A DNA stretch of 64,000 nucleotides from Marsupella aquatica (GCA_973895155.1 OZ316898.1:16916752-16980751), one strand, 5' to 3'; positions 1 to 64,000 are shown, numbered from the stretch's first letter. Made by a program: numbers and translations. The notes: a model not told the origin generated them from the sequence alone.

Positions 1-2445
1 GACAGTCCCCGTGACTGTCTTCCATACCCCACCGGCATGATGTTAGATTTGCGCTTACATCGACATTTGAACGAAAGTGGAGATCCTAGCTTGGGCTGGC
101 CTGATCTTGGAAGCTTGGGTCAGTCCAAGCCACTCCACAATCTGCAGATGTCTGAATTTTGATAAAAGCCTTCTTAAGCTCTCCAAGTAGGGACCAACGT
201 GAATATCACGAGACGTTTCAAGGCTAAACCCTGGGACGACAGTCCTCCCTATGTATCCCACGGCATAATGTTAGATATATGTATGTATATATAGACATTT
301 GAAACAAAATGGAGAATGATCCTTGGCCTGTCATTTTCTTGGATGATTGGGCCAGCCCAAGTCACTCCGTTTCTCCTACAGACATCGAATCTGAACTAGC
401 TGTCGACCTCGCACGTAAAAGTTCGGGTTCAATTTACGTCGAAGGTGTGGGGGAGCTAGACTCGCTATCAGACCAAATTGTTAATTAGGCCCTCTGCTCA
501 GCGGTAGATTTGACGTTCCTACAACTTTAGCATCCTACAACTTTCCTTTTCCCGCTTCTTCGTGCCTCATGCGCTTGGAGCTATGGGGCGAGCATCATGA
601 GGGGTTCCTACAAATCTGTACCATGCCAGGGCCTTCTAACGCCCCACAGATATGTCGCAGAGTGTAATGTACGTGATATGCCTTGAAGTGTATATATAAG
701 AGGAAGCTGTAGGAAAGTGGAGATGTTTGAATTGACATTTCCCTCAGACAGAAGGCCAGGCTGAGCCCCCCAAATCTCGTGCACCGATCTGAATTCATGG
801 AGAGAATAATTCTGTGATTTCGTTGTCGTGTACCTGAACTTTTCGCAGTCAATAAATTCAAACTCATTCTATTTTAGACGCCCTTTTAGACGGCACCCTT
901 TTTGCCCCTTCCAAAACTGCCAGACATGTAATTAACCAGCTCCAACCCTGGCCTGGAGACAAGTTGCAAGGTCGAATTCGGAAGTTATCGATCGTACTCC
1001 AGATGTACCTACTTGCTAGGACGGAACGCTTGTTGGTAAGTAAAGGAGAAATAGGCATCTGCGCGAAAGTGGAGATACTTGGGTTGGTACTTTGTTCGAA
1101 AATGCCAGTCAAACCCACTGCTCTCTCTCGTGCAAACTCTGAATTGAGCTCGTCCGCAAAATCTCATTTGTACAATTGTGGCCAGATTTCCAGTTCGTCA
1201 ATTAATGTTCTGGGACATTCTTTGCCGGGGATTTTCGCAATCCCCGACCATGGGAGATGTAAATGATTTTTGTTAACAAGTATAGCGAAACCGTGTCCCG
1301 AACCGTGTCCCGAACTGTAATGGATTTGAAGGGTTGTGAACAAGACCACCACCTGCCTGCTCGATCATGAAGCAGATTGCGGGGCAGAGTGATTGTCCCA
1401 TAGATTCTCCTGCACGTTCGGATCTTCCAAGTAGAACTTGGTATTCGTAGGTAAGTCATCATTGAACTTATGCCACCTCGGACCATCCGGACATGGTTGA
1501 CATGTCCTCCGCCTTCATTCGTACCCAGAGGAAACTTCCAGAATTTGCAATGCAGCACTACGGGTTTCCGGAAAGACGTCAACCAGCCTCAACGAGGACA
1601 AATCGGAGGATCAAATATCATTTACGATGGCCAATGGACGATGGCAACCGATTCTATGGAACGCTGCGGCAGTCCGACAAGATCTGTCAATAGACCATTC
1701 CTTCCTAAACTCTCCACGTATAAGGAAGAAAGCGAAATCTCACGAGCTGTTGACTAAACTCTGCAATAACAGTGCTCAGATATCCCACGGCATGACGTTC
1801 CATGCACATAGACATTTGAACGAAAGTGGAGGTCCCTGGGGCTGGCCATTTCTTTGGAAGATTAGGCCAGTCCAAGGCACTCCACTCTCATCCAGACGTC
1901 TGTTCAACTAATTGCCTCGTAGGTTCAATAAATAATTACTTTGTCATGGAGCAGACATACCCTGGAATGTTTGTCCACCATGTCCCACGCCATGATATAT
2001 ATATGCTAGATGTGTATATATACTAGAGACATTTGAACAAAAGTGGAGATCCTTGGTGGCCCTTTCTTGGGAGATAAGGCGAGTCAAGCTAGCTACTCGA
2101 CTCTTAAACATCTGAACTGGCCTCGCAGGTTCGATTACTGAATTTGTCATGGAGCAGACATACCTTGGAATGTTAGTCCTCCATGTCTCACGGCATGATG
2201 AACATAGATGTGTATATATATAGAGAGACGTTTGAACGAAAGGGGAGATCCTTGGGTTGGCATTTACTTGGAATTAAGCTTAGGCCAGTCCAAGCCGCTC
2301 CACTCTCCTGCAAATGTCTGGATTTTGATGAAGTCCCCTCCATCCATGTACGGACCAACGTGATTGTCACGAGCTGTTCACTAAACGCTGGAATGCGCGC
2401 GCCAGGCCTCATGAATATCCCACGGCGTGACTTTACTTGCATGAA

Positions 2446-2534
2446 GATATTTGAACGAAAGTGGAGATCCCTGGGGCTGGCCTTTTCTTGGAAGATTAGG
2501 CCAGTCCAAGGCACTCCACTCTCGTACAAACATC
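2446..2534 (+). ncRNA. Representative intact hairpin unit (AAGGCAC variant)
   Basis: GATATTTGAACGAAAGTGGAGATCCCTGGGGCTGGCCT-TTTCTTGGAAGATT-AGGCCAGTCCAAGGCACTCCACTCTCGTACAAACATC folds into an imperfect stem of roughly 35-38 bp. Confidence 0.6.
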
Positions 2535-2759
2535 TGTTCAACTGGCCTCTCAAGTTCCATTAATGATTTGTCATAGAGCAGGCCTAGCTACTAAACCCTG
2601 GAAAGTTTGTCCTCCATATCCCACCGCATGATGCTAGATGTGTATATATAGACATATGAACGAAAGTGCCTTGGATGGCGGGAGATTAGGCCAGGACTCC
2701 TCGCAGGTTCAATTCCTTTGTCGAGCAGACTAAACCTTGGAACGTTAGTCCTGACATCC

Positions 2760-2761
<2 letters not shown>

Positions 2762-2812
<51 letters not shown>
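2762..2812. repeat. (AG)n microsatellite, ~25 units, abutting a hairpin copy that lacks its 5' lower stem
   Basis: Pure AG run directly upstream of the hairpin copy at 2813. Confidence 0.95.
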
Positions 2813-2815
<3 letters not shown>

Positions 2816-5800
2816 GGGATACTTGGGCTGGCCTTTCGTGTAAGATTAGGCCAATCCAAGCCAGTCCACTCTCCTGCAAATGTCTGGGTTTTGATGAAGT
2901 CCTCTTAAACTCTCCATATTATTAAAGACCCATGCCACGTGAATTTCGTGAGCTCTTCACTAAACTCTGGAATGACAGGACCCTCATGGATATCCCACCG
3001 CAAGACGTTACACGCATAATATAGACATTTGAACGAAAGTGGAGATCCCTGGGGCTGGCCTTTTCTTGGAAGATTAGGCCAGTCCAAGGCACTCTACTCT
3101 CGTACAGATGTCAGAACGTACGTACCGTGCATCCAAAAGAATTTCTTCCCGTGGACCAGGCTAGCTTTCCAGTTTACATTGGATCCATGTGCCAGTCGCG
3201 CAGTAGCTAGATCATATTTGCATGTTTCCTGGGCCCTTCGTCATTCCTTTCAGCGGGCTCTGTCGAGGAATATTTCAGTAGTAATTTCAAAAATCTTTTC
3301 CAGGTCCTTAAACGTTTTTAACGCTCAAGATGAGAAGTAGAAGAAAACGTCAAGAGCTGCAGATCGACTGATTCTGGAATCGCATGATCAATGCTGGATG
3401 AGAATTATATTTAGATATCTGAACGTAAGTGGAGATCCTTGGGGTGGTATTTTCTTGGAAGATTAGGCCAGCCAGTTCACTCTCTCTTAAAAACATCAGA
3501 ACTGTCGACCTCGCAGCTTCAATTACAGCGATGTCGTGGAGCAGACTCGCTACGAGTCCTATTCAGTCGGTAGAATATGTGACGTCGCATCCGACACCGT
3601 TCTCTGTCACCCTTCTTCATGACTTATGCGCTTCGGAGCCATGTCGCCATCCAGCGTTTCCTAGAAATCTGCACCTAGCCATTGTTAGGCCCTCTTCCAC
3701 ATTAATTTGGCACAGAGTGATATGCGCTGAAGTGTATAGTAGGTACGTAGACAGCTGGACGAAAGTGGAGATGCTTGGATTGGGCTTCTCTTGGGACGCA
3801 AGGCCAGGCCAGCCCAAGCCACTCCACTCTCCTGCAGACAACTGAACTTATCGATCTTCCTGGTATGAGGTTAACTTCTTGCTCGTGGACACAGTCTCTA
3901 TCAGTCCATGCAGCTCATTCGGTAGTTTTGAAGCGGTCTCCCACACCACTCTGAGGCCCGAGCTGTGCAGTCGGTAGTTTAGACGCCGTCTCCAACAACA
4001 TTCCGTGTCACCCTTCGTCATGCCCGTCGTCATGCCTTATGCGCTGAGGAGCCATCCGGCGAAACATATCAGTAGAGGTTTAATCCCAACAATCTGGAGT
4101 AGGTCATTCTTAACCCCTCCCTGAATAAATATATAGCAGACTTCAATGCAATTGATATCCGCTGAAGTGTGTACCTTAGTAGACAGCTGTACGAAAGTTG
4201 AGATGCTAGCTAGGACAAGGCCAGCCCAAGCCACTTCACTCTCCTGTAGCCGTCTGATTCAATGGCTGAACTTGTAACCACACAATCGGCGAGCTATCCT
4301 TCGGTATGCTGGTAGATAGTGCTGGTAGATAGTAAAGCGAAGGTGGAGATCCTTGGGCTGGCATTTAATTTGGAATGAAAAAGGCCAGTCCAAGCCACTC
4401 CACCATCGTGAAGATATCGCAAATTTGAAAGGGTGTACTGTCACTTTTCCAGGCCCAAAGGAATTCAACAGAGAGGGACCTTTTATCAGGAGTCGTACGT
4501 ACTTAAGCAGACAAATAACGTGAACTCAAGCTATTCTTCCTCGTGCTGTTGCATGTCAAGAAGCGAGTCAAGAAGACAACTGAACCAGAGTGAAGACGTT
4601 TGGGGTGGCCTTGCAGCAGCAGGAAAGGCCAGTCCAAGCCACTCCACTGTCGTCGAGACGTCTGAAAATATATCCCTCCCGCGAGAGCAGTGTAGACTCA
4701 ATCTCCCCAACTACTGTACATTTACAATCGTTTATACTTGTTAAGGACTAGAGTAGATTGCAGCCCATGTTCGGAAGGAACGTGAACTCTGCATGCTCCA
4801 ACCGAGGTTCCAAAGTGGTCCTTCGGTTCGATGAAATTTCTATCCATGTAGATTTCTGTATGTACGAAAGTGGACTCCAGCCCAAGACACACCAGCACTT
4901 GGAGACATATCTGCTGTTATGTTCTCCGGGTATGAATTCATGGCAATTATGTCTCGATGATCTATAAGTAATTAACCGAATATTCAACAAAATATAATGG
5001 TTAAGTATGATTAATTGACACAGTCCCGAAACAGGACCTGAATTCACAGCTAAGAAGAACTCTTTCGCGCAGCGCTCCTACGTCTATAAGACATCTACTG
5101 AAAGATAGCTAGCTCCTCCTTTGCTCTAAGACATGGACAAGCTTCAAGCTACCTTTTCCTCGGTTCTAAGACATGGACAAGCTTCAAGCTAGCTCCTCCT
5201 CATTGAGTTATGAGTTCTATGGTAAGTCAATTATTGCTACTGATACACCATACTGCTGTTTCTCCTGAACTTCAAGTTACTTATAGATCATCGCTCTCCT
5301 TTTTTAATGGTTCGCAACACTCGTTGGGTGGACAAAAATTAAGACAGACTGTGCAGTGAAGTCCAACATACGGGAATGTTTGAGAATTATTCACCATTTT
5401 GTCATATTGAATCGATCAGGCTAGGGTTGACATTTACTGTAACTTTCCCGGGAACTTGCCCTTGAATACTGGTTAATTTCACACTGTAGGGTCCAACTTC
5501 CCGATCCTGGAGTGACGGTCATTGTCTCTACGTGTGGGGAGGCAAGAAACCAGTTACGGCACTTAATAAATGCTAAAGACAAACAGAGTTGGAAAAAGAA
5601 GTCCATGATATATATAGAAGGCAGTTTATATGTTCATACTGTATCAATTTAAAAGATTGTATCTTGCGCCACTGCTTACTTGAGGTTTAGGGTATATTCA
5701 TGCACCCGGCCGAATGTTTTTTATTTGTAGTTCCTCTGATCGTGGATGGCATGTACGTGAAGGTCAACAATCTTCTTTGATGCTGGGCAGTGTGTGAGTG

Positions 5801-7773
5801 AGTGAGTCTAAGAATGGAACTGGTTGTACATTGGGATGAATTTACAAACCAGGATCGCAGGACTGTGTTAATTTCCGTTTGACATGCACCTTCTGGGGAC
5901 TCTTAATGGCAATATATGGAACAGCTGACCATATTTTAACTTCGAACACCTGCGACGGACCTGCTACTGGGTACTTCCCATCACGGTAAAGAAAAACAGA
6001 GCTGAGCCATCAAATTAAACAACTGCCTCAATGATGTGCAGGTTCACCGTATCCTCTGACACAATTTAGTTTTTAGGAACAAACGTACTCATGGTAGTTA
6101 GACAAAGAAAAGGACTGACAAAAATATAACAGAATAAGGTCCTTACCTTAAAGTTTTGACATTCGATCGATCGACACAAAATTTGAATTCATGAGTATTT
6201 CCTCTTGGGTTTTTTGAAGTTTCTAGAACAACTTAGTCTAAGTCTCAACTCGGGTTGTTCCGTTTTTAGGTGCTCCTGTGATGCCGGCTTCTGAACTTAA
6301 TTCGAGCAAAGTCCCAGCTAACTGTGCAACCTTCGTGGCTCTATCAATTACGAGTTTCGGGCAGGCGAAACCGGGCTCTTTTCCCTTTTCCATTCCATAA
6401 TTTACCTTAGTGACTTTTCCCCCACCCCTAGACCTTCGGCCAGTTTCATGCGGAGGAGGGCTGTTTGGTCGGGGCGAGTCTTCCCTTTCTTACTCTTTCC
6501 CCACAAACAAAGATTACAGAATTGCATTGGTGTTGACTTCTAGAGGCCCCATCATATCCGTGTCAAGATCGGGGTCAAAATGCAAACTGAACTGTGCCGT
6601 GGCGGCTCTCCTCGTGAGCTTTGAATCGTGGGGTATCACCTCTTCTACTGTGTAGTCGGCATCACATCTAGAGCACTAAGTTATGCCAGTCAAATGTCTA
6701 ATTGTCAGCATCCGTTAAATCGATACGTAATTTCAGACGTCCAGCAGGAAATCAAGACCAGCTATTAACAATAACGTTTGACTTCTCACACACTATCTAC
6801 AGGACAAGCTTCAAGCACTCCACACTGAAAGTACGTAGTACATGAAAAGAGGAAAAGTTGCATGCATATTTAAGTACAGTAATATATGAGTCCGGAAAAG
6901 ATCAGGTAATTTGATTTTATAACAAAGAATGGATGAACGAATAAGTTTGAAGAACCACAGGGACTCGAATGGGTCACGCAAACGAAGGAGAGTAGGGGTG
7001 AGCAATGAGATCAGCACTGCAAATTTTACGCAATCCAAAACCTTCCAAGGTAGTCGCCGACCAAGTCATAATCCACAGAAGAATGGGCAGTGAATCCAAC
7101 ATACTACGGAGGAGATCTGATTGTCCAATGAACTCCTTGGTACAGTACAGTGGGAGGCAGTCGTTGACTATGGAGAACCGCCTTCTCATGCACCGAGACA
7201 AAATTATTTCGACAAGTCGACACTGAAACAAATCCGAAATTAATGGGCGGCATTGAGCTTCCAACTTAATTCCGAACTCTTTCCTACAGACATGGTGGCG
7301 ATGTTGCAGCGTCACGAACAACGGAGCCTTGTCTGTCAAGTGTGGCGGGCAGGGGCACGTTCTGCAATCCATGTGGGTTCATCGTCGGCCGCAGAGAGAA
7401 AGCGGAGAATGCTGCAAACCCCTCATGGGACAGAGTCAAGTTAGCTGGTCTGCTTCCGGATGTTACGGATGACAAACAACATTTTCTCGTTACAGTGAAA
7501 TGTGTATCGAACTATCGATCAAATCGGTCGACGTATATGTCCTCGGAACCTCACGCTGCCACACAGAGCGCCGCACCCTTTGAAGTCACTTCGTCAAGTG
7601 GTGAACCGTTCCGATTCCCTCTGTCTAAGGAGCACCGTCCCACCGTTCACGAAAGCGAATCGAGTCTTTGACGAACAGCAAAAGTGGGATTCGGTGTATC
7701 GAACTGTTCATGAAGAGAATGAGTCTGGAAGCTGTAGAAACTGCAAAGTGGGATGCGGTGAATCGGAACTACA

Positions 7774-7865
7774 GTCTTCTGTACAGAGCTACTGTGGTAC
7801 GTCTTCTGTACAGGGCTACTGTGGTACGTCTTCTGTACAGGGCTACTGTGGTACGTCTTTTGTAC
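7774..7865. repeat. 27-bp minisatellite, 3 full units plus a partial
   Basis: GTCTTCTGTACAG(A/G)GCTACTGTGGTAC repeated in tandem. Confidence 0.95.
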
Positions 7866-7939
7866 GAAGTAGTACCGTTATTTTTAGGAAGTACATTCGT
7901 ATGTCTCTCTACGTACACACTCCGTAAGTGAGAGCCCTC

Positions 7940-7988
7940 TAACTGCAAGAACCCTGGATAACTGCAAGAACCCTGGATAACTGCAAGA
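7940..7988. repeat. 19-bp tandem repeat, ~2.5 units
   Basis: TAACTGCAAGAACCCTGGA repeated. Confidence 0.9.
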
Positions 7989-8818
7989 TGGTAGTGTGCA
8001 TGTCCAGTTATTGGTAAGTGCACTATTTTTATCAGCTTATACTTACCTTTTTTTTTTTTTGGTTTTTTTTTTGAGAAGAAGCGGCTGAGCGCAAAATGTC
8101 ATTCAAAGAAACCGCGGCGAAAACCAGCGGCAAGGAGAACAACAACCCCACAGGGCCACACGCATGCCACAAAACCCTGGAGGGCCAGGGCAAGAGACGC
8201 CCAAACGCCGCAGCGGGGAGCAAAACAGCCACCGGACAACAGGGAAACAACTAACTCAACTTGGGCCGAGAGTGGATCAGGATTAGCCAGCATTTCACAG
8301 TCATAATGTGAGTCCATTGGCTAAGCCACATTTTCAGAATAGTGGGCCGCACACCCCAGCATCTATGGTATCTATCATAGTAGGTCCTAAGGCTCTCAGG
8401 CACAAGGGGGTGAAATTCAGTACGTTCAGTCTTGTGTCTCTCTAAGCAGTTGATCCTACTGTGAATTCTAAACTTAATTCTAAACTCACTCATTAGAAAT
8501 GACTACGTTTGGGGTGCAATCCCTTGTCGCAGATCTGTCACTCATCAAAGAAAGCTCAGTTAAAGTCCTGTGTAGGCGCCGAACTTTAGTTGTGCTTCTG
8601 GTACATTGAAGTGTGGTATGGACAGTCACCGCAGTCCCATGGAAGATGAGTTGCAGGGGGAAACGGGTGGCGTTGGCGTGGTAAGTGCGCTGTCGTCTCT
8701 CCATCCAAATGCTGATGATCATCTGATGAATCACTAAGAGGTAGCCTGGGTTTCTTTTTTGTGACCGAATGGCAGTGTCTATCTTTCCAAAAAAAGAACA
8801 GCCACTGGCTTTGTGCAG

Positions 8819-11800
8819 CTAGGTTCCCTCGGCAATGTGTTCGAGTTGAGACCAACGAGGTCTCAATCTGGGGCATTCAAAGAACATGTGTTCCATAGTT
8901 TCAATGTGCTCTGTGCAGGCGGTGCACATCCCATCTCCTACGTCCCACTTAAGAGCACGAAGGTTAGAAAAGAAACCAGCGTTGAGGACCTTCCAGAAAT
9001 CCAGCTTAACGCTGGGAGATGACCATCCACTCCAAAGGTGAATCCATCTGCGTCTCCAGATCTCTTGAGTGTCCAGCGAAAACCACCTTCGATTAAGCTT
9101 CTCAATAGGTGTGTTGTATCTCTGCAGCATTAGGGCCCAGGTTTTGGTTGGTAACTTCCACCCTCTTTTTTCTCCTTGAGTCCATTTCCATTTCCATCCT
9201 TCAGCATTGACAAGTTGCACCTCCGTTATACCTCTGGACGTGTTGAGTAGCTCCATGATCTGTGTTAGCAATAGTGAAGTATGACTTCTGTTCATTCTGA
9301 TTGCCCCGTTGATTTGCTCAATAGTTTTCCACTCTCGGTCAAGATTAACCAGATCACCAACAGTTCTGATTTTCCTCGTAGCTAGATAGCTTCTGATCTG
9401 GTGCAACTCAGAAGTACAAACATTCAGATGTCTATTGAGGAGAAGACAAAGTTGTTCAGTTGAGAGATGGATAGGGATTTTCCCAGCAACAACGTCAAAT
9501 TGGAGATTCCTGTAGGTGGATTCCCATCCCCTAAGCAGGCAGTTAAGCACAGGTGCTGATGCAATCTTCAGGTCTGGAGTGAGCAGGAGACAGTCACTAG
9601 GCTCCCAGAGTTTGCGTTCCTTCTTGTGAGGTCCTTTCCTGGCATTGATTCTAATCAATGAACAAGCCATGTGAACCCAGGCTGTGTCGAAGCCAATGAC
9701 CAATTTGGTGATACTTCGCATTTTGCATACCTGAGATTGGATGTTGAACGGTCTAATGGCCAGCCCTCCTTCTTCAAATGGTCTAGTGATAGATTCCCAA
9801 GCCACAAGTGCTTTTTTGTTAGCTCGAGTGAAGTTCTTTCCCCATAGGAAGACTCTGCAAATCTTCTCTAACTCCTTGAAGCCAGTTTTTTGTATGTTAA
9901 GGAGCATAAGATGGTAGTACACAGGGATGGCCCGAATGACATGCTTGAGCAGTACTAACCTTCCAGCTTGGGTTAGAGTTCTGTTAGTCCAGTGCCTCAA
10001 TCGATTCCTAATTTTGCTTAGGAGGAAGGCAGTTTCCTGAGTGGGTTTAATAGCATTGCCAATAGGGCAGCCAAGGTAGGTAATGACTTCACCTTTGCTC
10101 GCTATACGACAGCCAGTTCTCTCTACCCATTCAGGTTGCTCTAAGTTGTCCAGTTGCACAATCACTGATTTCTCATTGTTGAGAAGGGCACCAGAGACAC
10201 GTTCGTACTTGTTGACAACGCTGCAAGCCATGTTGAATTTAGCTTCAGTGGCTTTGAGAAAAAGACCAGTGTCGTCAGCAAATAGCTGGTGCAGCAGCGT
10301 TTTTCCATTTCCTGTGTGCACTCCGTGAAGATCACCAGACATCAGTTTGTTCTCAAGTAGACACATCAGGGGTTGAGTAGCTAAGGCATAAAGAAGCGAT
10401 GATGCTAAACAGCCTTGTCTTACTCCCCGTCCAAGAGAGATAGCGTCTGTGAAGCCTCCGTTAGCATGGACTTTAGATGCAGCATCAATGACCAGGCCCT
10501 TGATGAGAGAGATGAATTTAGAATCAAAATTCATGTGATGTAACGTTTCCCACAAGAAAGCATGGTCAATCCGATTGTAAGCTTTGGCAAAGTCAAGTTT
10601 CAGGAATACAATGGGTTGCTTAGAGATGTTAACATACTCTTGACCAACTTTGAAAGCTAGTACGTTGTCCATGATGCTTCTGCCTGTAATGAAACCGATC
10701 TGTTGGATGGATACCAACTTAGGGACAACAAGCTTCAACCTGTTAGCAAGAATGTTTGCAACAATCTTGTGTGTGATAGTGAGCATAGTGAGCGGCCTCC
10801 AATTTTTTAGCCTCTGTTTATCACCGTCTTTTGGTATGAGCTTGATGACTCCTGTTGAGGCTTTTGAAGTGAGTAACCCATCCCTCCAAAATGCTCTGAC
10901 CATAGCACAACAGTCTGCCTTCATCCACTCCCAACAGTTCTGTAGGATCTCAACAGTAACTCCATCTAAACCTGGTGACTTTTCCTTGGGGAAGTGTTGC
11001 ACTACAGCACTAATCTCATCCTCACTTGGGTCTTTGATGAGAATCCAGTTCTGTTCAGGAGTGATCTTTTTTTGGATTAGGGACAAAACTTCAGCCCTTT
11101 CCTCCACGTTATCACAAACTGTTGCATCAACTTGGCATAGTTGGGTACAATACTGACTGATTTCGTCAAGAATCTGTTTCTCGTCATCAATAACAGTCCC
11201 ATTAGCCAAGGTTAGAAGCTTGATGGTTTCTCGACTCTGTTTGGCTTTCATTTGCAGGAAGAAATACCTGGATGGTGCATTGCCAAGTGATAGCCACCGG
11301 ACACGACTTCGTCTGCGCCATACCTCAGCTTCCCTTGTCTCATTAGCTTTGACTTCAGCTTCCAGTCGTACAACTTCCGTAATGGTAGCAGGATTGGGGT
11401 TACGTGCTACCTCACAGCGTTGAGCTTGTAGTTGTGTCACTATGTCAGGTTGCTTTCTTTTTTTCTCATCCAGACGTCTCTTCTCAGCAACCAGGATCTT
11501 CTTCATTCTGCTGGTGGCTAGATCCCAATGTATTCTTTCATCCCTACTAGGAGCAGCATTAGTTCCCTGGCATGCTGCTTTGACTTGCTCCATAATTTCT
11601 GGTTTTTGTAGCATTTTTGCATCCATCTTGAAATAACTTGACTTCCAGATGCTAGATGAAGTGCTAATGTATTGGAGAGCAAAGGTGACTAAGACTGGGA
11701 GATGGTCAGACAAAGTTTGTCGGTCATCGTGATGAATCTGTCTAATGACAGTGCACCAATTTTCCCGATTATTGCAGTAGATCCTATCTAATCTGGCTTG

Positions 11801-12410
11801 ATCGAATCGAGCCCCGTGACTGGCTTGGCGAGTGAACTTGGGTCCTTTTCGTGTTGCTGCGCAGAGGTAGGAGTCAACCATATCACCCTCATCAATCAGT
11901 CTGGCCCACTTTCTGCTTTCGCTGCCATGTAGTAGAGGGCTGGGACCGATGGAGTCGTTAGGTTGTTCCACCATATTGAAGTCACCTCCAAGCACCCAGT
12001 TCCCTTGCATGATTTTGTTGCTAATCCATTCCCAGAGTCGTTTCCGTCTGGTTCTGCTCCCACGTCCATTGGGTGCGTAGACAGATCCCACGTTTAACGG
12101 CCCCTTGCTGGATTCAATAGTAATCCAGGCAAAGGTTCCATCTCCTTTGCATCATTGGTCAAGAATCTTAACTGATGCAGAAGTGACAACAGCCGTCCCA
12201 GCCCAACCATCTTCCCCGTAGTCCACAACAAATTGTCCCCCTTGCAGTAAATTAGCCAGAGTGAAATCACATTTGTTTGCAGTTACCTTGCATTCCTGGA
12301 GGCACAGAGCATGTATATTTGGTTGTATTCTGCAAATCCAATTCCCTAGAATTCGGGATCTATTCGGGTCTCCCAGACCATTCATGTTTCACGAGCAAAT
12401 CTTAATGTCA
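8819..12410 (-). pseudogene. LINE ORF2 (APE endonuclease-reverse transcriptase-zf-RVT), with in-frame stops
   Basis: Motifs LCLQE, GGDFN, RLDRIY, SDHLPV (endonuclease); KSPGLDG, WRPLTML, KLDFAKAY, GVRQG, LFADD, YLG (RT); CTAC..ETMEHMFFECP. Stop at 12152; the main open frame is 8819-12091. Confidence 0.93.
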
Positions 12411-13471
12411 TCAATCATCAAGAAGAGTTGATGTGTGATTTAACCTTAGCTGTCGGTTTCTTCAAAGTAGCTTTGACTCCGAGTTTGGTGTTGAACTCCA
12501 CCTTTGGTCGATCTTTTGATGTTCTGGGGGCCTTAGGAATGTTCGGTTCAATCCTTTGTAAGGCTCTGTTAGTGGCAACATTGTGCAATCTTCCGTGTGC
12601 TCTAGAGTCGATTACACAGGATTCCTCCGTGAGTGAGGTCAAATTCTCAGCTCTAAGTAGCTCTTGTGTAGGGGTCGTGACTGCTTGGTCGTGTACACCT
12701 GAGTTGGTCAGGTGCTTATTGCTTAGGATGTCCGGGGGAACAGGGGCCCAGTCGATCCTCATGGTTGCCGCTGAGGAAGGGAGCATGTTGTTCTCGTCCT
12801 CGTCCATGTGTGCTGGTTCTGTGTTGCATGGGATTCCATCCTTGGTAAAAAGTGTCGTTGCTGTCTTGCTTCTTTTTTGTGGGCCGTGTGTCGGTGTGTC
12901 TAAGAAAGTGTTTTGGTATTCAGTTGCAGTGCTGCTGGTTGTGTGTACTATGGTGTCCTTGGTTTCTGTTTGCTGTGCTGGGCATGATGGTTGCGTGTCA
13001 GATGCTGGAGCTTTCTGCTTGATTGGTGTCAAAATTATTGTTACCAACGTCTTGGTTGCTGAGTTGGGCTTTTGATTCTTCTTTGGCGTGTGTGCCCTGG
13101 TGCAAAGTGGTTCACTTGTCGATTGGTCAGTTGGTGTCTGTGGGGGGACGGAGGTGCCTTCCAGGTGGTTGTCGACATCCATGAGGGCCTCAAAAGAGTT
13201 GTGTGTTGGTGCATAAGGTGAAGTCTCAATCCTGGTGCTTCGTGGCTCCCTGGTCTTGTGTTTCACCTGCTGAAATTCGTTGGCTCCGGGATTGGTCCCT
13301 TGTGCTTGTGTTGTCGTAGCGCCTGGAGTTGGGTTTGTTGATCGAGCAGCTTCACTTCCTTCTTCAGTTGCTGCGGCTTTCTTCTTGGTGGGGCAGTGTC
13401 GAGCTTGGTGCCCTCTTTTCCTGCATACAAAACAGGCATCTGGCATCGACCTATACTCTATCGCTATTTTG

Positions 13472-13892
13472 TGTTGGGTATTTACTCTTACGTCTAGGTT
13501 AGGTATGACGTGGTTGGTACAACAACGTGGGTTGGTACAACTATGTGGTTAGGTACAACTACGTGATTAGGTACAACTATGTGGTTAGGTACAACTACGT
13601 GATTAGGTACAACTATGTGGTTAGGTACAACTAAGTTGCACACTATATCATAAGAGGCATGTGTGCTTGGAGAGGAAGAACCAAGGCTCATTGTTATGGA
13701 GCCACTTGAGAGATAGGGAGAGCTTACACTGTGGAGACTCGGTATAGCCGACGGGCTTAGAGTTCAGTAAAGCTCTCTTGTGTGTTCCCGTAGACGTAGC
13801 CTCAAGGAGGTGAACCACGTATCTCTTGTGTCGACTATTGTGCGTTGGATGGTTCATGGGCTTGCCATTGCGATCGTCGTCTATGCTCAACA
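13472..13892 (+). repeat. 5' LTR of copia copy 1 (421 bp, six 18-bp units)
   Basis: TGTTGGG...CTCAACA; internal GGTACAACTA(T/C)GTG(G/A)TTA tandem units. Confidence 0.96.
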
Positions 13893-13894
13893 AT

Positions 13895-13906
13895 TGGTAT
13901 CAGAGC
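13895..13906 (+). promoter_or_regulatory. Primer-binding site complementary to the 3' end of initiator tRNA-Met
   Basis: TGGTATCAGAGC 2 nt downstream of the LTR; also present in copy 2 at 46175-46186 (minus). Confidence 0.93.
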
Positions 13907-14326
13907 ATGCTTGGGAGGTGACGTGTGTTCGTGACAGGATTTCATTACGGTTTTTCCAGCGTTGAGCGTCGGTGGATTTCCTGGAGTTCCGTCGCATGGA
14001 ACTTGGAGTTTATGGGCTCAACGGATAGATCGTGGCATGAGCTTTCTAACGGTGTGAAGAAATCGCTGAACGGAGCTCGTGGTGCAGAGAGATCTAAGTT
14101 TTCGTCGTTCTGGATTTTGTGAAGAAAGTTGGCAATCGACTCGGAGGGAGAAGCGTCAAGTGTTTTGACTCAACGGAGAGATTGAGGCAAGATGATTGTT
14201 TTGAGTCCGGGATTGGCTCTTTGATGCAAAGAGGAAGAGCATGTGACACCGATACCATCACCGGTGCGGCGTGTGGTGGAGGAAGCAGTACTACTACCGG
14301 AGCTCACGGTAGTGCCAAAGAAGAAG

Positions 14327-15183
14327 ATGGGGACTTTCAAGCTTGGGGGACCCAAGTATGAAGTGACAAAGTATGATGGGCGCTCTGACTACTTGCTATG
14401 GGAGAAGCAGGTGAAGGGAGTGCTCTATGCGTCAGGGATGGGCCAACTGCTGAGCCCTCGTAAGACGATGTTGATGAGAAACAATGGGACCGCATGCAGG
14501 AGCAGGGAGTATGGTGTGTTACACTCTATCTCATGCCTCCCATCATCAAGCAGTTGGGTGCACATAAGGATTGCATGTCCTTGTTTGCGGAATTGCAGAG
14601 CAAGTATCACCGCAAGGAGTTGTCGAACCGGCTCTACACTTCCTACAAACTCATGAGTTTCAGGATGAAAGAATCCGGTACAAAGTTGCAAGACCATGTG
14701 GATGCTTTCAACGACATGGTCGTTGACTTGGAAAACCTTGGGGAGACTTTGAATGATGAGACGAAGGCTCTGCAGCTTCTTAGTTCATTGCCTCCATCTT
14801 ACCAGTCCCTATCACGAGTGTTGTTGCATCGTGATAGGGATACCATTTCATACAATGACGTGGTAAGTTCTCTGCTTAGTGATGATCTTCAGCAGAAGAT
14901 GCACATCACATCACAGCCTTTATCATCTGGTGCTGCCCTCAATGTTAACCGTGGGAGGGGTATGCAGCGACCAACTGGGGACCGTAGAACCCAGTTTAGA
15001 TCTAAATCCAGATCTAAGTCCAAGGGTAAATCCCCTCAGAGGAGGCAGGTGACATGTTGGAAGTGCAACCAAGTTGGACACTTCAAGCGAGACTGTAAGG
15101 GAAAGGCAGCGGAAACTTCATCGGCAAATGTGGCTAGGGCTGATGGAGAAGCTGATTTACTCAATGATGAGTATGTTTTATGA
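14327..15183 (+). pseudogene. gag: copia gag (copy 1), 1-bp deletion frameshift near 14461
   Basis: KYDGRSDYLLW, LLSSLPPSY and CWKCNQVGHFKRDC knuckle; compared with the intact gag of copy 2. Confidence 0.9.
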
Positions 15184-18100
15184 AGCCGGGGGTATGCCCT
15201 GTGCACGTCATCTAGGAGAGCAGATGATGTGTGGATTCTTGATTGTGCTTGCTCTTTTCATATTTGATACATTCGTGAGTTTTTCAGTTCTTACTCTATT
15301 TCAAACGGTTCAGTTCTGATGGGAAATGATCACTCCTGTCAAATTGAGGGAATTGGGTCTATGAAGATTCAAATGTTTGATGGCGCTGTGCGCACAGTGT
15401 CCGGAGTCAGGTATGTACCTGGCATGCGTAAGAATCTGATTTCACTCGGTGTGTTGGATTCAAATGGTCATCAATGGAGCGTTATTGATGGTGAACTTCA
15501 AGTCAGGTCGGGAGAGACAGTGATTTTGAAGGGGAGTAGACAAAAGAATTTGTATGTGTTACAGGGCAATACTGTATGTGGAGAGGCCAATGTAACCAAG
15601 TCTCACGAGGAGATGACTCAACTGTGGCATTCACGGCTAGGCCACATGAGTGAGAAGGGTTTGGCTATCTTACGGAAGAATGGACTCATTTCTGATTTGC
15701 AATCTTATAAATTAGAGTTTTGTGAGCATTGCATTCTTGGAAAGCAGCATCGTCGTGCTTTTGGTGTTGGAACTCATCGTTCCAAAGCGGTTCTTGAGTA
15801 CATACATAGTGACGTGTGGGGTCCATCCCCGACTCCCTCACACTCTGGAAAGTTGTACTATGTATCATTTATTGATGATTACTCAAGATTTGTGTGGATT
15901 TATTTCATGACGCATAAGTCTGATATCTTGTCCATTTTTAAGAAGTGGAAGGCCCAGGTGGAGAATCAGACTGGAAACACGATCAAGTGTTTGGATACAA
16001 GGGTGAAGAGTCTGAGGTCAGACAACGGCGGGGAGTACACTTCAATGGAATTTGAAGAGTACTGTTCAGAACAGGGGATAACTCGCCATCTCACCATAGT
16101 TTATACTCCGCAGCAGAATGGTGTCGCTGAGAGGCTCAATCGGACACTGTTGGAGCGGTCACGGAGTATGTTGAGCCAATCAGGTTTACCACAAGAATTT
16201 TGGGCAGAAGCTGTCAATACCGCAGCTTATTTGGTAAATCTTTCTACTTCTAGTGCTATCAATTTCAAAACGCCGTTTGAGATGCGCTATAAGCGGCAAG
16301 CAGACTATCATGGCTTGGTAGTTTTTGGAAGTGATGCATATGCTCTCACACCGAAGCAGAATAGGACCAAGTTGGATCCTACCTCCAGGAAATGTGTTTT
16401 TCTTGGGTACCAGAGTGGTGTGAAAGCCTATAGGCTATGGGATCCTATTGCCTGTAAGCTCGTTGTCAGTAGGGATGTTTCCTTCAATGAATCCAGATTA
16501 TTGAAGGAGGGGGAGAATACTCAGGTCTCCCGTACTGACAAAGGAAAATCTCCTATCCCGGATCTCGTTGAGGGGGAGATTGGTTATGAGGTGCATGACC
16601 GGAGAGAAGGAGTTGCTCCAATTATGGAGCTGGTTCCTGTGCCAGAGGAACCAGAGGAGTTTGTTGATGCTGGTGAGCAGCAAGTGGATGCTGTTGAGCT
16701 TCAAATTGTACCAGCACACGCAGATCAACTAGAGTCATCGGCTAGAAGAACATTTGGTCGCACTGTACGCGCTCCACCAAGGTATGGACAGTGGGTTGAT
16801 TCATCTCAACTGCAAGAGGATGATTTTACAGCTGATGATGAGGGTGATGCGTTAATTTTGGAAGAAGGGGAACCTTCTTCATTTCATGAGGCAAGTGCTT
16901 CAAAGGAGAAGCAGAAGTGGACTGCAGCAATGCAAACGGAGATGCAGTCACTAAAGGACAACAAAACTTGGGAGCTTGTTAAGCTGCCTAAGGGTCAGCA
17001 AGTGGTGGACAGCAAGTGGATTTACAAGTTAAAGGATAATTCCATAGGAGGTGGATCGAAGGTCTACAAGGCTAGATTGGTAGCAAAGGGATTCACACAA
17101 GAGAAAGGTGTGGATTACAATGAGATCTTCTCACCAGTTGCTAAGTACTCTACAATACGACTATTGTGTGTACTTGTTGTAATATTTGGTCTGCTGCTAG
17201 ATCAGATGGATGTTGTCACAGCTTTCCTCTATGGCACGTTGGAAGAGGTGATCTTCATGAGACAACCGCTAGGTTTTGTGAAGAGAGGACAGGAGGAATT
17301 GGTTTGCAGATTGCTGAAATCCTTGTATGGGTTGAAGCAGTCACCAAGACAGTGGAACAAGCGGTTTGACGATTGGATTCGGTCACAAGGTTTTCACAGA
17401 AGTGTATTTGACCCTTGTGTGTATTTGAAACCGGTAAAGAATGTTGTCTTTGGGTTCATTGTTTTAGTACTTTATGTGGATGATATGCTAATTGCAGCCA
17501 AGGATAGGTCTGAGATTGTTAAGCTCAAGGCACTGCTTAGTGCAGAGTTTAAGATGAAGGACTTAGGGCCAGCTAAGAGGATTTTGGGTATGGAGATCAC
17601 TAGGGACTTGGAGGCTGGCAAGCTATGGTTGACGCAGAGCAGTTATGCGAGGAAGGTAATTGCAAGGTTCAACATGGGGAATAGCAAGCCAGTAAGTACC
17701 CCGTTGGCTCCACACTTCAAGTTATCATCAGCGTTCTGTCCTACGGATGACACAGAGAAGGGGTTGATGTCAAAGGTTCCGTATGACAAGGCAGTGGGGA
17801 GTCTCATGTATTTGATGACTTGCACTAGACCTGATCTTGCCATGGCTATGGGCAAGGTGAGCAGGTACATGTCGAATCCAGGGAAGGTACACTAGGAAGC
17901 AATGAAGTGGATTATCAGGTACTTGAAGGGTACCGTGGATCATGGTCTTTTATTTGATGCGAATGCAAAGAATGCTAAATCATTGATTGGCTATGTTGAT
18001 TCTGACTATGGACAAGATTTGGACCGAAGGAGATCAACAATAGGATACGTGTTCACACTTGGCGGTGGATGCATAAGTTGGAGGTCTACTTTGCAGAAGT

Positions 18101-18456
18101 GTATTGCTCAGTCTACTACAGAAGCGGAGTATGTTGCAGCTGCGGAAGCAGCAAATGAAGCGATTTGGTTGGATAGACTTATCACTGAAATGGGATTGCC
18201 ACAGGGGAATGTGAAGCTCCATTGTGATAGTCAAAGTGCGCTCCACCTTGCTGTGAACCAGGTGATGGACAGCAGAGTGAAGCATATTGACGTTAGGTAC
18301 CATTTTATCAGGCAGGCTGTGTCTGATAATTTGTTTGAGCTAGTCAAAATTGATGGTAAACTCAACCCGGCTGACGCATTTACCAAAGTGATTCCTTTGG
18401 AGAGTTTCTCTAGACACCGTGACGTATTGCAGGTTTTGCAATTGCATCACAAGTAG
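15184..18456 (+). pseudogene. pol: copia pol (PR-IN-RT-RNaseH), copy 1; stops at 15265 and 17893
   Basis: WILDCACSFH (PR); WHSRLGH, HSDVWGP, LRSDNGGEY, PQQNGVAER (IN); YKARLVAKGF, QMDVVTAFL, LYGLKQSPRQW, LYVDDMLI (RT); GYVDSDY, TTEAEY, KHIDVRYHF (RH). Confidence 0.95.
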
Positions 18457-18646
18457 AGTTTTCTTAACATTCATTGTAATTACTGATATATGTTCTTCCT
18501 CATTCCTATGTATTAGGCTACGGCTTAGTTCTGGTTTGCTCTAGTTAGAGAGGGAAACCGGTTTGGTTTTTGTCCAGAACTTCCCGCTGAGGGATCATAT
18601 ACATTGGCAGTATTACTCTCCCCTAGACCAGAGTCAAGGGGAAGAT

Positions 18647-19121
18647 TGTTGGGTATTTACTCTTACGTCTAGGTTAGGTATGACGTGGTTGGTACAACAA
18701 CGTGGGTTGGTACAACTATGTGGTTAGGTACAACTACGTGATTAGGTACAACTATGTGGTTAGGTACAACTATGTGGTTAGGTACAACTACGTGATTAGG
18801 TACAACTATGTGGTTAGGTATAACTACGTGATTAGGTACAACTATGTGGTTAGGTACAACTAAGTTGCACACTATATCATAAGAGGCATGTGTGCTTGGA
18901 GAGGAAGAACCAAGGCTCATTGTTATGGAGCCACTTGAGAGATAGGGAGAGCTTACACTGTGGAGACTCGGTATAGCCGACGAGCTTAGAGTTCAGTAAA
19001 GCTCTCTTGTGTGTTCCCGTAGACGTAGCCTCAAGGAGGTGAACCACGTATCTCTTGTGTCGACTATTGTGCGTTGGATGGTTCATGGGCTTGCCGTTGC
19101 GATCGTCGTCTATGCTCAACA
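18647..19121 (+). repeat. 3' LTR of copia copy 1 (475 bp, nine 18-bp units)
   Basis: Near-identical to the 5' LTR apart from 54 extra bp of repeat and about 3 substitutions. Confidence 0.96.
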
Positions 19122-20648
19122 TTTTGAAGTCTCTGATCCCGGGTAGACTGAAGATGATGTATTCTACTAGGTCTTTATTCAGGTCAATTAGTACACATCC
19201 ATGAATATGTGGAAATCGGCTACGTGAATTGGTAGCACTGGCAGCATAGACTACCCTTCCAACGGATTTAAGCAGAATCGTTTGCGTAAATCTCCATGGA
19301 CGGATGTACCATTGGTAGGTCTATCCACACTGGAGCTTGTGAGCTTTTCATGGTTTGGGCATCAAAATCTGCAGCCCAGGGCATCGCAATGACAAGTTTG
19401 TTGCCCATGTGGAAGGGTACCTCAGCCAGTATCTGGTCTTGTTCTGCATGAGAGGAGACTACAAGCAAAAACGTAAAGCGAGAGATGACTTTGACTTGCT
19501 CAACTTTAATGTTCATGTTTTGCACGATTACATCATCAACCCAAGCTTCGAAGTGATCACGTGATGGATTGAAATCAACAGTATAGATTATGATACCCCT
19601 CTCTTGGAGATGTAGAACTCTACTTTTGATGGTAGTGGTATTGCCTTCGAATCGCACTGCACGCATCCCTTCTGAAGGTTTTTCTGGTGGAGCGGGTAGG
19701 TGGTTGAGTGCTGCTAGTAACTCTTCATTTGAGATCTTTTGTCCTGCTCTGGGATCAAAGTTGTCATCTTCATACGGATTAGCGTTGGTCTCCGTCGTGG
19801 TAGGGTTGCTTGCCATGGTGAAGTTGTTGCTCCTTATTGTATTATAGGTCCTTCCTGTCGCTGCCTTAGCAGCATAGGATTCGTGGTGCTTATCTTTCTC
19901 TCTCTGAATTTGCTGCACTCTCTTGCTCGGCTTTAGCTGCAGTTCCTGTTCTTGGATGATTGCGCTATGTGTTATGCTTGTTGCTGGTGTCATTGGGAGC
20001 CGCATTTGTATGGGGACAATGGCCCTTGCGAGTTCGCTGCTCTTCGCCTCACTGATTGCCTTCTTAGTCTGCAACTGCTGCCCTGCTTCTTGGCTCCGTG
20101 GTTCGCTGCTCTCCTTTTCGATGGTTCTTGATTCTTCTTGGTGATGCAGCGATTTGCGTTTTTGATAGTGCACATTTTCTTCTGTGGCCGATTGTTGGTG
20201 CTGGTGTAGTCTTGATTGTGGGTGCTTTGTGCTATCGACCTTTTCCATCTCTGTATCCATTGCGCGGCTGGAAGGAGGGAAACTTCGTTTCAGTTCAGCC
20301 ATCTTCGTTGCTTTCTGCTTTTCTTGATTGCTCAATCGGTCATACCAATCCAGGTGGACTGCTTCATTCCATTGTTGATTGTCGTAAGGTAGCTCACTTG
20401 TATTTGGTGAATTCGTTGCCCTTCTCTTTGCACCTTCTTTAGACATGCTGCTCACTCACGTGGTTCTTGACAATGTCAAGCTCCCAGACACGAGTGTGTA
20501 TGCCAGAACACTTCTGATGCTTCGCTCGATGTTCGCCCTGCTCTACCATGTTTTCAGCTGTCGAAATGGATTGATCAGGCCCTTTCCTCCATAGCCCGCA
20601 GGCTCTGTCGGTGCTTCCATCCGTGCCTCCCTGACCGACGCGTTAAGC

Positions 20649-20743
20649 CAGCTTATACTTAGCAATAAGTGCACCATTTTTATCAACTTATACTTAGCAA
20701 TAAGAAGACCATTTTTATCAACTTGTACTTAGTGATAAGTGCA
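20649..20743. repeat. 35-bp minisatellite that was the LINE target site
   Basis: TAAGTGCACCATTTTTATCAACTTATACTTAGCAA units here, and one unit left of the LINE at ~8015-8045. Confidence 0.85.
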
Positions 20744-23700
20744 TGACACTTTTCCACAGAGTAAAAATTGCACTTGTGGGGTAGGGGATCACATTTAGGC
20801 CAGCTCGATGCACAATTTTCAGTGGGAGTCACTAGAATGTTCACTGACTTTCTAAACTCTAAACCATACACTCTCAATATCAATAAATGCACAATTCCAC
20901 ACTCAGTCACACTTACCATGTAGTACAGAACAGGACTAAGTGCACCCCGGATGCTTCTTCTCAGGAGTTGGAACTTTAAAGAGGGTTAACTGTAATTTGT
21001 TCTTGTAATGCAAGAGTACAACCATGATCGAGAGACGACATTGTCCCTCATTGAAAGACAAAATCTAGAGGAAATCTACAACTATAATAGACTATCTTGC
21101 CCATTTTGTCCTTAGTCCTGTTACGAAATGCATTATGGGCGGGAAACATTTTGCCCATGATTAGATCATGCCTAAGTTTTATTTCAATCGTGTGATCTCA
21201 AAACAGATCGAGACTCTTTCATTGAACTAGGTGTGGCCCCTGATGTGCCTTTGGCCTCCCATATCAATACCGTGGTACTCCTTAGAGTTCTGGGGTACGT
21301 TAAAAGGACAAGAGAACAAAAGGTACATTGAAGAATTAAAAGCCTGATGGTACAGCCAAGGTACATATATAGTACCTTTCTTGCCCTCTCTTGTGACGGT
21401 ACAGTCTATACCTCTCACTCTCCATGCTTGATTCACAACCACAACCTTTTTCATGACAAGTATTATGGGCCTTGACAATTTCCTATTCAAAATTCTCTTT
21501 GAATGCAATGAGTGCAGAATAAATTAAAACATATTTATATTTAAAAATAAACAATATGTTTTTTTTTCCTTTCTATCTTTCACTTTTCACTTGGTATAAA
21601 GGAGACAATAGAAAAAGACCAAAATCCAGCAAAATATAACCTTGGTTGAGAAAACAAGTAAAGTAAAAACTTTATAATTCATTTGGCTTATGATATGCTT
21701 TATTCTGCCAGATGTTTTTTTGTCTATTTCCAAAATGAGAAACACAAAGGAGAAAATCCTAGCCCATGATCACACAAACAACTTTTTAGCATCCTGAGAT
21801 CCACCCATACACTAATTTGTTTTTTTACTTTCAGCCCAAATTTCCCTGAGCCTGCCTATAAAAACATTAATTATTTCATGGAGAAGAAGATGGCCATTTT
21901 AATATGCCCAACAATTGGGTAACACATGAATATTATTCTAATCTTTATAACTTCATCTCTCCTTAACGTCTTTTTCTTTCCTTGATATCTTCTCGAGAGT
22001 TCTTCCACAAAAATGGCACATCACGTGCGACGAAGGATAGGGTCATTTTATTGATTCTAAATGAAGATTTAAGAATTTTTTCAAAAGAACAAAAGGATCT
22101 CTTAAATTCAATTTTGAGACTTATAAGAACATTAGTGTCTTTTCAATCAAAATTTGAGAATATTCCAAGAATATTTCAACTTATAGGGGTTTCAAAATAA
22201 TTTTTTTCTTACATTTTAGGGGGGTGCGAGGCCTAAAATGTCATAGGTGATGGGGAGGTCTCCATATAGTGAGACCCCTGGCCAAGGATATCTTTTTCTC
22301 ACCCTCTATTTTTTTCTCACATTGGTATTGTTATCTCACCACAACAATTTTTTCTCACTCTCGATGTCTTACCTTTCCTCGACAATCATCTCTTTCTCTC
22401 CTTGAGGTCTTTTCTCTCCTGGCTTGACATCTTTTCCTCACCTAAGTGACATCTTATCTTTCTCATCCCGCATGTTTTTCTCACCTTGACATATTTTCTC
22501 ATCTGAACATCCAAGTTGCCTCTCCTAGACATATTGCCCTCTTCTCAATATCTTGGCCTCTCCTTGACATCATTGACACTTCTTGACATCTTTCCCCTCG
22601 CCTCCACATCTTTGCCTCTCCTCATGCAACATCATGCCCTTGCCTCGACATCTTTCATGCAAAGCATGGGCATGGGGCTAGTCAGAGTATAAGTATGGTC
22701 CCTATGTTGGACATAGTCTACTTATATAGACCAACAAATCCTGGAGAGACCAATTTTAGCAATAGCAAACTGGCAAACCCAAAAGCTCATTCACACAACC
22801 AAAGGGAAGCCAACCACGTGCACACTTACATCAATCAAATGCAAGGTGAAATGACCCAAGGATTTAAGGGGCTCAACTGCACTTACAGCAAGCTGGCACA
22901 AGGTCAAAGGACCCAAAGAGCAACACAAGAGAAAAATTACATAAATGGGCTGAGGGCGGTTGGATTCAGGGCCTATGTATAGTCCAACTTCTCTATACTC
23001 CAGCACTAACTTTCCTATAAAAAACAGTCATTCAATAAGTATGGTGTGACAAGGAACTAGCTAGAGTGCTTTCAAGGCAAGAAAAACAATTCTAGGACTA
23101 AAACAATATTGGCTACATTTGAAAGTTGTGTGATTTTGTTTATGTACCCCATGAGAAGCGTTTTTCCAAAATTTCTAGCATCACATGTGACCACATCAGC
23201 GGTTTTCTAAACCCTAAACATTATGTTTACAACTTTTGTAAACACGACCTTTTGTGTTGATACAACGTACACTAACCTCACTGGGAGAAACAGATTTCTC
23301 ACAAAGGTATGGAAGGGGAACCATCGTAACTTCAGTTAGAGGCATTAGAGCATCACTTACAGTATTAACCTACTTTACAATTTGAATACACAACTTTGCA
23401 TGTGCCTGATGTATGATGCTCGGAATTTACGGATTCACATATCTACAAGGCCTCTACAAGAGTATGCAATATTCTGTGACCTCTCTCATGGACCCACCGG
23501 AAGGAACCCCGTCGGAACCTGATCACTGGCCAGTCTTTAGGAGTTTGTGCGCCGATTGTAGTTCTAAGTGTCTTCTTTAGTTGCCTCCTCCTGAGGCCCA
23601 GCTTCTTTCCTATTGCCTGCCTTCCCAGTTTTAGCTCTTTAACCTTTGGTCCTTTGGGTTGGTGTCCCTCTTTTGGGCCCTCGGATCTGCATGCTGGCTA

Positions 23701-24390
23701 TTTGAATGGAATTTGGTTTTTTTAGGGCAAAAAACGAGAGTATGGAATCTTATGTGACCAAGCAGCAGGCTTAAAAAAACTTGGACTTCTTAATTTGCGG
23801 CAGGTTTTGAATGAAGTCGTCTTTGTTTCTTAGGATAAATTCACAATACAATTGGAAGAGGATGAGTTGTGCGCAAAAGAAAATTTGTGCTGGGAAGGTT
23901 GAAATTTGCAACATTCAAAAAATGACAACAAATTTGCAACGTTCATGTGTCATAAAAGCGCAGGGAATGTTGTCGATGAGGATGTCCAGATAAATGAGTC
24001 CACTGCTATTGCTTCATTCAAACTTTCTGTGCATGTCAAGTGCATGTTTTAGTGAGGAGTACCTTAATTTAGTCCACCTACAGAAGCTGATGGGAGGAAA
24101 CATATATATGCATTGAAATTTATTGGGCCAGAGTAAGCTTGAGCCTCAAATTGAGAAATTTCCTCAAATTTTCTGCTAACTCTTATTGGCTGAACTTAGT
24201 TCAGCTTTGTGGTGGGAGCCCAAAATGGCGCTAAACTTCATCAATGGCTCCCTCATAGAGTCATAGTCTATTCTCTCCAGCTTTCAATGTGCTTTCGTCT
24301 TTCTTTTTTGATTTCCCTCATACTTTATTCTCTCCAACTTTCAATGTGTTTGTTTTTTCGTCTTTTTTTTTTTCATTTGGATGAAATGAG

Positions 24391-24756
24391 TGACCTGGGA
24401 CACTCTTTCCAAAGGGCTCAATAAGAGAGGCAACCCTTTTTAAGGGTCCTTTTTCTGCATTCCATTCTTTTTTATTTATTTCTTGGGGTGAAATGGGTCA
24501 CCTGGAAGAGGGACGACTCTTTTAAAGGGGCTAAATAAGAGGGGAGGAATAAAAAAGGAGGGGAGTATTATTGTTAAGAAATTAAGAAATTTGATTCTTC
24601 ACCTGAGACACTTTTTCCAAGGGGCTCAATAAGAGGGGCGACTCTTTTTTAGGGACCTTTTTGTGTGGGAGCATTCCATTCTTTTTTATTTCTTTTCTTT
24701 GGGTGAAATGGGTCACCTGGAAGAGGGACGACTCTTTTAAAGGGGCTAAATAAGAG
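24391..24756. repeat. Direct duplication of ~150 bp with ~210-bp period
   Basis: GGGTGAAATGGGTCACCTGGAAGAGGGACGACTCTTTTAAAGGGGCTAAATAAGAG occurs twice, with similar upstream sequence. Confidence 0.85.
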
Positions 24757-27700
24757 CATCTTTTAAGGGACCTTAAATAGAAAGAGTAAAATATGGATAG
24801 AGTGAAGGAAAATTGCCACTTTAATAGTTGAAACTGAATATGAAGATGAAATAATAAATAGAATACAAATCAATCTTTTTATGATACACTTTTGAATGAA
24901 TTAATAAACTTAAATATATTAAATGGGTAAAACAAATACAGGGTTGCATGGGAAAAGAAGAAAATACATTTTTAAAAGATGAATTTTTTTTTCATATAAA
25001 TAGTTTCATAAAATTTGATATCCCAACCATAGCACCCGCTCCAGCATTCACATGAGAACTATCTAGGTTTCCCAATCTGAGCAATTAAATTTTTTTTCCA
25101 AACCTCTCACATGTTCAAATGAAGACCTGGTGTGGTTGCTGTCTAGATTGACTACCTTGATTTTGGACCACTCTTGTGAGGTTGGCAACCATAGAAGAGC
25201 TATTTGTTTTCCTTTCAAACCACAAGATCTTGAAACAAAAATATGCTGGCAAAAATGCCAATTTACTGCACAAATTTTCCTTCAAATTAGTTAAAAATGC
25301 CATCACAATGCAATTGGGTGAATAAGTCCATCCAAAATGAGGGCCTTTTTTCTCAGCCACTACTAACATTGTAAGGGGAGGAATAAAAAATCCAAAGAAA
25401 GAGACACTAGTTGATAGCATTTTCAATAAAATAAAAATAAAATCAAACTTCAAACAGAAAATTAGTTCGTGGACCCCCACCTGTTTTTATTCGATTAGTG
25501 GACTACTACGTTGAGCTTCAGTGATCTGCTAGAGTAGTTGAGGTCGATCAGTCCTTATCGATCTTGTCAATGTCCTTATCGATTCTCTTTGCTTCTCCTT
25601 CTTTCTGCTCGATCTATTTGTTTCTGATTAAGATGTGCTGCGCCTCTTTTCTGTCCTCGATCAGTTCTCATTTTTCCTTTCTTCATTCGGCTTCTGATCT
25701 TTTTTGATTTTGTTTCTCCAACATTCCTCTTTACTTTGCACTTCAAGAGGCGAAACTCCTTTCGAGCTTTCCTCTTTTCATTACTTTCATCAAAAGCCTT
25801 CCTCCCTTTCGAAATGTTGATGTGCTTCTTTTGTTCTGACGGTTTTATTTCGGCAGTTACACAGGAATACGGTTACTGTTTACGTTGAACACTATTTACT
25901 TTTATAAAAAAACATTTATAAATTTAAGTAAAGAGAATATGGGTGAATGTTTTTAATCTCGCCCTTTGTATCAATAGATTTGGATGAACTTTTAATTACT
26001 TTTACATTATGTTTTGACGGCATGGCGTCCATAAAATTACACGAAAAGCGACGTAAACAAGATGGAGAGGAGTTTATTCGTTGCGCAAACATGACCATTC
26101 TTGTTTGTTGCGGTTGTTGCTGACGTGGCACTCTGTGGTGCCAGGAATTTTGGAAGGAACCTCTAGTGGGGTCCGTAAATATCTTCTCTTCTTTTACTCC
26201 TTTGCTAAACTTCTCACCCATTTTAAACATAAATCTACTTTTTATTTGAGTAATTATTGGCTGAATTTTCAACTTAGCCTTGTGATAGGGAGGGAGGGGA
26301 GCTGGGGGCGGGGGTTAGGGCAAAAATGCTTACTTAGGGTTTAGGGTTTTGGGTGGGGGGAGAGAGGGCAAAAAAGCTTCCAAGCTCTTTTCTCCCCATA
26401 GGTTCTTCACAAAAATACCTTATACACTGTCCCTCAACTAGCAATAGTTTATGCATAGGCAAGGTATTTGGGGTACATAATACGTTCAACAATGTAATCT
26501 ATGATGAAATACTATATATCATAGTATGAAATACTATATATGATTATGAAATGTCATAGTCATATGTGAAACATGATTTTCATTAGCAAAATCAAATCGA
26601 CAATAATACAACCATGTACTTAACACATCCAGAAGTAGTGTAATGGTTCAGCTTTTGTGACGACCCTTTGGTCACGGGCCTGGTAATGAGTGGATCGAGT
26701 GTTGTTGTTCCTCTGTCAAGTAGGATAGGATAAATGATTTAAATTCCGTTTTGTGCCTTATATAGGTGCATGGTAGATTTTGCTTTAAAATTGAGGTATG
26801 CATGTATGAAACACTAAACACTTCCAACTGTATAAGACTAGTTTGTAAGACCCCATATATTTTATGACCCATGGCACGTCAGTGTACAGTGTACTGACAC
26901 TAGAAAGCTTGTCTCCAGTGTCAGTACAAGTTTTGTAATAGATGCCTTTGATTTTTGTTGCTAGATATTGACCAAGTTCCGAGCAAGATCCGAGCAATAT
27001 ATATAATGTTGTGTTTCGCGGTTTGGTGTTTGTGCTTTAACTCATCCTTCAACTTAGACAAAATTTTCACCTTGGCTGGAAGTCATCAATCCTATAAGAA
27101 TTCTTTTGGTCGTCGATCCTTCTACAGTAAGTGTGCAAATTTTGACGGCTGTTGGTCCGCCCGCGTTTTTAGGACGGTAACTGAAGGTAATCTTTGGCAT
27201 GCCAATCTGACTCGACCGCCCTTTGAGCGGAGATTGAACTAAGGACAAAGTCTCGATACTTTCCGGCCCTCAACGCCAGATCCAAAATGTAGGGAAATAC
27301 TGCTCACTTGTACCTCAGAACACACCTCAGAAATTTTCCCCTCGATTAGCCAAATGCATATGTACAGTAGCTACGAGGTTGGTCACCTGATCTATAAAGG
27401 TTCTCCTTAAATCTAGGAGTGAGTTGTCCTTAAATCTAGGAAAATCTGCCGGCTCACATGGCATACTTCAGAATTTTGTATGACAAAATATAGGTCTCAT
27501 AGAAGGAGCGACGTCGCCACTCACATTCCTTTCCCAAAATGCGACGAAGAAAAAAAGAGGCTGGGCGGCACCCATGTCAATCCCTCAACAATCCACAGCC
27601 ATTGCTGCATGTCCTTAATGAGCCGCAAAGTTGAACCTTCCAGAAGAATTCGGTCCGATCATTCACGTGAAATTTGCCTCTCCAAGCGACATTCTGCACC

Positions 27701-30457
27701 GGTCGAGTCAGTTGCCATCCGGCAAATGTGTATGTGGAGGACTCGCGCTCCTGAGACACAGTGAATGTTTGCAGATAGGCGACACAAGCCGTGTAACCTC
27801 CGAATCGAATGGCAAGCTTACCGAACGACAGGCACAGATTTTAACTATTGTTAAATCGGGAGAGAATCCTGGGGCTTATTGTAGAAAACGACCATTTATT
27901 TCAGTCCAAATGCATACACCACTTTTTTTCGTAGAAAGCTCGGGAACAATTGTCACTGACGCGCGTACCTGACAAGAAGCTTACTGGACCGCCCCCAAAC
28001 AGTGCAGGACAGTACAGGAATATATACTTCGAAGCCCAGCACTCCAGCAGCTCAGGGTCACCGCCCATGCAACATGATACCGTCTAGAAGACACGGAACA
28101 GGATCCTGAGTTCCGGGGGCTGTCGATCACCGTACTTCGAGCTCGAGCCAAGCGCGGGTTGTACAACTACACTGTGCAGCGCACCGACAGATGGGATTAC
28201 GGAATTCTTACGCCACTGTCAACGACGCTCCAACGAATATTTTGACCATTTATTATCGTCTTTACTATGAGCCGATGGACGGATCATTGAATTGCGAGGA
28301 ATCCGAACGACAGATCCAAATTTCCAGAAATTTCTGTTCAACGGTAGAGCTTTTCCAAAAAAATTTGGAACACCAGCTAGACGACCGGCATCAAATGAGA
28401 ACTTGGAGCCCATGTGATAAACGACCTTTTGGTCGCTGGATTTCTAACTTCCGAGGGTTTGGTATCTCCCAATTCCACTTGTAGACCTTTGTGAGGGAGG
28501 CATCCTGCGCGTGAGGACAGGCGAGACGCCGTCTTAATGTCGAAAACCTTTATTCTTGAACGATCATTGCGTAAAGCAAAACCGTTGTCGGAGGAAGGCC
28601 ATCCGTTGTCCAACTTTCTTTTCTGGTCGAGTTGAACGACATTCCTTGCAAAAGCATTATTTTGCTGACCGTGGAAACGGCCATGCCACGGAAATAAACC
28701 TATTTTTTTCTTAAACTGATAGAACTGTGGAAGCCCAAGCCTACATCAGAATCCTGTGGAAGGTTGGCATCTCCACTGATAAACGATCTCTACCTGCATC
28801 CATTTTTGACGAAATTCTTGCGACATGAAACGACCTCTACACCAGAATTGCAAGGGGCTAGGCCAGGCTCCATGCAATGATCGCACTGACGAAGAATGTC
28901 AAGTGCCAACGAGCTTCTTTTTTTAGTGGCGAAAATTAGCTACTGTACTGTTACACATGACTGAAAAAGTCATGGCCACTCTGTTGGTGAAAATTAGCTA
29001 CTTTACTGAGGGTTTTTTTGTTTCCATTAGGCAGTTTCCCACCTAACCACACTCCTATTAGCCAGAATCAGATATTTATTTTGAAATCCAGGGCAATCTG
29101 CTTCCCACCTAACCATAGACCTCTTAGCCAGAATCTCATGGTTATTTTTAATCTAGAGAAATCAAGTAATCCAAGATTAGTAATACCCTTGGCATCTTGG
29201 CCTGCACACAAGATCGAAAAAGAAGAAAGAACTTTATGTTCCAACCCCTGATGTCTGAGCTTCCACTGTAGTATGTGTGACTTTGGTGCATCATGAAGAG
29301 TCATTCAAGCTACCCACCCATCTTGGCCATTACACTATTACAGTAAAGGCAAACCGCCAATACCTTAGCGCCAATCGGGTTTGCTTGCACACAGGACCTG
29401 TGCAAAAAAATTATTTTATTTTATTTTATGCCAAAGTAAAATATTATTTCTTGTGTTTAAAAAAAAATAAAAAATAAAATTATATTCCATACCTTAGTTT
29501 ATTTCTATAAGTGCTCCATGTGTTGCGGTTCTATAATCATTTTCTGTTATGACGGTATACAATCCCTTATTACTCAAGTAATTTTTTTAGGTGACACTTA
29601 TCAACTTGAAATGTGTCTTATTGGGTTGAATCTTTTGCATTTCTACGAATTTAAAATATGCATACCCCTTTAAGCTTTTAATAGACAGTTATTTTATTCT
29701 GGGATCCCCTTTCAAAGTGCTCCTTATCCCTATATTTTTCTTTCAATTCTCCCTACTCATATATAATGGCCCACCACCCAATCATCTAAAAGATCTCACA
29801 CCACGGCATGACCTCGAGATTTGACCTTGAGATACCTTGAATACACCTAAGTGTCCAAACCTCTATCCTGTGCAAAATAACATGGTATGTCTTATTCAAA
29901 GCTCTTCATATAGGTCTTCAAGGAAAAAAAACGTTAAACTTCAAGGAAAGCTCTTCATATAGGTAGAACTGTATCTTAATATCTTGATAGTTTATATATT
30001 GTATGGTGTACAGTTTGCATGACTAAATGCATCATATTAATGACTAAAGTTTTTTACATATTTTGTTCTCTTCTCAGTCACAATGATGTACTGACTCAAA
30101 ATTTTAGTTTTAATTTGTTTAATTCATTTGTGGATCACTATCAGATAAAAAGTGAAATATGTTTTGAGAGGATGAGCAGAACTCAACGCCCTCCCCTCAT
30201 TGGGGAGTGTAAAAGTGTGGATAGTGCAGGCTTGAGGTGTCCTCCCGGGACCCTGCACTAGACACGGTAAACTGTTGTAATCCAGATAAAGTATGTCGGG
30301 AATTTAAAGTGAACGGGAACAGATAAGGGCTGGTTGCATGGCTTTGCAGTTGAATATTAACACTTTCCAGGGTACAGGCAAGGGCTCGTTGCATTGCTTT
30401 GCAATTGAATATAACACTTTTAAAAAAATGCCAAACCAGGAGACAGGACCCCATAGG

Positions 30458-30597
30458 CAAGCTCCCCAATAACATAGCTACCCAATCACACAATAAAGGG
30501 GAGAGAACTAGGAAAAAAACCTAAGGGACAAAAAGCCCAAGCTACCCAACAACATAGCTACCCAATCACACAATAAAGGGGAGAGAACTAGGAAAAA
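30458..30597. repeat. Tandem duplication with ~80-bp period
   Basis: AACATAGCTACCCAATCACACAATAAAGGGGAGAGAACTAGGAAAAA twice. Confidence 0.9.
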
Positions 30598-32879
30598 GAA
30601 GTAAAGCAGCCATACTGAGCATCAACAGGAAAACCTTTGCAAATTCCGTTTTTAATTTGGATGCTTTTGTTGTTTAAAGGACGACAAGGGAAACCCGCCT
30701 GCTTCTTTTTCCATCGTTGTTTCCTGCACTCGAGGTACCCAACATGCATTTTTCTCCGCTTCTTTCTTACTCGTCGCAAAGTTTCAGATACTCGATGGAT
30801 CTGTGTTCTTCTTGTGGAAGTTTGTTTGCGAACTCGGATGCTTGTTGTGTGAAGTAGATTCAAAAGGCAAACAGCAACAGAACTATAACAGTAATAAGAA
30901 GTTTCTGAAAACCATTGGACTCTCCTGATTGAGGTCATGATGTAAGGTGCAAGATAGCGGCCCAGCGTTCTTGACATTCATTACGGGAGCTGCAAGTGGA
31001 TAGACAAAAGCTGTCGACGCTTCAGCTGGCGGGAATGACTCGGACTCTCCGAGAGTGCAGTTCTTCCGTAAACTGCGCTCAGATCGATCGGTGAACTTGT
31101 TCGAGAGCTAAAGTTTGAATCAGACCGGACAGGTTCGCACATGAAATTGTACAGAGCATTTGCACACGTTTTGGGCGTCACAAACGACACAGCTGGGCGG
31201 CTGTTTGTACTCGGCAGGAAGGAGGCGGGTTCGACTCAAGCCGATAAGCTTGTCGAGTAATGCGCTCGAGATTCTCTCCACAGTTTGCGCTCCAGACTCC
31301 AAATAAACTTTGCCCCTTTGTAGCCCGACAGGAAGCAGACACATCGATGGTGTTAGTGCACTATAGATCGAATTGGTTACCGGTCTGCAGTCTGCGGTCT
31401 GCCTGAGCAATACAATTCTCACACATAGGCGTCAACCTCCTGTTTTCATAACCCACAATCATGCCTTCCTGGACAGAATTAAGAAACTCGCATTCACTAT
31501 TCTTCACTTCGATCCGACGGTTGTGGGTCATGAGACGGTTGTGGGTCATGAGCGGATCTCCCAGGAAAGAGCATTTTTAGGAGGTGAACTCTGTGAAGTC
31601 TAGTGATCTTGTCTTCTAACTCCTGTACTGGGAAATTCCGAGAAAGGGTTCCGAATTGACTTGAACGAATGAACGTAATCTGAGCTAAGGTTGATCCGAC
31701 TTCAGCCGACAGTGTCTGAAAAGCAATGACTTTACATAAACTTCGGCTTAGGTGGCGTGCTTTAATAATTGAACAGTCAACACTAACTTGTCTGGTGGCG
31801 ATCTTTGCCGGGCTTTATTGGGAATGGGAAGAACGAGCGTTACTTTTGTTCTAACTCGTTACTGTGCATTAATGTACACATACTATGTTTTCATTTTTCA
31901 TGTATTACTCTGAGCTTGGAATGCTTGTACGCTTTCACTGTACACTAGTAACTGCAGACTCGGGTGACTTTACAAGGCTTGGGGGTGAATTTGTGGCTGT
32001 TTTGCATCCAATGAAAGTGTAGGGCTACTTCTTATTCTAAAGATAATTCCGACCAAAAACATTTTTAAATAACCAAGGTCAATAAATGCAAATCACTTGA
32101 ATAAAGGAGCCAAAGTTTCCAGATGTTTGGACCACCTCTCGAGGTGGTCTGAAATTCTGGGAGGTGGTATGAAATACTAGACAAAATCAGAATCCTAGAC
32201 AAAATAAAAGCACTCCTCGTCACCATTTACTTGGTCTCACTACTTGCCAAGTAGGATGGACGACATGACACCAAAGTACGTGGGTTCACGGGGGGTCTAA
32301 AATTCTAGAGGAAAAAAAAAACTTTATATGCATTTACTTGGTCTCACCATTTGCAATGCATGTAGGATGGTAGATGTTATACGTGAGTGGGTCCTAGTTC
32401 TTATAAAGACAGCTGCAACTGTTTCCAATCATTATACAATCACGATCTAATCTCAAACAGAAATTAAAAAGCAAATCTAATCTCAACCAGAACCAAAAAA
32501 AGCAACTGGCCCAGATCTAATCTCGACCGGAATAGAAAGAACCAATAGGCCTCTTAATTTTTGTATAGCCATCCTCAAACGTTGAAATTGAGACCACTGT
32601 TGAATGTTAAGATTATGCACGGTCAAAATGAATGTGAATAGCACTAACACAAATTCCAGTTGTGTTCAGGACAAGTTCTATTTGTCAATAAAAACTCAAA
32701 CCATGAAGCGTCAATAAAAACTAAAAAGCATGATTGAAACCAAGCAACCCGTAAAACCCGTAAAACGGAAGGGGAGCCCACTCACTCAGACTGGTGGGAC
32801 GTCTCAAATTACTTGTCAAAGGCCAAACCAAACATTTATACATTGACTCACTCGCACACACTGTAGTGCTTCAGATCTG

Positions 32880-35800
32880 ATGACCACTGCATATTAGAAA
32901 TGGTGAGTTCGAAGTTAAAACTCAGTCAGCCATTCCAGGTATTCCAAGTGTTCCGCGCGCAGTAGAAGTGTCACACATCCCAATGTACAATCGGTTCCAA
33001 TTTGGAGAGGCCTATCATACTGTGGGGCTTCAAAGAAGCTCCATTATCGCCACTGTCCACGCGCCATACACTTTCTGGAATTACACATAGAAAACTTTCA
33101 GGCTAGATGAATAAACCTTACACCAAGGCACACGGTACAATTTTCACTCAAACAGAATGGTCTAAAATTCCTTGTTGATGGATTTGCTTATCCAAAGCTG
33201 TCTATCAGTGCCATGTGTTTAGCGTACGAATTACGGTAACTGGTTTCGTCCTTCCGAAAGGGTGACTGTCACCCTTTCGGAAATTTCCCTAAGTGGAAAT
33301 AGCAGAAGGAACGGGACTACGGGAGGCGAAATGTCAGCCCCAGTTGGCCAGTTAGTTTCACTTTTCATATTGGCAGAATAATTCTTATTTTTTGGACTTC
33401 AATGCACAGTGCGTGGTCCCCCCTGTGTTGTGAAGATTCATTAAAAAAATGGTAGCGACCTATATATAACTTGAAGTTCAGGACAAGTTAAAGCATAGGG
33501 TGCGCAGCGCCAGAGCTTACCATACAACACACACCACCCATCGAGAGTACGTTCTTGAAAGTTGTGCAAGCCCGTGAGCAGAGAAGGAGCTATCTTCTAG
33601 TGGTTTGACTTGTGCGAGTCCCTGAGGAGCTTGGAAGAGCTATGTTTTAGTGGTAGGTCAAATAACTGAGTTCATTCTCACGAATGTCGGATTCAGGTGC
33701 TGTTTAGGGATTGTCTCAATTCAGGCACAGCCATTTTGTGATCATTCGACCCATCGTCGCTTCTCTATAGTGCCTTGGTCAGCAGCCACATAGGTTCCAT
33801 GATTTGTGTACCCGGCGAACGTCACAGCTACGGAGCTGCAAGATGAAAGCAGATGTCTCCACGATCCTGCAGTTTCTTGAACTGGACTTTACTCCGGGCT
33901 TTACTCTCGGAACAATTTGATGCCTGCCGCAAGAAGCTCCAGTGTCTTTCAGCAACCCACAAGGCTCCGACTTTTCAGTTGTCATCGAACCGGATGACCA
34001 TGTTGGAGCAGGGATCGTTCCTTCCGAACATCGACTGCAATCTATTCTGGTCCTCGACGAGTACAAGCGACTGGAAATGCAGTTCGGGAGGTTTGAGTTT
34101 CCAGTGCTTTCGAGTAACGTATATTCAGACGTCTGGACGAGAGTGGAGTGGCTTGGACTGGCCTTTCCTACTAATGAAAGGCCAACCCAAGCATCTCCAC
34201 TCTTGTTCAACTGTCGTCTTGATCAACATACAACGGCATACGGAAGAATAGACTGAATTCACGCGCGTTTCATTTGTCTGCTTACGATTCCCGCCAAACT
34301 GCCTCGCCATTCTTATCCTGCAAACGTTGCGGAGAGTAGAGGAATTGGTGGAATGATGCTTTTGTGCAATCTGTGGTGCCCCCGGTGGTGCCACAGCAGT
34401 TCGCCTCGCATGCAATTTCACTTAATGTGCGAAGGCTTACTAGGGACATTGAGTGCAATTGTCCAGACACAAGAAAGAAACACGAACCTACGAATCAGTG
34501 GAGTACGTAGCTATTCTTTCCTCGGAAGGAATACGGCAGGCCCAGCATCTTCACTACAGCCATCGTTGCGTACAATTATCAGTGCGAGCTGCGCGCATGG
34601 CCATTCAAAACGGAATTGCCATCAGACCCGGTAATCAGTGGGAGCTGGTTGATGTAGTCCTCAGGAGCCCACCCGACTATTTCCACTCTGCAATACATTA
34701 TGCGAAATTTTGTGTCCAATATAGAAACTTGGAGCGAGATCGAGACACACAGTAGAGAATGTTTCTACTTGTAACAGACATGGCGCAGTTAGTCTCAGTC
34801 TGTCTGTTCCATTCCTTCGCGCCTGGAGAAGTGATGGTACACCTGGTACCTTTGAGATGATTCAGATATGTGCTCGATGGTGGAGTGGCTTGGACTGGCC
34901 TTTTCTTTCCCAAGTAAATGCCAGCCCAAGGATCTCCACCTTCGCGTATCCATCTAGCAGCCTTTTATCTTTGAGATGATTCAGATATGTGCTCGATGGT
35001 GGAGTGGCTTGGGGATTCAGATATGTGCTCGATGGTGGAGTGGCTTGGAGATTCAGATATGTGTTCGATGGTGGAGTGGCTTGGACTGGCCTTTTTCTTT
35101 CCGAAGGAAGGGCCAACCCAAGGATCTCCACCTTCGCGTAGCTATCTATCACACTTCAAAAACAGTGCCACTACACTTGAACTCAAGTCACTGGCTTCAG
35201 CACGACCCTCGGCAGACCTAATTCTGAATTTATCTGAGAAGATTTGACCAGTTCGTGACTTGACGTGGCATGTTTTTCACAGGAAAACCCAGCCCTTGGA
35301 AGTTGCCCACAGGTCCTACAGCACGTTTCCTACTCGACAAACCGACCCGGCAAGAGCAGCCATCACTCTGCGTCAAAATTCTGGTAGCAGCTTTTGCAAT
35401 TTCGTGCCGCAAATCACGCGGATGACACGACCTACTACACGGTTTTGCCTGGGTACATGGAACATTGACATCTCTCATGGTCGGGGAGTGCGAAAATCCC
35501 TGCCATAGGAGGTCCCACGAAATGTGGACAGAAAAAAGAACATGAGAGAGATTTTTGAAGATAAGAACAATTCAGAAGTTTGCACGAGAGTGGAGTGGCT
35601 TGGACTGGCCTTTTCTGCAAAGAAAATACCAGCCCAAGTATCTCCACTTCCGTGGAGATATCTACGTCACATTTGGCAACTTTCAAAAGAGACTTCCATG
35701 CGAATATGTACATCTGGAGGATGGTTAACTCCAGAACTTGCTTAGTTGTTGAGCTTTTTATCTTGAGAATTGGATCTGATTAGTTATATGTGTGACAGTT

Positions 35801-36060
35801 TTGGCCGAGGCAGCAAGTAGAGACTAAGATAGATGCGCCTGAAAGTACCAACTATATCTCAATTGTTATGAACTCAGAACAATTCAGAGTTGCTTGGAAT
35901 GGACTCTTTGAATGGCCTGGTGTCCAAAGAAAGGTCCATCCAATTATCTCCATTTTCACAAAGCTTTTCACTATTAGTATACACTTCAGGCTCTACACTA
36001 CATGTTGAGACAAATTAGGGAGGTGAAAAAAGACTTAGCACAGATTTGTAGGTCATTTTT
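32880..36060 (-). repeat. Arm 2 of the inverted segmental duplication (partner 600-5960)
   Basis: Same matches as arm 1, in collinear reverse-complement order. Confidence 0.85.
34978..35085. repeat. 36-bp x3 tandem repeat of the hairpin 3' arm and flank
   Basis: GATTCAGATATGTG(C/T)TCGATGGTGGAGTGGCTTGG(G/A) x3. Confidence 0.95.
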
Positions 36061-36180
36061 CATGATGTTCTTGGAGTTTGCAAAATTGAAAACAATCCAA
36101 GTATTTTCAATTTTAAAATAATTTTGGTAGCATCTTCAAAATTTTGATAGTTATATAATTTCAAATTTTCAGTTTAGATA

Positions 36181-36852
36181 ATCTCAAGTCCTTCGCGCAT
36201 AGGGAATATATATTGTAATTTATGACTATATTCAGATGTTTTTTTCATTTATTTTTAATAATATATTATATATAATAAAATATTGTAGTACAAATTTTAA
36301 TAAAATTTATATATTATTTTTGTTTTATTTTATTAATTTTAAAATTAAGTTTTTTAAATTAAAAATTAAAATTTTTTTCAAAATGATAAATTAATTTTTA
36401 TCTTTTCACGTATATTTAACTAAATGTTGACTTAAAAATATATTAAAATAATAAAAGTTAGTTATTAGATTTTGAAATATGTATTAAAATTAAAATTGTC
36501 ATAACAATAATGAATCTATTCCATGATCACGTAACTGAACCCTATTTTAGAGTCATTATCAAATATTATATTAAAAAAAATTCAATATAGAATTTATAAT
36601 TGTTAAATTTTTTAAATATATAAATAATTTATATTAAATATGCAATAAAAACATAATATTATCAGATTTTATTAATTTATAAAATAAATATTTTATTTTT
36701 TATTAAAAATTTAAAAATAAAATTATTTTTAAAATTTGTATTGCAATATTTTATTATAAATTATATATTTATTATAAAAAATAAATACAAATGACATATA
36801 AATATGATACTAGATTGCAAAAAATGTTCCCTATGCGCAAAAAACTTGAGAC
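36181..36852. mobile_element. Very AT-rich MITE/foldback element with a probable TA TSD (Tc1/mariner-Stowaway-like)
   Basis: Ends ATCTCAAGTCCTTCGCGCATAGGGAA and TTCCCTATGCGCAAAAAACTTGAGAC are imperfect inverted repeats. Inverted similarity continues inward (ATAATAAAATATTGTAGTACAAATTTTAA vs TTAAAATTTGTATTGCAATATTTTATTAT). TA flanks both sides. Confidence 0.75.
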
Positions 36853-38459
36853 TATTGATGACATCAAACTAGAGAATCTGATGAGTAAAGTGTTTATTTG
36901 AGATTATAGATACTATTATAACTAGAAAATCTAAAAATTCAAAATTCACAATTATATCATTTTAGATGACCATAAATGGAGCATCTCCAAGACACTAGTG
37001 GATTCCTTTGGATTGGCCTCACCTTCCGAGAAAAGGCTAACCCAAGGATCTTCATCCCATAGGTATGGAGTAGTGTCATTTCGGGTTTAGTTAAATCACA
37101 CCTACCCCTCTAAAGGGCTACGGGTAACCCGTAGCTCTCATTCTAAGGAGTACAAGTTCAAAATTTGCCTTTGAGTTCCACAAAAGGTGTTGATTGCAAA
37201 ATCTTTTTTTGGCAACTACTTCACAAAATGTGCTAGTGTTCCACCTTTTATGGTGAGTAGTGAGACATGGAATGAGGGTTTTATAGTGACAGGTGTGATT
37301 TAACTGCTGGTGGCAGTCCTCTAGGCAACCGCATGTGTATCATAAGAATTTTAGAGGAGTTAATCAAAATCCAGACATCTGCACCAGTAGTGGTGTGGAC
37401 CGTCCTGCCAAATCTTTCATGACAACGCAGCAGCAGCGAAAGGATCTCGACTATAGTTCAAGTACACATCTACCATCATGGACTAGGATATGGAGAAGTA
37501 ACATTCCAGGGTTCAGTGACCGGTTCCAATCATTTCACACTGGTCCTTACAAAGAACTCTCGAGGACTTCATAAAATATTGGAGAATCTGGATTGACAAG
37601 TTTTGAGAGAATGATGTCAAATGCCCGACGGCCCACCATTCCATTAAGAAGGATCAAAATCGGCTGACATCATATTTGACACATTTGATTCGCCAATTTG
37701 TCGTCTGGACCTGGCCCACATCTTCCCGGCAACCCGTACGTAGTGCCGCATTCTGCCACACGTTCCCTCCGCGTATCGATCTCGTGAATCAAGAACAATG
37801 CATCCATCTGCACCATGTCCCAGGCGGTCCGAGGAGGCACTGAATCAAGTAAGTTGGACGTACATTTGTGGAGAATGGAACATTTGTGGCCGGTAAACTC
37901 AGTTGTCTGCGGGAGAGTGGAATGGCTGCCTTGGACTGAGTGGCCTTTCCTTCGATAAGACGAAGAGGCCAGCCGAGGCATGTCCATGGCCAATCTCGGA
38001 CAGTGTCTAACTGCAATATACACCACGGATTCACGGAAGGATGGAGAGGAAGGCACGGTTCCCAACCCCGACAACCACTTGGGACATTTCATTCTTCGAC
38101 GTCTGCTTCTCTGCTTTTAAATCTATATATTGCACTGTTCTAGTCTTCACCGCAAGCGTCATGAAGGATGACATGTCAACGCTGTCGGAGAAAGGCGAAA
38201 ATTCGGCACCTCTACACGAGGCTAGCGACCAAGCTGAATGGCATCCATTGCAGAAGGCGAATGATGATCCACTGATTGATCTTATTAGGTGCACGGTATC
38301 CAGCGTCGAGGGCCAATGATGATCCACTGATTGATCGTAGGTCCAGGCCTTTTCCTCAAAGTAACGTGAATCATTCACAAAAATTACACCTCCACTGGTC
38401 ACATGAATGAAATGCCGGTGGACAAAATAGCCCCTTTTCCCACACTTTTGTCACTTTCT

Positions 38460-39750
38460 TAAGGAGACCAGCCCCAAGTTTCTACATTGGGAGAACCGTG
38501 TTGTGGTTTTTAAGACCAGCCCCAAATTGCTACACTAGAGTAAAAGGTCCGGAAGGATATTGTGTGGGACTCTCTGGCTTTCTGGTTCTTCGGTTTTCTT
38601 GGGTGGGGTTTTTCCCTTGTTTTCACCAGATTGTTGGGTCTCGTGCTGTTGGGATTGGCTTTTTTAGTTTTTTGGGCAGTGTGATCTACATAACTGTGTC
38701 TAAGTGAAAGGTTCATTCTGCACTTGTACATGCAGTACTTCTCGACGACTGCAATGTTTTCAATCGTGTGCTTACACAGATACGTGCTTTGTTGAGAACC
38801 AACCCAGATTTCTAGAGAACAGTGAAAGTTCCATTGCAGTTTGTGGGACTCTGGGGCCTTTTCGTTCTGGAGGTTTCTTGGGTGGGTTTTTAACCTTGTT
38901 TTCTCCAGTTTTTTGGGTTTCGTGCAGTTGGCATTGGCTAATTTTTTGTGGGTGGGGTAATCGTGCTCTGTATAACTGTGTCAAGTGTTAAAGCTTCATT
39001 CTGCACAAAAATGCAGTACGCAATAAGAGTTAATGGCTCTTCTTTACTACTGCAATATTCTCAGTAGGGTACTTACACAGCTAAGTGCATTATTGAGAAC
39101 CAACCCAATTTTCTAGAGAACAGTGAAAGTTCCATTGTAATTGTGTGGGACTCTGGACCTTTTGGTTCTATGGTTTTATTGGGTGAGATTCTTCCCTTGT
39201 TTTATCCACGTTTTGGGGTAGCGTGCCTTTGCACTATCGTGCCTTAAATCTACACCAAGCTAATATTCCCCAATTCTCTTAAGATCCGTACACTGACCCT
39301 CCCATATACATATATGGGTATACGTGTGTGTCAAAATGAAAGCTTCATCTTGCACTTATGCACAGAACTCACTGGTAAGCAAAAAATATGTAATTGCCTT
39401 TTTGACTACTGCGACGTTCTCAACAATGCACTTACACAGATAAGTGCATCATTGGGAACCAGCCCCACGTTTCCATTGCAGTTGTGTGGGACTCTATTTT
39501 AATTATATGGTTTTCTAGGGTGGGGTTTTATTCTTGTTTCCTCCCCTTTTTTGGGTCTTGTGCCTTTGGGATTTTTTTTAAAACATTGGCCAGGGCAGTG
39601 ATATATAGAATTGTGTCTAAGTGCATCTTCTCTGGAAGAAGGCTTGATCCTGCACGGAATGCACTGGGCAATGAGAGTTGAATGCACTTTTTGACTACTT
39701 GAATGGTTTCAATAATGCACCTACACATGTAAGTACATTATTCTGCTGTT
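38460..39750. repeat. Degenerate satellite, ~4 units of 280-340 bp
   Basis: TGTGGGACTCT at ~38563, 38842, 39144 and 39485; shared blocks TTGAGAACCAACCCA..TTTCTAGAGAACAGTGAAAGTTCCATTG, GTGTC(T/A)A and CTTACACAG. Confidence 0.8.
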
Positions 39751-40740
39751 ATGCACTTTTCCTACAAGAAATTGTGCTGATCTCAAAAAAGTGCACACGA
39801 ATTCTGTCACGCTTGCAGCCTGGTACCCTTGCCTCATGGATGGCGTAGTACTAAAACCCTCAGGCACCCTAAAGTGCAGCTTTCACCCTAAGTGAAATGA
39901 ACTTTCTCTTATTGATAATGGTTCTTTGTATACACTTTGCATTTGTTGGTTGCATAGAGCTGTCTTCTTGACTTTCAATGTCATCTGTTTGCAGGAGAGT
40001 ATATTGCTTGGGCATGCTTATTTCTCCAAGTCATTCATTGATCCTTGCAGGGCAGTGCACAATCTCTTGTATGAAACCCAATCTGATCACGCGTATATAT
40101 ACTATAGTGCCACACATACCACTACCATCTGTTGAGCATAGACGACGATCGCAACGGCAAGCCCATGAACCATCCAACGCACAATAGTCGACACAAGAGA
40201 TACGTGGTTCACCTCCTTGAGGCTACGTCCACGGGAACACACAAGAGAGCTTTACTGAACTCTAAGCCCGTCGGCTATACCGAGTCTCCACAGTGTAAGC
40301 TCTCCCTATCTCTCAAGTGGTTCCATAACAATGAGCCTTGGTTCTACCTCTCCAAGCACACATGCCTCTTATGATATAGTGTGCAACTTGTTGTACCTAA
40401 TCACGTAGTTGTACCTAATCACGTAGTTGTACCTAACCACATAGTTGTACCTAATCACGTAGTTGTACCTAACCACGTAGTTGTACCAACCCACGTTGTT
40501 GTACCAACCACGTCATACCTAACCTAGACGTAAGAGTAAATACCCAACAATCTTCCCCTTGACTCTGGTCTAGGGGAGAGTAATACTGCCAATGTATATG
40601 ATCCCTCAGCGGGAAGTTCTGGACAAAAACCAAATCGGTTTCCCTCTCTAACTAGAGCAAACCAGAACTAAGCCGTAGCCTAATACATAGGAATGAGGAA
40701 GAGCATATATCAGTAATTACAATGAATGTTTAAGAAAACT

Positions 40741-43700
40741 CTACTTGTGATGCAATTGCAAAACCTGCAATACGTCACGGTGTCTAGAAAAACTCTCCAA
40801 AGGAATCACTTTGATAAATGCGTCAGCCGGGTTGAGTTTACCATCAATCTTGACTAGCTCAAACAAATTATCAAACACAGCCTGCCTGATAAAATGGTAC
40901 CTAACGTCAATGTGCTTCACTCTGCTGTCCATCACCTGGTTCACAGCAAGGTGGAGCGCACTTTGACTATCACAATGGAGCTTCACATTCCCCTGTGGCA
41001 ATCCCATTTCAGTGATAAGTCTATCCAACCAAATCGCTTCCTTTGCTGCTTCCGCAGCTGCAACATACTCCGCTTCTGTAGTAGACTGAGCAATACACTT
41101 CTGCAAAGTAGACCTCCAACTTATGCATCCACCGCCAAGTGTGAACACGTATCCTGTTGTTGATCTCCTTCGGTCCAAATCTTGTCCATAGTCAGAATCA
41201 ACATAGCCAATCAATGATTTAGCATTCTTTGCATTCGCATCAAATAAAAGACCATGATCCACGGTACCCTTCAAGTACCTGATAATCCACTTCACTGCTT
41301 CCCAGTGTACCTTCCCTGGATTCGACATGTACCTGCTCACCTTGCCCATAGCCATGGCAAGATTAGGTCTAGTGCAAGTCATCAAATACATGAGACTCCC
41401 CACTGCCTTGTCATACGGAACCTTTGACATCAACCCCTTCTCTGTGTCATCCGTAGGACAGAATGCTGATGATAACTTGAAGTGTGGAGCCAATGGGGTA
41501 CTTACTGGCTTGCTATTCCCCATGTTGAACCTTGCAATTACCTTCCTCGCATAACTGCTCTGCGTCAACCATAGCTTGCCAGCCTCCAAGTCCCTAGTGA
41601 TCTCCATACCCAAAATCCTCTTAGCTGGCCCTAAGTCCTTCATCTTAAACTTTGCACTAAGCAGTGCCTTGAGCTTAACAATCTCAGACCTATCCTTGGC
41701 TGCAATTAGCATATCATCCACATAAAGTACTAAAACAATGAACCCAAAGACAACATTCTTTACCGGTTTCAAATACACACAAGGGTCAAATACACTTCTG
41801 TGAAAACCTTGTGATCGAATCCAATCGTCAAACCGCTTGTTCCATTGTCTTGGTGACTGCTTCAACCCATACAAGGATTTCAGCAATCTGCAAACCAATT
41901 CCTCCTGTCCTCTCTTCACAAAACCTAGCGGTTGTCTCATGAAGATCACCTCTTCCAATGTGCCATAGAGGAAAGCTGTGATAACATCCATCTGATCTAG
42001 CAGCAGACCAAACATTACAACAAGTACACACAATAGTCGTATTGTAGAGTACTTAGCAACTGGTGAGAAGACCTCATTGTAATCCACACCTTTCTCTTGT
42101 GTGAATCCCTTTGCTACCAATCTAGCCTTGTAGACCTTCGATCCACCTCCTATGGAATTATCCTTCAGCTTGTAAATCCACTTGCTGTCCACCACTTGCT
42201 GACCCTTAGGCAGCTTAACAAGCTCCCAAGTTTTGTTGTCCTTTAGTGACTGCATCTCCGTTTGCATTGCTGCAGTCCACTTCTGCTTCTCCTTTGAAGC
42301 ACTTGCCTCATGAAATGAAGAAGGTTCCCCTTCTTCCAAAATTAACGCATCACCCTCATCATCAGTTGTAAAATCATCCTCTTGCAGTTGAGATGAATCA
42401 ACCCACTGTCCATACCTTGGTGGAGCGCGTACAGTGCGACCAGATGTTCTTCTAGCCGATAACTCCGGTTGATCTGCGTGTGCTGGTACAATTTGAAGCT
42501 CAACAACATCCACTTGCTGCTCACCAGCATCAACAAACTCCTCTGGTTCCTCTGGCACAGGAACCAGCTCCATAATTGGAGCAACTCCTTCTCTCCGGTC
42601 ATGCACCTCATAACCAATCTCCCCCTCAAGGAGATCCGGGATAGGAGATTTTCCTTTGTCAGTACGGGAGACTTGAGTATTCTCCCCCTCCTTCAATAAT
42701 CTGGATTCATTGAAGGAAACATCCCTACTGACAACGAGCTTACAGGCAATAGGATCCCATAGCCTATAGGCTTTCACACCACTCTGGTATCCAAGAAAAA
42801 CACATTTCCTGGAGGTAGGATCCAACTTGGTCCTATTCTGCTTCGGTGTGAGAGCATATGCATCACTTCCAAAAACTACCAAGCCATGATAGTCTGCTTG
42901 CCGCTTATAGCGCATCTCAAACGGCGTTTTGAAATTGATAGCACTAGAAGGAGAAAGATTTACCAAATAAGCTGCGGTATTGACAGCTTCTGCCCAAAAT
43001 TCTTGTGGTAAACCTGATTGGCTCAACATACTCCGTGACCGCTCCAACAGTGTCCGATTGAGCCTCTCAGCGACACCATTCTGCTGCGGAGTATAAACTA
43101 TGGTGAGATGGCGAGTTATCCCCTGTTCTGAACAGTACTCTTCAAATTCCATTGAAGTGTACTCCCCGTCGTTGTCTGACCTCAGACTCTTCACCCTTGT
43201 ATCCAAACACTTGATCGTGTTTCCAGTCTGATTCTCCACCTGGGCCTTCCACTTTTTAAAAATGGACAAGACATTAGACTTATGCGTCATGAAATAAATC
43301 CACACAAATCTTGAGTAATCATCAATAAATGATACATAGTACAACTTTCCAGAGTGTGAGGGAGTCGGAGATGGACCCCACACGTCACTATGTATGTACT
43401 CAAGAACCACTTTGGAATGATGAGTTCCAACACCAAAAGCACGACGATGCTACTTTCCAAGAATGCAATGCTCACAAAACTCTAATTTACAAGATTGCAA
43501 ATCAGAAATGAGTCCATTCTTCCGTAAGATAGCCAAACCCTTCTCACTCATGTGGCCTAGCCGTGAATGCCACAGTTGAGTCATCTCCTCGTGAGACTTG
43601 GTTACATTGGCCTCTCCACATACAATATTGCCTTGTAACACATACAAATTCTTTTGTCTACTCCCCTTCAAAATCATTGTTTCTCCCGACCTAACTTGAA

Positions 43701-44013
43701 GTTCACCATCAATAACGCTCCATTGATGACCATTTGAATCCAACACACCGAGTGAAATCAGATTCTTACGCATGCCAGGTACATACCTGACTCCGGACAC
43801 TGTGCGCACAACGCCATCAAACATTTGAATCTTCACAGACCCAATTCCCTCAATTTGACAGGAGTGATCATTTCCCATCAGAATTGAACCGTTTGAAACA
43901 GAGTAAGAACTGAAAAACTCACGAATGTAACAAATATGAAAAGAGCAAGCACAATCAAGAATCTACACATCATCTGCTCTCCTAGATGACGTGCACAGGG
44001 CATACCCCCAGCT
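40741..44013 (-). pseudogene. pol: copia pol, copy 2; stops at ~43963 and 43450
   Basis: Same motifs as copy 1; 889-aa open stretch at 40741-43410. Confidence 0.95.
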
Positions 44014-44871
44014 TCATAAAACATACTCATCATTGAGTAAATCAGCTTCTCCATCAGCCCTAGCCATATTTGCCGATGAAGTTTCCGCTGCCTTTCCCTT
44101 ACAGTCTCGCTTGAAGTGTCCAACTTGGTTGCACTTCCAACATGTCACCTGCCTCCTCTGAGGGGATTTACCCTTGGACTTAGATCTGGATTTAGATCTA
44201 AACTGGGTTCTACGGTCCCCAGTTGGTCGCTGCATACTCCTCCCACGGTTAACATTGAGGGCAGCACCAGATGATGAAGGCTGTGACGTGATGTGCATCT
44301 TCTGCTGAAGATCATCACTAAGCAGAGAACTTACCACGTCATTGTATGAAATGGTATCCCTATCACGATGCAACAACACTCGTGATAGGGACTGGTAAGA
44401 TGGAGGCAATGAACTAAGAAGCTGCAGAGCCTTCGTCTCATCATTCAAAGTCTCCCCAAGGTTTTCCAAGTCAACGACCATGTCGTTGAAAGCATCCACA
44501 TGGTCTTGCAACTTCGTACCAGATTCCTTCATCCTGAAACTCATCAGTTTGTAGGAAGTGTAGAGCCGGTTCGACAACTCCTTGCGGTGATACTTGCTCT
44601 GCAATTCCGCAAACAAGGACATGCAATCCTTATGTGCACCCAACTGCTTGATGATGGGAGGCATGAGATAGAGTGTAACACACCACACTCCCTGCTCCTG
44701 CATGCGGTCCCATTGTTTCTCATCAACATCGTCTTCACGAGGGCTCAGCAGTTGGCCCATCCCTGACGCATAAAGCACTCCCTTCACCTGCTTCTCCCAT
44801 AGCAAGTAGTCAGAGCGCCCATCATACTTTGTCACTTCATACTTGGGTCCCCCAAGCTTGAAAGTCCCCAT
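44014..44871 (-). CDS. gag: copia gag, copy 2 (open frame)
   Basis: MGTFKLGGPKYEVTKYDG...CWKCNQVGHFKRDC...DEYVL*. The frame is also open upstream of this ATG. Confidence 0.88.
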   Translation of the reverse strand: MGTFKLGGPKYEVTKYDGRSDYLLWEKQVKGVLYASGMGQLLSPREDDVDEKQWDRMQEQGVWCVTLYLMPPIIKQLGAHKDCMSLFAELQSKYHRKELSNRLYTSYKLMSFRMKESGTKLQDHVDAFNDMVVDLENLGETLNDETKALQLLSSLPPSYQSLSRVLLHRDRDTISYNDVVSSLLSDDLQQKMHITSQPSSSGAALNVNRGRSMQRPTGDRRTQFRSKSRSKSKGKSPQRRQVTCWKCNQVGHFKRDCKGKAAETSSANMARADGEADLLNDEYVL

Positions 44872-46811
44872 CTTCTTCTTTACCTTGAGCTCCGGTAGTA
44901 GTACTGCTTCCTCCACCACACGCCGCACCGGTGATGGTATCGGTGTCACGTGCTCTTCCTCCTGCTCCTCTCTCTGCCCCTGAAACCTCCGCGGTGATCC
45001 TCATGCTTCAAGTTCCACGTCTTCGAAAAACTCCTCCGAATCACTCATATAAGAAAGTCACAAAAAATGTTGTTTTTCACAACTTCTCAAAAAACTCGAA
45101 ACTCAACACCGCCGCGTAGCCCACAAAGCTAGGAGTCCAATACTGAAAACCAAAATCAAAATCGAAATTTGACGGAAAAGTTATTCAAATTTCGGTCGAG
45201 GTGGGTAAAACCTTGGGAAACTCCCCCGTTTTGACCACCTCAGGGAATAACCGAAATACCAAGTACAACCCGTTGTCGGAATTGCGATGTGATTGGTGCG
45301 CTGCATTGCCAACTTCAATGGCTATGACCTCGCCGAAAAATAACCAAAAAAGTTACCGTTCGGCGGATGAAATCTTTGTCGAACGGTCAAAAAATAGCTC
45401 TCTGGTTTTTTGGAATATTCTATGACCCTTGTACAGGCCCTGTGGGAATTTTGGAAGAACAATCGAGGGGCTGACATGTGTCCTCGAACCCCCAAAACCC
45501 CCTACCACCCTTCGTCGTCGAAATCTGGTCGCGCGCGCAGAAAATACACACGGCAGAATGTACCCCTCGACACCAAACGCAAGATATCTCACTCGGGTTT
45601 TGACGAAATCAAGATCCGATTTCAGATTTGGAAAGTAGACTCCGAGGCGATGAAGATCGATATAAGAAGCACCCAAAACGAGGAAAGAACGAGGGAGAAA
45701 AAAATTGGTAAAGATGACAGATTTCTCTCAATTGCCATAGCCAATTTCGAATCAGTTTTTCAAAGAGAAATAAATGGTACCTTGTCAACAACGAATGTTG
45801 ATCAATTGCACTTGGTGCCGTCACCAAGTCCAACAAGGTAATTGATTTTGCTTAGCCTTCCTCTTTGCATCAAAGAGCCAAAACAATCGTCTTGCCTCAA
45901 TCTCTCCGTTGAGTCAAAACACTTGACGTTTCTCCCTCCGAGTCGATTGCCAACTTTCTTCACAAAATCCAGAACGACGAAAACTTAGATCTCTCTGCAC
46001 CACGAGCTCCGTTCAACGATTTCTTCACACCGTTAGAAAGCTCTTGCCCTGATCTATCCGTTGAGCCCATAAACTCCAAGTTCCATGCGATGGAACTCTG
46101 GAAAATCCACCAACACTCAACGCTGGAAAACCGTCATGAAATCCCGTCACGAACATACGTCACCTCCCAAGCATGCTCTGATACCAATTGTTGAGCATAG
46201 ACGACGATCGCAACGGCAAGCCCATGAACCATCTAACGCACAATAGTCGACACAAGAGATACGTGGTTCACCTCCTTGAGGCTACGGCCATGAGAACACA
46301 CAAGAGAGCTTTGCTGAACTCTAAGCCCGTCGGCTATACCGAGTCTCCACAGTGTAAGCTTTCCCTATCTCTCAAGTGGCTCCATAACAATGAGCCTTGG
46401 TTCTACCTCTCCAAGCACACATGCCTCTTATGATATAGTGTGCAACTTAGTTGTACCTAACCACATAGTTGTACCTAATCACGTAGTTGTACCTAACCAC
46501 ATAGTTGTACCTAATCACGTAGTTGTACCTAACCACATAGTTGTACCTAATCACGTAGTTGTACCTAACCACGTAGTTGTACCAACCCACGTTGTTGTAC
46601 CAACCACGTCATACCTAACCTAGACGTAAGAGTAAATACCCAACACCATCTAATAGGGTGTCTCAAATGTTCAAAATTAGCCATAAAATAATGGTCATAA
46701 CTTTTTCACAAGGGAATGTAAAAGTCTTGTTTGTTTGTTTTTCTCATTCACTTCTACCAATCACAAGAATTGCAATGAATGCTCATCGTTTAGTCTATTT
46801 TGGTGTCTGTG

Positions 46812-46911
46812 GGGGTGTTTGTGACCAAGTGCCGGCACCAGGCTGAAGCTGGTCAAGGTGTTTGTGGGGGTGTTTGTGACCAAGTGCCAGCACCAGGCTG
46901 AAGCTGGTCAA
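46812..46911. repeat. Tandem duplication with ~55-bp period
   Basis: GGGGTGTTTGTGACCAAGTGCC(G/A)GCACCAGGCTGAAGCTGGTCAA twice. Confidence 0.9.
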
Positions 46912-46969
46912 AGCAACTAAATGTTGCGGCCTCAGCCTAACCATACAGAACATTTTAAGTGCTAGCTGC

Positions 46970-47935
46970 ATGTGAACCCCACTTTGGGGGAGGATGTGTG
47001 TTAACGCTGGTGGAATCAGGAAAATTACATGTGTCACTAGAGATGCCTGAACCCCACTTGGGGGAAGGGGGCGCTGTGTGTTAAAAGGGCTAAAATTAGG
47101 CAAGCAAGGTTTGAACCGGTAACCCCTCTCATCCCACTCTTGCACTCTACCACCGGCCTGTGGCCTGTTGGATGACAACAATGATTTTGCTACGTATTTA
47201 GTTTCAATCTGCGGGCAGCAAACTTGCACCGACCGGCTACCTGCATGGCGCTTGTACAACAAACAACATTTAATGCGACTCCCATGACTTATAGAAGGAA
47301 ATGTTCTCTCACTAGCCTCTACACCGACCATTGGGCATGGCATACCACCAATCTTTATGGCAAAAAGTCATGGACTATGAATTTTGCAGTGCATAACATT
47401 TTGTCTCCCTAACCCATAATTATAGAGTTAAGGTCCATCAAATTTTGAATCACTTCTACGAGTAACATGTTCAGCCTTTAATAGTGTTCTGTAGCTTCTT
47501 TGGACTCTAGTGATTCTTGACCGGTAACTTGTACAGCAGGGTAACTTGTACAGCAGGTTCCCCTCTGGAATCAAAAAAAGTTTTGAGTGTCACTTGAGGC
47601 ACCTGAACCCCACTTTTTGGGGGTTATGTGTGTAAACTCTGTGGGAATCAAAAAAAAGTTATGTGTGTAACCAGAGGCCTCTCAACCCCACTTTTGGGGA
47701 GGATGTGTGTTAAAAGGCTCGAGATGAGTTTTGAACCCGGCACCTGAGGCACCCCACTCTCGCCTCCTACCAGTTATCCACAGACTGCAGGATGTTCAAG
47801 TGCATCTTTTCTAGGTAATTTTGTTTGCCTGCGGGCATCAAACCTGCAACTACCGGCTACCGGCAGCCAACGACTAAAATAGCAAGCACAACGCGATAGT
47901 ATTTAATGTGAATCCTGTGATTTATAGAAGGAAAT
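46970..47935 (-). mobile_element. Two diverged ~330-bp copies (46970-47305, 47600-47935) of a possible tRNA-derived SINE-like repeat
   Basis: Shared AACCCCACTTTGGGG...TGTGTGTTAA subrepeats, ACCGGCTACC and TTATAGAAGGAAAT. The minus strand shows A-box-like (GGCCGGTGGTAGA / GGATAACTGGTAGG) and B-box-like (GGTTCAAACC / GGTTCAAAAC) motifs about 30 nt apart. Confidence 0.4.
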
Positions 47936-50658
47936 AAATTTTGAGCTTTGAGATGCCCTAATAAATGAGGGGCGAGTGAACCCTGGAAGTGCATTCATGG
48001 CACTGTGAGGGTGTCTGCGCCTACCGCCGGTTATGTGCTCGAGCTATTTCCACATGAAATAGATATAAATGCTAAGAATGGGAGATATATATTTTTTGCA
48101 CAGTAAGCTTTGGGTAGTGTGCCAGTAGATCACCTGAGTGGCTGAGTGGGGAGGCAAAGGTGCAGTGTTCAGAACTCCTTGTCTGCACATTCTTTTTTAC
48201 AAATGCAACCAAAAAGTGGTGTTGGGACTTGGAAAAACTGGCATAATTTCAGTCTGTGTGTGGGCAACAGACAGCCAGCAGAGAGTCCAAATTGCAATAA
48301 ATGCATTCCCAGGGATTTGCCTCCCTACAATAAATGCACTTCAATCAATTTGTGTCCCTCAATTCTAATGAAGCACAAGCAAAATAGGTCTTACAATCTA
48401 GAGTGAGGGCACAACTAACATTCGGGTTGCCTGCAAAGTCACATTGTCTGCAAAGTCACCAACATACATGGAAAAAGGATGTACGTTGCATTTATGATGA
48501 CCAACACATCAGCACCTTCAAGCCTATCTCTGAGGATGGCTTTAAAAGACAATTGGGCACTTGTGAATTTTCCACCAAAGCAAAGTGGAGGGCCATTTCA
48601 GATACTAAAGATACAGTACTTGGCTAAAATGGTTTTGGAATCCTTCTATGCCCCCAACTTCCTGTAAAGCTAATCTCAGCAAATGATGGTGGAGTAATTG
48701 TTAAGAGACAAATTGGGGACCCACTCCACCTCTAGAACCAGTCTAGCTCTGATAGGAGAAGAGATCTCATGACTGACTTGTGGGTCCAATTTTGTTGCAA
48801 ATGACTCAAAAATAGGAATGGACCAAGCGACCATCCAGATGAAGACACCTCCAAGGGAAGTGGTCTTAAGTATTGGACAAATATGTACTCCACATAGGCA
48901 AAAAATTTGGCTTCACTGCGTTCCATGTAGGTTGTGCAAGAAAGTATCTGTCTCCACTTAAAGTATAATGAAATTCAGCTGCACCTCCCCAATGGATGGC
49001 CCTGATCACATTATGTATACCAGAAAAAATGGAAACAACCACAACTCCCTGTCAAGCCAACCTTATTCCCCGCAATTGGTTCAAATTGATGTACGTGTGT
49101 TATTTTTAAAAGTTTTCCCTTTTAAAACACTAGCCCAGATGACCTTTTCCTTGAGCATAAATAGATATAAAGGAAAATCTTGCACAATACAATTTATATG
49201 TTGTTTTGGTTAGTCTTTGACTCATCGTTGTTCTTTGTCCATCCTCATTTTAGTTTTGTCTTTATTTAGAGTCAATGTCACTTTTATCCATCCTCATTTA
49301 AAATTTTGACCTTATTGAACCTCATTATCAGTTTTGTCTGTAGTGGGAGTTACGGTCTAGAGTGAAGGGTCTAGAGGCTTCACTCTAGACCTAGGCCCTT
49401 AGTTCACTCTAGACCTAGGCCCGTAAGAGTAGACTTCAATTGTCTCTTTTATAGTAAGATAAGTTGCTCTTTGTGAAGGCAAGGACAACCATTGATTTAC
49501 TCACAAAGATAATAAATTATTTTGTCAGGGTTGTACAACGGTTCATTCCCAATGACGGAAGCTTGATAAGAGCTGGCTTTTTAGATGGAGAACTACTTTA
49601 AAGACACTAGAGTTTAGGCTTTAAAAAGTTTTTTGGGGCAAACCTTTGCAGAGAACTTTAGTGGGGGTGACGTGGAAAACTACCTGGCACCACACAAGGG
49701 GGACAGGACAGTACTCACCATCTAGTTTCAAGTAAAGCTCAGGACAATATGACCAAAGTCAAGAAGTCACACCAACAGTGAGTAACGAAGACCACAGAAA
49801 CAAAGTCATCATTCCTCACTTCAGTTTTTTTATATATAATGAACCCCAAATTCTTCTTTGTGGCTAACTCCCCACTGGTGGTTTGTTAGTGGCAGCATTC
49901 TCCCAATGGTGAAGTTGCTTTAACATCTTAGCTCATCCTTAAACCATCAAAACGTGGAACACCAGGTATCACTTGTTAGACCTCTGGTGACAACTTTTTG
50001 CAATAATGAACAGTATATAGAGAAATCACTCACCGCTCACAATTGTAGTGGCAAAGGTTTTCTTCAACTTATCCATTGAAGCGTTTGTCGTAATACTACA
50101 CCGAGCTCATTGTCTACACTCAAAGTAATTACTTACTCATCCTTTGTTGGGTCCGGTGATGATTCGTTTTTGCACTGACTCATAGTAGTGTCAGTGTCGC
50201 AACAGGAAGGTGCTTGTTGATGTTGCTCTTATATACACAACCTTTCACTGGTGTCCATTCAAGCCCTCCCCAATTAATTATGTGTGGATGCAAATGAATA
50301 TGCCATATCATGTATGACAATTAGAAGGATTTCATTTACTTTTTTCCTCCCCCACTCCCACCCGACTTCTTGGTTTTCTCTACCAGTAATGTCATGCAGG
50401 CCAGGTACAAATTCATCAATCCCACATAAGGCAAACCACAATCAACTCATAGTCAGGGATTCTTGTCCCGAAGAAAAGCACTAGACCTCTGCACAAGCAA
50501 AGGCAAATGTGACTCATCTTCAGGCAGAGTTGGAGTTTTGTAGGAAATGTCTTTTGTCCAATGAAAACAGACACTCTGCAGGAGGGTGGTGTGAGTGAAC
50601 GTCACCTTTCTCGCACGAAAACACTAGCCTGGCTTAGATCACACGTTTGTGCAACTAT

Positions 50659-50762
50659 TTTGTGTATTGAAGTTCATCTGGACAGGTACCGAACCATGAA
50701 CTCCTAAAACCACTAGTTTGTGTATTAAAGTTCATCTGGACAGGTAACAAACCATGAACTCC
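50659..50762. repeat. Tandem duplication with ~58-bp period
   Basis: TTTGTGTATT(G/A)AAGTTCATCTGGACAGGTA...AACCATGAACTCC twice. Confidence 0.9.
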
Positions 50763-52023
50763 CAAACCAGGACCCAAGCTATGTGGTCACAAAATTGAAC
50801 AATACAATTTGTGACAAAACTGTGTACAATACTGTGCTTATACAAATTGTGACAACTCTGTGTACAACACTGTGCACAATGCAGTTGGGGGCCTGAAAAC
50901 AATTTGTGACAATACAGTGGACAGTGCTGTTCACAATGCGGTTGGGGTCATTTTCAGGCCCCCATCACAGTACTGAACTGAAGTCACCAATAAACCTGAA
51001 CACAGCTCGTTTTGAAGTAATTTAGAATGTACTGTGGCGCTTGTTAAGCGCTCCAGAAGGTTCGAGATATTTTGAAAAAAATTAACTTAATCGCCATGTC
51101 AAGGTTTCTAAAAGGGTCTGAGATATTTTTTAGACAACAAAATGGGCACATGACAGTTCACATTATAGCTTTCTACATCCAAGAGTTAGTGTAAGAGGTA
51201 TACCTGCCCAGTTTCAGATACTTTCCCAAAGATTTAAGATACTGCTCTAGAGAGCTCAAAAATATGCACAGGTCATCAAAACCGACTCAATGGTCAGGGA
51301 GAGTAAAGGCAAAACAAAGGGCTCTCTTTCGTAAGAGTAGATTTTCCTTTTGTTTTGGAAGGGGAAGCATCGAACCAAATTCAAACATTTCATGGTAGAC
51401 AAATGAACCTTTGGAGACCAGCACGGCACCCAGAAACAGAAACTGTCAAACGCCTGACGTAGAGATGTCAATTCAAGGTCAACACATGCGCACTACTAGA
51501 ATCGACCCGGCTCAACACCATTTAAATGAGCATCCAACTATCCTTCATCAGATCTCGTCAATAATCTGGCCGTCTACTCCAGAATAGACAAGGTGAATGA
51601 ATGCTCTTTCTTTGTGATCAAATTTCAAACATACAGTAGTTCACCAGTGGTATGTACCTTTGCTGCCGAGGGTAAGGGACTGAAATGAAAGGGGTAGCTC
51701 ATCAAAAACGGATACGCCTGTTGGGTGTATGGAAAGAAGGCAGAGAGGGAAAATAGGTGAAATATGGGTCTAGAGGACCAGAGCGCAACTTCACCCTTCC
51801 TCATTAAAATCTCTAATCTTCCCGCCTCTTGAGACTAGTGAAGGAAATGTAGCCATTAGTTATGTCAGCTTACTGACGGTCCAAACAGGGAAAATAACTC
51901 CAAATCTGCTTGAGATCTCAGGGTGAAATAGAAATTTTTAACGCCCGCTTGACTGAGGAGCGAAGACTCATAAACACAGACCTCAGTCAATTTTGCTGTG
52001 GGTCAAAGAGAACGACTGTCCCC

Positions 52024-55809
<3,786 letters not shown>

Positions 55810-56065
55810 TTTGCAAGGAAATCGTTCGATACCGAAGGATTCAAAGGAGGATCCAAGACGAATTCAAGACATTCGCCTCAGCATTGGGAACAGAATTGCT
55901 AAAATGTTGTGCTGAACGTCCAAACGAGTCGAAAAGTGTAACCAGTCCTCTAAACCCCTCCGAATTCTTGGGGCTCTACTGTAGTCCTTTGTCATCGTGC
56001 TGCTCTGGTTTTTGCGTTGGCCTGAATGCCTCATCGTTTTATGAACCCTGTCGTCTTAACGTCTA

Positions 56066-56700
56066 ATGTGTCACTGTGAAATTAGTTTACTAGTCTCATT
56101 ACCCATTCCTTGGATGTAACTAGAGGAGAGAAAAACCATAAAAAGGTTCCCCCTGTTTTCGTTTGCACCTTCACTTTAGTGTTAGCATCTAATTAGTTCA
56201 CTGTAGGATCCCCCCTGTTTTTCGTATGCACCTTCACTTTAGTGTTAGCATCTAATTAGTTTCCCTCTGAAATTAGTTTAACTAGCCTGATTACCCTTTA
56301 CTTAGACCTAACTAGAGGCAAAAATAATAATTTAAGAATCCCTGCTATTTTCATCTATGCCCTCATCCATGGTTTTGGTATGCACCCTCACTTTATTGTT
56401 AGTATCAATTCGTGCCACTGTGAAATTAGTTTAACTAGCCTGATTACCGGTTCCTTAGATGCAACTAGAGGGAAAAAAATATCAAGGATCCCTGCTATTT
56501 TCATCTATGCGCCCCATCCCTGTTTTTCGTGTGCACCCTCACTTTGGTGTCTGCATCTAATTAGTGTCACTGTGAGATTCGTTTACTTGCCTGATTACCC
56601 GTTACTTGGATGTAACTAGAGGAGAAAAAAAACTGTAAATGGATCCCTGTTTCATCTTTGCCCTATCCCTGTTTTTAGCATGCATCCCCACTTTAAGTTA
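56066..56700. repeat. ~4 diverged tandem units of 150-200 bp immediately upstream of the IPMDH start
   Basis: Recurrent CACTGTGAAATTAGTTTA..CTGATTACC..TTGGATGTAACTAGAGG and TGCACC(T/C)TCACTTT..TGTTAGCATCTAATTAGT; units start near 56068, 56265, 56415 and 56565. Confidence 0.85.
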
Positions 56701-58725
56701 TGTCCTCACTTAGAGTCTAGAGGCTTCACCCTAGACATGTAACTTTGGATTGTGCTTTATTAGTTAGATTATCAATAAGAAGGGAATACACATCAGCCTC
56801 TCTCCAAGTGCACATTCCATAAGTGCAATACCTGGCTAACTGCAAGGAATCCAGTTCTTCCCCATTTTCACATCAAACATTGTTGGTGCCTTCTGTTAGT
56901 GTAAACAAGCATGAAATTTTCTTGTTAACCTCACAATCTCATCAAATTTTGCTTACACATAAGTGCATGGCATGTTTTAGTAGAGTAGAAATTTGATAAT
57001 TGCACATTCAACAAAGAGATGCAAACATATGCTCTTATCCATAAGTTCCCCCAAACTGAAAACTCCCTCTGGACCACCATGTTTGACAAGATGCTCAGGT
57101 AGACCACTACAGGCCACAAAGTCCATTGTTTTTGGAGTTGAAAAGTGTTGTCATAGTAATCCCAAGTCAAACATGCAGTCCATCCAAGCATTCATGTATG
57201 TTTTTAATTACTTAATCGTAGACAAACTGGAATACTTGTATAATTCAACTTTGTTGGGTCGGGGAAAGTATTATCTGACTTAATGGTTGCAATTTGACAG
57301 ATATATTGTTAACAACAAATATTAACTTTTGTTGGAAAGTGATTCGCTTAAAGTATGCACTCATGCCAACAGCATCAGTTCATGATAGTGTGGATAGAGG
57401 TAAAGGAGTAGAGTAAGCTCTCTTTGCTGATGGTGGAGAGATATGCCCCACAAGCACAAGTATGTCCTCTATATTTGAGAGTTGAGACCCCATTTGATAT
57501 GAAATGATCCAGAAACCAATCCTCTTAACAGGGTTCAACGAAGGCTTGCTCATGTCACTCCTCCATCACTTGCATAGGCAGGTAAGTAGCATTAGTGGTC
57601 TACAACTCACACAACTAGTCCACAGGTCCCCTGCCCTCCACTTGTTAAGAATTGCTAATTTTCACATCCATGCCCATTTCCCTCATCCCTTCCACAGTGA
57701 AAGTTTCTGAGATGTGACCTTCCCTCCTCTCTTCCACAGTGGAAATTTGTGACTAAGTTCATTGCAATTCATGTGACCTTAACCTGTTCCAGAAGTTAGC
57801 AGGGTGCTCCTTAATTTGGAACCCACACTAATTGCCATAGTCTGTATCATCTAAGAGATCTCACGAAGTCCTTTTGACACCCACACTAAATGCCAGTCTG
57901 TTTCACTTGGGAGATATCACAAAGTCTTTTGAATACTTTCAACACAGACCCGAATACCCGTGCTTATGAACAAGAAGTGTTCCCTGTACCCAGATTACCA
58001 GTGCCTGTCCCTAGTCACAAGTGTAGTCTGAATACCAAAATTTTATATTACCAGAGAAATTACAGCCTATGGCATTTTCCAGAGTAGGTTATACAAGGTA
58101 GACTTAGATCCCAAACTATAGTACAGATCTTCTCACGAGGTTCCTCCCTAATGTGATGACCCACCAAAGGGATTCATTTGCCAAATGTTAGCTGCGATAT
58201 TCATAACCGTGTGTAAAGGTAATCCTGGCCTACTACTGTCCCCGGGAATATTAAGGTTTTGAACCTTAATAGCAGGGAAGTTCCTCTCAGAGACAAAAAA
58301 AAACGTTGAGATTGTTTGATTGAACTACTGTAGTAGGTGAATTGCTGAATTCTGTCATTCCTCCGAGTCTCACATCGGACACCTTGGATCACATCTCGGG
58401 CCTTCGAGGCAGTAAATGACATATCTGTGATGAAGTCATGGTTGTTACAGATACTGATAGCAATACATCACCTCCTTATATGGACACCATCTCTAGATAT
58501 GACCCATCTTACAGCAGATAAGACCACTTCGCCAATCCTTTAACGTTTGCAAGTGGCTAAATCTCTAATGCAATCATTCTCTTCACCAATACAATTTCCT
58601 CACAGAAAACTTAAACTGAAGTAATCAGTACCTATCCACTACGTGATTACCAGAATTCCTCAAAAGTTTTCATGCAGTGATCACATCTGGCTTGTGTATT
58701 TTAAGTCATTACGTTCGGAAGGTGA

Positions 58726-61700
58726 TTATGTGTATTTCTTATCGTAGTTGTCAATATGGATGGGCGTGATGTCGTCCGCAACTTTGAAGCCTCCAATTAA
58801 GCGGGCAAAAAAGGTCATTTCCTGCTCGAGGGCGTTCTTGATATTCTCAGCCTGAACAGCAATAGTATACAATCGTATCAAGACATTCACATAGTTGAGT
58901 AACCAAGCGTTCGTTTTTGAGTTTGCTAGCAGTGTATATAATTCTGAAAAGTGAGAGCTAACTGTATATACGAAGCACAAGGAATGGCTATGTAGGAAGA
59001 GAAACCTTCAGGAATCCATGCTGTTCTCCTTCATACTCAATGAGGGCCACAGGGAGCCCCTTTGACTTAACAGCTTCATAGACGAGGCGAGCCTGATTTG
59101 GTGGGACAACCTGCCATCATACATCAGCTTCTTAGAAATGACAGGTTCTATAAATCAGTAAGCAGAATGAAACCTTCTTCTATTGGGGCTGAGGCTCTAG
59201 AACTTGACATTTGGTGAGATGTCCGCAGTCCCTTCCTTGCGCAAAGAATACCACGCAGATGCTACAACGGTAGTTACCTTGTCTTCAAGGCCCTGAAATA
59301 GGATTATGGGGCAAGACATCTTGTCCAAAAAGTTGATAGGAGATCGATTGTAAAGTGTCTCGCTATCATTCCCTGACAAACAAGAAGAAAGAATTATTAC
59401 TCCATCTAACCTGCCCTACCATAATACTTTGACAGTGAAATTTGCCCATCGTAAGTTATTAGTAAATGGAAGTATTGCCTGAACATCACTTCAGTTTAAA
59501 GTCCAAGTTAGCATTACATCCATCTATCGATAGGCCACTCAACTCTTGAAGAAAGGACACGTACCAATCAGAGATACAAGGTAGCGTGACTCAAACTTGT
59601 GAGTTTCGGTTACAAACACTGTTAGGTCACTCAGCTGTGAAACACATCGTCCGAGTAATTTCTCATTAGTATTTCTGATCAATTACGAGGCCATCCTTAA
59701 TGTTATCAACATTTAGATCATGACAAGATTTGATTTTAGTGCATAAGGCAAGACCGGCTTGAACAGAATTTGATGAACTTTGGCAATCCTTAACTATGCT
59801 CGGTTTGTTGACTTGTCGAGGACAGCTGACAATGGTCTTGTAGTACGAAACAAGAGGACAGGAAGGCAATATAGCAAAGATGCATGACAATCCACGAAGC
59901 CAAACTCTTTCAGAACAATTTAGGACCAACAGGAAGATGGGTCCTGATGATACCCCATAAAGAGATGCTCCAGCAGTAAAAGTGTCAGAAAACACGAGGG
60001 CAGCCATGGTGGTGTAACCCCCAGCCGAACGACCATCGATACAGAGTCGCTTTGAATCCACTTTCCCCTCTCTGGCCTACGCTTGACCCACACGAGAAAA
60101 TTAGATCAGAAACAAAATTATGAATTCCTCTGACAACGTCCAAGAGTACCTGATAGAGATAAAGTAAAATCACCAAAATTGAAACTGACGGTTGACGATG
60201 TACTCACCAGAAATTCAGCACAGCTTGAGCAATCGTTTACATCCACAACACCCCAGGAGTTAAAAAGCCTCTCTCGAAATGCACGACCATAGCCTTCAGC
60301 ATGATTACACCATACACTTGTGAGCCATTGCTACATGACAGAGTTAACCAAGACTCATCGATAAGCCACGAATCGCATGTAGAACTTCAATATGAATTGG
60401 ACTAAAGCTTCACAAATTCTGCAGTCGATCCATTTTCTACCTCATTGCAGATGTCAAAGATTCGAGTCACAGTAGGAAGAGGTCACTGACAAGAAGGCTA
60501 GTAACGCACCCGTACTGCCTCCATAGTTTACATCAGCAAATGCCCAGCCTCGACTGGTCCAATATTGAATAGCAAAGTCCAGCGTGGTCTTGGCTTCTGA
60601 AGTTGGACCTCCTAGTATACCAACCCAAACGTCCAAACATAAGAAACCCCAAAGGGATGTCGCACAGTTTCACTTGGATCGTTAGTGAAAAGAAATCTAT
60701 TTCAAAGAGCTGTGACAGAACCAACATTCTCAAAGTCATCCTCAAGACTCTTTTTTGCATCTACAATTTTAGAAAAATCAAGAGATCAGCAGGACTCATA
60801 ACCATATACGTTCTCAATGCAGTAGAGTCTTAACTAATACTTTATTTCTGGATGGCATACCATGACTTCGCACCAGCAGAGGCGGTTTTTCTCCCGACGG
60901 GGCTTTGAAATCGCCATTAGTAGGTGCATAGAAATTAGCAAAAGCTGTCTGTCCTTCAACCTTGGTTTGAAACTCAATAACTTCAGGAACACTGACGTAA
61001 GATTTGTACTTTTCTGTATCCACAGATAGGGAGGACCAGAGAACAGAATATTCATGCTCCCCCTTATCATTCTTCAGTAGATTGATCTGTATCCACAAAA
61101 AGAGTATTATCAAAGTCCATTCCTACGGTACTAAACTGAAGTTAGAAACAAGAAAGGGCGTTCCGCCATTCCAGAGGGGCCAGGTGCCAAGCACTAATCA
61201 ACTGGTCGGTGAATCCAAAGAGGCAGCATGCGAGTGAACTTCACGTACATAGAAATGCTATGCGTCCTCAACAGACGAATGCTGGAGATGCTAGAATTTA
61301 TTCGCCAGTTTTAGTAGGCGAGGATAAGAAAAGAAAGCCACCAGGAGATAAATCCGTAAAAAGAGCCTTTCCAACTTCAGTATTACTCGCAAGCAGGGTA
61401 CGTTCTCACGTGTTGTTCTCTTTTCAATTGAGCAATGAATCCCAAAACAAGCTCAGTCAAGTTCAGAATAAGCGACTGCCACATGGCAACCAAAGTCTAG
61501 GTATCATCAAAAGATTGTGGAGAAATACCTTAACAATGGAGATAGGCTGAAAAGCGGAACCAGCAGAAATATAGACATGTTCGCCCTTGGTAGTCTGCAT
61601 CACATCATCTTTCATCAGGCAGCCCTTTCAGATCCCAAACAGAGAGCAAGCACACCTCGTTGCAAAGTAGAAACACAAAAACAAATTTCGAAATAGATTA

Positions 61701-63943
61701 GATTACCAGCCCAGTGATGTCGAAGAAGGGAGTTTCTATTTTAGAAAAGGATCTTGTCGAGAGATCCAGTAGTCCCAGGTAAGATATGCCCCGCTGCCTG
61801 CAAACATATAACATATCACATATAAATCAATAATTTGAACCACTTATAAATTTCGAGTTTGGCATCTCAAAGCTACCTCTTGTCTACAAATTGATTGTCC
61901 AATATTTATGACTTATGTGGGAAGGAAGCCCAGACTCAAACACATGGATCTTTAATCACCAGTAGGCTTGATATTAGATTATTGGCATTGACCGTGATGT
62001 CAAATTTAACCTGTATGTGAGAATAAGAGAATTTTCAAGAGCTCCTTCGCCAGATTGAACAAACGCGAACGAAGTGTTGCCAAAGTTCCACAACGGCCTT
62101 GTAAACTCTGCTTCCAATGGGTATAATGGCTCAACCTCCTTTTTGTGACTGATCTGTTGGGCAAGGCACAGATTTCTTCCAAATAAACGCTCGTACAAAT
62201 GTGAAGCGTGCAGAACTCATTGGAAAATTTCAGAATCCTTAGCAACTGGACAACGGTTGGCAGATATAATGTCCTTCTAAATCATTGGAGGAAATGGAAG
62301 ATAAGTGCGGAGGAAATCAAAGATAAGAAGTACCCAACGATACAAGTTCCAAAATCCACTGTTCCTATCTGACACAAAAAAGAGTTCCCCTGCACAAAAT
62401 ACCACAAGAGTATTCACACGTTATTCTACTCTGAATATCTAGGCGTCAAAAGACAAAAGGACAAAGAGGGCAAAGGTAGCAGATGAGAACAATGGGCATG
62501 GGAATTTGCGATTCCCCAAAAGAATCACAACTGAGCACCGTTGGAGAAAGATACCGCAGGCTCAGGTTGCGTTGCACATTTTTTAAGAAAAACTTCGAAT
62601 TATTCTCTGTAATAGCCAATTTTCATGTAATCAAAGCAAGGAGTACCGCAAGTGCACGCCCATGTTGGTCCTACTGAACTGGGCTTACCCTGTGGTGACC
62701 ATCTTGGCTCCGATGGTGCCTCTATTATATCTTCAATATCACCTGCCACGCAGACACGATTCACCACATCTCTGAACACCAAATGGCAAGAATTAGGGTG
62801 TGCGTGATCAAGTTTCCATCGATGTCAAAAGCACACGCCATGCCCATGTCAAGAGTGAGAATATGTGGACCCCTGTTGTCAAGAACCTTTTTCATCAGGC
62901 TCATGCTACTTGGAAATAAAAGAAAGAAGGGACGGAGGATTATGAGCAGTAGAATTGCACTCTGACCCGGAGCAAATGCATGTTTTCCATGGCACACGTT
63001 CAAGTCATGACATGGAAAATGTATAGCAAGGTTAACACTTACCCAGCTGGAGACATTTCGCCAGTCCAGAGCGTCGTACGATCCCATGGCATATTAGGGT
63101 GACTCCACTCAAGCCAAGCCAACTTTTTACCATCAGGGCTCAACCTTGGATAAGCATAAAAATCGTTGCCCTTCAGCAAAACCACCGGTTCTGCAAATGT
63201 CAATTTCGTGCCTTTAATTGATAAGAGAGATGTAAGCCATTAACATCATATACTAAAAGAAACTTGCTCTGTCTGGTCACCTCATGAATTCAGTTTCGTG
63301 CACAGATTCAGCGACAATGTTAAATAGCCTACAAGCTTAACAGGTCAATCCCCCAAACAGTTTTGCAATGTATAATCGGACAAAGAGTTAAGGAATTGCA
63401 AATCAACCAGAATTCGGATCGCCATTAAGTTGGATTGCCACAATTTCATTCACAGCTTCCTTCTCAGGCTGCCTGTGGTCTGGTGGTTTCAGTACAGTGC
63501 ATCACAACAACTTAGAAACCTTTCAACAATAAAAATGTGTCCCTATCCTTCCAGAGTACAACAAGTAGATTCAAGCAGAAGTTGAAAGACGTTGAAGCAC
63601 AACTCCGTCCTCCAACACTGGTTTTTGATTTTCATCCTGAAAGGATCATCTCATGAAAACCAGGCTAGCACCAAGAGAACAAAACCATTCCACAAAGCTC
63701 CAGTAGAATGCTTCGTAAGCATATCAGGTTCAGACAAGAGGAGAAATGAACATCCAAATCAACACGACAAGCCCACTTCTCGCATAGTTGCAGTTTTAAC
63801 GTTTTGTATTTCTTAAGTCAGAAAATGTAGGGATCAACCTTCTCGTACTGTGATGAAGCGGCCGCGTTGCTTGTCCAAAACACCATCAGCATACCGCACC
63901 ACTTTCCCATCATATTTTGGCGTCAGTGGAATAGGGGTCCGAT
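58726..63943 (-). CDS. S9 (prolyl oligopeptidase / acylaminoacyl-peptidase-like) serine peptidase, multi-exon, 5' end outside the window
   Basis: Spliced motifs [57 protein letters not shown], nucleophile [24 protein letters not shown] (Asp) and EGEQHGF (His). Last exons are 59278-59372, 59006-59110 and 58726-58851. Confidence 0.93.
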
Positions 63944-64000
63944 CTGTATAGATTTAGAGTAAGGTGGCACCACACAAGGTTTGAGGAATTGAGAACAAAC

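Follow-up and report, generated by a model that had tools for sequence, protein, structure and literature searches.

Described plant clusters of MIRNA genes include rice miR395 and miR2118, the polycistronic MIRNAs of Physcomitrium patens and Marchantia MIR390-MIR11676. In animals, primate C19MC and zebrafish miR-430 comprise tens of near-identical, packed hairpins that are lineage-specific and thought to be co-transcribed. Many hairpin repeats of plants are MITE-derived. In the liverwort literature almost no clustered MIRNA genes are described: a single two-hairpin MIRNA locus is reported in M. polymorpha (PMC9291395), and no clustered MIRNA was found in Pellia (PMC4368373).

The DNA examined here is a 64-kb stretch from Marsupella aquatica (the window), in which a single ~90-nt hairpin recurs about 26 times, in two clusters, A and B. 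The array is similar to the plant MIRNA clusters with respect to its same-orientation rows of pre-miRNA-shaped units, derived by tandem duplication, and to the conservation of arms above loops and spacers; unlike theirs, its arms match neither an Rfam family nor the literature searched. Compared with the liverwort clusters it is far larger (about 26 units, with tens more elsewhere). Close packing and lineage-specific amplification recall C19MC and miR-430, although these belong to another kingdom, depend on Drosha/Dicer rather than DCL1 and have no sequence relation to the array. MITE-derived miRNA-like hairpins are likewise short elements in which two long inverted arms take up nearly the whole length; in contrast to them, the array has no target-site duplications or dispersal within the window, and its spacers are homologous. 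We see about an even chance that these hairpins represent a new, lineage-specific, amplified family of MIRNA-type genes.

Layout of the two clusters

Units were called with an nhmmer profile and with an unfiltered covariance model search. Cluster A (+ strand, 57-4915) contains 16 hairpin units in one orientation and 1 remnant, and the inverted cluster B (- strand, 33844-38006) contains 9 units and two arm-only fragments, as follows.

A01, 57..160, + strand: strong hairpin whose 5' arm carries a 4-nt insertion (dG -44.3, z -5.7, 90.9 bits)
A02, 289..394, + strand: partly decayed hairpin (dG -26.1, 54.9 bits)
A03, 697..797, + strand: decayed, counterpart of B04 (z 0.3, 30.7 bits)
A04, 1049..1147, + strand: 3' arm decayed and 5' arm retained, counterpart of the intact B05
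A05, 1806..1908, + strand: intact hairpin with a variant 3' arm (AAGGCAC) (dG -46.4, z -6.1)
A06, 2023..2120, + strand: decayed, middle unit of a 3-unit higher-order repeat
A07, 2222..2326, + strand: intact hairpin (dG -36.8)
A08, 2441..2542, + strand: intact hairpin, 91% identical to A05 (dG -49.8, z -6.8)
A09, 2646..2710, + strand: fragment with an internal deletion
A10, 2794..2892, + strand: upper duplex intact, 5' lower stem overwritten by an (AG)26 microsatellite
A11, 3019..3120, + strand: intact hairpin, best model match (dG -52.6, z -9.9, 106.7 bits)
A12, 3409..3505, + strand: 3' arm decayed
A13, 3745..3850, + strand: intact hairpin (dG -40.6)
A14, 4177..4262, + strand: loop and part of the 5' arm lost to an internal deletion
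A15, 4323..4426, + strand: intact hairpin, each arm 22/22 identical to B07
A16, 4570..4670, + strand: intact hairpin whose 3' arm agrees with that of B08 at 22/22 positions
A17, about 4850..4915, + strand: remnant that keeps the lower stem and the first part of the 5' arm, beyond which lies a deletion; found by eye, below model thresholds
B01, 37894..38006, - strand: decayed (12.6 bits)
B02, 37366..37475, - strand: decayed, flanks matching the A07/A09 spacers
B03, 36975..37065, - strand: upper stem only (30.8 bits)
B04, 35879..35974, - strand: decayed
B05, 35567..35667, - strand: intact hairpin, 3' arm an exact copy of the 22-mer (dG -43.7, z -6.6)
B06, 35048..35151, - strand: intact hairpin, 3' arm exact
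Arm-only fragments, 34977..35049, - strand: two partial tandem copies with 3' arm and 3' lower stem only
B07, 34857..34959, - strand: intact hairpin, 3' arm exact
B08, 34120..34220, - strand: intact hairpin, 3' arm exact (dG -51.9, z -9.2)
B09, 33844..33962, - strand: remnant (23.8 bits)

An earlier note on this DNA had described an array at 62-4890 of about 16-17 same-strand copies of one hairpin, spaced 150-430 bp apart with one gap of ~750 bp. The profile and the covariance model recover 16 units there, to which the remnant found by eye adds a seventeenth; the intervals are 145-433 bp and one of 756 bp, and both the count and the spacing are borne out. The family is not confined to that array, however, as the inverted cluster at 33844-38006 demonstrates, and only nine of the 17 cluster A units fold as strong hairpins (A01, A05, A07, A08, A10, A11, A13, A15 and A16), the other eight being partly or fully decayed.

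The arm 22-mers, at ≤3 mismatches, occur 14 and 11 times, compared with 0 expected from shuffles. All covariance model matches within the 64 kb fall inside clusters A and B; a weak match at 49339-49403 was rejected as an unrelated small hairpin. Because the window opens with 56 spacer-like bases, cluster A probably continues upstream of it.

Hairpin anatomy and conservation

Strong single hairpins of ~90-100 nt are formed by 13 units (dG -36 to -53 kcal/mol, z -3 to -10), and roughly half of all units are decayed. The upper duplex has ~21-22 bp, is interrupted at its centre by a 3x3 internal loop and includes one G:U pair; the terminal loop is small and variable. The lower stem, which is imperfect, extends 15-17 nt beneath GUGGAG (alignment columns 4-20 or 6-20) and maintains its length while its sequence varies. 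In the alignment 84% of cells are paired, versus 31-44% once the 3' partners have been displaced by 1-3 columns. All elements listed in the earlier note (22-bp duplex with 3x3 loop, G:U pair, ~15-16-nt lower stem, variable loop) are present in the consensus, and its assignment of plant pre-miRNA geometry is upheld: with its 15-17-nt lower stem, the anatomy fits the DCL1 base-to-loop ruler (~15-17 nt from the junction to the first cut).

The MIRNA criteria of Axtell and Meyers from 2018 reportedly call for a single foldback of <300 nt without secondary stems or large loops in the duplex, for ≤5 duplex mismatches and for ≤3 asymmetric-bulge positions; for reads, they are said to ask for lengths of 20-24 nt, ≥75% from one duplex, 2-nt 3' overhangs and replicate libraries. 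Thirteen units form such a foldback, and 11 lie within the mismatch limit, with 2-5 unpaired positions per 21-mer of the predicted 21-nt duplex and MFEI values of 0.69-1.10. The main irregularity of the duplex is the symmetric 3x3 loop.

Conservation follows the same anatomy. Among 12 intact units the mean pairwise identity is 0.93 for the 3' arm and 0.80 for the 5' arm, confirming the earlier proposal that the 3p arm is the better conserved, and falls to 0.67-0.69 in the lower stems, 0.53 in the loop and 0.44-0.49 in the flanks, so that in a proper alignment the hairpin arms are indeed more conserved than the spacers. This profile, with arms far above loop, lower stem and spacers, is of the pre-miRNA type. 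In three A/B duplicate pairs the flanks are 59-63% identical and the arms match at 120/132 positions (Fisher p = 2e-12); the 3' arm is identical at 22/22 positions in two of the three pairs, and the loops are no different from the flanks in divergence. Within the 3-unit young repeat the spacers are 66% identical, versus 91% for hairpins A05/A08. In contigs of a second organism 30 of the 31 best-supported differences fall in spacers (binomial p = 1.5e-4), a bias that is partly an artefact because the contigs break at repeated 31-mers within hairpins. Short-tract gene conversion among the repeats could contribute to the arm identity. Covariation, a check proposed for the hairpin at the outset, gave no signal above shuffled controls; there are only two clean compensatory pairs, each probably a single inherited event.

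Growth of the family and candidate identities

Different units have homologous spacers, and in the array neither target-site duplications nor direct repeats flank the stem base. Amplification was tandem rather than by transposition: hairpins were duplicated in tandem together with their spacers, and an old segmental duplication in inverted orientation added the second cluster. The family would evolve by birth and death, with selection keeping some copies while others decay. A MITE was rejected because the spacers are homologous, and also in view of the restriction to two clusters and the lack of direct repeats at the stem base; the dispersal with target-site duplications that had been named as evidence against a small-RNA locus is not seen in the window.

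DNA contigs point to tens of further genome copies of the A15 type, for which read depth at 4343-4509 is about 5-fold in one run and 30-45-fold in three. Contig joints place 27-32 nt between successive hairpins of these copies, a period of ~120 nt, which leaves too little room for separate promoters and makes co-transcription of the hairpins plausible.

The earlier note had recognised no miRNA family in the arms, and the searches agree. Rfam 15 gave 0 matches at gathering thresholds and no family at permissive ones, the best sub-threshold match on both strands being mir-3913 (32.6 bits vs a threshold of 100). Neither arm has a 12-17-mer, whether written as RNA or as DNA, that occurs in the 8.4 million full texts searched, and the arm sequences have no match in the supplements of PMC4368373 and PMC10841014. 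Metagenome scans with the exact 21-mer returned 0 matches; a gapped two-arm pattern returned 27 loci, all attributable to chance (about 10 bits against the profile). FRH1, the target of which is MpRSL1, was considered as a candidate identity. It was rejected on sequence: FRH1 (miR11861) is UGUGUGAGAAGAGGCCAAUGU (PMC6141232), which is unrelated to the array arms.

Two promoter-based candidates were also discarded. For a tRNA-linked Pol III hairpin gene, ARAGORN finds no tRNA and the B box is inconsistent; the window has 8 B-box-like motifs versus 3.9 expected from shuffles, only two of them in array spacers. A USE-like ATCCCACGGCATGA plus TATATATA occurs upstream of hairpins in the young A01-A11 subfamily only, and this limitation, together with a position too near the stem for an upstream start site, argues against an snRNA-type promoter; we treat the two motifs as part of the repeat unit.

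Predicted products and alternative readings

We infer transcription, dicing, the choice of guide and the existence of a target from these features. The DCL1 complex would measure from the stem base and cut about 15-17 nt above it, and a second cut about 21 nt further up would release a 21-nt duplex. Transcription of the array strand would give products of about GUGGAGAUCCUUGGGCUGGCC and CCAGUCCAAGCCACUCCAC(UC or CA), neither with a 5' U; from the opposite strand the invariant arm, which read antisense is a 21-mer with a 5' U, would yield UGGAGUGGCUUGGACUGGCCU. Both strands fold equally well (summed dG of the 13 intact units, -567 kcal/mol sense vs -568 antisense), and the balance of G:U against A.C is likewise not decisive for strand. 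Argonaute would take up the strictly conserved arm as its guide, and this guide may act on a complementary RNA, the putative target; no credible complementary site was found within the window. A more ambitious form of this reading, which we advance only tentatively and think rather improbable, is that one private liverwort microRNA has been amplified to roughly 60+ genes in mirror-image packed polycistronic clusters.

Alternatively, the units may be young or imprecisely diced hairpin-RNA loci, a repeat-associated source from which other Dicer-like enzymes would produce heterogeneous siRNAs. The high copy number (about 26 here and tens elsewhere), the transposon-rich surroundings, the many decayed copies and the want of a 5' U on either predicted array-strand product are all consistent with such a source. 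However, the 22-nt arm is exact across duplicates whose flanks are only about 60% identical, which suggests a defined guide rather than bulk siRNA, and a short stem of about 40 bp shows DCL1-type ruler geometry; we consider this explanation unlikely.

We regard as quite unlikely an element that acts at the level of DNA, namely a dyad-symmetric satellite or a set of inverted-repeat protein-binding sites that would function through non-B DNA or binding and give no RNA product. The A15-type compact tandem arrays (about 120-nt period, tens of copies elsewhere) and the equal folding of both strands would suit it, as would a gene-poor, transposon-rich region and a run search for the locus that returned four runs, none on record as RNA. 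Selection for a cruciform, in contrast, would favour perfect palindromes and symmetric conservation, whereas here the 3x3 mismatch and the position of the G:U pair persist, the arms are unequally conserved (0.93 vs 0.80) and the lower stem retains its length despite sequence variation. Tandem Repeats Finder reports no satellite array over positions 1-5400 of the window, the spacers being too diverged.

Least probable, and in our view very improbable, is a neutral, decaying foldback or MITE-like relic that was tandemly duplicated and owes its arm conservation to concerted evolution: about half of the units are decayed, covariation is not significant and a MITE origin is common among plant hairpin repeats, but target-site duplications are lacking, the spacers are homologous, there are no copies outside clusters A and B in the 64 kb, and conversion tracts would need to end exactly at the 22-nt arm in six units beside whose arms the loop and lower stem have diverged.

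If the hairpins are diced, as the MIRNA-type reading predicts, they would constitute a new, highly amplified miRNA family and a clean natural case of miRNA genes evolving by birth and death, since each of the two old duplicate clusters has intact copies next to decayed ones. Through complementarity, the invariant 21-22-mer offers a direct handle on the putative target. Should the hairpins not be expressed, some other sequence-specific cause would have to account for the conservation of the arms in particular. A family of 60+ genes would escape standard plant miRNA pipelines, since these discard multi-locus reads; if real, it would be by far the largest bryophyte miRNA gene family known, and would imply that high dosage is strongly needed or that the family is in an arms race against a rapidly evolving target, such as a transposon, a virus or a gene family.

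Two facing clusters of one hairpin family

The arm 22-mers of the hairpins recur far beyond chance, with 14 and 11 matches at ≤3 mismatches in the window, whereas 100 shuffles gave none. A profile (nhmmer) of 11 good units (single hairpin copies of ~90 nt) and a covariance model searched with filters off concur on two clusters, which face each other with ~29 kb between them; neither search found a real unit match elsewhere in the 64 kb, and a weak model match at 49339 was rejected as an unrelated hairpin.

Features of the window
57-4670, plus strand: cluster A, 16 units (nhmmer, covariance model)
near 4850-4915, plus strand: remnant of cluster A, in addition to the 16 units
5107-5201: 40-bp tandem repeat, 2.4 copies, just beyond the end of cluster A
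8819-12091, minus strand: LINE (endonuclease, RT, zf-RVT), between the clusters
14494-17895, plus strand: copia element (ORFs), just downstream of the LINE, between the clusters
33844-38006, minus strand: cluster B, nine units and two partial copies with the 3′ arm only
34480-34700, minus strand: two further possible hairpin remnants (AGAGTGGAAATAGTCGGGTGGGC..., GTAGTGAAGATGCTGGGCC...) between B07 and B08, seen by eye and under the model thresholds
36000-36980: very AT-rich low-complexity block (GC ~0.32) dividing cluster B between B03 and B04, probably a later insertion
40741-44949, minus strand: second copia element, beyond cluster B
55306-55809, minus strand: exon-like ORF, weak match to isocitrate/isopropylmalate dehydrogenase
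59666-60061, minus strand: exon-like ORF, weak match to prolyl oligopeptidase (S9)

The earlier note had counted about 16-17 same-strand copies at 62-4890, spaced 150-430 bp apart with one gap of ~750 bp; the profile and covariance model give 16 plus-strand units and one remnant, at intervals of 145-433 bp with a single exception of 756 bp, and the inverted cluster B widens the observation beyond the range first noted. Because window positions 1-56 look like the spacer found after other units, cluster A probably continues beyond the upstream edge. The two exon-like ORFs in the last 10 kb are probable host genes, and a search of the window for targets of four possible guide 21-mers gave no candidate site.

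Folded unit by unit with RNAfold, the proposed hairpin stood in 13 units over both clusters (A01, A05, A07, A08, A10, A11, A13, A15, A16 and B05-B08), which form strong single hairpins (ΔG −36 to −53 kcal/mol; z −3 to −10 versus shuffles), and not in the remainder, where decay is partial or complete. The consensus has an AGAC/GUCU stem base, an imperfect lower stem of 15-17 nt, a duplex that begins at GUGGAG, contains an almost invariant G:U pair and has a 3x3 internal loop, and a short, variable terminal loop, bearing out the architecture first described (with a lower stem of ~15-16 nt). Eleven units have ≤5 unpaired positions within the predicted 21-nt duplex, and the named structure pairs 84% of cells versus 31-44% with the partners slid. 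Plant MIRNA annotation uses structural criteria and DCL1 base-to-loop processing uses a ruler; the predicted geometry fits both. An (AG)26 microsatellite occupies the place of the A10 5′ lower stem at 2762-2813.

Arm conservation and duplication history

Mean pairwise identity among 12 intact units is 0.93 in the 3′ arm, 0.80 in the 5′ arm, 0.67-0.69 in the lower stems, 0.53 in the loop and 0.44-0.49 in the immediate flanks, in agreement with the earlier claim of a better-conserved 3p arm and with hairpins more conserved than their surroundings. Judged by alignment, the clusters are an old inverted segmental duplication, with collinear homology that reaches past the hairpins (BLAST). Flank identity in three aligned A/B unit pairs is 59-63%, and the arms are 120/132 identical (Fisher p = 2e-12), with loops preserved no better than flanks. 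The 3′ arm is 22/22 identical in A15/B07 and A16/B08; in the third pair B05 is intact and A04 has lost its 3′ arm, an instance of decay in action. Cluster A also contains a younger higher-order repeat of three units and ~635 bp (A05-A06-A07, then A08-A09-A10, then A11), in which spacers are 66% identical versus 91% for hairpins A05/A08 and the middle unit has decayed in both copies. We infer that purifying selection acts on one 22-nt sequence amid birth-and-death evolution.

Two non-hairpin blocks were also noted. A ~38-bp block (GGGGATTTTCGCAATCCCCGACCATGGGAGATG...; 1228-1265, plus strand, and 35463-35500, minus strand), ~100 bp downstream of both A04 and B05, has ~90% identity between clusters versus ~61% for the flanks. 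It holds a short stem-loop of 6-8 bp; on the array strand (the strand of the units) its folding falls short of significance, and on the opposite strand z reaches −2.6 in cluster A only. A second block (TAGATTGCAG...ATGTTCGGAAGGAACG; 4754-4782, plus strand, and 34018-34046, minus strand), downstream of A16 and B08, is near-identical between the clusters.

Strand of the guide and copies elsewhere

The covariation looked to earlier did not emerge from the aligned units: double changes occur at five pairs, with no excess over shuffled controls. Two pairs are cleanly compensatory (columns 8-102, C:G to U:A; 20-90, A:U to G:C), each probably a single inherited event. Summed RNAfold energy of the 13 intact units is equal on the two strands, and the array strand has 54 G:U pairs versus 19 A·C mismatches, a count that both the folding of the array strand and common descent bias. 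The 22-mer AGGCCAGUCCAAGCCACUCCAC forms the invariant block, followed directly on its 3′ side by bases that differ (UC, CA, UG). The predicted array-strand 3p product with a 2-nt overhang has a 5′ C and extends into these variable bases; the opposite strand offers a 21-mer, UGGAGUGGCUUGGACUGGCCU, within the invariant block and with a 5′ U. Either may be the candidate guide, and both readings are kept.

The locus is matched by four public runs, none recorded as RNA, from two 2025 studies with organisms coded A and B; the run contigs were compared over window positions 1-5000. Depth over the A15 core (4343-4509) is ~5x that of its surroundings in one run and ~30-45x in the other three, the extra contigs mostly carrying the B06/B07-type loop base. 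This excess implies tens of further A15-type copies elsewhere in the genome, which have a common downstream flank. At contig joints the sequence goes back 93-99 and just 27-32 other letters intervene, a pattern that points to compact tandem arrays of ~120-nt period; since units so close together could not each have a promoter of their own, the hairpins would be co-transcribed if expressed. In organism B, 30/31 best-supported differences fall in spacers (p = 1.5e-4); contig breaks at the repeated arms bias this count.

Nature of the family

Rfam returned no match at gathering scores and only noise at lower ones, consistent with the initial failure to recognise a known miRNA family. A MITE is ruled out, as spacers are homologous among units and between clusters, no target-site duplications flanking the stems were found, and the window holds no dispersed copies. 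A tRNA-like/B-box module was dropped, ARAGORN having found no tRNA, as was an snRNA-type USE/TATA promoter after examination. Only hairpins of the young subfamily are preceded, at 27-44 nt, by the motif ATCCCAC(G/C)GCATGA (253-268, 1780-1795, 1980-1995, 2183-2198, 2415-2430, 2616-2631 and 2990-3005, plus strand), which is similar to the upstream sequence element of plant snRNA genes. TATATATA often follows it right at the stem base, and the motif probably just belongs to the repeat unit. FRH1/miR11861 was rejected, its sequence being unrelated to the arms, and 12-17-mers of both arms are absent from the 8.4 million full texts searched and from the supplements of PMC4368373 and PMC10841014. A liverwort miRNA review (PMC9291395) reports one polycistronic locus, of two hairpins, for M. 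polymorpha, and neighbouring stem-loops were not found in the Pellia study (PMC4368373).

The best explanation, to which we give about an even chance, is a new, amplified MIRNA-like family: the candidate hairpins would undergo base-to-loop processing, and the invariant arm would be the guide. It is unlikely that the locus is instead a source of imprecisely diced hairpin siRNAs, and somewhat less likely again that the hairpins are a dyad-symmetric repeat acting at the DNA level. Least probable are neutral relic repeats homogenised by conversion, as conversion alone would require tracts ending exactly at the arm boundaries in six units. If small-RNA data bear out the MIRNA-like reading, the family would be notable for its size and for being found in a liverwort.
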